The notes under the pieces are model-generated. The model did not search any database and was not told the DNA's origin. It saw only the letters and a program-made list of their open reading frames with translations. From NCBI GenBank assembly GCA_016124645.1, contig WGNE01000031.1, positions 59,557-123,556 of the forward strand: 64,000 bases of DNA, given 5' to 3'. Below are positions 1-64,000 of the stretch, in pieces. Source of the stretch: Alphaproteobacteria bacterium. Its GTDB lineage: Bacteria; Pseudomonadota; Alphaproteobacteria; Micavibrionales; UBA2020. Both the position numbers and the translations under genes were made by a program. Numbering within the stretch: the first letter of the stretch is position 1; each line of letters begins with the position of its first letter.

Positions 1-9212: not shown

Positions 9213-10811
9213 TCATTTGCCGAGACGCGGCGGGCCTTTTTTATTCTGCGCCTTTTTCAGCAGCTCGCGGTAATTGATCTCCGCCGCGATGCCGCCGAGA
9301 TCGACGCCCTTGCGCAGGTCTTCGGGCAGCTGGCGATAGGCCTCCAGCAATTCGTCCTTGCGGTCGGCCCAGAAATCCGTGCTGAAGAACTGCTGCAGCG
9401 TGTCGTTGCGCAGCAAGAGGGCCAGCACCGTATCGACCCTGTCGTCGGGGTGGAAAAGATCCTGCGCGGTCAGGCGCGGCTGCGCGCCGCCCTTGGCCCC
9501 GCGCACGATATCGGCGAAATGCCCGGTCTGCGCGGCCAGCATCAGCCCCGTATCGCCCGAGCTTCCCTTGCGCGTGCGCAGGTCGTCGAGCGAATAATCG
9601 CCGGTGAAGGCCGCGCCGAATTCCTCGCCCTTGACGCGGGCGTATTTTTTTTGCGCGACGACGACGCCCGCGGCCATGGCTTCGAGCATCTCCGGCCTTT
9701 CGCGCCGCTTGGCGACTTCCATCGCCTCGTTCTGCAGGTAGGCGGGGTCCGCCCCGCCCTCGGCGAGCAGGACGACGCTGCGCAGGTGGCCCGCGCTGAC
9801 CGCTTCGGAAAGCGGGGTTTCGCGGTGCTCGTGCACGTTGGGGTTCGCGCCGTCGGCCAGCAGGAATTCGATGGCCTTGTTCTCCCCGCGCCAAGCGGCG
9901 GCGCGCAATGCGCGGCCGTGGTCGGTGTTCACGTCGGCGCCGGCGTCGAGCAGCATTTTCGCCGCCACGAAATGCTCGTTGCGCACGGCTTCGGAAAAGG
10001 CCTTGCTCTTGGCCTCCCCGGGCGCCTTGTCGCCGACCTTGTCCAGCAAGAGCTTCAGCGTGTCCTGCGCTTCGTCATTCGCCGCTTTCTCGAGAACCCC
10101 GTAATCGTCCAGCGCGGGGTCCGCGCCCTTCTTCAGCAGGAACTCGACCAGTTTGACATGGTTGCCCCGCGCCGCTTCGTTGAGGGGCTCGCCATCGTCC
10201 GCGTTGATGTCCGCGCCCGCCTTGAGCAGGCGTTTGACGACTTCGAGGTGCCCGTTCTCGCAGGCGTCGCGCAGCGCGCGGTGGTCCCAGGCATCGACCT
10301 TCGCGCCTTTTTCGAGCAGGTATTCCACGACGTCGAGATGGCCGCCGCGCGCGGCGGAGCGCAGCAGCTCCTCGTTGTAATGGTGGATGTCCGCGCCGTA
10401 GTCCTCGATCAGCACGGTCAGCACGTCGAGCCTTCCCGCGGCCGCGGCCTTGTCGGCGAGACGGTCCTTCGCGTAGCTGTCCTTCCAGTTGTCGCTTTTC
10501 GCCGCGAGGCGCATCAGCATTTCCGTCCGGTTGTGCTCGATCGCCAGCTCCATGAGGTCGGTCGGGTTGCGCAGGTCGAGCTCGAGCTGCAAGAGCAGGT
10601 CGAAACGCCAGGCGTTGCCCGTCTCGATGGCTTTTTGCAGGTCTTCCTCCAGCTCCGCCGTCGATTTGTCGCGCAGGAAGATGCGCCAGTGCTGGTCGGC
10701 CAGCGTCGGCTTGTAGGCCGGGGCGTTCTGGTTGGCGGGCGCGGCGGGTTTGCGGGACGCGCGGGGGGTCTTGTCGCTGTTCAGATTGTCTGACATCGGC
10801 ATCGGGCTCAT
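9213..10811 (-). CDS. ankyrin repeat protein (many canonical ANK) with conserved C-terminal module (member D)
   Basis: Canonical repeats (LRSAARGGHLDVVEYLLEKGAKVDA, ALRDACENGHLEVVKRLLKAGADINA ...). C-terminal GDTGLMLAA...LTAQDL...W module. Tail KKGPPRLGK. Confidence 0.9.
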   Translation of the reverse strand: MSPMPMSDNLNSDKTPRASRKPAAPANQNAPAYKPTLADQHWRIFLRDKSTAELEEDLQKAIETGNAWRFDLLLQLELDLRNPTDLMELAIEHNRTEMLMRLAAKSDNWKDSYAKDRLADKAAAAGRLDVLTVLIEDYGADIHHYNEELLRSAARGGHLDVVEYLLEKGAKVDAWDHRALRDACENGHLEVVKRLLKAGADINADDGEPLNEAARGNHVKLVEFLLKKGADPALDDYGVLEKAANDEAQDTLKLLLDKVGDKAPGEAKSKAFSEAVRNEHFVAAKMLLDAGADVNTDHGRALRAAAWRGENKAIEFLLADGANPNVHEHRETPLSEAVSAGHLRSVVLLAEGGADPAYLQNEAMEVAKRRERPEMLEAMAAGVVVAQKKYARVKGEEFGAAFTGDYSLDDLRTRKGSSGDTGLMLAAQTGHFADIVRGAKGGAQPRLTAQDLFHPDDRVDTVLALLLRNDTLQQFFSTDFWADRKDELLEAYRQLPEDLRKGVDLGGIAAEINYRELLKKAQNKKGPPRLGK

Positions 10812-11025
10812 TTGTTTCTGTTAAAGGTGAATCAGTTTGGCACGCCGGGGGCCGTCATGCAAGAGAGCGGGAGCCCATAATCAGGGCTTCGCCGCATTTT
10901 ATGGTTATGTCAACCAGCCTCTTCCGCCGGCGTGGCGCGCGGCGTTTCACAGCGTTATTTCATTGGCGGCGCGAAAGGGGTACAATGGCATGAAAAATCA
11001 CGGCTAACCGGAGGCTCCCCATCCC

Positions 11026-11244
11026 ATGAACAAATCGGAAATCATCCGCCTGCAAAAATACCTGCAGGAAAAATTCGCCAACAAGAACCTGCACCTGAAC
11101 GAACGCAAGGAAGCGAAGGATTCGGTCGAGGTCACCCTTGGCGGGGAGTTCATCGGCGTCATCTACCGCGACGAGGACGACGGCGATATTTCCTATGATT
11201 TCAACATGGCCATCCTGGAAATGGACCTGCCGCCCGCCGCCTGA
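11026..11244 (+). CDS. DUF3126-like small conserved alphaproteobacterial protein
   Basis: 72 aa. The pattern ...LQKYL...F......DSVEV.LGGEFIGVIYRDEDDG..SY.F.MAILE.DL matches my recollection of DUF3126. Confidence 0.65.
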   Translation: MNKSEIIRLQKYLQEKFANKNLHLNERKEAKDSVEVTLGGEFIGVIYRDEDDGDISYDFNMAILEMDLPPAA

Positions 11245-11314
11245 CGCCCGCCCGGACGCGCCGGACGGGCACCCGTCCCAAGGCCCGTCCCGAAAGGCCT
11301 GAAGAAAGAGCCCC

Positions 11315-12544
11315 ATGAAGATCTACGGCAAAAGCTTCAAGGAAATATTCTCCGACGTTCCATGGATGTATCAAGTCGTGCTGGTCGTCGGCGCGGCCTT
11401 CATCCTCTTTTCCATCGTCAATACCGTCTATGTCTTCTATACGTTCTCCGAAAGGCTGGCGCCGCAACAAGAGCCGCCGCGGGTGATCGCCATCAGCGGC
11501 GCGGGCGCGGACGGCGGCCTGCTCGACCCCGCCATCGCATCGAACGGGCGCATACAGGCGATGGCCGTCACCGACATGAAGCAGCCCGACTTCGTGCTGC
11601 CGGGGAACCCCAAGCACCTTTTCAACACGATCATGGCCATCGGCATCGACAAATGCGACAAATGGGCGCCGGTCGGCGCGCCGGTCTTCAAGGGCGCGTC
11701 GGACGTGCTGGTCGGGCCGGACAGCACCACGCCGTTTCCCGCCGGCACCTGGCGCTACGAGACGCCGGGCCTCGCCTACGACCCCGACGACAAGGGCCGG
11801 GAATGGAAGCTCTTCGCCTATAAATACTATTCCAACAACACGCCTTCGCTCTCCCCGCTTTACAGCGCCATCGTCTATAAATACGCGCCCGACCCGCACG
11901 GGCCGTGGTCGGACGAGCAATGGATACTTTCCGCCGCGCCGGACAAGCCGCCCCAGCCCTATGCCGGCCTCGTGCGCCAGTACATCAGCCGGATGGACCC
12001 CGCCGTCAGCAACCTCTACAGCTTCAGCCGCCCCAGCGTCGTCTATAGCAAAGGCGTGCTGTTCATGAGCCTCAGCGCCTTCCAGCGGGGCTTTTCCCTG
12101 CCCGTGGGCATCATCCTGCTGGCTTCGACCGACCACGGAAAAAGCTGGCAGTACATCAACACGCTGCTAACCATGAAGGATGCGAAAGATCTCGGCGATT
12201 ACACCATCGGCGGCGGCAGCCTGTTCATGCACGACGGCAAAATGTACATGGCCGTCGTCTTCGGCGACGCCGCGAGCGCGGGGCTGGGCTCCTTCATCAT
12301 CCCCGTCGCCGACCCCGTGAAAGGCCAGCTGGAACGCGACGAAAAAACAGGCCTGCCGGTTATCGCAAACAAGCTCGGCCTCCACACCGCGGCCAAGAAC
12401 CCGCGCGGCGGCGGCTATCTCGCCTATACCGACGACTGCAAAAAAGCGGGCGTCGTCGAATCCGAATATTCCGGCAACTTCCGCAAGCACGTGCTGTTCA
12501 AGACCTATCTCGGGCCGTTGCAGAAGATAGAAAAGAAAAACTGA
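11315..12544 (+). CDS. membrane-anchored protein with BNR/Asp-box (sialidase-like beta-propeller candidate)
   Basis: N-terminal TM helix (VVLVVGAAFILFSIVNTVYVFY). Asp-box-like STDHGKSW. Confidence 0.55.
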   Translation: MKIYGKSFKEIFSDVPWMYQVVLVVGAAFILFSIVNTVYVFYTFSERLAPQQEPPRVIAISGAGADGGLLDPAIASNGRIQAMAVTDMKQPDFVLPGNPKHLFNTIMAIGIDKCDKWAPVGAPVFKGASDVLVGPDSTTPFPAGTWRYETPGLAYDPDDKGREWKLFAYKYYSNNTPSLSPLYSAIVYKYAPDPHGPWSDEQWILSAAPDKPPQPYAGLVRQYISRMDPAVSNLYSFSRPSVVYSKGVLFMSLSAFQRGFSLPVGIILLASTDHGKSWQYINTLLTMKDAKDLGDYTIGGGSLFMHDGKMYMAVVFGDAASAGLGSFIIPVADPVKGQLERDEKTGLPVIANKLGLHTAAKNPRGGGYLAYTDDCKKAGVVESEYSGNFRKHVLFKTYLGPLQKIEKKN

Positions 12545-12717
12545 AGACCCAGAAAAATCCGCACAGCTGTCCCCGCCCGTTCTTGTACGAAAATTTCTTT
12601 TTCGCGCGCGCGGCGTTTTTCCGGGCAATTGCCGCTGGCATCGCCCTTCCTTCTTCGCTATGATTTCCCCGCATCATAAAAAAACATCGACGCGAAGTAT
12701 TCAGGGAGACAGCATCA

Positions 12718-13338
12718 ATGGCCTCGCTCTATTTCAAATATGCCGCCATGAACTCGGGCAAGTCCACGCAGCTCCTGCAGGCTCAATACAATTATTTCGA
12801 GCGCGGGATGAACCCCGTCGCCATGACGGCGCAGATCGACGACCGCGCGGGCGCGGGCAAGATCGCCTCGCGCCTCGGGCTCTACCACCCGGCGGACGTC
12901 TTCGACGAGAACACCGACATCTGCGCCTATGTCGAGGACCTGCACAAGGACAAGCCCGTCGATATTGTCTTCATCGACGAGGCGCAGTTCCTGACCGAGG
13001 CGCAGGTGGAGCAATGCGCGCGGCTGGTGGATGATTTCGACATTCCCGTCATCTGCTACGGGCTGAAGACCGATTTCCGCGGCAAGCTTTTCCCCGGCTC
13101 GGAAGCGCTGCTGCGCCTCGCCGACAACATCGAAGAGATCAAGGCGATCTGCTGGTGCGGCAAGAAGGCGACCATGACGGCGCGCATCACCCCCAAGGGC
13201 GAGGTCATGCGCGAAGGCCAGCAAGTCGCCATCGGCGGCAACGAGATGTACACGGCCCTGTGCCGCAAGCATTTCATGAGCGGGGAGGCCAAGGCCATGC
13301 CCGCCACGCAATCCGACGACAAGAAATCCGCCGCCTGA
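12718..13338 (+). CDS. tdk: thymidine kinase
   Basis: P-loop MNSGKST. FIDEAQF. C-terminal zinc-ribbon cysteines (CWCGKKA...ALCRKH). Confidence 0.9.
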   Translation: MASLYFKYAAMNSGKSTQLLQAQYNYFERGMNPVAMTAQIDDRAGAGKIASRLGLYHPADVFDENTDICAYVEDLHKDKPVDIVFIDEAQFLTEAQVEQCARLVDDFDIPVICYGLKTDFRGKLFPGSEALLRLADNIEEIKAICWCGKKATMTARITPKGEVMREGQQVAIGGNEMYTALCRKHFMSGEAKAMPATQSDDKKSAA

Positions 13339-13369
13339 TTTTCGCCGGCCGGATTTTAACTGACTGGAT

Positions 13370-13957
13370 TTAAATGGCCTGCCGTGAAGCATCGAAGCGC
13401 TTCACGCGCTCTATCTGCAGCAAAAGCCGCAGGGCCTTTATGGCCAGCGCCTTTTCCGTCAGGAAGGGCGTGACGAAAATCGCGCCGCCCGCCATCAGCA
13501 AAAACGCGGGAACGCCCAATGCGCCCCAGTCCGGCGGCGCGCCGCCCTGCTGCGGCGCGGCCGTCATGGCCATGACGCCCTGCACCCCCATGTAAAGCGC
13601 GAAGAGGAAATAGGCATAGACCGCAAGCCGCGCGGGCGGCGCGAAAGCGATGCGCAGCGTCACGCGGCTGCCGGTCCCCGCCCGTTTCGATCCCGGCTCC
13701 GCCCCCGCGTCCATGCCGCGCGTCACGCGACCGCGCACCAGCGGCATGAAAAAGCGGCGGCGGGCGACGCGCATCATCCAGAAACCCCCTTCGCCGGCGA
13801 CGCGGCCCTCGTAGATCAGCGAGCCGCGCGGCGGCAGGGCTTTTTCCAACAGCCCGCGCGGCGGGCGCAGGTGGGCAAGAAGAAGCCCGCCTATTTCTTC
13901 CGGCGACAGCGGGGAGGTGAAGACGAGGGGGCGCGGGGAAAACAGTCCTTCGAACAT
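13370..13957 (-). CDS. hypothetical membrane protein (paralog of 13970..14548)
   Basis: Soluble N-domain followed by 2-3 TM helices. Same architecture as the upstream neighbour, 12-nt gap. Confidence 0.5.
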   Translation of the reverse strand: MFEGLFSPRPLVFTSPLSPEEIGGLLLAHLRPPRGLLEKALPPRGSLIYEGRVAGEGGFWMMRVARRRFFMPLVRGRVTRGMDAGAEPGSKRAGTGSRVTLRIAFAPPARLAVYAYFLFALYMGVQGVMAMTAAPQQGGAPPDWGALGVPAFLLMAGGAIFVTPFLTEKALAIKALRLLLQIERVKRFDASRQAI

Positions 13958-13969
13958 GTTTTTCTTCGC

Positions 13970-14548
13970 CTAGATCGCACGGTCCGCGACGGGCTCGGCC
14001 TCGATTTGCGCCCCGAAAACCTCTTTCAGGAATTCCGTTGCCCGCCGCGCCTCGCCGCGAAAGCCGATTTGCGGCAGGGCGAGGCCGAAGACGAGCATGA
14101 CCAGCGGCACGATGACGGCGGGCAGCGGCGGCGGCCCGGCATGATGCGCCGCGCCGCTTCCCATGCGGCTGCCCATCTTCTGCACGAAGGAGGGATCGAC
14201 ATAGGCCGCCAGCACCCCCGCGCCAGCAAGGCCGACGAAGAACAGCCAGAAGGACAGAAAAACCCGCACGCCGAGATTGGTGCCCATCCTCACGTGGATG
14301 CGGCTGGGCGGGCCTTCCCCGCCCCTGATCTCGCCTTCGACGACGGGCAGGAAACTGTTTTGGTAGTTGATGTCGCGGTAGAACCTGAAATGCCCGTTCG
14401 AAAGCGTGCCGGTGAAGCCGCCCCCGCCCGGGCGCATGATCATGCTCTTCCAGTCGCGTTTAGGCTGCAGCCGCGCGCGCAGCGCCTCTTCCGCCTGTGC
14501 GGGATAAAGCTCCGATGACATGATGAAGCGGCGGGAGGGGAAAATCAT
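13970..14548 (-). CDS. hypothetical membrane protein (paralog of 13370..13957)
   Basis: AAAGGAGAG RBS 6-7 nt upstream of the ATG at 14548. TM helices in the C-half. Confidence 0.55.
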   Translation of the reverse strand: MIFPSRRFIMSSELYPAQAEEALRARLQPKRDWKSMIMRPGGGGFTGTLSNGHFRFYRDINYQNSFLPVVEGEIRGGEGPPSRIHVRMGTNLGVRVFLSFWLFFVGLAGAGVLAAYVDPSFVQKMGSRMGSGAAHHAGPPPLPAVIVPLVMLVFGLALPQIGFRGEARRATEFLKEVFGAQIEAEPVADRAI

Positions 14549-14635
14549 CTTGTCTCTCCTTTCACTTCAGCTGCGGCGGCAGGGTTTATACGTCGAGGCT
14601 GGAAACCCCTTTAGACATCGAGGTCGGAAACCAAG

Positions 14636-17170
<2,535 letters not shown>

Positions 17171-17385
17171 TTAAAAAATCAATATTTTAGACCCGAAAAA
17201 CAGGCGCCGAAAAGCCCAGCTATATCAAGCGCATCCGCTTTGACGGAATCACCCGTCTTTTAACGTAACTTTAAAATATTCCTGCAAATCCGGGTGCGAC
17301 GGAAAACACCCTTTTTCTTCGCCGTCATTTGTCGTATTTTGCGCGCAACGGAACATTATGAACATTTAATTGAAGGGATTTTTTC

Positions 17386-17694
17386 ATGAAACCGCATGAC
17401 GTCAGCAGCATTTTCAACAAATTCGCCGGCCGCGAAGTGCCGATGACGGAAACCGAGCGCAAGATGACCATCGGCGGCAAGGAATACAGCTTCAACGAAG
17501 TGCGCCCCGCCGACCAGAACGACCCCGTGCTGGGCGAAATGCGCGACGAGGCGAAAAAGCACGGCCTGTCGCTGCGCGTGTGGTGGGAAGGCATCATGGG
17601 CACGATGGACTACCGCACGGACCGCGTGAACGCCCATATCGAAAAAGGCAACGACGGCAAATGGCGCGTCGGCCAGCGTTTCAACATCGGCTGA
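17386..17694 (+). CDS. small protein, peptidase-inhibitor I78-like C-terminus
   Basis: GAAGGG RBS. C-terminal ...LRVWWEGIMGTMDYRTDRVNAHIEKGNDGKWRVGQRFNIG resembles the I78 pattern (T.DYR.DRLN...D..G.I). Confidence 0.45.
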   Translation: MKPHDVSSIFNKFAGREVPMTETERKMTIGGKEYSFNEVRPADQNDPVLGEMRDEAKKHGLSLRVWWEGIMGTMDYRTDRVNAHIEKGNDGKWRVGQRFNIG

Positions 17695-17732
17695 TCAAAG
17701 CCGGCTGATCGAAGACCGCCGCTTTTTTAAAA

Positions 17733-17762
17733 GCCCCGCCCGTAAAACGGCGGGGTCTTTTA
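17733..17762. terminator. bidirectional rho-independent terminator between convergent genes
   Basis: CCCCGCCG-taaaa-CGGCGGGG stem with T-runs on both strands. Confidence 0.6.
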
Positions 17763-17763
17763 T

Positions 17764-18696
17764 TCAGTGCGCCGTCATCAGGACCAATAAGAGCGCGCAG
17801 AAAACCACGCCCATGCCCGAAGCGACGTCCGCTTCCTCCCGGAATTTCACGAAGCGGTAGAACAGCGCGATGAAGACCGGGGAGGTCAGCGCGATCGCGC
17901 CCACATAAGAAGGATTGGGCGTGAAGGCCATGGCGTAGTTCTTGTAAGTCATGGAGCAGATCCAGAGCAGCGCGGCCAGAAGCGCGGCCATGGCCATCCT
18001 GCGGTTCGCCCAGCTTTCGCGCGCTTCGCCTTTTTCGGCGAGTTTCGCGAGGGCCGAGGCCCGCTCCCGCCAGAGCACGTAGCCGCCGACGGCGAAAACG
18101 GCGAAGAAAGACTGCACGTAGATATAGCCGAAGACGGCGCCTTCCAGCTGGCCGCGTCCCATGGCGAACTTGTTGAGTGTGGCGGTCGCCGTATAGCCCG
18201 CCAGCGCAGGCAGCATGGCGACGAGGGCGCGGCGCGTCACCACGCAGCGGTTGAGCCGCATGGCGAAGAACACGCAGCCGCAAAGCGCGATCAAAATCCC
18301 CGCCGTGTTCAGCGGATGCGCTGCGTATTGCGAGAGCAGCGCGGGATCGAAAAGGAACCAGAGGAAGAACGCGCCGATGACCGTCACCGGCTGCACGCGC
18401 GCGGTCACGCCGCCGCCGTAGGCCGCGCTGACGTTGAGCGTGCGGATATCGGCGAAGGTGCCCCCCAGCACGGTGACAAAGACGGTGAGGTAGAACACGG
18501 GGTCGCGCGGCAGCAAAATCTCGTGAATGAGCGGGCTCAGGAAAATCACCACCAGCACCCGCATCCAGAACACCAGAAGGTGCCCCGGCTGTTTCAGGTA
18601 CTGGTTGACGAGGTAGAAGCCCCCCGTGAAGATCGCGGTGAAAAGGGCGAAAAGCGCCCAGCCGCCCCCCGCCATGAAGCCGTGGAAATCCGTCAC
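17764..18696 (-). CDS. polytopic membrane protein, DMT/EamA-like transporter candidate
   Basis: About 10 predicted TM helices in 310 aa. 4-nt overlap with the recF stop. Confidence 0.5.
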   Translation of the reverse strand: MTDFHGFMAGGGWALFALFTAIFTGGFYLVNQYLKQPGHLLVFWMRVLVVIFLSPLIHEILLPRDPVFYLTVFVTVLGGTFADIRTLNVSAAYGGGVTARVQPVTVIGAFFLWFLFDPALLSQYAAHPLNTAGILIALCGCVFFAMRLNRCVVTRRALVAMLPALAGYTATATLNKFAMGRGQLEGAVFGYIYVQSFFAVFAVGGYVLWRERASALAKLAEKGEARESWANRRMAMAALLAALLWICSMTYKNYAMAFTPNPSYVGAIALTSPVFIALFYRFVKFREEADVASGMGVVFCALLLVLMTAH

Positions 18697-19889
18697 GACG
18701 CCGCTTCCAGCCCGTTATCGTCATCGCGCGGCTTTTCCGCCTGCACGCGGCTGAAGCCCTGCGCCTGTCGCACGGTGAAGAACCGCGCCTTGCCTTCCAG
18801 CGGCTTAAAGATTTCGACATCCGTTCCCGTCAGCCAGACCTGCCCGCCGAAGGCGACCAGCTGCGCGAAAAGCTGTTCGCGGCGCGCATCGTCGAGATGC
18901 GCCGCGACTTCATCGAGAAGAAGAACGGGCACGAATCCCTTTTCGCCCTGCATCATCAGCGCATGGGCGAGGACGATGGAGATAAGCAGGCCTTTTTGCT
19001 CCCCGGTCGAGCACTGGTCCGCCGGCAAGTCCTTCGCCGCGTAGCGCACGAGAAAATCGCCGCGGTGAATGCCCTCCGACGAACGGCCGGCCACGGCATC
19101 CTTCGCGCGGGCCGCGTGGTAGCGGCGGCGCAGGTCTTCCTCCACCTCCAGCGCGGGTTTTTGCGCGAGGTCTTGTTCCACCTGCCCGGAAACGGAAATC
19201 TGCGGCGCGGGAAACAGCGACTGGCTGGCGGCCAGCCGCGCGATATATGCCTCCATCCGCTCGAGCAGGGAAAGCCGCGCGGCGGCGATGGAAACCGCTT
19301 CCCCCGCGAGCTGCGTTTCCAGCGCGTCGAGCCAGGCGGGGTCCGCCCTTCTGTCTTGCTGCAAAAGCTTCATGCGCTCGCGCAATTTTTTTTCATACCG
19401 GTTGAGGCGCGCGGCGTGCTCGGGCTCGCAGGCATAGACCAGCCGGTCGAAGAATTTGCGCCGCGCCGAGGCGCCCTCGAGAAACAGCCGGTCCATCTGC
19501 GGCGTGAGCCAGAGGACGGACATATGCTCGGACAGCGCGCTCTGGCTGCGCGCGTCCTTGCCGTCGATGCGCACGACGCGCCGCTTGACCCCCTTGTCCA
19601 GCCGGTCGAGCCCGGTGCCGAGGCGCATGGCCTGACCGCCCGCCGTCTCGATCTCCGCGGCCACGGCCCAGAGCTCCTTGGGGCCAGCGGCCCGGTTCTT
19701 GAGGTCCAGCAAGTCGGCCGAGCGCAGCCCCCGGCCGGGGGTCAGCAGGCTGATGGCCTCCAGGACATTGGTTTTTCCGGCGCCGTTGGGGCCCGTCAGG
19801 ACCACGATTCGGGCATCCGTCACGTCCAGACGCAGGGCGTCATAGCCCCGGAACTGGGTCAGATTGAGTTTTTGAAGAAAAAGCGGCAC
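18693..19889 (-). CDS. recF: DNA replication/repair protein RecF
   Basis: N-terminal LNLTQFRGY...LTGPNGAGKTNVLEAISLL. C-terminal signature STGEQKGLLISIVLAHA and LLLDEVAAHLD. Confidence 0.9.
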   Translation of the reverse strand: MPLFLQKLNLTQFRGYDALRLDVTDARIVVLTGPNGAGKTNVLEAISLLTPGRGLRSADLLDLKNRAAGPKELWAVAAEIETAGGQAMRLGTGLDRLDKGVKRRVVRIDGKDARSQSALSEHMSVLWLTPQMDRLFLEGASARRKFFDRLVYACEPEHAARLNRYEKKLRERMKLLQQDRRADPAWLDALETQLAGEAVSIAAARLSLLERMEAYIARLAASQSLFPAPQISVSGQVEQDLAQKPALEVEEDLRRRYHAARAKDAVAGRSSEGIHRGDFLVRYAAKDLPADQCSTGEQKGLLISIVLAHALMMQGEKGFVPVLLLDEVAAHLDDARREQLFAQLVAFGGQVWLTGTDVEIFKPLEGKARFFTVRQAQGFSRVQAEKPRDDDNGLEAAS

Positions 19890-20093
19890 TTTTTTTAACC
19901 CTTGTACCTTTTATAAGGTTTTCAAGGGGAAAAGCCAATTTGAAACATGGCCAAGATAGTAATTCCATAACTTTTTTCTTTCCACCTTCATTATCTTATT
20001 TATCAAAAATTAATTTCTGCTATACTCTCCAGAACCAAGACAATTTATTTACAGAATCATGTGCATCAGCACATATAATCAGGGTGTTACGCA

Positions 20094-20678
20094 ATGGCAG
20101 AAGAACCGAAAGACAAAAAACCGCTGGGTCAGAGCATCCGCGACCTCATCAACCCCGCGCTGGACGACGAACGCCGCGTGGCGATACAGGCCAAGCATCT
20201 CGACAAGATCTTCGACCGCCTCGCCGACCAGCTTCCCCTGATCCTCGAGCGTGATTTCACCAGTTTTTTCAACCATGTTTCCAACGCCAGCCGCAACAAT
20301 CCCGATGTGAAGAACCCCATCATCATCGACGCGCTGACCACCATGGGCGATCCGCAATCCGGCGAGTCGAGCTATTCGCCGATCAAGCGCCTGCAGCTGC
20401 CCATCGTGACCACCTTCACCACTTTCTCGGCGGAAGACATCCGCAACCTGCCCGGCTACATCAAGCTGCATGAAGCGGCGCGCAAGATGGACGTCGCGCT
20501 GAACCTCGCCAATATCACCGCGGAAGACGCGAAGAACGGCATGCCCCCCATTCTCACCATCAACACGATGAAGAGCTATGACGACGGCGCGCTGGAAAAC
20601 TCGATGTTCTACCCGAACCTGCCCCCGCCGCCGGTCAAGTTCGACCGCGACACGCCGCCGGGCAATTTCTCCCTTTAA
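20094..20678 (+). CDS. hypothetical protein inserted between dnaN and recF on the opposite strand
   Basis: 194-aa ORF with coding-like composition. Flanked by a 200-bp AT-rich spacer and a bidirectional terminator. No family recognised. Confidence 0.5.
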   Translation: MAEEPKDKKPLGQSIRDLINPALDDERRVAIQAKHLDKIFDRLADQLPLILERDFTSFFNHVSNASRNNPDVKNPIIIDALTTMGDPQSGESSYSPIKRLQLPIVTTFTTFSAEDIRNLPGYIKLHEAARKMDVALNLANITAEDAKNGMPPILTINTMKSYDDGALENSMFYPNLPPPPVKFDRDTPPGNFSL

Positions 20679-20696
20679 GGATTTTTCTCCAGAACG

Positions 20697-20730
20697 AAAA
20701 AGGGCGGGTTTTGAAACCCGCCCTTTTTGT
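20697..20730. terminator. bidirectional rho-independent terminator (dnaN / 20094 ORF)
   Basis: AGGGCGGGTTT-tgaa-AACCCGCCCT stem with an A-run before and a T-run after. Confidence 0.7.
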
Positions 20731-20745
20731 ATTCGCGTTTCGCCG

Positions 20746-21867
20746 TCAGACGCGCATCGGCATCAGCACGTAAAGCGAGGAACTGTCGCTCAGGTCCTGG
20801 ATGATGGTCGGCGAGGCGGGGTCGGAAAGCGACATGCGGCAGCCCTCGCCCTCGATCTGCTTCGCCACGTCCATCAGGTAGGCGGAGTTGAAGCCGATTT
20901 CCATCGGCCCCGCGTTGAACTGGATCTCGATTTCCTCGGACGCGCTGCCGCTGTCGGGCGAGTTGGCGGACAGCGTCATCGTCTTGCCGCCCAGCGTCAG
21001 CTTCACCGCGCGCGATTTTTCCGAGGAGATGGTGGAGACGCGGTCCACCGCGCTCGCGAAGATCGCGGGGTTGAGCTCGAGGAACTTGTCGTTGTTCTTG
21101 GGGATCACGCGCTCGTAATCGGGAAAGGTGCCGTCGATGAGCTTGGTCGTCATCGTCACGTGGTCGAAGGAGAAGCGCAGCTTGTTGTCGGTCAGGCCGA
21201 GCTCGATGGAATCGCCCGCCTCGTCGATGAGCTTGCGGATCTCGTTGATCGCCTTGCGCGGGATGATGACGCCCGGCATGTCCTTCGCGCCCTCGGGCAG
21301 CGGCATTTCGAAGCGCGCGAGGCGGTGGCCGTCGGTCGCGACCGCGCGCAGCACGGCGACGCCGTCGCTTTCCGCCGCGTGCAGGTAGATGCCGTTGAGG
21401 TAGTAGCGCGTTTCCTCGTTCGAGATGGCGAAGCGCGTGCGGTCGATGAGCGTGCGCAGGTCGCCCGCGGGAACGGGGAAGTTGTAGGTGAAATTCTCGG
21501 TGCTGCCCATCTTGGGGAAGTCCTCGGTCGGCAGGCAGCCGAGGCGGAAAGTGGACTTGCCTGCCTTGACCGTCAGCGTGGTGTCGCCCGCGTTGCTAGA
21601 GATCTCGACGTCGGAACCGTCCTGCAGCTTGCGCACGATGTCGTAGAGCGTATGCGCGGGCACCGTGGTCGCGCCCGGCGTGCCCACGCGCGCCGCGACG
21701 GATTCGATGATCTCGAGGTCCATATCCGTGGTGGTCAGCGACAGGCTGTCGTCCGCCGCGTGCAGCAGGACGTTGGCCAGAATGGGAATGGTGTTCCGGC
21801 GCTCGACGACGCTGTGCACGTGGTTGAGGGAGCGAAGCAGGTCGGCGCGGTCAATGGTGAATTTCAT
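20746..21867 (-). CDS. dnaN: DNA polymerase III beta sliding clamp
   Basis: MKFTIDRADLLRSL...PILANVLL... and C-terminal MPMRV. Start trimmed from the ORF-track start to the ATG at 21867. Confidence 0.95.
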   Translation of the reverse strand: MKFTIDRADLLRSLNHVHSVVERRNTIPILANVLLHAADDSLSLTTTDMDLEIIESVAARVGTPGATTVPAHTLYDIVRKLQDGSDVEISSNAGDTTLTVKAGKSTFRLGCLPTEDFPKMGSTENFTYNFPVPAGDLRTLIDRTRFAISNEETRYYLNGIYLHAAESDGVAVLRAVATDGHRLARFEMPLPEGAKDMPGVIIPRKAINEIRKLIDEAGDSIELGLTDNKLRFSFDHVTMTTKLIDGTFPDYERVIPKNNDKFLELNPAIFASAVDRVSTISSEKSRAVKLTLGGKTMTLSANSPDSGSASEEIEIQFNAGPMEIGFNSAYLMDVAKQIEGEGCRMSLSDPASPTIIQDLSDSSSLYVLMPMRV

Positions 21868-22084
21868 GGGCTTTTCCGTCCAGGCAAAGGCTTTAAGGGC
21901 AATATTTCTTAGATGGGCAATTATATCAACGCGATTCGAAAAACCCAAGCGAAAAGCCGCTTGCGGCGGCGCGCAAACCCCCGTCAGCCGCCGATTCCCG
22001 GCGTTTGGGGTACTCGCGAAGGCAGCGGAAAATGCGCACGGAAACGCCGGTCATCCAAGACCGCGTTTTATTTTCCGAAAAGAT

Positions 22085-23329
22085 CTATCCGCGCGCGCGT
22101 TTCTTCGTCGCGCGCAGCGATTCCGCCTCGTCCAGCAGGGGGCGCAGGCTTTCAAGGAAGATATTCGCCCATTTGCGCGCGCCGAGGCGCGAGCCGACGA
22201 GGTCCTGACGGAACTCGAGGATGATATAGGGCAGCCCGCGCGCCTCGGCATGGGTGCTGATCGTGTTCTTGGTCACGTTCTCGTCCTTGAGCGAATAGGG
22301 CTCGTTCTCGCCCACGCGCAGGCCGGGGTTGTTTTCGCGCAGGTTCTCGACCAGCTTGCGCGCGAGCTTTTCTTCCTTGTTCCACAAAACGCCGATTTCC
22401 CACGGGCGCTTGACGCCGCCCATGGCGGGCGTGAAGCTGTGGATGGAGACCAGCATCGGCGTCTTGCCGCGCGACGCGATGCGGTCGAGCTGCGCATCAA
22501 TCTGCTTGTGATAGGGGTCGAAAATCTCTTCCAGCCGCTGGCTGCGCTTGGCGGGGGTGAGGCCCGCATTGCCGGGAATGCGGATGCCGTCGGATTCCTC
22601 GCGCATGCATTCCTCGCTGTCCGCGCCGCGGTTGAGATCGACGACGAGGCGGGAATAGCTGGCGTAGATGGCGGTGGCGTCGAGCGAGCGCGCGACGCTG
22701 CGGCCGATATTGGCCGTGCCCGGGTCCCATGCCACGTGTTTTTTAAGGTCGGCGCGCGACAGGCCGAGGTTTTTCAGCGCGCGTGGCACGACGTTGCTGG
22801 CATGGTCGCAGACGATGAGGCAGTTGGACCCGGCGCGCAGGTTCTCCACGCGGTAGGGCGGCGGCTCGAACCTGCCGAGCAGCGAAGGCAGGTGATGCGT
22901 GGAGACGCGCGCGGCGGGCGTTTTCTTCGCCGCGGATTTCTTTTTCGATGTTTTCTTTTTCGCGGGCGGCTTCCAGGCGACGGGCGCGCGCGACGGGCGC
23001 GGCTTTTTGGCGGCGGGTTTTTTGGCGGGTTTCTTCGCAGGCGTCTTCGCAGCCTTTTTCTTCACCGGCGCGGCGGGCGGTTTCTTCGCGGCGGTTTTCT
23101 TTTTGACAGCGGCTTTCTTGACTGCCTTCTTCTTCGTTGCCTTTTTTACGGTCTTCTTAACCGCTTTTTTCACCGGCGCTTTTTTAACGCTCTTTTTGGC
23201 CGGCTTTGCGGCAGGATTCTTCGCCGCCGTTTTCCCGGCGGTCTTTTTCACGGGCTTTTTGACCGCTTTCTTTTTCGCAGGTTTTTTCGCGGGCGGTTTT
23301 TTGGCGGGTTTGCGTTTGCTGGTTGCCAT
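22085..23329 (-). CDS. N-formylglutamate amidohydrolase-family protein with about 150-aa histone H1-like Lys/Ala/Pro-rich N-terminal extension
   Basis: The N-terminus is (A/P)KK repeats. The C-terminal 260 aa match the FGase family pattern (LIVCDHASN..P..., VVDLNR, SIHSFTP). Confidence 0.8.
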   Translation of the reverse strand: MATSKRKPAKKPPAKKPAKKKAVKKPVKKTAGKTAAKNPAAKPAKKSVKKAPVKKAVKKTVKKATKKKAVKKAAVKKKTAAKKPPAAPVKKKAAKTPAKKPAKKPAAKKPRPSRAPVAWKPPAKKKTSKKKSAAKKTPAARVSTHHLPSLLGRFEPPPYRVENLRAGSNCLIVCDHASNVVPRALKNLGLSRADLKKHVAWDPGTANIGRSVARSLDATAIYASYSRLVVDLNRGADSEECMREESDGIRIPGNAGLTPAKRSQRLEEIFDPYHKQIDAQLDRIASRGKTPMLVSIHSFTPAMGGVKRPWEIGVLWNKEEKLARKLVENLRENNPGLRVGENEPYSLKDENVTKNTISTHAEARGLPYIILEFRQDLVGSRLGARKWANIFLESLRPLLDEAESLRATKKRARG

Positions 23330-23357
23330 CGTCGGGTTCCTCGTCTCTTTTGGGCGG

Positions 23358-24497
23358 TCAGGCCATGTCGAAGCCGCGCCGCGTCACCTTGACGTCCCGG
23401 TGGACATGGGCGGACATCAAGAGCCCGAAACCGAAGAGCACCGAGAGCATCGCCGTCCCCCCGTGGGAGCTCATCGGCAAGGGCACGCCCACGACGGGCA
23501 GAAGCCCCATGACCATACCGATATTGATGAAAATATAAAGCGAAAAATTGATGATGATGCCCGTCGAAAGCAGCCGCCCGAACTGGTTCTGGCAGTTGAA
23601 GGCCATGAAGTAGCCATAGACGATGATGACGGCGAAAAGCGCGAGCAGCGCGAGCCCGCCGACCAGCCCCCATTCCTCGGTGAAGAGGGTGAAGATGAAG
23701 TCTGTCTGCTTTTCCGGCAGGAAGTTGAGGTGGCTTTGCGTGCCGTGCAAAAACCCCTTGCCGAAAACGCCGCCGGAGCCCAGCGCGATCTTCGACTGGG
23801 TGATGTGGTAGCCCGCGCCCAGGGGGTCGCTTTCGGGGTTGAGGAAGATCATCACCCGCTGCCTTTGGTAGTCGTGCATGAAGTGCCAGGCGACGGGCAG
23901 CATGGCCAGCCCCCCCGCGATGACGACGCCGAACATCCAGTAGCTGACCCCCGCGATGAAGAACATGCCCCCCGCGACGGAGATCAGCATGATGGCGGTG
24001 CCGAGGTCCGGCTGGGCCAGCACGAGGCCGACCGGCACGGCCAGCAGGCCCAGCGGCATGACCAGGAACAGGGGGTTTTTCACGTCTTCCGCCGTCGCGC
24101 CGTGGAAGAAGCGCGCCAGCGCGAGCACGATGGCGATTTTCATGATTTCCGAGGGCTGGAGCTGCAGCCCCGCGATCGATATCCAGCGCTGCGCGCCCAT
24201 GCCGATATGCCCCTTGATATCGACGAAGACGAGGGAGAGGATGACGGCGATGAAGATGGGATAGGCGAGCCTCATCCACCAGCGGATGTCGATGACGGAA
24301 ACGACGATCATGCCCGCAAGCCCGATGACGAAGCGGATCGCCTGCTTGCCCGCCCAAGGCTCCACATGCCCGCCCGCCGCGGAATAGAGGGAGACGAAGC
24401 CCACGCAGGCCACCATGGTGATGAGCATCACGAAGGGCCAGCTGACGGAAAGCAGTTTTTCCCCAAGGGAGAGACGGTCGCGCGAGAGAGTGGACAT
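23358..24497 (-). CDS. rodA: peptidoglycan glycosyltransferase RodA (SEDS)
   Basis: FtsW/RodA family pattern (QPSEIMKIAIVL, LPEKQTDFIF, GGTAML). Directly downstream of mrdA. Confidence 0.9.
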   Translation of the reverse strand: MSTLSRDRLSLGEKLLSVSWPFVMLITMVACVGFVSLYSAAGGHVEPWAGKQAIRFVIGLAGMIVVSVIDIRWWMRLAYPIFIAVILSLVFVDIKGHIGMGAQRWISIAGLQLQPSEIMKIAIVLALARFFHGATAEDVKNPLFLVMPLGLLAVPVGLVLAQPDLGTAIMLISVAGGMFFIAGVSYWMFGVVIAGGLAMLPVAWHFMHDYQRQRVMIFLNPESDPLGAGYHITQSKIALGSGGVFGKGFLHGTQSHLNFLPEKQTDFIFTLFTEEWGLVGGLALLALFAVIIVYGYFMAFNCQNQFGRLLSTGIIINFSLYIFINIGMVMGLLPVVGVPLPMSSHGGTAMLSVLFGFGLLMSAHVHRDVKVTRRGFDMA

Positions 24498-24516
24498 GGT
24501 TTTCTTCTACAAGGCT

Positions 24517-26463
24517 TTACCCTTGGCTCCCTTTCTTGCGGCGGGGCGGCTTTTCGGCCCCGGTTTTGCTGCCCGGCCTTTTCGGCGGCAGAGGCGGGAT
24601 ATCCACGAGATTGCCCGCGGCGTCCACCGCCTCGTCCACGGTATGGATGCGGCGCGGGTCGCGCTTTTGCAACGCCTCGAGAATGTCATGCGCGATGGGC
24701 GCGGCCGTTTCGCTGCCGCCCACCCCGTGCTCGACCACCACCGCCGTCACGTAGCGCGGCTTGTGCACCGGGGCGTAGGCGACGAAAAGCGCGTGGTGGC
24801 GGAACTTCCACGGCAAGTCCTTGTTCTTGACCCCCGCCGCGCGCTGGGCGGCGGTGATGCGGCGCACCTGCGCGGTGCCGGACTTGCCGCCCATCTCCCA
24901 GCCCTCGTGCGTGATGCGCGAGCCGCGCGCGGTGCCGTGCGGCCCGTTGACGACCATCTCCATCCCCTTGCGCACGATGCGCAGCGCGGCGGGGTCGAGC
25001 TTCAAGTCGTCCCATTCCGGTATCTGGTTGCCGACGTCCTCGATCGAGCGCACGAGGACGGGGCGCACGGCCTTGCCCCCGCCCACCAGCCGCGCCGTCA
25101 TGGTCGCGAGCTGCAGGGGCGTGGTCAGCACGTAGCCCTGCCCGATGGCGCAGTTGAGCGTTTCGCCCATGTGCCAGATGTCGCGGTAGTGCTTCATTTT
25201 CCATTTCTTGTCGGGGATGAGCCCGCCGCGCTCGCCCGGCACGTCGAAGTCGAGGCGGTGGCCGAGGCCGAAACGCCGCGCCATGGCCGCGATGTTATCG
25301 ATGCCGGTGCGCTTGCCCATTTCGTAGAAGAACACGTCGCATGACTGCTCGATCGCCTCGGTGAAGCCCATGCTGCCGTGCCCGGCGTGCTTCCAGCAGT
25401 GGAACTTGTCCTTGCCCAGCATGTAATAGCCGGGGCAGAAAACGCGGGTGTCGGCGGAAACGCCGCTCGCCATCGCCGCCATCGCCGTCACCATCTTGAA
25501 GGTGGAGCCGGGCGGGTACTGGCCCGTCACCGCCTTGTCGGTCAGGGGCGCGGTTTCATCCGCCAGCAGCTCCTCCCACGTATCGGCGGGAATGCCGCGG
25601 CTGAAAAGGTTGGGATCGAAGCTGGGGTAGGAGCAGAGCGCATAGACCTCGCCCGTCAGCGCGTCCATGGCGACGGCGGCCGCGCTGCGCTGGTGGGAAA
25701 GCATTTCCTGCACCTGCATCTGCAGGTCGGCGTCGAGGGTCAGGGTCAGGCGGTGGCCCTTTTTCGGATCGACGCGGCCCAGCTCGCGCACGGGACGGCC
25801 GACGACGTTGACCTCTTCCTGTATCCGCCCCGCCTGCCCGCGCAACACGGCGTCGAATTTTTTCTCCACCCCTGTCTTGCCGATGCGGAAACCGGGGATG
25901 CTCATGACGGGGTCGTCCGTCATCTCGGCCTCGGAAACCCGCCCGACGTAACCGATGGTATGCGCGGTGGCGTCGCCCAGCGGGTAGGAGCGGATTTCAC
26001 CCTCGTCCACCGAAACGCCGGGCAGGGAGGGCAGGCGCAGCTCGATGGCGGCCATGTCGTCCCACGACAAATTCTCCTTCACCAGCAGCGGGGTGAAGGG
26101 CTTGTGGCGGTCCACCTCGACCAGCACAGCCTGCTTGTCGTCCTCGGTCACGGGGATGATGCGGCTGAGGCGGTCGAGCGTGTCTTCGATGTTGTTGGTC
26201 TGCTCGGGCACGAGGAAGGCGCGGAAGTTGGGCGTGTTGATCGCCAGCGGCACGCCGAAGCGGTCCATGATCTCGCCGCGCCCCGCGGGGACGAGGCGAA
26301 AGCTGATGCGGTTCTTGTCGGACAGGGTCTGGAACTTTTCCTGCTCGACGACCTCGAGGTAGCCGAGGCGCAGGCCCAGAATCGTGAACAGGGCGGTCTG
26401 GCCCGCGCCGATGAGCAGCGCGCGGCGCGAAAACTGCTTGTATCGCTCCATATCCCGGTTCAT
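24517..26463 (-). CDS. mrdA: penicillin-binding protein 2
   Basis: Transpeptidase motifs STFK (PPGSTFKM), SCD-type and KSGTAQ. Start ambiguous: 26463 (GGAAG RBS) or 26499. Confidence 0.9.
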   Translation of the reverse strand: MNRDMERYKQFSRRALLIGAGQTALFTILGLRLGYLEVVEQEKFQTLSDKNRISFRLVPAGRGEIMDRFGVPLAINTPNFRAFLVPEQTNNIEDTLDRLSRIIPVTEDDKQAVLVEVDRHKPFTPLLVKENLSWDDMAAIELRLPSLPGVSVDEGEIRSYPLGDATAHTIGYVGRVSEAEMTDDPVMSIPGFRIGKTGVEKKFDAVLRGQAGRIQEEVNVVGRPVRELGRVDPKKGHRLTLTLDADLQMQVQEMLSHQRSAAAVAMDALTGEVYALCSYPSFDPNLFSRGIPADTWEELLADETAPLTDKAVTGQYPPGSTFKMVTAMAAMASGVSADTRVFCPGYYMLGKDKFHCWKHAGHGSMGFTEAIEQSCDVFFYEMGKRTGIDNIAAMARRFGLGHRLDFDVPGERGGLIPDKKWKMKHYRDIWHMGETLNCAIGQGYVLTTPLQLATMTARLVGGGKAVRPVLVRSIEDVGNQIPEWDDLKLDPAALRIVRKGMEMVVNGPHGTARGSRITHEGWEMGGKSGTAQVRRITAAQRAAGVKNKDLPWKFRHHALFVAYAPVHKPRYVTAVVVEHGVGGSETAAPIAHDILEALQKRDPRRIHTVDEAVDAAGNLVDIPPLPPKRPGSKTGAEKPPRRKKGSQG

Positions 26464-26529
26464 GGCTTCCTTTATAGTCTTTGGGCCGCTCCCCTTCAAT
26501 ATATGTCAAGAAGACGCGTATTGAAGCTT

Positions 26530-27078
26530 TTAATCACGACTTCCCTGGCCGCGCCCGCCCAGCTGGCTGTTGAAGGCGGACAGCACGGGTACCGCCAATG
26601 GGAAGAAAGCGGCGGTCAGGATCGCGCTGGCGATGCAGGGCCGGATGTTGACGAGGTGGAACTCGAACAGCGAGAAAGCCGCCCATTGCAGCGCCCCCGC
26701 CCCGGCCGCGACGATGGCGAAACCCATCCACATCACGATGAAGGACTGGCCGAGCAGGAACTTGCGCTGCGAGACCGTGATCCATTGCGCGAGCACGAGG
26801 GTGAGCGCGGAAAGGCCGAAAGGATAATCGGCGATGAGGTCGAAGGCGAGCCCGACGGCGAAGACGCCGAACGGCGGCAGGGTAGAAGGGCGCATGACCG
26901 CCCAGTAATAGACCGCGATGAGCAGGAAGGAAGGACGGATCTCCCCGATGTTCGCCAGCGTGAAGGGGAAGGTGCTGGTGAGCAAAAGCGCGAAGATGAC
27001 GAGAAGCGTGACGCCCCAGCGCCGCAGGATGCCGAGGATCGACTCCTGCCAGTTGTCGTCGCCGCGCTCAAAAGCCAT
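26530..27078 (-). CDS. mreD: rod shape-determining protein MreD
   Basis: Small 5-TM protein located between mreC and mrdA. Confidence 0.8.
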   Translation of the reverse strand: MAFERGDDNWQESILGILRRWGVTLLVIFALLLTSTFPFTLANIGEIRPSFLLIAVYYWAVMRPSTLPPFGVFAVGLAFDLIADYPFGLSALTLVLAQWITVSQRKFLLGQSFIVMWMGFAIVAAGAGALQWAAFSLFEFHLVNIRPCIASAILTAAFFPLAVPVLSAFNSQLGGRGQGSRD

Positions 27079-27099
27079 GTCTATCGAAATCCCCGCGAT

Positions 27100-27987
27100 T
27101 TACCGCCCGCGTTTCGGGCGGGGCGGCGTGACGTCGCCGGTCACGAGGCTGTGGTCGATGTCGGCGTTGATGACCTGCACATAGGCGAGGCGTTCGAGGT
27201 CGGAAAGCGGCTGGACGAAGGCGCCGTCCGGCCCGACCTGCACGATGGTGCCGACGGGAATGTCGGGCGGCAGCTGGCCGCCGTCGCCGGAAGTCACGAC
27301 GCGCTGGCCGACGGAAAGCCCGCTGTCGATGGGCAGGCGCTCGAGCTTCATGAGGTCGTCGTTCTTGCCCGCCAGTATCGCCTTGGTGCGGGTGTTCTGG
27401 ATGACGACGGGAATGTGGGAGTTAAGGTCGGTCACCAAAAGCACGCGCGAGGAGCGCGTCCCCGCCTCGATGACCCGGCCGACGAGCCCCTGGCCGGACA
27501 TGACGGCGTTGCCCTTCGCGACGTTGTCCTTCACGCCGACCGGCAACAGCAGGCTTTTGACGAAAGCGCCGCCCGGATCGGAAACGACGCGGGCGGTGAC
27601 GAAGGTCAGGGTCGGGTCGGCCTTGACGTTGAGCAGTTCTTTCAGCGACTGGTTCTCGGCCTTGTAGCGCAGGGCGGCTTCGTACCATTGGTGCAGCCGC
27701 GCGTTTTCGGCCTGCAGGCGGATGTTTTCCGCCTTCATCGTGCGCATGGTCTTGATGCCGTCGAAGGAATCGGCGAATTGCGCGACCGGGTCGGACACGA
27801 AGGCGAGCGCGGGGGCCATCATGTCGGTCAGCGCGACGCGCAGCTTTTCGACGGGCTGCTGGTCGATCTTGTGCAGGACCATGAGGGAGAGCGAGAGCAT
27901 CACCAGAACGGCCGTCGTCACCCGCGGGGCGAGACGCCGCAGGGTGAGGGATTGAAGCACCGTTTTGTTTGACCGTCGGGATGCCAA
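27100..27987 (-). CDS. mreC: rod shape-determining protein MreC
   Basis: N-terminal TM, coiled coil (ENIRLQAENARL), beta-barrel domains (GQGLVGRV...VTSG.GG..P..IPVG). TTG start with a GGGAGA RBS. Confidence 0.85.
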   Translation of the reverse strand: MASRRSNKTVLQSLTLRRLAPRVTTAVLVMLSLSLMVLHKIDQQPVEKLRVALTDMMAPALAFVSDPVAQFADSFDGIKTMRTMKAENIRLQAENARLHQWYEAALRYKAENQSLKELLNVKADPTLTFVTARVVSDPGGAFVKSLLLPVGVKDNVAKGNAVMSGQGLVGRVIEAGTRSSRVLLVTDLNSHIPVVIQNTRTKAILAGKNDDLMKLERLPIDSGLSVGQRVVTSGDGGQLPPDIPVGTIVQVGPDGAFVQPLSDLERLAYVQVINADIDHSLVTGDVTPPRPKRGR

Positions 27988-28101
27988 GGATATCTCCCGG
28001 ATGAAAAATGCCTTAATCCCGATTATAGCAAGAATAGCTTAAGAAAAGCAAAAGGGAATTTGCTCCAACTAACTGAAAATATTATTAAAGTTTTAGGTAT
28101 C

Positions 28102-28120
28102 CGACGGGAGGGAGGCGTCG
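28102..28120 (-). promoter_or_regulatory. hairpin with CCUCCCUCC loop immediately after the mreB stop
   Basis: Minus strand reads CGACG-CCTCCCTCC-CGTCG, starting 3 nt after the mreB TGA, at the head of a 135-nt AT-rich mreB-mreC spacer. Confidence 0.35.
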
Positions 28121-28122
28121 CG

Positions 28123-29262
<1,140 letters not shown>

Positions 29263-29400
29263 TTACTGCTTGGCCTTCATGCGCGGGTTTTCCTTGTTGA
29301 TGACGTAAAGGCGCATCTTGCCCTTGCCGTCACGGCGGCGGACGATTTTGTTGTTTTTATCGCGGCTTTTCAGCGATTTAAGTGACGAGGTCTTTTTCAT
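29263..29400 (-). CDS. rpmJ: 50S ribosomal protein L36 (cysteine-free, alphaproteobacterial-type variant)
   Basis: [45 protein letters not shown] matches the L36 pattern (SLKS.K.R...N..VRRRGR.YVINK.NPR.KA.Q) with a short insertion. The ORF-track ORF is longer; the internal ATG at 29400 is used. Confidence 0.75.
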
Positions 29401-29754
29401 GATATCGATTCCATATGTCTGCAAGTCGTTGCTTTCAATGAAGCAGTGCAAACTACTGATTTTTTTAATTTTAGTCAACCATCATCTGACGGTTTCTGAC
29501 AATTATCCGCCCCGGCGCCCCCGGAGGGTCCCGCGGCCCGAAAAACCGCGGGCGCGAAGGTGATTCTCCGGCCGGTGATTCTTCATGCGCCTTCATACCC
29601 TAAAAGTGACATAAAAGGAAAGACATCGGTTTATCTTGTAACAAAATTACGCTTACATATGTTGCAGAGCAGTATAATTATCTTTTAACGCAAGATATGA
29701 TAATTTTAAACTTATGAAAAAAATTGCTTGCATTCACCCGTTTTTATGTTACTT

Positions 29755-29936
29755 CTTGCGTGCTTAGTTGTTGAGCCGGGGGTTTCAATCCGCACACAAC
29801 TGGTCTTACGACCTATCTCACTACAGCCCGCCTATAAGCAAAAAAAGGGCTCAACACCAAACTCTCGGCGACGAGAGGGTATAAAAGAATAAAAAACAAA
29901 ACGACCCCGCTCTTTTCGAAGGCGGGGTCGTTTTTC
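29755..29936 (+). ncRNA. candidate structured leader / small RNA ending in an intrinsic terminator (family unknown)
   Basis: Non-coding stretch downstream of an AT-rich promoter-like region. Long-range stem GTTGAGCC (29768-75) / GGCTCAAC (29848-55). Hairpin CTCTCG-GCGA-CGAGAG (29862-77, GNRA loop). Terminator at 29902-29936. The 5' end is not defined. Confidence 0.3.
29902..29936. terminator. rho-independent terminator (functional-looking on both strands)
   Basis: CGACCCCGC ... GCGGGGTCG stem. T5 on the plus strand, TTTTGTTTTTT on the minus strand. Confidence 0.65.
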
Positions 29937-30003
29937 TGTAACCATCCGCGCCGCGCCCCCGAACACCCCCCCGTCCGTACCACCTTCATAAAAGGAGAAC
30001 GAC

Positions 30004-30162
30004 ATGGCACAGACGCAACTGATGGAGAAAGCCGGTTCCTGCTGCAAGGGCTTCGACGCCGCGGCGGACCGGGATGCCGTGAAACCGCTGCCCTTCGCGA
30101 TCGTACCGAAGGCGCCGGTGCCCGAGCATCTCATCTGTCCCTGCTACCGGCCGAAACGTTAA
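30004..30162 (+). CDS. unannotated 52-aa cysteine-pair small protein (MAQTQLMEKAGSCCKGFDAAADRDAVKPLPFAIVPKAPVPEHLICPCYRPKR)
   Basis: Below the 60-aa ORF-track cutoff. AAAGGAGAA RBS 6 nt upstream of the ATG. GC3-rich codons. Its own strong plus-strand terminator at 30182-30218. Confidence 0.5.
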   Translation: MAQTQLMEKAGSCCKGFDAAADRDAVKPLPFAIVPKAPVPEHLICPCYRPKR

Positions 30163-30181
30163 GCTTCGCCCGCAAGCAAGA

Positions 30182-30218
30182 AGCCCTGCATCGCCGATAA
30201 GCGGTGCAGGGCTTTTTT
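30182..30218 (+). terminator. rho-independent terminator after the sORF
   Basis: AGCCCTGCA ... TGCAGGGCT stem followed by T6. Confidence 0.65.
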
Positions 30219-30233
30219 CGTTTGCGGGTTTCG

Positions 30234-31250
30234 TTACGCGGCGGATTTCACCACGAAGGTCGCGCGCTTGGAAAGCTCCTTGAGCTTGGACGCGCCGACG
30301 TAGGTGCAGGCGGAGCGCAACCCGCCCAGGATTTCCTGCACGGTGTCCTTCACGTCGCCCTTGTATTCCACCTTGACCACCCGGCCTTCGGAAGCGCGGT
30401 GGGGCGCGACGCCGCCCGCGTATTTGTCCATCGCGACCTTGGAGGACATGCCGTAGTATTCGACCAGCCCGTCGTCGCTGTCCTTGATCTCCTTCAGCTC
30501 GTCCGCGGACATGCATTCGGTATGGCCGGCCAGCATGCCGCCCAGCATCACGAAATCCGCACCGGCGGCGAAGGCTTTCGCCACGTCGCCCGGCATGCGG
30601 CAGCCGCCGTCCGCGCAGATGAGGCCGGAAAGACCGTGCGCCGCGTCCGCGCATTCGATGATGGCGGAAAGCTGCGGATAGCCGATGCCCGTCATCGCCC
30701 GCGTCATGCAGGCGGAACCGGGGCCGATGCCGACCTTCACGATGTCCGCGCCCGCGAGGATCAGCGCCTCGGTCATGTCGGGCGTGGCGACGTTGCCGGC
30801 CATGATGATCTTGCCCGGGTGGTGCTTGCGCACGTCGCGGATGAAATCGACGAAGTTCTCGGTATAGCCGTTGGCGACGTCGAGGCAGATCTTGTTGATC
30901 GAGTTGCTTTGCAGCGTGTTGAGCACGTTGTCTATTTTATTGATATCGTCGATGCCGAAGGTGACGAAGGAGAACGCGCCCGAGATATTGGCCTTCTGCA
31001 TCTCGTCCAGCGGGTAGTGCTTGTGCAGGGCGGTGAACATGTCGTGCTCGGCCAGCGCCGCGCCCATCTTGAGCGTGCCCACGGTATCCATGTTGGCGGC
31101 GATGATCGGCACGCCGGTGATATCGACGCCCGCGTGCGGGGTCTTGAAGGTGCGCGACAGCTCCACGTCGCCGCGCGATTTCAGGCGCGAGCGCTTGGGG
31201 CGGATGAGGACGTCGTTGAAGTCCAGCTTGCGTTCGGTCTCGATTCTCAT
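30234..31250 (-). CDS. guaC: GMP reductase
   Basis: [24 protein letters not shown]...[21 protein letters not shown]-reductase TIM barrel. Length about 338 aa. Confidence 0.9.
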
Positions 31251-31404
31251 AAGGTCTCTCCGGTCGTGGTTGCGCGCAAAAAGGCGACCGCGGGGCCGTT
31301 GCTTGCGGGCCGTGCGATCCTTGGTGAAACCGTGAAATATGTCAGGGGGTTTCGTCTATTCTTAGGGGGTTTCGCGCAAAAGAACAAGTGATTCGCATAT
31401 CAAA

Positions 31405-31433
31405 TTGACATAATTTTGTTATCCGTCTATGGT
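31405..31433 (+). promoter_or_regulatory. candidate sigma70-type promoter
   Basis: TTGACA (31405-10), 17-nt spacer, TATGGT (31428-33), about 25 nt upstream of the ATG at 31458. Overlaps the ORF-track start at 31416, which is therefore rejected. Confidence 0.45.
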
Positions 31434-31457
31434 TTTCCAGCAAGAACGGAGACCCCC

Positions 31458-31886
31458 ATGCGCAAAGCCGCGCCGCAGGACATCGCCCTTGGCATCCTCG
31501 AAAACCATCTCGGCCGGGAGGTGGAGATGGACGGCGCCGCGCGCGTGCCCGTATCCATGAACGCGGGCGTCCTTGAAAGCCTGCGCAGCGTCGTCACCCT
31601 CAGCGGCTATTTCCTGTGCCTGCATATCGAGGGGGCCGAAATCGTCTCCGCCCCGCCGATGAACCACGACCAGAAGATGGAAGACATCATGTCCGTCCAC
31701 GTCTGGCTCCTGCCCTGCGCGGACGGGAAATGGCGGCTGGGGGCGTCGCCGGACGACGTGCCGAAAACCCCTGCGCAAATGCGCGCCGAAAGGCTCTCCG
31801 AAAGTTTCACGGCTGGCAGCGGAAAGGAGATTCCCGTTCAAAGGCCCCTGAAGATCACGCCGCGCAAGCCGCCCGGCCCCGGCTGA
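31458..31886 (+). CDS. hypothetical protein with basic tail ...PVQRPLKITPRKPPGPG
   Basis: GGAG RBS 7 nt upstream of the ATG at 31458. The tail matches the PLKI..RK motif of the ANK protein at 944..1459. Confidence 0.6.
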   Translation: MRKAAPQDIALGILENHLGREVEMDGAARVPVSMNAGVLESLRSVVTLSGYFLCLHIEGAEIVSAPPMNHDQKMEDIMSVHVWLLPCADGKWRLGASPDDVPKTPAQMRAERLSESFTAGSGKEIPVQRPLKITPRKPPGPG

Positions 31887-31900
31887 CGAAACGAAGCCCG

Positions 31901-33226
31901 TTATTTCCCGATGCAGAAATCGCGGAAGATCTTGTCCAGCAATTCCTCGACATGCACTTTTCCCGTGATGCGGCCAAGCGCGCGCAGGGCGAGGCGCATG
32001 TCTTCCGCCGCCAGCTCCGGCAGGGCCGCTTCCTTCGCGCGTTCCAGCGCGGCGGCGGCTTCCTCGAGCGCGAGACGGTGACGCTCGCGCGTGAGCGCGG
32101 GCCCCGCGTTTTCGCGCGCGCCGAACAGCGCGGCGGTTTTTTGCCCGAGCATTTTCAGCAATTCGTCCATGCCCGCGCCCGTGCGCGAGGACAGTGCGAG
32201 GCTCCCCGAAATTTTTCCAGGCGGGTTTTTCGCAAGGTCCGACTTGGTAAAGACGGCGATGGTGTTTTCATCCACCAGCGAAAGCGTTTCCGCGTCGCGT
32301 TCCGCCAGCGTCGCATCGAACAGGGCAAGGCGGATATCCGCCTTTTCCGCGACCGCCTGCGCGCGGCGGATGCCTTCCGCCTCGATGCTGTCGCCCGTGG
32401 CGCGCAGCCCCGCGGTATCGGCGAGGATGACGGGATAGCCCGCAAGGTCGAGATGCACCTCGATCACGTCGCGCGTGGTGCCCGCCTGTTCGGAGACGAT
32501 GGCGGCCTCGCGCGCGGCCAGCGCGTTGAGCAGGCTGGACTTGCCCGCGTTGGGCGCGCCGATGATGGCGATGAGGATGCCGTCGCGCAATCTTTCCCCG
32601 CGCCGCGCGTCGTTCAGGTGCGCGCGGATTTCCTGCAGCAATTCTTCCAGCGGCGCGGAAAGCGTGTCGGCCAGCCCCTGCGGCAGGTCTTCGTCCGGGA
32701 ACTCGATCTCCGCTTCCTGATGGGCGAGCAGGCCGGAAAGCCGGTCCGTCCAGCCTTGGTAAAGCTTTTCCAGCGCGCCGCCCAATTGGTTCAAGGCCTG
32801 CAACCGCTGCGCCTCCGTCTCCGCCGCGACGAGGTCGGCGACGGCTTCGGCGGCGGTGAGATCGAGCTTGCCGTTCTCGAAGGCGCGCTTGGTGAACTCG
32901 CCCGGCTCGGCCATGCGGCAGTTCTCGAATTTCCCGAGCGCGCGCAACATGCCGTCGATGACCGCGCGGCCGCCGTGCAGGTGGTATTCCACCACGTCCT
33001 CGCCGGTGAAGCTGGCGGGGGCTTTGAAGTAAACCGCGATGCCGTGGTCGAGCACGGCGGATGTTTCGGGATCGCGCAGGGTATGAAGCCGCGCCTGCCT
33101 TGGCGGGAAATCTTTCTTGCCGGTCAGCGCTTCGAGCGTTTGCAGGGCTTCGGGGCCGGAGATGCGCACGACCGCCACGCCCGCGCGATAGGAACCTGAC
33201 GCCAGCGCGAAGACCGTCCGCGTCAT
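31901..33226 (-). CDS. mnmE: tRNA modification GTPase MnmE
   Basis: GAPNAGKSSLLNAL, TTRD, DTAGLR and the C-terminal FCIGK motif. The start overlaps the upstream stop (TGATG). Confidence 0.95.
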   Translation of the reverse strand: MTRTVFALASGSYRAGVAVVRISGPEALQTLEALTGKKDFPPRQARLHTLRDPETSAVLDHGIAVYFKAPASFTGEDVVEYHLHGGRAVIDGMLRALGKFENCRMAEPGEFTKRAFENGKLDLTAAEAVADLVAAETEAQRLQALNQLGGALEKLYQGWTDRLSGLLAHQEAEIEFPDEDLPQGLADTLSAPLEELLQEIRAHLNDARRGERLRDGILIAIIGAPNAGKSSLLNALAAREAAIVSEQAGTTRDVIEVHLDLAGYPVILADTAGLRATGDSIEAEGIRRAQAVAEKADIRLALFDATLAERDAETLSLVDENTIAVFTKSDLAKNPPGKISGSLALSSRTGAGMDELLKMLGQKTAALFGARENAGPALTRERHRLALEEAAAALERAKEAALPELAAEDMRLALRALGRITGKVHVEELLDKIFRDFCIGK

Positions 33227-33627
33227 CAGCCGGCTTTCGTGTCGGATGCCGCTTGCGAAGACCTGCCCTGCTTTTGCGCTTCGGTCAGTTCCGTCTGGCC
33301 TTTTTTCAGCTGCAGGCGCGTCACGATATCGCCGCCCTTGATGTGCTTCTCAAGAATTTCGTCCACGTCCTCGCGCGTGGCGATGCTGTACCACACGCCT
33401 TCGGGATAGACGACGACGGTCGGGCCCAGCTCGCAGCGGTCGAGGCAGCCGGCGTTGTTGACCCGCGTGCCCTCCAGCCCCATTTCCTTCGCGCGCACCT
33501 TCATATAGTTGCGCAGGGCGTCCGCGCCCTTTTCCTTGCAGCAGCCGCGCGGATGCCCGGCGGGGCGCTCGTTGCTGCAGCAAAAGATATGATGGGTGAA
33601 GTGGAGGTCTTGCTCGTCGGTGCTCAT
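33226..33627 (-). CDS. thioredoxin-like [2Fe-2S] ferredoxin
   Basis: HIFCCSNERP..HPRGCC...GCLDRCELGPTVVVYPEGVWY pattern. Confidence 0.8.
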   Translation of the reverse strand: MSTDEQDLHFTHHIFCCSNERPAGHPRGCCKEKGADALRNYMKVRAKEMGLEGTRVNNAGCLDRCELGPTVVVYPEGVWYSIATREDVDEILEKHIKGGDIVTRLQLKKGQTELTEAQKQGRSSQAASDTKAG

Positions 33628-33687
33628 TTGTCATCGCCCGCTTGATTGTTTACGGTTAAGGTAGTGAAAAGGAAAGAAACGGGCAAG

Positions 33688-35787
<2,100 letters not shown>

Positions 35788-35872
35788 CAAACAACCGCGT
35801 CCCGCCAAGAATAAGTTGACCGGGGCGGATAAGAGGGTAGTCTTATGAAGTACTGTTTCGGGGGTTTTCACT

Positions 35873-36523
35873 ATGGGAAAAGATATCAAGATCAAGGCGC
35901 ATGACGGCGGCAGTTTTTCCGCCTATGTCGTGAAGCCGCAAACCGACCTGCCCGCCGCGGCAGTGGTCGTCATCCAGGAAATTTTCGGCGTCAACGCCGT
36001 GATGCGCGACATTTGCAACAATCTTGCTGGCGCGGGCTACATCACCATCTGCCCCGACCTGTTCTGGCGGCAGGAGCCGGGGCTGCAGCTGACCGACAAG
36101 ACGGAAGCCGACTGGCAGCGCGCCTTCGAGCTTTTCAACGGCTTCGACATCGATCTGGGCATCGAGGACCTGAAGACCACCCTCGCCCATGTCCGCAAGG
36201 ACAAGGACTGCAACGTCTGCTACTACGGCGTGGGCATCGACGAGCTGCTGGACGAGGCGCCGCGGATAAAAAAACAGCTGCTGATGCACATCGCCGAGCG
36301 GGACCAGTTCGTGCCGATGGAGGCGCAGCAAAAGATCCTCGCCGCGCTCAACAAACACAAGAACGTGGAAATCCACGTCTATCCCGACGTCGATCACGCC
36401 TTCGCGCGGGTGGACGGCCAGCACTACGACAAAGAAGCCGCCGGCAAGGCCAACTTCCGCAGCGCCGACTTCCTCGCCACGCACCTGTCACCTTCGAAGA
36501 CGTCAAATGGCGGACTCCACTGA
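35873..36523 (+). CDS. dienelactone hydrolase-family protein lacking the nucleophile-elbow segment (probable pseudoenzyme)
   Basis: VVVIQEIFGVNAVMRD...ICPDLFWR and the C-terminal YYGVG...ERDQFVP...DHAF are conserved. About 25 aa, including the G-Y-C-x-G-G nucleophile, are missing between DLKTTLAHVRKDKD and CYYGVG. Confidence 0.75.
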   Translation: MGKDIKIKAHDGGSFSAYVVKPQTDLPAAAVVVIQEIFGVNAVMRDICNNLAGAGYITICPDLFWRQEPGLQLTDKTEADWQRAFELFNGFDIDLGIEDLKTTLAHVRKDKDCNVCYYGVGIDELLDEAPRIKKQLLMHIAERDQFVPMEAQQKILAALNKHKNVEIHVYPDVDHAFARVDGQHYDKEAAGKANFRSADFLATHLSPSKTSNGGLH

Positions 36524-38138
36524 ACTTCCCGACCAACCGGACGAACGGCATTTTGAAATCGCGCAAAATGCCGCGGAGCGGCTCGCGCGCCAGCTGGACG
36601 GCAACGGGCTGAAGGCCGAGCAGGTCCGCCTCGGCCGGCACGAGACGCTGGTGCACGAATTGCCGGGGCAGATGATCGTGGCCCTGAAGCCCGACATCGC
36701 CACCGCCGAGCTGAAGGGCAAGACCCCGCGCGGCGAGGTGCTGCGCACGCGCGACGAGGTCATGGCCCGCGCGGAGGGCGACGTCGAGGGATACCTCGCC
36801 GACGCCAACGTCCACGCCGAGCTGCAGCAGGAAATGGACCGCGACGCCGGGCGCGGCTTCGGCAAGCCCGACTACCGGCAAGCGCTGCAATGCGCGCGTA
36901 ACGAATTCTCCATCGTCGATAAATGCTCGCGCTGCAACGGGGAGACCACGCTGGACTGCAACCAGTGCGGACACACCGGCCACGTGCCCTGCCCGCAGTG
37001 CAACACCGTGGGCACGGTGCAATGCCCCATCTGCTACGGCACCGGCCAGCAGGACGCGCCGGGCGGCGGAAAGATGGATTGCAAGCGGTGCTTCGGCAAG
37101 CGGCTCGTCACCTGCCCCAACTGCCAGGGCCAGCGGCAGATGCGCTGCCTGAACTGCAACGGCCTCGGGCAGGTCAATTGCGTCGATTGCGGGCGCAGCG
37201 GCTACGCCACGCACCTCTTTCAGGTTTCATACCACGCCGAATGCGGCTTCCAGCTGGAACGCCAGTTCATCCCGCAGGAAGTGCAGGAGGTGGTGGACGC
37301 GCTGGGCGTGCGCAACATCGCGACCGAGGGCCATGCGGAGATTTTCCGCATGAACCCGCAGATCGAAAACAACCGCATCGTCTTCCCCTTCACCGCCGTG
37401 CTGCCGACCGCGCGGGCGGATTTCCAGGTCGCGGGCAAGACCTATCCCGCCACGGTCGCGGGGCTGCATTCGCGCCTGCTGGAGATCGAGCCGATGATGG
37501 ACAAGCTCATCAAGCCCGGCATCAACGCGCTGTTCAAGCTGTCCAAGGGGCCGATGGCCTCGGAAGCGCTCATCGACGCCGCCTGCCGCTACAAGGTCAT
37601 CCGCTTCGCGCTCTCGGGGCTGATGGGCCATTCGAAACGCCAGATCTACGCGCGCATCACCAAGGAATACCCCGCCATCCTGACGGAGAAATACGCCAAG
37701 GCGACTGTGCAGTATTCGGAGGTCGCGATGCTCGCCATCGCCGCCGCGCCGCGCAAGCGCGGCTTCATCATCGGCGCGGTCATCGCGGGCGCGCTGGACG
37801 CGGGCTGGTACCTCGGCCCCCTGCGCGCGCAGGCGGTGGCGGCGATGACCGCCGCGGGCAAGGCGGCGCAGGTACCCGCCGCGGACGGCGCGGTCTGGCT
37901 GGCGGGCTTTCTTGCGACCTTCTTCACCATCAAGGTCCTCGCGGGCCGCGCGCTGAAGGACCTGCTGCCCGAAAACGTCAAGAACGAGCAAAAACAAGGC
38001 CTGCCGCCCGCGGGCGCGCTGGGCTACTGGGCGCTGCCCCTGACCGCCGCGGTCTGGCTGGCCCTCGCCTTTTTCGCCCATCCGCACCCCGGATGGATCG
38101 ATATGATTCTGGACAAGCTCCACATTCACCACGGATAG
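36507..38138 (+). CDS. membrane protein with eight regularly spaced CxxC zinc-knuckle motifs (double DnaJ-CR-like)
   Basis: CxxC at aa 140,151,162,173 and 192,203,214,225 (nt 36924-37190). Three C-terminal TM helices. The start overlaps the upstream gene by 17 nt. Confidence 0.65.
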   Translation: MADSTELPDQPDERHFEIAQNAAERLARQLDGNGLKAEQVRLGRHETLVHELPGQMIVALKPDIATAELKGKTPRGEVLRTRDEVMARAEGDVEGYLADANVHAELQQEMDRDAGRGFGKPDYRQALQCARNEFSIVDKCSRCNGETTLDCNQCGHTGHVPCPQCNTVGTVQCPICYGTGQQDAPGGGKMDCKRCFGKRLVTCPNCQGQRQMRCLNCNGLGQVNCVDCGRSGYATHLFQVSYHAECGFQLERQFIPQEVQEVVDALGVRNIATEGHAEIFRMNPQIENNRIVFPFTAVLPTARADFQVAGKTYPATVAGLHSRLLEIEPMMDKLIKPGINALFKLSKGPMASEALIDAACRYKVIRFALSGLMGHSKRQIYARITKEYPAILTEKYAKATVQYSEVAMLAIAAAPRKRGFIIGAVIAGALDAGWYLGPLRAQAVAAMTAAGKAAQVPAADGAVWLAGFLATFFTIKVLAGRALKDLLPENVKNEQKQGLPPAGALGYWALPLTAAVWLALAFFAHPHPGWIDMILDKLHIHHG

Positions 38139-38148
38139 CGCGAACGGC

Positions 38149-40575
38149 ATGGGAATGGTCAGCGAAGAAATCAAAGCGGCCGCGAGAAACGGCGACGTCG
38201 GCGCGATGCTGCAATGGGCCTCGCACTGCATCAAGACCGACGCCGATTCCGCCGCAAGGGCGCGCGCCTTGCTGGGACTGGCGGAAAGCCGCAAGCCCCA
38301 GAGCATCTACGACCTTGCGACCGACATCTACCTTGGCGGAACGAAGGGGGCTTTCCTGCCCGTGCCGGAGCTTTCCACGCTGCTGTTCAAGCAGGCGGCG
38401 GCGGAAAAAAACGGCCTTGCGACCGAACGGCTGGGCGATATCGAGCTTCAGGCCAAAAGCCCCATCGGCGCGGTCGGCTATTACACCGCCGCGGCGAAGC
38501 TGGGCCAGACGAGCGCCGCGCTGAAGCTTGCCTATCTTCGGATATTCGGGCTGGGCGTGAGGCAGGACGTCCCGCGCGGCGTTTCGGAACTCAAGGAAAT
38601 CGCCGCGAAACGCCCGTCCGGCGACAGCAGCGTCAACGAAAGCGTCAGCACGACCATGGCCGCCACCGCCGCGCAGAAATCGCTGCAGGACGGGACGCTC
38701 GATATCCTTTTTTCCATGTACCTGCTGGACGCGGCGGATTACAAAAAGATTTGCAGCAAGGACGGCACCTGCAATATCGCCGATATCGAAGAGCATTTCA
38801 GCGGCACCCGCCGCGCCGCGGAATACCTGGGCAAGGCCGCCGCGCCGAAGGGCGAAAAATCCGCCGCCACCGCAAGCCCTGCCGCCGCCCCTTCGGTTGA
38901 CCCGCTTTTCGAGGCGCGCGCGAAAAGGGCGGAAGCGGGCGACCGCGCCGCGCTGGTGGAATGGACGCGCGGCACGCCGGAATACGCGGCCAATGCCGCC
39001 GGGGCGGAAAAGCTGCTCATGGGCATCGACGGGAAGATGGGGCGTTTCAGGTGCTTCGACCTCGGCACCCTGCTTTACAGCCGCGACGGGGACAACCGGC
39101 TGGCCGCCCTTTGGTATCAAAGGGCGGTATCGATGGGCGACAGCATTTCCGCCGAGTGCCTCGCGCGCATCGCCGCGCTGAAGGGCGACGGCAAGGCCGC
39201 AGCCGAATGGCTGAAAAAGGCGGCGGACATGGGCAATGCCTCCGGCCTTTACAAATACGGCATGTGCGCGTTTTTCGGCATCGGCATGAAGCGCGACGAA
39301 GAGGCGGGCATGGCGGATATCCGCAAGGCCGCCGACATGGGGGATGAAAGCGTGCACGGCGCGGCGCAGGCGCGGCTGACGCTTGAAAAGAAAAGCGTCT
39401 GCGCGGATTGCGTCAGCATGTTCTTGGGCAGTTCCGCCATCCGCGCGCTGAAGAACGCGGAAGGGCGGCTCGACGTTTCCGCGCTGGAGGCCTATTTCTC
39501 CAAGAACCCCTTCGCCGCACCGGCCCTGCCGGAAGCGCCGGCGACCGTCGCGGCGGGAACGCCCGCGGGAGATCTTTTCGCCGTGACGGCCCCCGGACAG
39601 GCGGACTTCCGCCGCCAGCCGGACGACATGGCGCAGCAGCCCCCGCGCCTCGCCCCCGTCGTCGCGCCCAACAACCCGATGGCGGACCTGAACGCGCTGA
39701 TCGGGCTGGAGAACGTGAAGGCAAGCGTCAAGGGCGTGGCCAACCGCATCGCCTTCGCGAAGATGCGCGAAAAGGCGGGGCTGCGGTTTTCCGACTTCAA
39801 CCTGCACTTCGTCTTCAGCGGCAACCCCGGCACGGGCAAGACCACGGTGGCCCGCATTCTGGGACGCATCCTGCATGCCGTCGGCTATCTGGCCACGGGC
39901 ACCGTCGTGGAGGCCACGGCGCAGGACATGATCGGCGAATACGTCGGTACCACGGGGCCGAAAACGATGGCTAAAATCAAGGAAGCGATGGGCGGGATCC
40001 TCTTCATCGACGAGGCCTACGCCCTGATGATGGCACAGGGCGCGACCGGCAAGTCTTTCTCCGGCGAGGCGGTGGCCGCGCTGCTCAAGCAGATGGAGGA
40101 CCGGCGCGGCGAATTCGTCGTCGTCGCAGCGGGCTACCCCGAGGAGATGAAGAAATTCGTCAACTTCAACCCGGGATTAAGCTCGCGCTTCACCGAATAC
40201 ATCGATTTTTCCGACTACGGCAGCGACGAGCTGGAAAAAATCTTCATGAAGATGCTGAAGGACAACGAATACGACCTCGCGCCCGACGCGCAGGGCGAGC
40301 TGCCGCGCATGATGACGGAAGCGCCCTCGCTGTTCGACCGCAACTTTCCCAACGCGCGCTTCGTGCGCAACCTATATGAAGACTGCGAGCAGTTCATGTC
40401 CAACCGGGTGATCGAGAAATTCGGCGGCCACGGCGCGAACGCCGGACAGGCGGGCCTGCAGGACCTGACCACCATCGAGAGGCCCGACCTCGACAAGGCC
40501 TACGACAAGCAGCGCGCGGCGGCGAAAATGCTGGGCGACAAGCAATCGAACCCCATCGGCTTCCTGTCGCGGTAA
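38149..40575 (+). CDS. Sel1-repeat protein fused to a CbbX/SpoVK/EccA-type AAA+ ATPase
   Basis: N-terminal two-thirds carries Sel1-like repeats (e.g. AAEWLKKAADMGNASGLYKYGMCAFFGIGMKRDEEAG). Walker A GNPGTGKTT (about 39820). Walker B ILFIDEAY (about 39997). ...VVVAAGYPEEM...NPGLSSRF. Confidence 0.8.
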   Translation: MGMVSEEIKAAARNGDVGAMLQWASHCIKTDADSAARARALLGLAESRKPQSIYDLATDIYLGGTKGAFLPVPELSTLLFKQAAAEKNGLATERLGDIELQAKSPIGAVGYYTAAAKLGQTSAALKLAYLRIFGLGVRQDVPRGVSELKEIAAKRPSGDSSVNESVSTTMAATAAQKSLQDGTLDILFSMYLLDAADYKKICSKDGTCNIADIEEHFSGTRRAAEYLGKAAAPKGEKSAATASPAAAPSVDPLFEARAKRAEAGDRAALVEWTRGTPEYAANAAGAEKLLMGIDGKMGRFRCFDLGTLLYSRDGDNRLAALWYQRAVSMGDSISAECLARIAALKGDGKAAAEWLKKAADMGNASGLYKYGMCAFFGIGMKRDEEAGMADIRKAADMGDESVHGAAQARLTLEKKSVCADCVSMFLGSSAIRALKNAEGRLDVSALEAYFSKNPFAAPALPEAPATVAAGTPAGDLFAVTAPGQADFRRQPDDMAQQPPRLAPVVAPNNPMADLNALIGLENVKASVKGVANRIAFAKMREKAGLRFSDFNLHFVFSGNPGTGKTTVARILGRILHAVGYLATGTVVEATAQDMIGEYVGTTGPKTMAKIKEAMGGILFIDEAYALMMAQGATGKSFSGEAVAALLKQMEDRRGEFVVVAAGYPEEMKKFVNFNPGLSSRFTEYIDFSDYGSDELEKIFMKMLKDNEYDLAPDAQGELPRMMTEAPSLFDRNFPNARFVRNLYEDCEQFMSNRVIEKFGGHGANAGQAGLQDLTTIERPDLDKAYDKQRAAAKMLGDKQSNPIGFLSR

Positions 40576-40596
40576 ATCCGCGCCGCAAAAACAAAA

Positions 40597-40635
40597 AGCC
40601 GCGGCCCGTGAAGGGCGCGCGGCTTTTCGTTTTTC
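40597..40635. terminator. terminator hairpin between convergent AAA+ gene and rho
   Basis: GC-rich imperfect stem AGCCGCGGCCC...GGGCGCGCGGCT followed by TTTTCGTTTTT. Confidence 0.5.
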
Positions 40636-40645
40636 CGTTTTCTTC

Positions 40646-41956
40646 CTACTGGTTCATCAGCTTGAAGAATTCGTCGTTGTTCTTGGTGTCCTTCATCTTG
40701 TCCAGCAGGAACTCGATGGCATCGACCGTGCCCATGGAAGACATAAGCTTGCGCAAGATCCACATCTTGCTGAGGTTGTCGCGACCGACGAGGAGCTCTT
40801 CCTTGCGCGTGCCGGATTTCTGGATGTCGATGGCGGGGAAGACGCGCTTGTCCGCCAGCTTGCGGTCGAGCACGATCTCGGAGTTGCCGGTGCCCTTGAA
40901 TTCCTCGAAGATCACCTCGTCCATGCGCGAGCCGGTGTCGATGAGCGCGGTGGAGATGATGGTGAGCGAGCCGCCCTGTTCGATGTTGCGCGCCGCGCCG
41001 AAGAAGCGTTTCGGGCGTTGCAGGGCGTTGGCGTCCACGCCGCCGGTCAGGACCTTGCCGGAGGACGGCACGACCGTGTTGTAGGCGCGGCCGAGGCGGG
41101 TGATGGAATCGAGCAGGATGACCACGTCGCGCTTGTGCTCGACGAGGCGCTTGGCTTTTTCCAGTACCATTTCCGCGACCTGCACGTGGCGGGCGGCGGG
41201 TTCGTCGAAGGTGGAGGAGATGACCTCGCCCTTCACGGAGCGCGCCATATCCGTCACTTCCTCCGGCCGCTCGTCGATGAGCAGCACGATGAGGTAGGCG
41301 CCGGGGTGGTTGGTCTCGATCGAATGGGCGATGTTCTGCATCATCACCGTTTTACCCGTGCGGGGCTGCGCGACGATGAGGGCGCGCTGGCCGAAGCCGA
41401 TGGGCGAGACGAGCTCGATCACGCGCTGGACCATGCATTTCTTGGTCGGGTCGTCGAGCTCGAGCTTGATCTTGCGGTCGGGGTAGAGCGGGGTGAGGTT
41501 GTCGAAGTTGATGCGGTGCTTGATGCTTTCCGGCCCTTCGAAGTTGATCTGGTTCACGCGCAGCAGGGCGAAATATCGCTCGTTGTCCTTGGGCGCGCGG
41601 ATCTCGCCTTCCACGGTATCGCCGGTGCGAAGGCCGAAGCGCTTGATCTGGCTGGGGGAGACGTAGATGTCGTCCGGTCCCGGCAGGTAGTTTTCTTCCG
41701 GGGAGCGCAGGAAGCCGAAGCCGTCCTGCAGGACTTCCAGCACGCCGGAGCCGGAAATGGGAATGTTCTGCTCCGCCAGGCTTTTCAGGATGGCGAACAT
41801 CATTTCCTGTTTGCGCATGGTGGAGGTGTTTTCGATGCCGAGGCTTTCGGCATAGGCCAGCAGCTCGGCCGGGGATTTGGTCTTCAGCTCGTGCAGGTCC
41901 ATGATCTTGGCGTTAGGGTCGCGCTCGGGCAGGTTCGCCTCTTCCTCTTCGGTCAT
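40646..41956 (-). CDS. rho: transcription termination factor Rho
   Basis: [40 protein letters not shown]..., RNP motifs, Walker A PRTGKT. Start ambiguous: ATG 41902, ATG 41956 or GTG 42061. The ORF-track start at 42232 overlaps the predicted promoter. Confidence 0.95.
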
Positions 41957-42231
41957 GTCGTCCTGCGGCAAGTGGCCGTTTCCATTTCCGTTGCCGTTGC
42001 TGTTGCCGCCGCGTGAGTTGCCGCCTGACTGTCGGCCGGAATGACGTGTGCGTTTTACCACTGTATGCTCTTTCGTATGCTGATGTCTTTTAGGGGAATG
42101 ATGATGCGCCTGATGCGTGCATCTTGAGTTGCTTTGGAAGACCGGTTGCGGATCTGAATTTGCGTTTGATGTCTTGAATGAATGCCGGGACAACCAAAAA
42201 TGCGGGCCGGATTTCAAGAGTAGATAGCGCA

Positions 42232-42260
42232 AAAATAGACATTTTTCAGATGTATGTCAA
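42232..42260 (-). promoter_or_regulatory. candidate sigma70-type promoter of rho (long leader)
   Basis: Minus strand reads TTGACA (42260-55), 17-nt spacer, TATTTT (42237-32). Confidence 0.4.
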
Positions 42261-42521
42261 CTGCGCATTCCGGGTTTATTCATAAAAATGGGCGAAAAAG
42301 GCAGGAAAATGACCTGTTTCGGGGTTTTTATTTTCATAATCCTGTAAAAACAGGGCATGGCGATGGGCGGTACAGGTGTACACGGCTTCCTCCCCTGCGG
42401 GTTCGGGCGCGCCGGTTCCGGCCTTTGTCGCTCTTTGTCGCCTGCCCCGGTCATTAGGAATTACCAAAGCCATCCCTTGCCGTTATACTTTGCGATACTT
42501 GAACGAAGGATACGCCCGCCG

Positions 42522-44348
42522 ATGACCGCCCCCGCCCGCAAAACCGCGAAAAAAACGCCAGCCCGGACCAGCTTCGACGTTTTCACCGGCTTCCTGCGCG
42601 AGAACAAGCCCGCGCAGATCTTCCTTTGCGCGCTGATGGGCGTGGTGGTCGGCATGATCACGGGCGGGCTGCACAGCTTCGTTTCCTTTTTGCACCACGC
42701 GGCCTTCATGCTGCCCGCGCACGAGCATTTGAGCGCGGCGGACCATGTCGCCCCATGGCTTTTGTTCACCGTGCCGGTCGCGGGCGGATTGTTGCTGGGG
42801 ATTTCCGCACCCTGGCTGCGCAAGGCTTTTCCGGGCGACATCATCGACCCAATCGAGGCGAACGCGATTTACGGCGGGCGCATGACGGTCGGCGGCAGCT
42901 TGCGCCTTCTCATGGCGACGCTGATCTCCAACGGCTCGGGCATCTCGGTCGGGATGGAGGCCGCCTATACGCAGGTCGGCGCCTGCTGGATGTCATGGGC
43001 GGGCAGCAAGCTTCAATTGCGCCGCTCGGACGTGCGCATCTTCGTCGCCGCCGGCGCGGGCGCGGCCATCGCCGCCGCCTACAACGCGCCGCTGGCAGGC
43101 GCCTTTTACGGATACGAGCTGGTGCTGGGCCATTACGCCATTGCCGCCCTGCCGCAGGTGACGCTGGCCGCGCTTTTCGCCGTGCTGGTGCTGCACGTCT
43201 TCACCGCGGGCACGCCGATTTTCTCCCTGCCGATGCAGACGCTGGACATTCCGGTGCGCGATTACGTGGCCTTCCTCATCGTCGGCGCGGCGGCTTCCGT
43301 CGTCGCCATCATCGTCATGAAGGCGGTGACGGGGTCGGAGCGGGTCTTTTCGCGCCTGCCGGTGCCCGAATGGCTGCGCCCCGCCATCGGCGGGCTGCTG
43401 GTCGGCACGCTGGCCTTCACGCTGTCCCCGCAGGTGCTGGGCAGCGGTCAGGGCGGCATCGACGAGCATCTGCACAACACATGGCCGCTGGGCTTTTTGT
43501 TCCTTTTGCTGCTGGGCAAAATGGCGGCATCGTCCCTGTCCATCGGCTCGGGCTTTCGCGGCGGGCTGTTCAGCGCCTCGCTCTTCCTCGGCTGCCTGCT
43601 GGGGCAGATCTCCGCCATCATCGCCAGCCATTTCATCCCGATGTCGGATACGGCCTTCGCCACCTTCATCCTCGCGGGCACCGGTTCGGTCGCGGCGGCC
43701 GTCGTCGGCGCGCCCATGACCATGATGATGCTGGTGCTGGAAATGACCGGCAGCTTCCCCGCCATGACGGCGGTGCTGGCGGGCATTCTCGTGTCCTCCA
43801 CCGTTACGCGGTACAGTTTCGGCTATTCCTTCTCAACATGGCGTTTCCACTTGAAGGGCATCGGCATTTCCGGCGCGCGGGACGTGGGCTGGCTGCGCGA
43901 GCTGACGGTTGAAAAATTGATGCGCAGCGACGCGCCCACCGCCCCCGCCGCCGAAACGCTGGCGGCGCTGCGCGAAAAACTGCCGCTGGCGAGCGGGCTG
44001 CGCAACGTCTTTCTTGTCGATGACAAGGGAAATTACCAAGGCGTCCTGAGCATCGGCGACCTGCACGCGCCGGGCCGCGAGACGCCCGCGACGGAAGAAG
44101 GAAAACCCGAAACCGAAACGAAGGAACAAGACGCGCTCTCCCTCGCCAAGGCGAAGGACAGCTTCCTGCTGCCCCGCCAGAACCTGCAGGACGCCCTGCG
44201 CGTCTTCGCGGAGGCGCGGCAGGAAGAGCTGCCCGTGCTGGCCGGCCAGCGCAAGCGCCAGATCATCGGCTACGCCCGCGAAGACCAGCTGCTGCGCCGC
44301 TACTCGCAGGAGCTGGAAAACAACCACATGGCGCAATTCGGGAACTGA
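42522..44348 (+). CDS. ClC-family chloride/proton channel-transporter with C-terminal CBS pair
   Basis: GSGISVGMEAA, GFRGGLFSASLFLG, many TM helices. The C-terminal region VFLVDDKGNYQGVLSIGDL is CBS-like. Start trimmed to the ATG at 42522. Confidence 0.85.
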   Translation: MTAPARKTAKKTPARTSFDVFTGFLRENKPAQIFLCALMGVVVGMITGGLHSFVSFLHHAAFMLPAHEHLSAADHVAPWLLFTVPVAGGLLLGISAPWLRKAFPGDIIDPIEANAIYGGRMTVGGSLRLLMATLISNGSGISVGMEAAYTQVGACWMSWAGSKLQLRRSDVRIFVAAGAGAAIAAAYNAPLAGAFYGYELVLGHYAIAALPQVTLAALFAVLVLHVFTAGTPIFSLPMQTLDIPVRDYVAFLIVGAAASVVAIIVMKAVTGSERVFSRLPVPEWLRPAIGGLLVGTLAFTLSPQVLGSGQGGIDEHLHNTWPLGFLFLLLLGKMAASSLSIGSGFRGGLFSASLFLGCLLGQISAIIASHFIPMSDTAFATFILAGTGSVAAAVVGAPMTMMMLVLEMTGSFPAMTAVLAGILVSSTVTRYSFGYSFSTWRFHLKGIGISGARDVGWLRELTVEKLMRSDAPTAPAAETLAALREKLPLASGLRNVFLVDDKGNYQGVLSIGDLHAPGRETPATEEGKPETETKEQDALSLAKAKDSFLLPRQNLQDALRVFAEARQEELPVLAGQRKRQIIGYAREDQLLRRYSQELENNHMAQFGN

Positions 44349-44361
44349 CCGGGAAAAAACT

Positions 44362-44823
44362 TTACTGCCAAGGCTTCACCACCACCATGATGACGATGAG
44401 GATCATGAGCACCGTGGGCGCTTCGTTGAGGATGCGGTAGAATTTCGCGGGCCGCTTGTTCTCGTCCTTCAAGAAGACCTTGCGCGTTTTCGCAAGGAAG
44501 CCGTGAACCCCCGAAAGCAAAAGCACCGCCGTCAGCTTGACGTGGAACCAGCCCTGCGTGAGCACGGCGGGATTGCCGAGCACGAGGAAGATGCCGAAAA
44601 GCCACGTCGCCCCCATGGCGGGGTTGATGATGACGCGCAAAAGCTTGCGCTCCATGATCTTCAGCGTCTCCGACAGCTCGGAGCCCTTGTCCGCATCCGC
44701 GTGATAGACGAAAAGCCGGGGCAGGTAGAGCATGCCCGCCATCCATGAAATGACGGCGATGATGTGCAGGGCTTTCACCCAGTTGTAATGGTCTGCGAAG
44801 AACGCGACGGGCTGGAACGGCAT
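44362..44823 (-). CDS. hemJ: protoporphyrinogen IX oxidase HemJ
   Basis: W.KALHIIAVISWMAGMLYLPRLFVYH... 4-TM UPF0093/HemJ pattern. Downstream of hemE-hemH. Confidence 0.8.
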   Translation of the reverse strand: MPFQPVAFFADHYNWVKALHIIAVISWMAGMLYLPRLFVYHADADKGSELSETLKIMERKLLRVIINPAMGATWLFGIFLVLGNPAVLTQGWFHVKLTAVLLLSGVHGFLAKTRKVFLKDENKRPAKFYRILNEAPTVLMILIVIMVVVKPWQ

Positions 44824-44854
44824 GTTGTTTTTCCTTCTGTTTTTTGGCTGCTTT

Positions 44855-45898
44855 CTACGCCGCCTGTTTCAGGCCTTCCTGCGCCTTGCAGGGACAGCGG
44901 GTGAATTTTTCAGGACAGATTTTTTCGCAAACCGATCCGCCCTGCGCGCGGCGGACCATGGCGGCGAGGCCGGAGATGAAATGCGGCTGCGCGCCGACGG
45001 TTTCGGCCTTGCCGAAATAGGGGATGCCGAGGTCTTTCGCCATGCGGCGGTAGTCCATGTCGATTTCCACCAGCGTCTCGACATGTTCGGACACGAAGGC
45101 ATGGGGATAGATGATGACGCCGGTCTTGTCCGCCGCCGCCTTGCCCAGCGCCTCGATGGTCGAGGGGCCGATCCACTTCATGGGCCCGACGCGGCTTTGG
45201 TAGCAGATCTGCCAGTCGAGGTCCGGGACTTCCCGTGCGATTTTTTCGGCTATCTTTTCCGCCGTCAGCTCGCACTGGCGCTGGTAGGGATCGCCCGCGG
45301 CGACCACCTTTTCTGGCAAGCCGTGGGCGGAGAACAGCAGGCGGATCCTGCCGTCGTAAGTCTTGCGCGCTTCTTCGAAGGCTACGCGGATTTGCGCAAC
45401 GGAAGCGGCGATGAATCCTTCATCTTCGGGATAGCAGCAAATCTCGCTCAGCTTCGCCTTTTCGAATATATCCGCGCAGGCTTTTTTGATGTCCTCGAAG
45501 GACGAGCCGGTCGTGGTGGTGGAGAATTGCGGATAGAGCGGCAGGAGAATGACATGCTCCGGCGCATATTCGCGCAGCTGCTTGGCGAGCGCTTCGCTGT
45601 CCGGCTGCCAGTAGCGCATGGAGATGAAAACCTTCGCCGCATCGCCCAGTTCTTTTTGCAGCGCGTCGGCCTGCGCTTGTGTATTCTCGAGCAGGGGGGA
45701 TTTGTAGCCGAGTTCCCTGTAGGCGCTTTTCGCCGCTCCCATGCTGCGGGAGAGGGAAATATACTGCGCCAGCGCCCAGCGTATCGGCAGCGGCGCGCCG
45801 ATGATGTTCTTGTCCATGAAAAAGCGGTAGAGGTACGGACGGATGTCTTCGCGCTTGAGCGGCCCGCCGAGGTTCAAGAGGACAACGGCGGTCTTCAC
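44855..45898 (-). CDS. hemH: ferrochelatase (with C-terminal Cys cluster)
   Basis: VVLLNLGGP, LPLYPQFS, SAHGLP, HVETL. GTG start overlapping the hemE stop (GTGA). The ORF-track N-terminal extension is rejected. Confidence 0.9.
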   Translation of the reverse strand: MKTAVVLLNLGGPLKREDIRPYLYRFFMDKNIIGAPLPIRWALAQYISLSRSMGAAKSAYRELGYKSPLLENTQAQADALQKELGDAAKVFISMRYWQPDSEALAKQLREYAPEHVILLPLYPQFSTTTTGSSFEDIKKACADIFEKAKLSEICCYPEDEGFIAASVAQIRVAFEEARKTYDGRIRLLFSAHGLPEKVVAAGDPYQRQCELTAEKIAEKIAREVPDLDWQICYQSRVGPMKWIGPSTIEALGKAAADKTGVIIYPHAFVSEHVETLVEIDMDYRRMAKDLGIPYFGKAETVGAQPHFISGLAAMVRRAQGGSVCEKICPEKFTRCPCKAQEGLKQAA

Positions 45899-46959
45899 GG
45901 CTTGTGCCCCCGTATGATGGCCGCCAGCCGCGCGACGTGTTCGGGCGGTGTTTCCTTGATGATGCCGTGGCCGAGGTTGAAGATGAATGGCTTGCCCGCG
46001 GCTTCGTCCAGAATATCCATGACGGCCTCTTCCATCTGCACGCCGCCCTGAAGCAAAAGTTCCGGCGCAAGGTTTCCCTGAAGGCAGATGGCGTCGCCGC
46101 ATATTTCCCGCGCGCGGGTGATGGAAATTTCCTGGCCCAGACCCATGCCGTTCACGCCGGTGGCGGCGGCGTATTTCCCGCAGGCTTCGCCCACGCCGCG
46201 CGGAAAGCCGATGACGGGCGTTGCGGGGCAATCGCGGCGCAGGATATCCATCAGCGCCTTCGTGGGGGCGATGACCCAACGCTCGAATTCTTCAGGCGGC
46301 AGCAGGCCCGCCCAGCTGTCGAATATCTGCAGCACGTCCGCGCCCGCCTTGACCTGCGCGGTCAGGTAACGGGCCGTGGCGGCGACGAGGATATCCATGA
46401 GGTTTTGAAAATCATCCGGGTTCTGTTTGGCGAAATCCTGCGCGGCCTGAAAGACGCCGCCGCCCCTGCCCTCGATCATGTAGCAGGCAACCGTCCAGGG
46501 CGCGCCCGCGAAACCGATGAGGCTTTTATGCGCCGGCAGTTCCGCGCGCACGCGGCGCACGGTCTCATAAACCGGCGACAGCTTTTCATCGAAGGCGTCA
46601 TAGCCGAGCCCGCTGAAAGCCTGCGTATCCCCCAGCAGTTCCAGCCGCGGCCCCTCGCCCGGCGCGAACCAGAGCTTTTGCCCGAGGGCGTGCGGAATGA
46701 CCAGAATGTCAGAGAACAAAATCGCCGCATCCATGTCGAAACGGCGCAGGGGCTGCAAGGTGACTTCCGCCGCCCATTCGGGATTGAAGCAAAGGTCGAG
46801 AAAGCCGCCTGCCCGCTCCCTGAGGGCCCTGTATTCCGGCAGGTACCTTCCCGCCTGCCGCATGAGCCAGAAGGGCGCTGGCGTCGCCGCCTGCCCCGAA
46901 AGAACCCTTTTCAAGGGCTGGGGCTGGTCTTGCTTTTTGGTGACGGGCTGTTGTGTCAT
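45895..46959 (-). CDS. hemE: uroporphyrinogen decarboxylase
   Basis: PFWLMRQAGRYLPEYR signature. Start trimmed to the ATG at 46959. Confidence 0.95.
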   Translation of the reverse strand: MTQQPVTKKQDQPQPLKRVLSGQAATPAPFWLMRQAGRYLPEYRALRERAGGFLDLCFNPEWAAEVTLQPLRRFDMDAAILFSDILVIPHALGQKLWFAPGEGPRLELLGDTQAFSGLGYDAFDEKLSPVYETVRRVRAELPAHKSLIGFAGAPWTVACYMIEGRGGGVFQAAQDFAKQNPDDFQNLMDILVAATARYLTAQVKAGADVLQIFDSWAGLLPPEEFERWVIAPTKALMDILRRDCPATPVIGFPRGVGEACGKYAAATGVNGMGLGQEISITRAREICGDAICLQGNLAPELLLQGGVQMEEAVMDILDEAAGKPFIFNLGHGIIKETPPEHVARLAAIIRGHKP

Positions 46960-47220
46960 ATGCTTGCCTGAAGGCCTTGTGATGATCCGTTTCAAGGGAA
47001 AGTGCCAGCTTTTGGGCGGGCTTGGAAGAAAAACCCTCTTAAATAATAGTATTAATTAAAGGTTGTTGGAGTCTGTAGGACGGTGGATAGCGGGGATATG
47101 CGGACGGCGGCGGAATTACCCACACAAGGGGCGAACGGCAAACACGTCGCTGCTGTGCGCGGTTTGGCGTATAAGCGGGATTCATAAAATGAATCCGGTG
47201 GTTTAAAAACTTGTGGATTT

Positions 47221-47229
47221 TGTGGATAA
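47221..47229 (-). promoter_or_regulatory. DnaA box, perfect consensus (TGTGGATAA = rc TTATCCACA)
   Basis: Exact 9-mer, directly preceded by the related TGTGGATTT (47212-20). Confidence 0.6.
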
Positions 47230-47374
47230 GTTTTGATTCCGTAAAAGGGAGTTATCCCCATCATTCCATTCCAGAGTCCGCCTTTGGAAAAACGGCCTAA
47301 GTGCTTGTTCGGACTCGTTGACTTATTCTTAAGAGGTTTCATCCATAAATTGATCAGCAGGGATATCCAGCGGC

Positions 47375-47383
47375 TTATCCACA
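47375..47383 (+). promoter_or_regulatory. DnaA box, perfect consensus TTATCCACA
   Basis: Exact 9-mer in the hemE upstream spacer. Confidence 0.6.
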
Positions 47384-47422
47384 GCGCCTGCGGCCTTTTC
47401 ATGCGCTCGCAATCCCGATAAG

Positions 47423-48088
47423 ATGAAAAGGTTGAATACAAAACCGCGAAAAGCGCGGGTCAGCATAAGGTTTAGAGGGATGATTGAGGACTGGCAGAAA
47501 CTTGACCCCGAGCGCGCGGCCCGCGTCTTGAGCGACATCAACCCGTATCTGGAGCCCGTGCCCTTCTCCGAGGGCGAGACCACGGTGCGCATGCAGCGCC
47601 TGCCCTTTTACAAGGACTATACGTTTTACGAGCTCACCGATCTTTCCGCCGTGCCGGGGGCGCGCAAATATGCGCTGTGCAAGCCGGGCGACGTGAACGT
47701 CGTCAACTGGACCAACCAGACGATTTACGAGACGAACGAAAAGGCGCCGATCGCGCTGAACGACGACAGCGTCGTTGACTACGTGAAGTTCTTCTTCAAT
47801 TACGTGCGCGGCCGCCACGGCAGGTTCCTGATCATCGAGAGCATCGACGACATCCGCTGGCAGGTGGAGCCGCCGCTGCAGGGCCGCAAGGTCATGCAGG
47901 AAATGCTCGAGCCCGTGACGGTCATCGGCAAGGACGAGGACGGCACCTATAACCTCGAGGCCTTCATGGTCTTCAAGGACAGCCTGTTCAAGACCAAGGT
48001 GCACGTCAAGCGCGACGGCCTCGTCAGCATGTCCGAAGAGGAACTCAAGATCGAGGGCATGCCCGTCCTTCAGGACGCGGCAGCGTAG
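47423..48088 (+). CDS. hypothetical protein (first gene right of the predicted origin)
   Basis: ORF with coding-like composition. Start uncertain (47423 or ATG 47480). 9-nt gap to the kinase-like gene. Confidence 0.5.
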   Translation: MKRLNTKPRKARVSIRFRGMIEDWQKLDPERAARVLSDINPYLEPVPFSEGETTVRMQRLPFYKDYTFYELTDLSAVPGARKYALCKPGDVNVVNWTNQTIYETNEKAPIALNDDSVVDYVKFFFNYVRGRHGRFLIIESIDDIRWQVEPPLQGRKVMQEMLEPVTVIGKDEDGTYNLEAFMVFKDSLFKTKVHVKRDGLVSMSEEELKIEGMPVLQDAAA

Positions 48089-48097
48089 AAAGCCATC

Positions 48098-49132
48098 ATG
48101 TCGGCCCTGCTCAAAGAACCCGAAGCGCGCGAAAAGAAGCCCCTGTTTTCAGACCTTCCGCCCGCCATGCTCCGGCAGATAGAGGATATGGTGGGCGACA
48201 AGATCGCAAGCAGCGACGTCGCCTTCGGCGGGCTGTCGTCTTCGGCGGGATTCATCATGACGCTTCAATCGGGCCGCCGGGTCTTCGCCAAGGGCACGCA
48301 TCCGGGCGAATTGTCGCACGGCGCGAAGAACCTCGGGCAGGAGGTCATGGCCTATGAAACGCTGGACATCCTGCGCGCCGTGGCGCCGCCCTATATCGGC
48401 GTCGTCTCCGACGGGGACGAGGACGGCTGGATGCTCGGCATCTGGGACTTCGTGCCGCACGACCCAAACCTTGCGAGCGCGCAGCGGGTGATGGAGGTCA
48501 TGAAACGCTGGCAGGCCGACCGGGAGGCGCAGGGCATCCTGCCGCCCGCGCGCAAGCAGGTCTATATCGACCAGTTCTTCACGGGCGACAAGAAATGGCT
48601 GCGCTTGCGGCATGACGAGGGCGTGCGGAAAAAATTTCTCTCGATGTTCGCCCAACCCAGCCTTGCCGGGAAGTGGTTCGAGCACAACATGGTGGCGTTG
48701 TGCCAGTGGCAGGCGCGGGTGGAGAAGATGGAAACCGCCGAGGGGCTGCTGCACGGCGACCTGCGTCTCGACAATTTCCTCTTCGCGCTCGAGCGCAGCT
48801 TCGCGGTCGATTGGCCGAACGCCTGCTGGGGGCCGCTGGCGCTGGACCTCGTCTTCATTTTTTCCAACATGGAGGCGATGGGCTATGGCCAGACGGAAAA
48901 GCTTTTCGACGAATACGCGCAGACGGGCGGCGCGGCCATCGACCCGGACGACCGCGCGGTGATGCTGACGGCGGTCTCGGGCTATTTCGCGGACCAGGCC
49001 TATCGCGAGGTGCCGGAAAAACTGCCCCGGCTGCGCTGGATGCAGAAATCCATGCTGCTGGCGCAGCTCAAATGCATGGCGCGGCTGGGAATCATCGAAT
49101 CACCCCCGCAGATGAACGGCGAAAACGCCTGA
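48098..49132 (+). CDS. APH/choline-kinase-like phosphotransferase family protein
   Basis: Brenner motif HGDLRLDNFLF followed by AVDWPNACWGPLALDL, as in aminoglycoside/small-molecule kinases. Confidence 0.7.
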   Translation: MSALLKEPEAREKKPLFSDLPPAMLRQIEDMVGDKIASSDVAFGGLSSSAGFIMTLQSGRRVFAKGTHPGELSHGAKNLGQEVMAYETLDILRAVAPPYIGVVSDGDEDGWMLGIWDFVPHDPNLASAQRVMEVMKRWQADREAQGILPPARKQVYIDQFFTGDKKWLRLRHDEGVRKKFLSMFAQPSLAGKWFEHNMVALCQWQARVEKMETAEGLLHGDLRLDNFLFALERSFAVDWPNACWGPLALDLVFIFSNMEAMGYGQTEKLFDEYAQTGGAAIDPDDRAVMLTAVSGYFADQAYREVPEKLPRLRWMQKSMLLAQLKCMARLGIIESPPQMNGENA

Positions 49133-49452
49133 AAACGCGTTTTATTGCACTGCGGAAATCAAGAAAAAACCGGATTCGTGCTCCATTTACAACATGATTA
49201 TTCTTTTTCTGTGGTTCATTTACCCGCCATTATGTGCAAAAAACAGCGTTTACTTTCCGTAACACAATAATTTTCCTGCTTTTTACCCTGTGGAAAAGGG
49301 GTTATTAACCTCTCCCTGCCATCATGAAGATGAAGAGGGTAGGAGTAGCTGTCTGTTTGAGTAACCGGAACAAAGGCTTAACACCGATAACCGAACGGCC
49401 TTCAGATTCAGGAAAAGCAGACACCAATAAATAAGAAACAAAAGGGTGTGAC

Positions 49453-50490
49453 ATGGGCAACGACGCAGACACGAACGGCAGCAAGACCAGAAGACCCGCG
49501 AAAGGTCGTTTCCGCAATACCACGGACAGGCTGCGCCAGGGCAAGGACGGGCATTTGAGCCACCGCGCCAGCCTCGACTGGCGGCTGGACCAGCGCCTCG
49601 TCTGCGAAACGGAAAACGCCCCCGCCGACATCGTCTCCATCGACGAGCTGGTGACCGCCGTCAAAGCGAGCCGTACGGGCGAAGCCATGCTGCAGGACGC
49701 GCGCCGGCAGGCGCTGGACATCGTCTATGACACCCAGTCGCCGGCATCGCAATATTATTACCGCGGGGAGCGTCATATCATCACGCTCAACCCCTACCGC
49801 CCGAAAGGCGACCTGATCAACCTGCTCGCGCGCGAATTGCGCCGCGCGTCCCAGCAGATGGCGGGCGCGCTGGTCAACCCGATGAGCTTCGAGCCGGACG
49901 AGGCGATCCTCGTCAACCGCGCGCAGATGGCCGACGCGCTGATGGTCTCCATCAAGGTCGCATGGGAGCTGAAGCTGGCCGACATGCCAGAGGCCTGGGA
50001 CTTCCTCGTCGGCTCGCCGATGGCGGACGTCAGCCGCATGTTCGAGATCAAGGCGCAGGCGGATTTCCGCACGCTGAACAACGGGCAGGCCGCGCGCGCC
50101 GCCTACGACAAGTTCTTCGAGGACAGCCGCACGAAAATCCACGACAAGCGCATCATCCACCAGATGCTGCTGGACGAGGCCGGGTACATGAAGGCCGCGG
50201 ACAAGCGCGCGCGCGTCTCGATGGAGCTGTTCAAGCGCCTCGGCGAAATGCCGCACGGCCGCAACTACCTGTCGATGCACGCGCAGCATGCGCCGACCGA
50301 CATGTGCTACGCCACGGTGGAGGACCGCTCCAACGCGAACTTCCTGTGGTTCATCAAATTCGAGCGCAGCTTCCAGGAGAAGGAACTGCAGATGATGGAA
50401 GAATCCGTGAAGCTGTCCGCCGAGGTCGTCGATTTCGCCGGTTACGCCGACCGGAGCAAGCGCACCCGGCATTCAGAGCAGGGTCATTAA
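49453..50490 (+). CDS. hypothetical protein, paralog of 50544..51524
   Basis: Shares ...LARELRRA...G....P.EA.....R...AD.....AWEL... and ...P.GRNYLS... blocks with the downstream gene. Basic N-terminus. Confidence 0.6.
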   Translation: MGNDADTNGSKTRRPAKGRFRNTTDRLRQGKDGHLSHRASLDWRLDQRLVCETENAPADIVSIDELVTAVKASRTGEAMLQDARRQALDIVYDTQSPASQYYYRGERHIITLNPYRPKGDLINLLARELRRASQQMAGALVNPMSFEPDEAILVNRAQMADALMVSIKVAWELKLADMPEAWDFLVGSPMADVSRMFEIKAQADFRTLNNGQAARAAYDKFFEDSRTKIHDKRIIHQMLLDEAGYMKAADKRARVSMELFKRLGEMPHGRNYLSMHAQHAPTDMCYATVEDRSNANFLWFIKFERSFQEKELQMMEESVKLSAEVVDFAGYADRSKRTRHSEQGH

Positions 50491-50543
50491 GTCTATGGGC
50501 GCGCATCTCGCCGCCTGAACGTCCCGCGGGAGGATGAACGCAG

Positions 50544-51524
50544 ATGCTGAAAGGCTACGGCGAAAGGCGGATTTCAATCCGTCTGGGGATGCTGGCGGAA
50601 GACGAGACCGCCGGATCTTTTTCGCGCGAGAGCCTGACGACAGGGCAGGAAATTTTTCTCGGCTATATCAGGGATCTTTGCGACGTGCTGGAGCACAGCC
50701 CGCTGGGGCGGCGGTTGCTGCAGAACGCCGTGGCGCGGGACGTTTCCGTGGGACTGGACCCGCTTTTGGAGCCGAACGGCTGCTTTTTCTATCCCGCGCA
50801 AAATCATTTCGACCTCGGCTACCAGCCGCATATGCTGCAGAAAACCGAAAAGGGGATGAGCCGCTATCTCGTCTCCTTCCTCGCGGGCTTGCGCCGGGCG
50901 TGGCATCTTCACAACGGCTGCGGGCCGGACGTGGGGCTGAGACCCGAGGACTTCATCCGCCAGAGCCGCTGCGCGGACGCGGATATCGGCGCGGTCACGC
51001 ATCTTGCGGCATGGGAGCTGCGCGGGGCGGGGGCGTCCTTTCTCTGGCGCTATCTTCTCTCCGGGCAAGACGGGGACGTGGCGGTCGTCTTCGAGCGCGC
51101 GATTTTGGAGAACCCCTATCACCAGTTCGACGGCGCGGCCCTGCGCGCCGGTTTCAACCAATGGTTCGCGGAAGGCGAGCGCACGGCGGCCTGCGACCAT
51201 GTCGCGCTGGAGATCATGGACATGGCGTTGATGCAGTATATGGCGCAGTGCGCGCCGAATGCGGTGGAAGCGGTGGAAGCGGAGCCGCCGGAAGCGGAAT
51301 TTCCCGCACCCGCCGTCATCGGCCGGCGCCGGCTGGCGCGCCGCGCGGCGGAAAAACTGGGGCTTTTGCCGAACGGGCTGAATTATCTTTCCGGCTGTCC
51401 CTTCAACAGCGAGTGGTATGGGCGGCAGGAAGACGACATCAACCGGATGCACCTGCTCCACCTGCAGCGCGATATCCTGCAAGTTATTGACAATAATACG
51501 CTTATTACCGGTCTGCGCCGCTAG
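50544..51524 (+). CDS. hypothetical protein, paralog of 49453..50490
   Basis: FLAGLRRAWH...RPEDFIRQSRCADADIGAVTHLAAWELR ... LPNGLNYLS aligns with the upstream paralog. Confidence 0.6.
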   Translation: MLKGYGERRISIRLGMLAEDETAGSFSRESLTTGQEIFLGYIRDLCDVLEHSPLGRRLLQNAVARDVSVGLDPLLEPNGCFFYPAQNHFDLGYQPHMLQKTEKGMSRYLVSFLAGLRRAWHLHNGCGPDVGLRPEDFIRQSRCADADIGAVTHLAAWELRGAGASFLWRYLLSGQDGDVAVVFERAILENPYHQFDGAALRAGFNQWFAEGERTAACDHVALEIMDMALMQYMAQCAPNAVEAVEAEPPEAEFPAPAVIGRRRLARRAAEKLGLLPNGLNYLSGCPFNSEWYGRQEDDINRMHLLHLQRDILQVIDNNTLITGLRR

Positions 51525-51635
51525 GACAGGGCTTTTTCAGGCATCCGGCGCGTTAACCATTTCTTCATTTTATTTGACATATTACCAGAATCGGGATAGC
51601 TTGAATGTCATCAGGTTTCAACAAACAACAGCAGG

Positions 51636-51836
51636 GTGACAACGATGGCAAACGCAAACGAACCGAAAAAATCTTCCGGCAAGGAAACCTCCTTCTTCAA
51701 GAGCGCGTTCCAGTACGCGACGGCGGCGCTTTCCTGCCTGACCGGCGAAAACCCCAACACGGGCTTCCAGAACGCGGGTTTCACCTATGAGTACGCGAAA
51801 GCCTACGTCGGCTCCAAGCGCAAGCCGCAGTTTTAA
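51636..51836 (+). CDS. small hypothetical protein (66 aa; tail ...GSKRKPQF)
   Basis: Stand-alone unit: TTGACA-like box upstream (about 51574) and a strong terminator downstream. The start could be the ATG at 51645. Confidence 0.5.
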   Translation: MTTMANANEPKKSSGKETSFFKSAFQYATAALSCLTGENPNTGFQNAGFTYEYAKAYVGSKRKPQF

Positions 51837-51873
51837 GAATTCTTTCTACTGAACGACGGGACGAAATAATTCA

Positions 51874-51907
51874 CGGGCCGCTGTCAAAAGCGGCCCGCTT
51901 TTTTTGT
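51874..51907. terminator. rho-independent terminator
   Basis: CGGGCCGC-tgtcaaaa-GCGGCCCG stem followed by CTTTTTTTGTTTT. Confidence 0.65.
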
Positions 51908-51944
51908 TTTGTCCGTGAACTTTTTTAGCGACGTTCTCGTTCCG

Positions 51945-52685
51945 TCACTGCAGGTCCAGCAGGTGCGCCTCGCCCTTGTCGGAAAGCCATTTGCGGGCCA
52001 TGTCCATCGCGCGGTCCTTTTCGCGGCGGGAAAGCTGGGTGTAGATATTGTCGCGGTCCTGCTCGGCGCGTTTTTTCGCCTCGCCTTCCGGGTAATGGAC
52101 GATGGCGATATGCAGCCACATCAGCGCGGTCACGGCGTCTTTCTCCATCCCCTGCCCGAGGAAGTACATGGTGGCAAGGTGGTGCTCGGCCAGCGGCCGG
52201 TCGGCGTCCGCCGCGCGGGAGAGGAACATCTTGGCCTTCGCGAAGTCCTGCGGCACGCCCTGCCCCTGGTGATACATGATGCCGATAAGCTCTTCCGCGC
52301 CGTGGTGGCCGGAAACGGCCAGCGGCAAAAGGTTTTCGGCCACGCGCTTGTAGTCGCCCTTGTTGTAGAGGTCGAGAATGGCGTCGTAGTTCAGGCGGTG
52401 GGTGGTGATTTCATAGACCTGATCGGATTTATTCTCTTTCGGTTTTTCCTTCTTCGCGACGTTGTCCAGCAGCACGCCCTCGGGCACGTCGTCGTATTCG
52501 CTGACCGGCGGAATGCGCGCGTCCTGACTCTGCGTCTCGGTGTCGCCGAAGAGCTCTTCCATGGCGGCGTCGCCGTTGTCTTTCTTCGGGGGGCCGTCCG
52601 CATGCGCGGCGCCGACGGCCAGGAACCCCCAGCAAAGGGCCACCGCGGCCAGCAGCGTCATTTTGTGCATGGATTTTCGGCGCAT
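51945..52685 (-). CDS. secreted Sel1-repeat (TPR-like) protein
   Basis: Signal peptide MTLLAAVALCWGFLAVGAAHA/DG. Sel1 units (GAEELIGIMYHQGQGVPQDFAKAKMFLSRAAD, LAEHHLATMYFLGQGMEKDAVTALMWL). Confidence 0.8.
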   Translation of the reverse strand: MRRKSMHKMTLLAAVALCWGFLAVGAAHADGPPKKDNGDAAMEELFGDTETQSQDARIPPVSEYDDVPEGVLLDNVAKKEKPKENKSDQVYEITTHRLNYDAILDLYNKGDYKRVAENLLPLAVSGHHGAEELIGIMYHQGQGVPQDFAKAKMFLSRAADADRPLAEHHLATMYFLGQGMEKDAVTALMWLHIAIVHYPEGEAKKRAEQDRDNIYTQLSRREKDRAMDMARKWLSDKGEAHLLDLQ

Positions 52686-52784
52686 GAAACTCGACTCCCC
52701 TTTGGCGCGGGCTTTCCGGTTGCGTAGCGGCCCGCTCTATATAATTATAGCCCCCGCGGGCGATAAAGCAAAGCGGGCAAAGAT

Positions 52785-53735
52785 TTAGCCTTTCTTTTGA
52801 AAAACCAGCGCGCGCCACTCGCCAAGGGCGACGGCGTGGACGGGCTCGAGCCCCTCGGCCTCATGCGCGGCGGCGACTTCCGCTTCTTGCCTGCCGAGCA
52901 GGCCGGAAAGCACGCAAAACCCGCCGGGCGCGAGGGATTTCGCAAGGTCCGGCGCCATGGCGATGAGCGGCCCGGCCAGAATATTCGCGGCGATGAGGTC
53001 GTAGGGCGCGCGCCGCCCGCAAAGCGGCGTCGCATAGCCCTCGCCGGCCGCGGCCTCTATGTCTGTTTCGGCGGCGTTCATGGCCGCGTGGCGGGCGGTG
53101 ACGGTGACGGATTCAGGGTCGATGTCGATGGCCGCGACGCGGATGCCCGGCCAGATTTTCGTCATGGCGATGGCGAGGATGCCCGAGCCGCAGCCCATGT
53201 CGAGCGCGTTTTTGAAGGTTTTTCCGCGTTTCTCCAGCTCCTCGAAGGCGAGCAGGCAGCCGCGCGTCGTCTCGTGCTCGCCCGAGCCGAAGGCGGTGGC
53301 GGCGTCGATCTGCAGGGGGATGAGCTCTTCGGGCTTTTCGCCCGCGTAATGCGAACCGTGGACGAAGAACCGGCCGGTGACGACGGGCGGAAAATTATCA
53401 TAGACATGCTGCAGCCAGTCGGTTTCGGGCAGGGCTTCGGCGGTGACGTTTTCGGGCGCGATGAGGCCTTCAAGACCCCGCGCTTCCATCCAGCCTTCGA
53501 GCGCGGCGAAAATCGCGCCCATGTCCGGCTCGCCGTAGGTGGTGAGGCTGATTTCCCAGTCGTCGCCGTCGGCGGAGTCGCGATTATGGACAAAGACCGA
53601 AACGCCGAGCTCCTCGAGCGCTTCGCCCGCGGTCTGCGCCTCGGCCTCGCGCAGTACGCGCGGGAAGACGAAGGAAACCTTGAACAGCGGGTGGGGGATT
53701 TTCGCTTCCGTTTCGGCGGGACCGGTCTTCGTCAT
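52785..53735 (-). CDS. prmA: ribosomal protein L11 methyltransferase
   Basis: FGSGEHETTRGCL, LDMGCGSGILAIA, DIDP.SV. Start ambiguous (53735 or 53756). Confidence 0.85.
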   Translation of the reverse strand: MTKTGPAETEAKIPHPLFKVSFVFPRVLREAEAQTAGEALEELGVSVFVHNRDSADGDDWEISLTTYGEPDMGAIFAALEGWMEARGLEGLIAPENVTAEALPETDWLQHVYDNFPPVVTGRFFVHGSHYAGEKPEELIPLQIDAATAFGSGEHETTRGCLLAFEELEKRGKTFKNALDMGCGSGILAIAMTKIWPGIRVAAIDIDPESVTVTARHAAMNAAETDIEAAAGEGYATPLCGRRAPYDLIAANILAGPLIAMAPDLAKSLAPGGFCVLSGLLGRQEAEVAAAHEAEGLEPVHAVALGEWRALVFQKKG

Positions 53736-53876
53736 GTGCAAAAGCCTTTTTGTCATATGGATGGGCAGGCCTGATGATTCTTGATATTGTTGCCTTTGTC
53801 CATCATATTTATATGATTGTTTTCCTGACATTCATATAACCCGGCTTTGTCATCAGGCCAGATTAGGACATCTTCC

Positions 53877-55019
53877 ATGGAAAAAAACGTCGTCATCGCG
53901 GGCTATGCGCGCTCTCCCTTCCATTTCGCCGCGAAAGGGGAGCTGGCCTCCGTCCGCCCGGACGATCTCGCCGCCGCCGTGGTGGTGGAGCTGGTCAAGC
54001 GCACCGGCATCGAGCCGAAGGAGATCGAGGACCTCATCCTCGGCTGCGCCTTCCCGGAAGGGGAGCAGGGCTTCAACATGTCGCGGCTCGTGGTCAATAT
54101 CGCGGGGCTGCCGGTTTCGGTCGCGGGGGTCACGGTCAACCGCTTCTGCGGTTCTTCCATGCAGTCCATCCACCAGGCGGCGGGCGCGATCCAGATGGGC
54201 GCGGGCCATGCCTTCATCTGCGCGGGCGTCGAGAGCATGTCGCGCATTCCCATGGGCGGCTTCAACCCGCTGCCCAACCCGAAACTGGCGCATGACTACC
54301 CGCAAGCCTATATCTCGATGGGCGAGACGGCGGAGAATCTTGCGAAAAAATACGCCATCAGCCGCGAGGAGCAGGAAAAATTCGCCCTGTCCTCGCAGCA
54401 AAAGGCCGTGCTGGCGCGCGAGGGCGGAAGATTGAAGGACGAGATCGTGCCCATCACCCGCGACGACGGCGTCACCATCGACGAAGACGGCTGCATCCGT
54501 CCCGAAACGACGCTGGCCGGGCTGCAGGGGCTCAAGCCCGCCTTCGATGCCGAGGGCACCGTGACCGCGGGCACCGCCTCGCCCCTGACGGACGGGGCTT
54601 CGGCCACGCTGGTGACGTCGGAAGAATTCGCCAAGGCGCACGGCATGAAAATCCTCGCCCGCATCAAGTCGGTCGCGGTCGCGGGCTGCGCGCCGGAGAT
54701 CATGGGCATCGGCCCCGTACCCGCCAGCCGGAAGGCGCTGGAGCGCGCGGGCCTGACCATCAAGGACATCGGCGTCATCGAGCTGAACGAGGCCTTCGCG
54801 GCGCAGGCGCTTTCGGTGCTGAAAGACCTCGACGCGGACATGGACACCGTCAACCTCGACGGCGGCGCGATCGCGCTGGGCCACCCGCTGGGCGCTTCGG
54901 GCGCGCGCATCACCGGCAAGGCCGCGCAGCTTTTGCAGCGCGACGGCAAGCAATTCGCGCTGGCCACGATGTGCATCGGCGGCGGGCAGGGCATCTCCAC
55001 CATACTGGAAGCGGCATGA
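53877..55019 (+). CDS. acetyl-CoA C-acyl/acetyltransferase (thiolase)
   Basis: VNRFCGSSMQ (active-site Cys), NLDGGAIALGHPLGASGARI, CIGGGQG. Start trimmed to the ATG at 53877. Confidence 0.9.
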   Translation: MEKNVVIAGYARSPFHFAAKGELASVRPDDLAAAVVVELVKRTGIEPKEIEDLILGCAFPEGEQGFNMSRLVVNIAGLPVSVAGVTVNRFCGSSMQSIHQAAGAIQMGAGHAFICAGVESMSRIPMGGFNPLPNPKLAHDYPQAYISMGETAENLAKKYAISREEQEKFALSSQQKAVLAREGGRLKDEIVPITRDDGVTIDEDGCIRPETTLAGLQGLKPAFDAEGTVTAGTASPLTDGASATLVTSEEFAKAHGMKILARIKSVAVAGCAPEIMGIGPVPASRKALERAGLTIKDIGVIELNEAFAAQALSVLKDLDADMDTVNLDGGAIALGHPLGASGARITGKAAQLLQRDGKQFALATMCIGGGQGISTILEAA

Positions 55020-56047
55020 CGGCGCTTTCCGAACAGATCCGCCTTATTCCCAAGGTCGATTTGCACGTCCACCTTGAGGGCACGATCACGCCCGCGATGG
55101 CGAAAAAAATCGCGGAGCGCAACGGCGTCACCCCCGCGGCCACGCTGATGAGCGCGCAGGGCGACAGCTTCCGCTGGGAAAGCGACGGCACCGGCGCGGG
55201 CTCGCTCAAAGGCTTCATCGAGGCCTATGACGACGCGACCAAGGTGATGAAAAAGGCGCAGGATTATACCGACATCACTTACGACTACCTGAAACGCTCC
55301 GCGGACGAAGGCTGCATCTATGCGGAAATCGGCATTTCCGCCGACCACGGCGTGATGGTCGGGCTGACCTATACGGAGATGCTGGACGCGATCACCAAGG
55401 GCTATGAGCGCGCGCATGAGGAATGCGGCATCGAGATGCGCATGATCTCCACCTGCGTGCGCCACTACGGGCCGGAAGCCGCGCTGAAAGTCGGCAAGAT
55501 CACGCATGACAACCCGCACCCGCTCGTCACCGCCTTCGGCATGGCGGGGGACGAGAACGCGCATAGCATCGCGGACTTTGTGCCGGCCTATGAAGCCAGC
55601 GGGTTGAAGAACCGCACCGCGCATGCGGGCGAGGCTTCGGGCCCCGAAACCGTGCGGCAGGCGCGCGACCTTCTGCACATCCGCCGCTTCGGGCACATGG
55701 TGCGGGCGATAGAGGACGAGAAGCTGATGGAAGAGCTCGTCGCCCTCAAGGCCGTGCCGGAGGTCTGCGTTTCCAGCAACCTGTTCTTGAAAGTCTTCCC
55801 CTATTACGCCGCACACCCGCTGCGCAAATTCTTCGACGCCGGGCTGAAGGTGACGCTGGGCAGCGACGACCCGACCTTCTTCGATACTTCCATCGGTCGC
55901 GAATACCAGGTCGCGCACCAGCATTTCGGCTTCACCGAGCGCGAATTGCTGAAGCTTTCGCAAAACGCGGTGGAGGAAGCCTTCGTCGATGAGGATACGC
56001 GCGCAAGGTTGATCGAGCGGCTGGAGGGATACGCCATCGCCGCATGA
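55016..56047 (+). CDS. add: adenosine deaminase
   Basis: PKVDLHVHLEGT, HAGE, SDDP motifs. ATGA overlap with the thiolase stop. Confidence 0.9.
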   Translation: MTALSEQIRLIPKVDLHVHLEGTITPAMAKKIAERNGVTPAATLMSAQGDSFRWESDGTGAGSLKGFIEAYDDATKVMKKAQDYTDITYDYLKRSADEGCIYAEIGISADHGVMVGLTYTEMLDAITKGYERAHEECGIEMRMISTCVRHYGPEAALKVGKITHDNPHPLVTAFGMAGDENAHSIADFVPAYEASGLKNRTAHAGEASGPETVRQARDLLHIRRFGHMVRAIEDEKLMEELVALKAVPEVCVSSNLFLKVFPYYAAHPLRKFFDAGLKVTLGSDDPTFFDTSIGREYQVAHQHFGFTERELLKLSQNAVEEAFVDEDTRARLIERLEGYAIAA

Positions 56048-56220
56048 CACGGCGAAATCGTTTACGTCCGACGGATTCTTTCCCATATTTTTAAACATAT
56101 CCTGCGTTTTGCCCCTTTGCGGGCGCGCGGCTTCCGGTCTTGTTTGACAGAAGCGCGGATTTACCCCAGATTTTGCGCATATCAATGAATTTAACCCTGT
56201 TCCCTTATGGAGAATGTGAA

Positions 56221-56754
56221 ATGAAGACTTCGACGATCGTCGGCGGCGCCGCCGGCACCCTGACCACGCTGGTGGGCCTTGGCGCGGCTATTTTCATGCC
56301 GGTCATCGGCCTTGTCGCCGGCGCGGTCGCCGTGCACGGCGCGATCGTCGGCACCATGGGCACGGCCGCGACCGTCGCGCTGACGGCGGCGGGCGGCGTG
56401 GGCGGGCTTTTCATCGGCCAGGTGGCCGCGCCGATCGCGGCATGGGGCGCCGTGGGTCTGGGCGGCGTCGTGGGTGGCGTCGTGAAGCTGCTGGGCAGCG
56501 CGGTCGAGAAAGTGACGAATTTCTTCAAGAGCGACGATCCGAAACCCGCACCGCAAAAACCCGCCGCGCAACCCGCGCCGCGCGCAGCCGCTTCCGTGAG
56601 CGCGCCGCAAAAGCAAGAGAAACAGGGCGGCTTCTCGCTCAAGGCCTTGTTCGGTCTGGCGAAGGACGGCGGCAAAAAACCCGCGAATGAAAACAAGCCC
56701 GCCGCGCCCAAGGATGCGGCCCCCGCGAAAAAGACAGGCGGCCCCGGCATCTGA
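56221..56754 (+). CDS. glycine-zipper-rich membrane protein with Pro/Ala/Lys-rich tail
   Basis: GGAGA RBS. The N-terminal 110 aa are almost entirely G/A/V/L/T with GxxxG spacing. Tail ...KKPANENKPAAPKDAAPAKKTGGPGI. Confidence 0.55.
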   Translation: MKTSTIVGGAAGTLTTLVGLGAAIFMPVIGLVAGAVAVHGAIVGTMGTAATVALTAAGGVGGLFIGQVAAPIAAWGAVGLGGVVGGVVKLLGSAVEKVTNFFKSDDPKPAPQKPAAQPAPRAAASVSAPQKQEKQGGFSLKALFGLAKDGGKKPANENKPAAPKDAAPAKKTGGPGI

Positions 56755-56781
56755 GCCAGCCTTTAATAACCGTTTTTCAAG

Positions 56782-56815
56782 CCGTCCGGGTGTTACAACC
56801 CGGGCGGTTTTGATT
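56782..56815 (+). terminator. rho-independent terminator
   Basis: CCGTCCGGG-tgttacaa-CCCGGGCGG stem followed by TTTTGATTT. Confidence 0.6.
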
Positions 56816-56880
56816 TATAATGAAAACGGAATACATTTGAGAAGACCACAAGAGCGAGAAGACCATAAGGGGAGCGAACC

Positions 56881-57219
56881 ATGACGGCACTGCCGCAAAA
56901 ATGCAAACGCATGAACATCTACGTCGGGGGGCATAACCGGCACAACGGGCTGCCGCTTTACGAAGCCATCGTGATGAGCGCGAAAAGGGCGGAGCTGGCG
57001 GGGCTGACGGTTTTCAGCGGGCTGATGTCCTATGGCCATTTGAAACTTCTCGAAGGCGCACGGCTGGAGGGGGAAAAACTTTCGAACGAGCAGCCGGTCC
57101 TCATCCAGATCATTGAGGATGCGGAAAAGCTGCAGTCCTTCATGCCGGAGGTGCTGAAGATACTGGGCACCCACGGCCTCGTGACGCTGGAAGACGTCGA
57201 GGTTCTGCACAGCGCTTGA
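56881..57219 (+). CDS. DUF190 (PII-like) domain protein
   Basis: ...IYVGGHNRHNGLPLYEAIVMSAKRAELAGLTVFSGLMSYG... pattern. Start 56881 or ATG 56911. Confidence 0.65.
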   Translation: MTALPQKCKRMNIYVGGHNRHNGLPLYEAIVMSAKRAELAGLTVFSGLMSYGHLKLLEGARLEGEKLSNEQPVLIQIIEDAEKLQSFMPEVLKILGTHGLVTLEDVEVLHSA

Positions 57220-57259
57220 GCGCGCCGCGCTTTATTCATTCAATGTGAACCGGGATTTT

Positions 57260-57748
57260 TCAGTAGCCGGGGCCGCGCGTACCGGTGAGCGTCTGCGTAT
57301 TCAGCATGCGCTGGGCGACCTTGAATATCGTCTGGTCGGTGAGCACGTCGCCGATGATCTTCGCCATTTTCAGGCCGAGGGTGCCGGAGAGCGCCAGCAG
57401 GTCCTGACGCGCGGCGTGGAAATCGCGCATGGCGGCCACGTGCTCGGGTTCGCGCAGGTTGGCTTTCAGGTCGAGCCCGGTGTGGCCGGGCTTGGCGCCG
57501 CGGTCGAAGGCGCTTTCGCGCTCCTTCAGCCTTTCGGCGGCCTCATAGAAAGCGCCGATGATGCCGGCGGCTTTTTCGCGTTCCGGTTCGGGCTGGGCCT
57601 TGACGATCCGCTCCTCGAGCTCGCGCAGGGCGACGCCGCGAAAGCCCTCGGAGAGCTTTCCGTCCAGTCCGGTCAACACCTGTTTGTCGCTTGTCGCGGT
57701 CATTCCTGAGCCATTCCGTCTTTCACGCGGGTTTATTTCCTTAAGCAC
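57260..57748 (-). CDS. hypothetical soluble protein
   Basis: ORF track only. Start may be the internal ATG at 57703. No family recognised. Confidence 0.45.
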   Translation of the reverse strand: MLKEINPRERRNGSGMTATSDKQVLTGLDGKLSEGFRGVALRELEERIVKAQPEPEREKAAGIIGAFYEAAERLKERESAFDRGAKPGHTGLDLKANLREPEHVAAMRDFHAARQDLLALSGTLGLKMAKIIGDVLTDQTIFKVAQRMLNTQTLTGTRGPGY

Positions 57749-57832
57749 ATTATAGCCGATATCGCCCGATCATCAAAGCGAAAGGGTTAAAAATACTTTA
57801 AAAAAGCAATTTAATTATATGATTATATTAAC

Positions 57833-58378
57833 TTATTTAGAAGATGAAACAGGCGCGCGCTTCAGGCGGTATTTGAAGGAAAGCACGAATCCCTCGTAAA
57901 TCGCGATGCCGTAAAACAAGAGGTCCATTCCCTGAAAGCCGCCGATTCCCACGGTTTTCAGCATGTCGGCGTCGATCCGGCCGGGAAGTTCCCCGAGCGG
58001 AATGCCTTCGTAACGCGCGTAGAAGACGAGGTTGCTGAGCAAATTGCCCAGCACGGCCCCCGCGCCCGCCAGCCCCGCGCCGAGGTAGCCGAAGCGCGCA
58101 TCGATGCCCTGCCCGGTTTTCTTGACCGCATTGCCGACGAGATAGCCGACGAGCACCGACATCAGCCCGAACTCCGTTTTCGTAGCGACGGTGACGGCGG
58201 CCCATGCAAGCGCGCCGGCCAGCGCGGCGGCTGCGCCGGCCACGGCGGCTTTGGAAAAATTCTGCGCCGCGCGCAGAGACTCGATCTTTTTGCCCACTTC
58301 TTCGGGGGAGAGCGGATGGGGAGCCGGAGCGGGCGAGGGGGCGGGCGAGGGTTGGTGTTGTGCGGCGTCTTGCGTCAT
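57833..58378 (-). CDS. hypothetical Gly/Ala-rich membrane protein (last gene of the tandem membrane cluster)
   Basis: Start trimmed to the ATG at 58378 (MTQDAAQHQPSP...). 10-nt gap to the upstream gene. 3-4 TM helices. Confidence 0.55.
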   Translation of the reverse strand: MTQDAAQHQPSPAPSPAPAPHPLSPEEVGKKIESLRAAQNFSKAAVAGAAAALAGALAWAAVTVATKTEFGLMSVLVGYLVGNAVKKTGQGIDARFGYLGAGLAGAGAVLGNLLSNLVFYARYEGIPLGELPGRIDADMLKTVGIGGFQGMDLLFYGIAIYEGFVLSFKYRLKRAPVSSSK

Positions 58379-58388
58379 GGCGTTTCCC

Positions 58389-59153
58389 TTAGCCGTAGAT
58401 GAGAACATAGGTGAAGCCGAAGACGCAGAGGGCGGCGAAGTTGCCCGCCAGCATGGCGACGGTGGCCAGCATGCCGCGCAAAATCCCGCGCCCGCCGGAA
58501 AACAACTCGTCATACCGCCAGCGCAGCACAAATGCGGCCGAGACGAGACCCGTCAGCGTCATCAAAAGAAGCGCGGGGGCGACCGCCGTGAAGGCGACGT
58601 CCTGCCCGTCGAAGAGGAGCCTTGCGAGCGCGCGCATCTGCAGGGTCAGCCCGCCCATCAGCCGCGGCATGACATAGTTGCCGAGCAGGTCGATGAGCAG
58701 GCCCGTACCCGCGAAGCCCAGGCCGAGGGCGGCGAGGGAAAAGAAGCTGCTGACATAGGCCTCCCACAAGGTGGATTCCTCGCGCCCGCCGGAAAGTCTT
58801 TCCGCGAGTTTCAGGACCGGCGCGCCCAATACGCCGAGCGCCGCGCCCAGCGCCGCGAAGACGAGGCCCGCGAGCCCGACGGGCAACAGCAGCAGGAACA
58901 AAAGCGCCTTGCCGTCCTCGCCGTCCTCGCTGACGGGGCCGTCAGCGTCTTTCGGCCTCCATTGGCGCACAAGCTCTGCGTTTCTTTTCGCCGCCTCTTT
59001 TTGCTGGCGCTGCATCCTTTCCTGCTCTTCCCTGCGCCGTCTTTCGCCGTCGGCGCGCGCGAAGCTGCCGGAAGAATATTCGTTCCAGTTGCTGCCGCTG
59101 TAGGGTTGCCCGTAGAGACCGGCCTGATAGGCTTTGTTCTTGTCGTCGCTCAT
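58389..59153 (-). CDS. polytopic membrane protein, tandem paralog 3 (MSDDKNKAYQAGLYGQPYSGSNWNEYSSG...)
   Basis: Shares the N-terminal motif and TM layout with the two upstream genes and carries an extra charged coiled-coil insert. Start trimmed to the ATG at 59153. Confidence 0.6.
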   Translation of the reverse strand: MSDDKNKAYQAGLYGQPYSGSNWNEYSSGSFARADGERRRREEQERMQRQQKEAAKRNAELVRQWRPKDADGPVSEDGEDGKALLFLLLLPVGLAGLVFAALGAALGVLGAPVLKLAERLSGGREESTLWEAYVSSFFSLAALGLGFAGTGLLIDLLGNYVMPRLMGGLTLQMRALARLLFDGQDVAFTAVAPALLLMTLTGLVSAAFVLRWRYDELFSGGRGILRGMLATVAMLAGNFAALCVFGFTYVLIYG

Positions 59154-59163
59154 GTCGCTGCCT

Positions 59164-59850
59164 CTAGTGATGGAACAAGGTGATGATGCCGGCAATCGCG
59201 GCTCCGCCGGCGGGGAGGACGGAAAGCCCGGCCGCCATGCCGCCCAGAAAACCGCGCGCGCCTGCGAAGCCTTCACCGAGCTTGCGCCACAGCGTGAAGG
59301 AGAAAGCGGCGAGCGCGGGTAGGGAAAGCGGCAAAAGCAAGACGGCGTCATGCCGGATATAGAACCAGTCGCCGTTGCGCACGCCATACGCCAACGCGTC
59401 GATCTGCGCGGCATAGCCGCTGAGCGGGAAGAAGTGATGCCCGACGACGTCCAGCAAGGCGGTTAGCAGCGCGAGGGCAAGGCCGTAAGCCGCGACGGAC
59501 TGGAATGCCGCGATGTAAACGCGCCGGAAGCCCGGCCCGGCGGCGCCCGCGAGCCGCAACGCGAAGAGGAGTACGGGCGTGACCGCAAGCGAGACGGCCG
59601 CGAGGACGAGAATGACCCCGGCGAAGATGGTGGCGAAGACGGCGAGCAGGGGCGTGAGCAAAAGCGGGAAGGAGCCCGCATTCTGCGCGATCTGGCCCGA
59701 CGCGTTCCCGGGTATGTAGCTGCTGCCGGATTTGCTTTTGGCCAGGTCGCGGGCCATCAGCTGGCCGGCGGAATACTGGTCCCAGTTGCGGCCGTTATAC
59801 GTCTGTCCGTAGAGACCGTCCTGATAGGATTTATTCTTGTCGTCGCTCAT
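59164..59850 (-). CDS. polytopic membrane protein, tandem paralog 2 (MSDDKNKSYQDGLYGQTYNGRNWDQYSAGQLMARD...)
   Basis: High identity to paralog 1 along its whole length. 4-nt intergenic gap. Confidence 0.65.
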   Translation of the reverse strand: MSDDKNKSYQDGLYGQTYNGRNWDQYSAGQLMARDLAKSKSGSSYIPGNASGQIAQNAGSFPLLLTPLLAVFATIFAGVILVLAAVSLAVTPVLLFALRLAGAAGPGFRRVYIAAFQSVAAYGLALALLTALLDVVGHHFFPLSGYAAQIDALAYGVRNGDWFYIRHDAVLLLPLSLPALAAFSFTLWRKLGEGFAGARGFLGGMAAGLSVLPAGGAAIAGIITLFHH

Positions 59851-59854
59851 GCGC

Positions 59855-60541
59855 TTAATGCCCGACGAACATTTTAAGCGCCGCGTAGAGCACGCCTGCG
59901 CTTACCGGCACGGCGCTCAAGCCGACCAGCGCGCCGCGCAAGAAGCCCTGCGGCCCGGCGAAGACCTGTGCGAAGTTGCGGCGGAGCATGAAGACGAAGA
60001 CCCAGAGCGCGGGAACGGATAGCGTGAAGAATGCGCCGCTGCCGGTGTTGATGATATCCCAGCGGTGCTGCGTTATGCCGTAGTACAGCGCGTCGATCTG
60101 CTGCGCGAGGCCCATCAGCGGCGGGAAGTGATGCCCGATGATATCCACCAGTATGAAGAGGGCCGACAGGCAAAGCGCATAGCCCGCCACCGCCTGGAAG
60201 GTCGCGACATAGATGCGCCTGACGCCGGGGGAGGGAAGGCCCAGCATGTGCAGCGTGAAACTGAGAACCGGCGCGACGACGATGGCGATCAGTGCGGAGG
60301 CGATGGTGACGACGATGCCGACGACGGCGAAGACGAGCGCGAGAATGACGAAGATGCCGCCGCCGGACGCGCCGCCCGTGCCGGCGTTGGCTTTGGGCGT
60401 GTAATCGACGCCGCCGGACTTGTTCTTGGCCATGTCGCGCGCCATGAGCTGGCCGGCGGAATACTGGTCCCAGTTGCGGCCGTTGTACACCTGACCGTAA
60501 AGGCCGTCCTGATAGGATTTTTCTTTGTCGTTCGTTGACAT
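59855..60541 (-). CDS. polytopic membrane protein, tandem paralog 1 (MSTNDKEKSYQDGLYGQVYNGRNWDQYSAGQLMARD...)
   Basis: Start trimmed to the ATG at 60541. A 35-nt stretch (GGCCGCAACTGGGACCAGTATTCCGCCGGCCAGCT) is identical to paralog 2. Confidence 0.65.
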   Translation of the reverse strand: MSTNDKEKSYQDGLYGQVYNGRNWDQYSAGQLMARDMAKNKSGGVDYTPKANAGTGGASGGGIFVILALVFAVVGIVVTIASALIAIVVAPVLSFTLHMLGLPSPGVRRIYVATFQAVAGYALCLSALFILVDIIGHHFPPLMGLAQQIDALYYGITQHRWDIINTGSGAFFTLSVPALWVFVFMLRRNFAQVFAGPQGFLRGALVGLSAVPVSAGVLYAALKMFVGH

Positions 60542-60648
60542 GGCGTTGCTTCTTCGGGGTTGTCGGGGTCGCGCGCCGATGCGGGCGCGTACCCTTGGGT
60601 TGTCCTTGCGACCCATATTACCATTTTAGCACGGAAAGACCGGGAAAA

Positions 60649-61137
60649 TCATGCGGCGACGGAAAGGTCTTCCGCCGTTTCATGCAGTTCGTGATTGATA
60701 ACATTGTCTTTTTCGTCAAATTCAAAGCTTCCGCGGAAGTTTTTTCCGGCGAGGAACAGCGGAAACCAGTAGCGGTCGTCCTGCCACATCTCGTCATAGG
60801 GGATGTCTTCTATGGCGAACCATTGCGGCTTCATCTCCTCGCTCTCGACGGGGTCGCCCGTGAAGCTGTCGGCATGGAAGACATGGACCTGCAGCACGTC
60901 CGGCTTGCCCTGCCAGCGGAATTCGACGATGCCCCGGCGGGTCAGCGGCCCGGCTTCGATGCCCGCTTCCTCCTGCAGCTCGCGTTTCGCGGCGTCCTCG
61001 ATGGTCTCGCCCGGCGATACCTTGCCGCCGAAGCCGTTCCACCGCCCCGCGCCGAAGCCCCGCTTTTTCATGCCCAGCAAAATGCGCGGCGGCTGTGTGA
61101 TGAGGCAAAGCGTGAGCAGCTTAGGGGATGCGGTCAT
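60649..61137 (-). CDS. NUDIX hydrolase, MTH1/MutT-like (8-oxo-dGTP diphosphatase candidate)
   Basis: Nudix box GGKVSPGETIEDAAKRELQEEAGI. Start trimmed to the ATG at 61137. Confidence 0.85.
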   Translation of the reverse strand: MTASPKLLTLCLITQPPRILLGMKKRGFGAGRWNGFGGKVSPGETIEDAAKRELQEEAGIEAGPLTRRGIVEFRWQGKPDVLQVHVFHADSFTGDPVESEEMKPQWFAIEDIPYDEMWQDDRYWFPLFLAGKNFRGSFEFDEKDNVINHELHETAEDLSVAA

Positions 61138-61174
61138 GGGGGAGGCCTTTCGAATGCATAAAGAGAGCCTGACT

Positions 61175-61729
61175 TTACGGCGTTTCCTTCCTCGCGGCAA
61201 GCGCGCGGCGCGCCAGCCATCCGGCGCCGCCGAGGGCAAGGCAGGGCAGCCAGATCATGCAAAGCTCGGAGAGGAAAACATGCAGCCCGTAGGGGCTGAA
61301 GAAGCTTTTGCCGATGGGGGAGACCGGCAGGGGCCGCCACGGCCAGAAGAAACACTGCGCCGAAAACGGCCAGAGCAGGGCGATGCCCTTCCCGCCGTCC
61401 GTCGTCATGTCGATGAGCGGATGGGAAAGCGCGACCGCGAAGATATAGGCGAAGATGCGTTTTGGCGGCAGGTCCTTCGTATCCTTTTCTTTCGGCAGCC
61501 GCCAGGCGCAGAGCAGCGCGATCATCGCCGCCATGAAGATGGAATGCGTGAAGCCGCGGTGGCCGAATTGCGAGCCGTAGGGAATGCCGAAGGGAAAGCC
61601 GATGACGTCAAGGTCCGCCGCGCAGCAGGCGAAACAGCCCATGACCGCGAGCGCGCGCGGGATTTTCTTTTGCCCCAGCGCGAGGGCGATGCCGATGGGC
61701 ACGGCGGGATGGGAGAAGATGGTGGCCAT
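61175..61729 (-). CDS. YdjM-family membrane-bound metal-dependent hydrolase (DUF457)
   Basis: MATIFSHPAVPIG...DLDVIGF...HRGFTHS pattern. Start trimmed to the ATG at 61729. Confidence 0.75.
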   Translation of the reverse strand: MATIFSHPAVPIGIALALGQKKIPRALAVMGCFACCAADLDVIGFPFGIPYGSQFGHRGFTHSIFMAAMIALLCAWRLPKEKDTKDLPPKRIFAYIFAVALSHPLIDMTTDGGKGIALLWPFSAQCFFWPWRPLPVSPIGKSFFSPYGLHVFLSELCMIWLPCLALGGAGWLARRALAARKETP

Positions 61730-61844
61730 GTTCTTGCGGCGTTTCCTCATGGTCGGTCTTTTCAGGCTAGCATAAATGCTGTTATTAAACGCTTGTACGA
61801 AGACGGTTTTTCGGGTAGTTATTTTCCTTAAAACATTAAAGGGC

Positions 61845-61862
61845 GGATTCTGTGCAGAATCC
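61845..61862. promoter_or_regulatory. perfect 8-bp inverted repeat GGATTCTG-TG-CAGAATCC with two GANTC sites, 16 nt upstream of mnmG
   Basis: Read directly from the sequence. Related to the GGATTCAT-AAA-ATGAATCC palindrome in the predicted oriC (47178-47196). Confidence 0.4.
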
Positions 61863-61877
61863 AGCTAAGTTACTGAT

Positions 61878-63758
61878 ATGAAAACAAAATATGATGTCAT
61901 CGTGATCGGGGGCGGACATGCGGGCTGCGAGGCGGCGGCCGCATCCGCGCGCATGGGCGCCGATACGCTGCTTTTGACCCACAAGGTCGAGAGCGTGGGC
62001 GTCATGTCCTGCAACCCCGCCATCGGCGGCCTTGGCAAGGGCCACCTCGTGCGCGAGATCGACGCGCTGGACGGGGTGATGGGCCGCGTCATCGACAAAT
62101 CCGGCATCCAGTTCCGCATGCTCAACGCCAGCAAGGGCCCCGCCGTGCGCGGCCCGCGCGCGCAGGCCGACCGCAAGCTTTACCGGGAGAACATGCAGGA
62201 AATACTGCTGGATTACCCCAACCTCACCGTCTTCGGCGACGGGGCGGAGGAAATTTTGCGCGACGCGGACGGCAATATCCGCGGTGTGACCTCCAGCGGC
62301 GGGCATGAGTTTTCCTGCGGCGCGCTGGTCATTACTACCGGCACTTTCCTGCGCGGGGTCATCCACCGCGGGGCGGAGCAATCGGCCGGCGGGCGCGTGG
62401 GCGAGAAACCCTCGGTCGGGCTCGCGCTCAGCATCGAAAAACTGGGGCTGCCGCTGGGGCGCCTGAAGACCGGCACCCCTGCGCGGCTGGACGGCAAGAC
62501 GATTGACTGGGCCGCGCTGGAAGAACAGCCGGGCGACAATCCGCCCGTGCCCTTTTCCTTCATGAACACCGAAGTGACAGTGCCGCAGATCTCCTGCCAC
62601 ATCACTTACACCAATGAAAAGACGCATGAGGTCATCCGCGACAACCTGCATGTGGCCCCCATGTATTCGGGCCAGATCAAGGGGGTGGGGCCGCGCTATT
62701 GCCCCTCGATCGAGGACAAGGTCGTGCGCTTCGCCGACAAGTCGCGCCATCAGGTCTTTCTGGAGCCGGAGGGGCGGGACGACGATACGGTCTATCCGAA
62801 CGGCATTTCCACCTCCCTGCCTGCCGAGGTTCAGGCGGCGATGATCAAGACCATTCCGGGGCTGGAGAACGCGGCCATCCTCGTGCCCGGCTACGCCATC
62901 GAATACGACTATGTCGATCCGCGCGCGCTGAAACGCACGCTGGAGGTGCGCGGCGTTTCCGGCCTGTTTCTGGCGGGCCAGATCAACGGCACCACGGGCT
63001 ACGAGGAAGCGGGCGCGCAGGGGCTGGTGGCGGGCGTCAACGCCGCCCTTGCCGCCGCGGGCCGCAAGGAAGAATTCACGCTGGACCGCGCGGACGGCTA
63101 TATCGGCGTGCTTATCGACGACCTCGTGACGCAGGGCGTGTCCGAGCCTTACCGCATGTTCACCAGCCGCGCGGAATACCGCCTGCTGCTGCGCGCCGAC
63201 AACGCCGATCAGCGGCTGACCCCGGCGGGCCTGTCCATCGGCTGCGTGGGCGGGGACCGCGCGGCGGTCTTCGAGGCGAAACAGCAACAACTGGAAGCGG
63301 CCCGCGCCCTCGTCAACGGCCTGACCGCCCTGCCCGTGGAGCTGGAGCGCATGGGCTTCAAGATCAATCAGGACGGGGTGCGCCGCTCCGTCCACGACCT
63401 GATGCGCTACCCCGATATCAGCATCGCCGCGCTTTCCGAACGCTGGCCGGAGCTGGCGGAAATCCCCGCCGATATCGTGGAGCAGGTCGAGATCGACGCG
63501 CGCTACGCGGGCTATATCCAGCGGCAGGAAGCGGATATCAAGGCTTTCCGCCGGGACGAAGCGCTGGCGCTGCCGAAAGACCTCGACTACGCGCAGGTCG
63601 GCAGCCTGTCGAACGAGATGCGCCTGAAACTCTCCCGGCACCGGCCCGATACGCTGGGCGCGGCGGCGCGCATTCCGGGCGTGACCCCGGCGGCCCTCGT
63701 CGCCCTGCTGCGCCACGTCAAGCGCAAGCCGGACACGAAAGACCGCAACGTTGCCTAG
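61878..63758 (+). CDS. mnmG: tRNA uridine 5-carboxymethylaminomethyl modification enzyme MnmG (GidA)
   Basis: [36 protein letters not shown], full-length 626 aa. Confidence 0.95.
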
Positions 63759-64000
63759 CCGTATAGAACAGACCTTCGAGCGCCACGGCTTCTTTGTTTC
63801 ACGTGAAACGCTTCAGAAGATGGAGCATTACGAACAGCTTCTCCTGAAGTGGCAGAAGGCCATCAACCTCGTCGGCCCCGCGACGCTGGACGACGTGGCG
63901 GAGCGGCATTTCTTCGATTCCGCGCAGCTTTTCCGCTACGTGAAGGACGTGGACGCGAAGCTGGTCGATCTCGGCTCCGGCGCGGGCTTTCCGGGGATCG
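63751..64000 (+). CDS. rsmG: 16S rRNA (guanine527-N7)-methyltransferase RsmG (GidB), 5' part truncated by the window end
   Basis: ...[47 protein letters not shown]...[13 protein letters not shown]. The start (TTG 63751, overlapping the mnmG end) is uncertain. Confidence 0.8.
63795..63810. promoter_or_regulatory. parS-like centromere site (TGTTTCACGTGAAACG)
   Basis: 14-bp perfect palindrome GTTTCACGTGAAAC matches the core of the parS consensus TGTTNCACGTGAAACA. Embedded in the VSRET codons of rsmG. Confidence 0.65.

Follow-up and report, generated by a model that had tools for sequence, protein, structure and literature searches.

The interval between rpmJ and guaC in the 64-kb stretch of DNA analyzed here (hereinafter, the window) raises the question of whether a structured RNA segment and the small open reading frame (ORF) that follows it on the same strand constitute one transcription unit, with the RNA serving as a regulatory leader, or two genes. 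The comparison of homologous loci (denoted below by L numbers) leads us to conclude that the interval probably contains two separate, previously undescribed genes, namely, a gene for a conserved small RNA (sRNA) of ~175 nt and a gene for a 52-residue protein with a cysteine motif (Table 1). Chance is excluded for the RNA as well as for the ORF because both are conserved in many genomes.

The gap between rpmJ and guaC spans 833 bp, not the 600 bp given in the original prediction; the latter number corresponds to the distance from rpmJ to the ORF (~600 bp). The claim that this is the largest non-coding gap of the window appears plausible because a ferrochelatase-like ORF occupies the seemingly larger one at 44.8-45.9 kb. 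The principal features described at the outset were all recovered: the ORF, on the plus strand and with the translation given for it, its ribosome-binding site, the strong terminator behind it and, further upstream, a structured segment with a long-range stem, a GNRA-capped hairpin, and an intrinsic terminator. This upstream terminator indeed precedes the ribosome-binding site, at a distance of ~58 nt (counted from the end of the U-run) rather than the claimed ~65 nt. Both terminators were missed by a simple terminator scanner because their loops and stems exceed its limits.

Table 1. Sequence features of the rpmJ-guaC interval (window coordinates)
Feature	Position	Strand	Details or evidence
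Conserved AT-rich blocks upstream of the sRNA promoter	29638..29723	+	alignments of Micavibrio-like loci
Palindrome GTAACAAAATTAC	29638-29650	+	conserved block
GCAGTATAAT	29669-29678	+	conserved block
UP-element-like ATAATTTTAAACTTATGAAAAAAA	29700-29723	+	conserved block
Predicted sigma70-type sRNA promoter	29728..29755	+	TTGCAT-N16-TACTTC, TG at 29747-29748 (extended -10)
Novel conserved sRNA, ~175 nt	29758..29937 (transcript ~29762-29936)	+	covariance model, covariation
sRNA 5' single strand GCUUAG		+	part of sRNA 29758..29937
sRNA P1, long-range stem	29767-29777 pairs with 29848-29858	+	fold
sRNA P1b	29778-29782 pairs with 29826-29832	+	GGGGG pairs with GCCCGCC
sRNA near-invariant loop core GGGGGUUUCAAUCCGCACACAAC	29778-29800	+	
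sRNA A-rich stretch	29836-29846	+	
sRNA P2, GNRA hairpin	29862-29877	+	CUCUCG-GCGA-CGAGAG, -9.9 kcal/mol
sRNA (ARN)-like A-rich linker	after P2	+	
sRNA intrinsic terminator hairpin	29898-29934	+	-24.8 kcal/mol, z = -5.8; U-run 29931-35
Predicted ECF16 (SigF/NrsF-type) promoter	29938..29963	+	-35 (CT)GTAACC, 16-nt spacer, -10 CGAA
Shine-Dalgarno site AAAGGAGAA	29991..29999	+	6 nt from GGAG to ATG; GGAG-type sites in all homologues
Gene for 52-aa soluble mini-protein (MAQTQLMEKAGSCCKGFDAAADRDAVKPLPFAIVPKAPVPEHLICPCYRPKR)	30004..30162	+	homologues, codon-position pattern
Predicted intrinsic terminator of small-protein gene	30178..30217	+	-30 kcal/mol, z = -5.9, U-run on + strand

The small-protein gene and the CPC family

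Across 15 loci, third positions vary in all eight codons of the conserved motif, and the sole changes in first or second positions (CGG/AGG, I/V, and K/R) are silent or conservative. Judged by this concentration of variation in third codon positions, the ORF is a real coding gene. The reading frame identified by tblastn is conserved in relatives, and the ATG, the Shine-Dalgarno site, and the terminator are all kept among the homologues, with terminators found behind most of them and a hairpin homologous to that of the window present in L037. In the window, this hairpin is located 17 nt from the guaC stop codon and may also serve the convergent guaC gene. The GC3 of the ORF (0.77) falls within the range of the genes of the window (0.74-0.91), in agreement with the initial characterization of its codons as GC3-rich. 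The codon-position pattern and the homologues thus bear out the proposal of a genuine, conserved, unannotated small-protein gene.

A search with the single protein sequence recovered the query alone; the family emerged through tblastn homologues in guaC-anchored loci, followed by a profile search. It encompasses about 24 protein clusters of 33-52 aa, and among 1.84 billion representative proteins, 14 clusters of the family are present, for which the sole given name is "hypothetical protein". The family is an example of how ORFs below the length cutoff drop out of annotation. The C-terminal motif [IVM]-C-P-C-Y-R-P-K, which corresponds to residues 44-51 of the window protein, is almost invariant; the universal part consists of the first cysteine and YRPK, with CPS found in one cluster and CSC in another. 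Phe17 is invariant as well; conservation is otherwise limited to the 8-residue tail, and the remainder of the protein is disordered and fast-evolving. The window protein also contains two adjacent cysteines near the N-terminus (residues 13-14); an N-terminal pair, CC or CxxC, is present in 18 of the 24 members and missing in 6, and the vicinal CC itself varies, being replaced by CR in the nearest relative and by CxxC in many members. Given the CPS and CSC clusters and the six members without the N-terminal pair, a fixed four-cysteine metal site is therefore not a requirement of the family.

The 52-aa protein has no match in Pfam (E <= 10), including DUF2282 and the BUF_6/12Cys domain, or in NCBIfam. 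Its N-terminus is hydrophilic, with no Sec signal peptide. A profile search against PDB yielded only C2H2 zinc-finger matches that are not significant (E = 0.05-0.8). The AlphaFold2 model is of low confidence (mean pLDDT 66) and mostly coil, with only the C-terminal block reaching ~85.

The small RNA and its relation to the ORF

The covariance model of the RNA (R1) scores 141 bits (E = 1e-32) at the window and 63-198 bits in 18 other loci, for 19 full copies. The RNA adjoins rpmJ in at least 19 Micavibrio-like genomes and, on this comparative evidence, is an rpmJ neighbor conserved at the level of the order in Micavibrio-like Alphaproteobacteria. The examination of the leader in related genomes revealed compensatory base changes: 8 pairs (32 cells) are altered on both sides, and, in an alignment that was itself fitted to the model, 90.5% of the cells are paired compared to ~50% in slid controls, and the covariation score was reached by none of 500 shuffles. 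The terminator hairpin appears in the MFE fold as well as in the centroid fold. As in the original reading by eye, no known RNA family was recognized: at the gathering threshold, Rfam produced no matches across the whole window or in 5 homologous loci, and when 29200-30400 was searched by E-value, nothing but resemblances to terminators came up, Thr_leader and LhrC among them. ARAGORN detected no tRNA or tmRNA in this sequence.

A promoter with the geometry TTG(C/A)TT-N18-TA(Y)A(A/C)N, followed 7 nt later by a conserved (G)CTTAG, is found upstream of the RNA in all lineages; a strict consensus promoter scanner did not flag the site in the window. From this geometry, we infer that the transcript starts at ~29762. 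The AT-rich blocks further upstream, a 21-mer of which occurs once in the window against an expectation of 0, may act as an UP element or operator. A 17-codon ORF in the same promoter region (ATG at 29714, MKKIACIHPFLCYFLRA) was considered and rejected because neither its frame nor its length is conserved; by-eye translation gives MKK followed by a stop in L015.

Several lines of evidence bear on whether this RNA is the leader of the ORF, which was the main interpretation of the original prediction, with the ~180-nt RNA being a riboswitch or attenuator whose terminator gates the ORF. The RNA, the terminator, and the ORF are collinear on the same strand, as in known leaders of this type, where a structured RNA with an intrinsic terminator is located upstream of a same-strand ORF; wherever the ORF is found in a Micavibrio-like locus, the three adjoin one another, and the strong terminator makes control by read-through physically possible. 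Unlike in such leaders, however, the RNA and the ORF occur apart, and a promoter intervenes. At least six loci (L012, L013, L015, L016, L020, and L027) retain the RNA with its promoter and terminator but not the ORF, and a different gene, or the 3' end of guaC, comes next; in L019, the ORF is deleted whereas the RNA and the promoter are retained. Conversely, L044 and L051 possess the ORF but not the RNA. Furthermore, a conserved ECF16-type promoter separates the terminator from the ribosome-binding site, and the RNA matches no Rfam family. The single-unit interpretation thus appears extremely improbable, and we favor, from the comparison of these loci, the alternative that was originally offered as a fallback, namely, that the putative leader is an independent sRNA gene, with its own promoter and terminator and conserved without the ORF, and that the ORF is a separate monocistronic gene, the two units being arranged head to tail. 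The tight adjacency of the sRNA and the ORF in the Micavibrio-like loci could nevertheless hide a functional link. Pairing of the sRNA with the 5' UTR of the adjacent ORF was considered and rejected: in five genomes, RNAduplex predictions were no better than those for shuffled controls.

The independent sRNA would be of the trans-acting type, with a sigma70 promoter that looks strong and an intrinsic terminator, both its own. If the RNA has a seed or a site for protein binding, the near-invariant loop GGGGUUUC(A/U)AUCCGCACACAA is the foremost candidate; the window contains no further match to the reverse complement of this conserved loop. Hfq-associated class II sRNAs are terminator-ended and contain A-rich (ARN) linkers. 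The sRNA in the window resembles these in that it combines 2-3 stem-loops with an A-rich single-stranded linker and a Rho-independent terminator with a U-tail, has a promoter of its own, and is conserved independently of its neighbors; it differs in having no Rfam match. A search of the literature on Micavibrio found no sRNA work for Micavibrio-like bacteria, and the RNA of the window would be a new, order-conserved, seemingly strongly promoted sRNA of an uncultured or predatory clade. A zinc (Zur) connection through rpmJ was also considered and dismissed: L36 without cysteines, the usual form in Alphaproteobacteria, is also the one conserved at this locus, being found in all 16 relatives with rpmJ here.

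The ECF16-type promoter and the sigF-nrsF context

In characterized Alphaproteobacteria, promoters of the ECF16 type are read by SigF/EcfF/BcrS, a sigma factor that is freed from the membrane anti-sigma factor NrsF by oxidants (H2O2, HOCl) or heavy metals (chromate, Cd, Cu). It is mainly through such ECF16 (SigF/NrsF) systems that Alphaproteobacteria respond to Cr, Cd, and Cu as well as to reactive species of oxygen and chlorine. To our knowledge, the known outputs of these systems are almost all periplasmic or associated with the envelope: MsrPQ, bufferins, and Dsb proteins or thioredoxins.

The sequence TGTAACC-N16-CGAA that begins directly after the sRNA terminator and precedes the ribosome-binding site of the ORF matches the ECF16 consensus, which has been published as GTAACC-N16-CGAA (PMC3511200), tGTAACc-N16-CGAA (PMC3420878), and (T/C)GTAAC-N17-CGAA (PMC8315932); the consensus derives from experimental papers, and the site in the window is a match to it rather than a mapped start. 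This is the single match in 64 kb, compared to 0.04 expected. All 13 lineages examined retain the motif, which is located 58-83 nt ahead of the ATG, with a spacer of fixed length (16 nt; 15 nt in L044) but unrelated sequence between lineages. Among the loci L001-L038, 37 of which total ~346 kb, the motif was found only at ORF sites, and in L019, it survives as a remnant next to the deletion of the ORF. With this promoter, the transcript of the ORF is predicted to start at ~29969-29971 and to have a 5' UTR of ~35 nt.

The genomic context provides a second connection. In L044 and L045, the gene order is msrA-DUF1223, ORF, ECF sigma, NrsF, and BufA1-MNIO-HvfC_N-DoxX, with the ECF16 motif in front of msrA, the ORF, and bufA1; in L051-53, the order is ECF sigma-NrsF, a DsbD/thioredoxin fusion, ORF, DUF305, and OEP-CzcB, with the motif in front of the genes for the sigma factor, the thioredoxin, and dsbD, and in front of the ORF. 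Copper-binding bufferins are under the control of SigF/NrsF (PMC11626156). The promoter motif together with these two unrelated gene contexts shows, at the level of sequence comparison, that the ORF family is associated with the sigF-nrsF regulon. The agreement with the characterized ECF16 systems, Caulobacter SigF/NrsF, Bradyrhizobium EcfF/OsrA, and Brucella BcrS/AbcS, extends to the identical promoter architecture, (T)GTAACC-N16-CGAA, the location of the ORF next to the ECF sigma and NrsF (PF06532) genes in two contexts, and its predicted co-regulation with the classical neighbors MsrA/MsrB, BufA1-MNIO-DUF2063-DoxX, and DsbD/thioredoxin. In contrast to these systems, a 34-52 aa CPC protein is not among the members in the published regulon accounts compared, and in the clade represented by the window, the ORF is detached from any sigma gene and located next to rpmJ and the sRNA; indeed, in most ORF-bearing genomes, the ORF adjoins rpmJ, far from any sigma gene. 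The distribution of the ORF is patchy: it is lost in several sRNA-bearing genomes and, as found by an NrsF-anchored look-up, is missing from the sigF-buf locus of L054, a relative of L044, and is therefore an accessory member of the regulon. The ORF is dispensable.

The motif could, in principle, be inactive in this genome, with the ORF expressed only by read-through from the sRNA promoter, or silent. The 64-kb window contains no gene for an ECF sigma factor or NrsF, and some of the sites predicted by published genome-wide motif searches are false (PMC8315932, PMC3420878). However, the motif stays at a steady distance in 13 lineages although the spacer and the flanks diverge, in L044 and L051, it is also found in front of genuine regulon genes, and the remnant in L019 is still present beside the deletion, all of which makes an inactive motif very unlikely.

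Possible functions of the mini-protein

The ORF would be transcribed from the ECF16-type promoter as a monocistronic gene and, since promoters of this type are read by SigF/EcfF/BcrS under stress, the 52-aa product is predicted to be made upon an oxidant or heavy-metal signal. It appears to be a soluble, largely disordered cytoplasmic peptide, with the C-terminal Cys-Pro-Cys-Tyr-Arg-Pro-Lys as the constrained part, that might act through its thiols, buffering Cu(I), Cd, or Zn by binding or, alternatively, reacting with oxidants as a thiol buffer; this is the least certain step of this scheme. Such a peptide could be the cytoplasmic counterpart to the periplasmic defenses of the regulon (bufferins, MsrPQ/MsrA, Dsb/thioredoxins). 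Taken together, the promoter, the contexts, and the motif suggest that the product is, most likely, a mini-protein of the cytoplasm that is thiol- or metal-reactive and is induced when oxidants or heavy metals cause stress. The suggestion, made at the outset, that the CC and CPC pairs bind metal can be accommodated in part: CPC is the signature of the family, and the oxidant/heavy-metal regulon context is compatible with metal binding, but the vicinal CC is not conserved. Like mini-proteins that bind metal through cysteine pairs (zinc knuckles or ribbons, metallothionein-like proteins, and CXC copper sites), most CPC members have two pairs, CC or CxxC followed by CPC, and the N-terminal CxxC-x3-F yields the weak, non-significant profile matches to C2H2 zinc fingers; unlike in those proteins, the four ligands are not universal, and there is no confident fold or sequence-family match.

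Two other interpretations of the conserved tail were weighed. The mini-protein could be a RiPP precursor, as also suggested originally, with modification of the CPC cysteines by, for instance, the MNIO/DUF692-DUF2063 enzymes that belong to the ECF16 regulon; cysteine modification of this sort occurs in bufferins and methanobactin. A short, cysteine-containing peptide that varies in its N-terminal part but keeps a constant C-terminal core fits this description, cysteines are the residues on which MNIO enzymes act (PMC11626156), and in L044, the ORF is located three genes away from an MNIO-HvfC pair with the same type of promoter. However, neither MNIO (DUF692) and DUF2063 partners nor any other modifying enzyme is found near the ORF in the window or in any Micavibrio-like locus, so that the suggestion finds no support in the window; L044, which does encode these partners, already has its own BufA1 precursor, the L051 context lacks MNIO, and the mini-protein has no Sec signal peptide and does not match PF10048 (BufA1). 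Compared to the bufferins themselves (BufA1/DUF2282 and BufA2, SigF-controlled copper-binding RiPPs), the CPC protein is likewise small and cysteine-bearing and would be controlled by the same sigma factor and linked to metal stress (PMC11626156), but lacks the Sec signal peptide, the folded 60-70 aa core with 4-6 cysteines, and the adjacent MNIO and DUF2063 genes. A RiPP precursor thus seems improbable. A regulatory adaptor, the tail of which would tune the ECF16 response by docking on a partner (for instance, SigF, NrsF, a protease, or an efflux pump), is unlikely: the confinement of conservation to the 8-residue tail of a disordered, fast-evolving peptide, the position of the gene immediately beside sigF-nrsF in two contexts, and the replaceable second cysteine speak for it, whereas the gene mostly adjoins rpmJ, far from the sigma genes, and the retention of a second cysteine pair in 18 of the 24 members suggests thiol chemistry.

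A more ambitious, and rather unlikely, proposal is that the CPC mini-protein represents an unrecognized functional arm of ECF16 signaling: it would be either a leaderless substrate, in the cytoplasm, for an enzyme that modifies cysteines, and hence a new RiPP class, or a small protein with direct feedback on SigF-NrsF. In both cases, the invariably adjacent sRNA of Micavibrio-like predators would function together with it, for instance, by restraining the same stress response post-transcriptionally. If the mini-protein is, as we consider most likely, a cytoplasmic thiol- or metal-reactive protein, a Cys-Pro-Cys protein with this promoter in each of three unrelated genomic settings would supply a missing cytoplasmic component of the ECF16 response. 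The CPC proteins (34-52 aa) are small enough for direct synthesis and testing.

The small-protein gene and its family

The original prediction of an unannotated gene for a 52-residue protein drew on an open reading frame (ORF), its ribosome-binding site, its GC3, its terminator and a structured segment upstream, and all these features were found to be present (see the table). The GC3 of the ORF (0.77) falls inside the range of the genes in the window (0.74-0.91). When 5.8 billion proteins were searched with the single sequence, the only match was the query itself; therefore, 36 guaC-anchored loci were fetched and searched with tblastn, the conservation check proposed earlier, which recovered ORF homologues in three related loci (L018, L024 and L026). 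A metagenome scan added two further loci (L037 and L038), a profile derived from six sequences matched 19 proteins, and an exhaustive HMMER search of 1.84 billion cluster representatives yielded 14 clusters at E <= 1e-3, five of them new. Searches of Pfam, NCBIfam and PDB with the small protein produced no significant match.

Coordinates of features between rpmJ and guaC in the window
Feature	Position	Strand or location	Remarks
rpmJ, Cys-less L36	29263-29400	minus	flanking gene
UP-element-like block ATAATTTTAAACTTATGAAAAAAA	29700-29723	upstream of sRNA promoter	conserved
Predicted sRNA promoter	TTGCAT 29728-33; TGnTACTTC 29747-55		motif-based
Long-range stem of the 29762-29936 fold	29767-29777 paired with 29848-29858
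GNRA-capped hairpin of the upstream RNA	29862-29877
sRNA terminator with U-run	29898-29934		-24.8 kcal/mol, z = -5.8
ECF16 motif CTGTAACC-N16-CGAA	29938-29963	directly 3' of sRNA U-run
Ribosome-binding site AAAGGAGAA	29991-29999	+	spacer to ATG 6 nt
ORF	30004-30162	+	52 residues, translation as originally predicted
Terminator hairpin, 17 bp, with U-run	30178-30217	3' of ORF	-30 kcal/mol, z = -5.9
guaC, GMP-reductase/IMPDH-family	30234-31250	minus	flanking gene

The members of the family are 33-52 aa long, with one mis-called at 68 aa, and all end in [IVM]-C-[P/S]-[C/S]-Y-R-P-[K/R] followed by 0-5 residues; only the first Cys of this motif and YRPK are universal. An invariant Phe (Phe17 of the window protein) is preceded by CC in 7 members, CxxC in 11, a single Cys in 1 and no Cys in 5-6, and the middle of the proteins is a fast-evolving, Pro/Ala-rich linker. 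The AlphaFold2 model of the small protein is mostly disordered, at a mean pLDDT of 66; the C-terminal block alone reaches ~85. Across 15 loci, the third position varies in all eight motif codons, and the only differences at first or second positions are CGG/AGG (silent), I/V and K/R, a pattern that indicates translation under purifying selection. An ATG with a GGAG-type ribosome-binding site is found in every homologue, and most have their own terminator. Judging from the homologues, the third-position variation and the conserved ATG and ribosome-binding site, the predicted ORF is a real, conserved protein-coding gene. The 68-aa product is a public gene call (L050:2234-2440) whose extension reaches back over the promoter motif and the sRNA terminator; the true start is probably MTPAFN, 26 codons downstream.

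The upstream RNA as a separate gene

The segment 29650-29935 is conserved in relatives (blastn, 70-74% identity), the conserved parts being the promoter region, the ~175-nt body and the terminator of the RNA; downstream of the terminator, five of the comparison loci (L012, L013, L015, L016 and L020) diverge completely. A covariance model derived from 10 copies detected 19 full-length copies (63-198 bits) and two truncated ones, with the window copy (29758-29937) scoring 141 bits. In the 19-copy alignment, which is fitted to the model, 90.5% of cells are paired versus 38-54% with slid partners, and both sides have changed in eight pairs (32 cells); the covariation score of this model-fitted alignment was reached by 0 of 500 shuffles. 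The compensatory changes that the original prediction proposed to look for are thus present in the model-fitted alignment. The helices comprise P1, an invariant P1b (GGGGG with CCC(A/G)CC), P2 (CCUUC/GAAGG versus CUCUC/GAGAG) and the terminator; the sequence of the loop core, GGGGUUUC(A/U)AUCCGCACACAA, hardly varies. The cmscan-type search of Rfam, also proposed earlier, matched no known family, and ARAGORN found nothing.

The RNA had been read either as a riboswitch or attenuator leader of the ORF or as an independent sRNA, and the distribution of the two elements upholds the latter. In at least six genomes, what directly follows the sRNA is either another gene or the 3' end of guaC, without the ORF; in L019 the ORF is deleted and the sRNA retained; and in L044 and L045 the ORF is present without the sRNA. 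Together with the promoter motif that lies between them, these arrangements argue against a riboswitch leader and show that the interval consists of two separate genes. Both belong to familiar kinds of gene, as new families; the sRNA is of interest for being new and conserved order-wide in Micavibrio-like bacteria. Its predicted pairing with the 5' UTR of the adjacent ORF was no better than in shuffled controls. For the sRNA, action in trans is most likely. The constant order of sRNA and ORF in the Micavibrio-like clade is most simply explained by inherited synteny. The ORF loss in L019, which spared the ECF16-type promoter and, of the ORF terminator, the 3' half (L019:7640-7740, minus), is recent, judging from near-identical L018.

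The predicted sRNA promoter is conserved across loci as TTG(C/A)TT-N16-18-TA(Y)A(A/C)N, and the TG of an extended -10 is frequently present. Three conserved AT-rich blocks precede it (29638-29723), namely a GTAAT-N3-ATTAC-type palindrome, GCAGTATAAT and the UP-element-like block. Some regulator probably uses them as operator or UP sites. L039 carries a tandem duplication of a ~46-bp segment that spans the GCAGTATAAT block together with most of the ATAATT... block.

ECF16-type promoter motif, gene neighbourhoods and putative function

The window motif, known here by motif match, is identical to the consensus established by experiment for ECF16 sigma factors, represented by Caulobacter SigF (GTAACC-N16-CGAA; PMC3511200), group 16 and B. 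japonicum EcfF (tGTAACc-N16-CGAA, with the start site 6 bp after the -10 element; PMC3420878) and Brucella BcrS ((T/C)GTAAC-N17-CGAA; PMC8315932). It occurs once in the 64-kb window versus 0.04 sites expected by chance, and in loci L001-L038 (37 of them ~346 kb) only before the ORF or, in L019, before the ORF remnant. In 13/13 lineages examined, 58-83 nt separate the -35 element from the ATG downstream; the spacer is 16 nt long (15 nt in L044) and unrelated in sequence between lineages. This motif comparison shows that a conserved ECF16-type promoter motif precedes the ORF. No ECF16 sigma/NrsF pair was found within the 64-kb window.

The family members fall into three contexts. In the Micavibrio-like context A (L039-L043 and L046-L050), mreB-rpmJ point leftward, followed rightward by the sRNA, the ECF16 motif and the ORF, then by glycosyltransferase-like membrane genes and, last, guaC. 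Context B (L044/L045) has the order msrA-DUF1223, ORF, ECF sigma, NrsF (PF06532) and BufA1-MNIO-HvfC_N-DoxX, with GTAACC-N15/16-CGAA before msrA, the ORF and bufA1. Context C (L051-L053; 49% GC), evidently from a different organism, consists of a leftward thioredoxin/AhpC gene and, rightward, ECF sigma-NrsF, a DsbD_TM-thioredoxin fusion, the ORF, DUF305 and OEP-CzcB, with TTGTAAC(C/T)-N16-CG(A/T)A before the sigma gene, the thioredoxin gene, dsbD and the ORF. The hallmark of ECF16 is an NrsF-type anti-sigma factor adjoining the sigma gene (PMC8315932), and the genes around the ORF in contexts B and C are classical members of the SigF, EcfF and BcrS regulons. The ORF is thus recurrently associated physically with sigF-nrsF. 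Because L054, a relative of L044, contains the same sigF-buf locus without the ORF, the latter is an accessory member of the regulon. This sigF-nrsF-bufABCD locus is a compact example of the regulon layout, with ECF16 motifs back to back between divergent msrB/msrA (L054:4903-4940) and before bufA1 (7640-7665).

We propose that the ECF16 sigma factor is freed from NrsF by oxidants (H2O2, HOCl) or heavy metals (Cu, Cd, chromate), whereupon transcription would start near 29970 and yield an mRNA of ~250 nt ending at 30217. The 52-aa peptide would act in the cytoplasm via its CPC thiols, usually along with CC or CxxC thiols, which, in the weakest step of this scheme, might bind soft metals or serve as a reactive thiol. 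Thiol chemistry has a serious rival in a docking-motif or regulatory role, since universality is limited to the first Cys and YRPK. From the metal-binding function originally suggested, a link to metal or redox stress plausibly survives, and the ORF is of interest as a new, cytoplasmic and testable addition to the ECF16 stress regulon.

Other features of the region

Upstream of rpmJ (29401-29495, minus), 80-85% DNA identity extends far past the coding sequence in 16 relatives; this region, which may be an L36 autoregulatory leader, includes a sigma70-like promoter (TTGACT, 29478-29473, N17, TAGTTT, 29455-29450, minus strand) as well as a conserved hairpin in the 5' UTR. The spacer that separates the rpmJ promoter from the regulatory blocks of the sRNA (29500-29590) is GC-rich and poorly conserved; it contains a repeated GATTCT motif, which is also seen in the spacers of five loci (L012, L013, L015, L019 and L020) that cannot otherwise be aligned. 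Downstream of the ORF position, L038 (3190-3290) and L014 (3640-3810, minus) share a further conserved promoter-like block, TTGACATT...CATAAAAAGA, that is absent from the window and may mark another small transcript. In the comparison contig P0008, an insertion of two ankyrin genes (Pfam Ank) separates rpmJ from the gene of the small protein; in the window, ORFs at 944-1459, 1603-2205, 3910-4851 and 5069-6529 appear ankyrin-repeat-like by eye. A 133-aa ORF (33226-33627, minus) with the motif HHIFCCSNERPAGHPRGCC, adjoining a 713-aa ORF (33646-35787), resembles a thioredoxin-like [2Fe-2S] ferredoxin by appearance.

Follow-up and report, generated by a model that had tools for sequence, protein, structure and literature searches.

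Results

Genes around the hemE-p202 spacer

The window considered here is the whole 64-kb stretch of DNA from an uncultured alphaproteobacterium, and all positions refer to it. Its genes were called from third-position G+C and then identified with Pfam and NCBIfam; they are listed with the other features of the locus in Table 1. The divergent genes hemE and p202, both of which are transcribed away from the DNA between them, enclose a spacer with a GC content of 48% as compared to ~62% for the window, and this spacer abuts the hemE start codon. The initial annotation had started the right-hand gene at 47423, leaving a spacer of 460 bp that ended at 47422. We place that ATG at 47480 instead, because the alignments with homologs begin at residue 20 of the right-hand ORF and because a gene call made independently on a contig of 99.86% identity starts the gene at 47480 as well, so that the spacer extends over 46960-47479. 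That contig, 7.2 kb in length, was the sole match in exact-protein look-ups of p202 and hemJ and is too close for footprinting; the same look-up with hemE returned no match.

Table 1. Features of the hemE-p202 locus and of its surroundings in the 64-kb window
Feature	Position	Strand	Remarks
mnmE, GMP reductase, mreB-mreC-(mreD)-pbp2-rodA, dnaN, recF, gyrB	left of rho	all -	Pfam/NCBIfam
rho	40646-42232	-	Pfam/NCBIfam
ClC channel gene	42357-44348	+	Pfam/NCBIfam
hemJ-like UPF0093 gene	44362-44823	-	Pfam/NCBIfam
hemH	44855-~45900	-	Pfam/NCBIfam
hemE, uroporphyrinogen decarboxylase	45895-46959	-	left boundary gene; Pfam URO-D 2e-107; NCBIfam TIGR01464 2e-111, above cut-off
Predicted oriC (whole hemE-p202 intergenic region)	46960-47479		520 bp; limits from hemE ATG 46959 and p202 ATG 47480
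AT-rich tract TTAAATAATAGTATTAATTAAA, predicted DNA-unwinding element	47039-47060		21/22 A/T; spacer's GC minimum
DnaA-trio-like stretch GTCCTACAGACTCCAACAACC	47061-47081	-	between proximal box pair and AT-rich tract
GANTC	47069-73		in trio-like stretch; same column in 6/17 aligned sequences, window included
Proximal tandem box pair	47082-47099	-	ATATCCCCG 47091-99 (3 mismatches) and CTATCCACC 47082-90 (2 mismatches)
DnaA box TTACCCACA	47116-47124	+	1 mismatch; aligned with GTGGATAAAAC in relatives
Perfect palindrome GGATTCAT-AAA-ATGAATCC	47178-47196		carries GANTC 47179-83 and 47191-95
Distal tandem box pair	47212-47229	-	TTATCCACA 47221-29 (exact) and AAATCCACA 47212-20 (2 mismatches)
GANTC	47235-39		same column in 8/17 aligned sequences
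Conserved block GGACTCTGGAAT..GGGGATAAC	47251-47279	-	box TTATCCCCA and GANTC 47274-78; spacer's most conserved
DnaA box TTATCCCCA	47252-60	+	1 mismatch; in spacer's best-conserved block
Conserved block ACGAGTCCGAACAAGCAC	47301-47318	-	GANTC 47312-16, same column in 11/17 sequences
Far-end box pair	47363-47383	+	ATATCCAGC 47363-71 (3 mismatches) and exact TTATCCACA 47375-83
p202, conserved 202-aa protein	47480-48088	+	right boundary gene; reads away from spacer
APH-like kinase gene	48098-49132	+	Pfam/NCBIfam
Two DUF6782 genes	right of APH-like kinase gene	+	Pfam/NCBIfam
gidA	61878-63758	+	Pfam/NCBIfam; start of gidB next
parS-like site TGTTTCACGTGAAACG	63795-63810	+	1 mismatch; inside gidB, 16 kb from predicted origin, not part of oriC

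The p202 protein had no match in Pfam, NCBIfam or PDB in sequence or profile searches, and its AlphaFold model (pLDDT 83, pTM 0.80) gave no Foldseek match in the PDB at E<0.01. Weak PUR-repeat matches of the model, at E 0.25-0.6, have no evidential value. We considered p202 as a homolog of RP001 and CC0001 and rejected this, since that family is DUF299 (PMC1914354) and p202 lacks a DUF299 match; DUF299 likewise had no match among the window proteins scanned with Pfam and NCBIfam.

dnaA is not among the genes of the 64-kb window. Rfam found no RNA in the spacer or in the rest of the window, no sRNA was detected and the window has no tRNAs, and a sigma-70 consensus scan found no promoter. One terminator-like hairpin, at 47444-47458 on the minus strand, is within chance expectation. 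Chance would yield 0.1 matches of the kind of the parS-like site.

A cluster of DnaA boxes

The DnaA boxes listed by the initial annotation are all present in the spacer, namely the two exact matches to TTATCCACA at 47221-29 and 47375-83, the two boxes with one mismatch at 47116-24 and 47252-60, and the two-mismatch box at 47212-20 that abuts an exact one. Three degenerate box-like sites were absent from that list (47363-71, 47082-90 and 47091-99), and with these the spacer holds eight box-like sites in 302 bp, two each with none, one, two and three mismatches. A cluster of at least three DnaA boxes within a few hundred bp is thus found here and, when all spacers of the window are compared, in this one only. 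The whole 64 kb contains five matches to TTATCCACA with at most one mismatch, four of which lie in a 268-bp part of the spacer; the fifth is at 49289-97. As compared to the four boxes observed, 1000 Markov-1 simulations of 64 kb never produced more than two such boxes per 300-bp window, and a model trained on the spacer itself placed four boxes in 300 bp in a single one of 1000 runs, each of 64 kb and hence 123 times the length of the spacer.

The boxes are also ordered. The distal and the proximal tandem pair have one shared orientation, the proximal pair being a direct repeat of the distal pair at a spacing of 130 bp, and the proximal pair is oriented towards the AT-rich tract and hemE.

Conservation in related genomes

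A scan of a genome collection with HemE provided 80 loci, mostly from MAGs labelled Alphaproteobacteria, Micavibrio or Rhodospirillales, and the best HemE match among them has only 62% identity. The gene order rho-hemJ-hemH-hemE-spacer-p202-kinase-DUF6782 is kept in the closer relatives. In these, p202 is better conserved than hemE, with 70-83% identity where that of HemE is 53-62%, and it is always adjacent to the origin region and divergent from hemE.

An alignment could be made of 17 orthologous spacers from genomes in this same range of HemE identity (53-62%), a divergence at which neutral DNA is expected to be unalignable. Its conserved blocks are the DnaA boxes, several of the GANTC sites and the AT-rich tract. 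The boxes that are degenerate in the window are near-consensus in the relatives: both tandem pairs read TTATCCCCG-TTATCCAC[AC] there, the consensus of the proximal pair being TTATCCCCG-TTATCCACC and the distal pair forming the conserved block TTATCCCCGTTATCCAC, and the far-end degenerate box ATATCCAGC has zero or one mismatch, with TGTGGATAAnCCTnTGGATAA as the consensus of that pair. DnaA boxes occur at 3.35/kb in the 600 bp upstream of hemE as compared to 0.22/kb elsewhere in 78 loci, which is a 15-fold enrichment.

When the 230 bp preceding hemE were inspected by eye in each of the 80 loci, one core was seen nearly everywhere, in which an ATCCCC-type box is followed by another box, a short G+C spacer, the CTAC/TAC repeats and an AT-rich run. 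When a profile of this core (68 alignment columns) was run with nhmmer against the 80 loci, some 0.9 Mb searched on both strands, 47 of its 48 matches, from 44 loci, lay immediately upstream of hemE with the same orientation; these extend down to a HemE identity of 48%. The boxes, several GANTC positions and the core hold both their place and their orientation over HemE identities of 48-62%.

The AT-rich tract and the trio-like stretch

The two AT-rich patches pointed out in the initial annotation are borne out by a GC fraction of 0.25-0.28 at 47020-47079 and of 0.30 at 47180-47239. The tract at 47039-60 aligns with a conserved TAATACTTATATATAT in the relatives, and so an AT-rich element flanks the box array here at the level of sequence and is conserved in the relatives as well.

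The trio-like stretch at 47061-81 aligns with CTACAAACTACTACTA of the relatives, which resembles the Clostridioides difficile DnaA-trio 5'-CACCTACTACTATTACTACTATGA-3' (PMC7561715). In the window and in five of the aligned relatives the stretch reads CTACAGACTCC, which creates a GANTC, and other relatives have the canonical CTACTACTA; in one of the relatives (L002) CTACTACTA lies 10 nt from the box. The formal rule for a basal unwinding system (BUS) calls for a DnaA box with at most two mismatches, a spacer of no more than 16 nt, at least three in-phase NAN trios opposite the box strand and then AT-rich DNA. The window's own trio-like stretch falls short of it, having only two in-phase trios beside the box, and the nearest run of five NAN trios in the window starts within the AT-rich tract, at 26 nt from the box. 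Since the matches of a formal BUS regular expression were scattered and did not line up across the alignment columns, we relied on the alignment and the profile search.

GANTC sites

The six GANTC sites reported at 47069-47316 are real, and the accompanying estimate that about one would be expected was roughly right, with the spacer's own composition predicting two per 520 bp. Other intergenic DNA is a fairer background for GANTC than base composition. The window as a whole has 67 sites as compared to 276 expected from shuffles, a four-fold depletion of the kind expected where CcrM acts. The density of GANTC is 0.70/kb in coding DNA, 3.2/kb in the other spacers and 11.5/kb in this one, and the excess in the spacer has P = 0.007 when intergenic DNA serves as the background and P = 2e-5 when the whole window does. 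By itself, the cluster is no more than moderately unusual among intergenic sequences, and it is conservation that gives it weight.

Five of the six GANTC positions recur in the relatives. Most constant is the site at 47274-78, found in the same column in 14/17 aligned sequences and located in the block at 47251-79, in which GGATAA is invariant across the alignment. The site at 47191-95 recurs in 7/17 sequences, and the palindrome that carries it (47178-96) is itself lineage-specific. In close relatives GANTC occurs at 9.1/kb upstream of hemE as compared to 1.3/kb elsewhere, and in the remaining, less close relatives at 6.5/kb as compared to 1.8/kb.

Gene orientation and GC skew

The initial annotation described the genes to the left of the spacer as lying on the minus strand and those immediately to the right on the plus strand. 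The genes that it named on the left are indeed on the minus strand, yet that side as a whole has 27.2 kb of minus-strand and 14.6 kb of plus-strand genes; on the right, the first four genes are on the plus strand, but the overall balance is 8.7 kb plus to 6.6 kb minus. In the 80 loci, 617 conserved genes within ~6 kb of hemE were chosen by cross-locus BLASTP, and 81-83% of them point away from the spacer. Divergent orientation and origin-proximal markers are both found at the locus, the markers in the window being rho, mnmE, dnaN-recF-gyrB, gidA/gidB and the parS-like site.

Within the window, the raw cumulative GC skew has its minimum near 21 kb and not at 47 kb. A coding-strand effect (-0.13) is the main component of the third-position skew, and the strand-corrected replication term is about -0.05 up to 21 kb, +0.01 from 21 to 47 kb and +0.07 beyond 47 kb; its polarity is as expected, and the step at 21 kb is at least as clear as that at 47 kb. 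Neither KOPS-like octamers (GGGNAGGG), which gave no signal in the window, nor an unbiased search for k-mers with strand bias in it was informative, the counts being too low and confounded by gene strand.

When the coding-strand-corrected third-position skew was pooled over the 80 related loci, the best-fitting position of its sign switch was between -500 and 0, counted from the hemE start, and hence in the spacer itself. A pooled regression of third-position skew on side and strand gave a side term of +0.062 (locus-bootstrap 95% CI 0.044-0.079) with the expected polarity. In the pooled regression, side and strand are nearly collinear close to the spacer, so the correction rests on the distal bins; in these, strands are mixed and the two sides still differ (-0.052 ± 0.018 vs +0.061 ± 0.021). 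The pooled skew is independent support for a divergence of replication at the orthologous spacer in this group.

Discussion

We consider that the spacer at 46960-47479 is very probably the chromosomal oriC of this uncultured alphaproteobacterium, judging from its sequence, its conservation and the skew of its relatives. The proposal of a hemE-linked oriC made in the initial annotation is supported by the positional conservation, the 15-fold box enrichment, the gene divergence, the pooled skew and the marker genes. We infer from the order of the elements how DnaA binding and unwinding might proceed. DnaA would first occupy the two consensus boxes, at 47375-83 and 47221-29, after which ATP-DnaA would bind in a cooperative manner to the degenerate boxes and to the weaker ones of the TTATCCCC type. 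The tandem pairs at 47212-29 and 47082-99 might then steer the DnaA oligomer towards hemE, where it would engage the trio-like stretch at 47061-81 and open the 22-nt AT-rich tract at 47039-60. Helicase loading would follow, and two forks would move apart, one in the direction in which hemE-hemH-hemJ-rho are transcribed and the other in that of p202 and its neighbors. The six GANTC sites, which are predicted substrates of a CcrM-type methyltransferase, would turn hemimethylated upon firing, and they probably serve to couple the cell cycle with the origin itself or with the promoters of hemE and p202, which diverge inside the spacer. A role in the control of these promoters would be as likely as one in initiation, because normal replication in Caulobacter does not need such methylation (PMC6393856).

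Alternatively, the spacer might be a DnaA-regulated divergent promoter, or a titrating or reactivating locus of the datA/DARS kind, that controls hemE and p202 or the availability of DnaA, with the true oriC elsewhere, for instance beside dnaA. The promoters of both flanking genes must indeed sit inside the spacer, there is no dnaA in the window, and the window's own skew, with its raw minimum near 21 kb, does not single out 47 kb even when corrected for strand. We nevertheless regard this as very unlikely: a promoter or titration site would leave unexplained the conserved core of boxes, trios and AT-rich DNA, into whose trio-like and AT-rich element two oriented tandem pairs lead among eight box-like sites, as well as the gene divergence and the pooled skew switch, both of which map to the spacer in 80 relatives. 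Moreover, experiments have mapped the origin of Caulobacter to the homologous position adjacent to hemE (PMC6393856), gidAB and a parS-like site are found 16 kb from the spacer, and the 64 kb contain no second cluster of DnaA boxes. That the motifs are a chance by-product of AT-richer intergenic DNA, devoid of DnaA function, has next to no probability. It would be in keeping with intergenic DNA in the window that is richer in A+T and in GANTC than coding DNA, and with a GANTC excess that alone is modest against that background (P = 0.007); four boxes in 300 bp, however, arose in 0/1000 runs with the composition of the window and 1/1000 trained on the spacer, and the position and orientation of the motifs are conserved in relatives where neutral DNA would not align. 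The conservation data have already effectively refuted chance as an explanation.

Another scenario accepts the spacer as an origin and supposes that its firing is gated mainly by the state of GANTC methylation or by p202, and not, as in Caulobacter, by CtrA. Neither the window nor 16 close relatives, with the exception of L014 and L018, have CtrA or IHF consensus sites, GANTC positions are conserved in 14/17, 11/17, 8/17 and 7/17 sequences, and six lineages, the window included, have a GANTC inside the trio-like region in place of the CTACTACTA of other relatives; p202, furthermore, is more conserved than hemE and always adjacent to the origin. Origins outside Caulobacter and Rickettsia, however, usually lack CtrA sites (PMC4468827), replication in Caulobacter is normally controlled even when CcrM does not methylate Cori (PMC6393856), the GANTC sites may be kept merely through blocks that are conserved for other reasons or for promoter control, and nothing ties p202 to DNA, there being no domain or fold match. 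We think such gating unlikely. In its fullest form, in which the clade would have an origin free of CtrA and IHF sites, CcrM would gate it by methylating positionally conserved GANTC sites, of which one has taken the place of trios in the unwinding region, and p202 would be an origin regulator, we consider it quite unlikely; if true, the methylation state would directly affect the engagement of DnaA with single-stranded DNA or the opening of the duplex.

Reading the spacer as a DnaA-dependent oriC would fix the likely start of replication for uncultured alphaproteobacteria whose relatives are labelled Micavibrio-like or Rhodospirillales-like MAGs. A located origin is of use for orienting genomes, for the analysis of replichores and for estimating growth rates from metagenomic coverage. 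Since textbooks already describe hemE-linked origins that have CcrM sites, the result is confirmatory rather than surprising. For specialists, three points are worth noting: how deeply the hemE-proximal unwinding core is conserved, the GANTC sites that are conserved by position, one of them within the trio region, and the orphan, highly conserved p202 gene beside the origin.

The locus can be compared with several known systems. Like the oriC of E. coli, it has DnaA boxes predicted to be of high and low affinity, in oriented arrays beside a putative DUE, and clustered methylation sites, so that firing would give a hemimethylated state. The sites differ, being GANTC for CcrM here as compared to GATC for Dam, with control by SeqA, in E. 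coli, and so do the flanking genes; alphaproteobacteria are not known to have a SeqA homolog. Origins with a BUS include those of Bacillus subtilis, Clostridioides difficile and Helicobacter pylori. In the BUS a box pair guides the DnaA oligomer onto adjacent trinucleotide repeats, of consensus 3'-GAT-5', beside the unwinding site (PMC8287927), and our locus similarly has a tandem box pair that faces a short G+C spacer, CTAC-type repeats and an AT-rich tract (PMC7561715, PMC8287927). The repeats of the relatives, CTACTACTA on the box strand, correspond to three 3'-GAT-5' units on the opposite strand and are close to the C. difficile trio (PMC7561715). Unlike in the BUS, the window's trio stretch is degenerate (CTACAGACTCCAACAACC), with a GANTC replacing two trios. 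In architecture and orientation, the arrangement fits both the general DnaA model and the BUS.

Besides that of Caulobacter, hemE-linked origins are predicted in Rickettsia, Wolbachia, Ehrlichia and Anaplasma. The Caulobacter Cori is an experimentally mapped origin that adjoins hemE and lies between it and CC0001 (COG1806/DUF299), and it contains two moderate G-boxes, five weak W-boxes, five CtrA sites, one IHF site, five GANTC sites and an AT-rich region (PMC6393856, PMC1914354). Our locus shares with Cori the position immediately upstream of hemE (here by TIGR01464), a size of ~0.5 kb, multiple DnaA boxes including weak variants of the TCCCC type, an AT-rich region on the hemE side, a similar number of GANTC sites (six as compared to five) and the location of both flanking genes' promoters inside the origin. 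One difference lies in two boxes with the complete high-affinity consensus TTATCCACA, as the boxes of Cori are either moderate (G-boxes) or weak (W-boxes) (PMC4468827, PMC6393856), and another in the second boundary gene, which is p202 and not the COG1806/DUF299 gene represented by CC0001 and RP001. As the initial annotation had stated, full CtrA sites (TTAA-N7-TTAA) number zero in the spacer, which has one loose TTWW-N7-TTWW match, and they are likewise zero in 15/16 close relatives. The IHF site WATCAN5WTR was found neither in the spacer nor in 15/16 relatives, in a search by consensus for sites that are degenerate. The missing CtrA sites are unsurprising, because their absence is the rule outside Caulobacter and Rickettsia (PMC4468827). 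The description of the arrangement as Caulobacter-type consequently holds for the location, the DnaA boxes, the GANTC sites and the AT-rich tract, and not for the CtrA and IHF consensus sites and the DUF299 gene, which are absent. Very distant alphaproteobacteria have in common a compact core beside hemE, made up of tandem DnaA boxes, the CTAC/trio repeats and an AT-rich tract, but not the regulatory additions known from Caulobacter (CtrA, IHF, DUF299). We would class the locus as a DnaA-dependent, hemE-linked alphaproteobacterial oriC, and not as a CtrA-controlled origin of the Cori type.

Elements within and around the predicted origin

In many relatives the interval that separates the AT-rich tract from the start codon of hemE keeps the motif AAAACTGGCA(C/T), which could be a hemE promoter or operator, or a part of the origin. 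It is similar to the sigma-54 -24 element (TGGCAC) and is followed by no good -12 element. The palindrome GGATTCAT-AAA-ATGAATCC may be the binding site of a dimeric protein, and it is lineage-specific, since the relatives carry only a single GANTC, the CcrM methylation site, at its position. The trio-like stretch adjoining the proximal box pair of tandem DnaA boxes (columns 455-470 of A1, the alignment of orthologous spacers) exists in two versions among the related hemE loci: CTACAAACTACTACTA, with canonical trios and without GANTC (L001-L005, L013), and CTACAGACTCCAACTA, with GANTC and fewer trios (the window, L006, L009, L018, L025, L027).

Across the window GANTC is four-fold under-represented (67 sites against 276 expected), with a density of 3.2/kb in spacers as compared to 0.70/kb in coding DNA; this depletion, together with the concentration in spacers, is what one would expect where a CcrM-type methyltransferase acts on the genome. 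Neither Rfam families nor tRNA genes were found in the 64 kb.

Features of the window discussed here
Feature	Position	Strand	Remarks
Ankyrin- and Sel1-repeat genes	3910-10811	-	for the three positions together: four to five ankyrin-repeat genes in a run, plus two Sel1-repeat proteins
	38149-40575	+	
	51945-52685	-	
gyrB	14636-17164		
recF	18693-19889		
dnaN	20746-21948		
rho	40646-42232	-	ORF of 528 aa
AAAACTGGCA(C/T)	47003-47016	-	A1 columns ~543-553
Palindrome	47178-47196		perfect, 8-bp; two GANTC sites within
p202	47480-48088	+	202 aa; divergent from hemE across predicted origin
gidA	61878-63758		
parS-like site	63795-63810	+	inside gidB; 1 mismatch to consensus

The dnaN-recF-gyrB group lies ~25 kb away from the predicted origin and has an N-formylglutamate amidohydrolase-family gene upstream of dnaN in place of dnaA; it is at this group that the window's raw cumulative GC skew is lowest (~21 kb). 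The parS-like site TGTTTCACGTGAAACG, for which the chance expectation is 0.1, directly follows gidA, ~16 kb from the predicted origin.

Elsewhere, the Rho_N domain of the rho ORF begins only at residue 115, so that either the protein has an N-terminal extension of ~110 residues or its start codon was called too early. One of the Sel1-repeat proteins is fused with an AAA ATPase, and the eukaryote-like ankyrin and Sel1 repeat proteins suggest a host-associated or predatory lifestyle.

The conserved gene across the predicted origin from hemE

The protein p202, encoded at the right boundary of the predicted origin, is 70-83% identical in relatives as compared to only 53-62% for HemE in the same relatives. 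Among its 397 homologues, all those with a source name are called "hypothetical protein", and p202 has no match in Pfam, NCBIfam or the PDB. Its AlphaFold model is confident (pLDDT 83, pTM 0.80), and a Foldseek search of the PDB with this model gave no match at E<0.01. In Caulobacter and Rickettsia, by contrast, the position occupied here by p202 holds a DUF299 gene.
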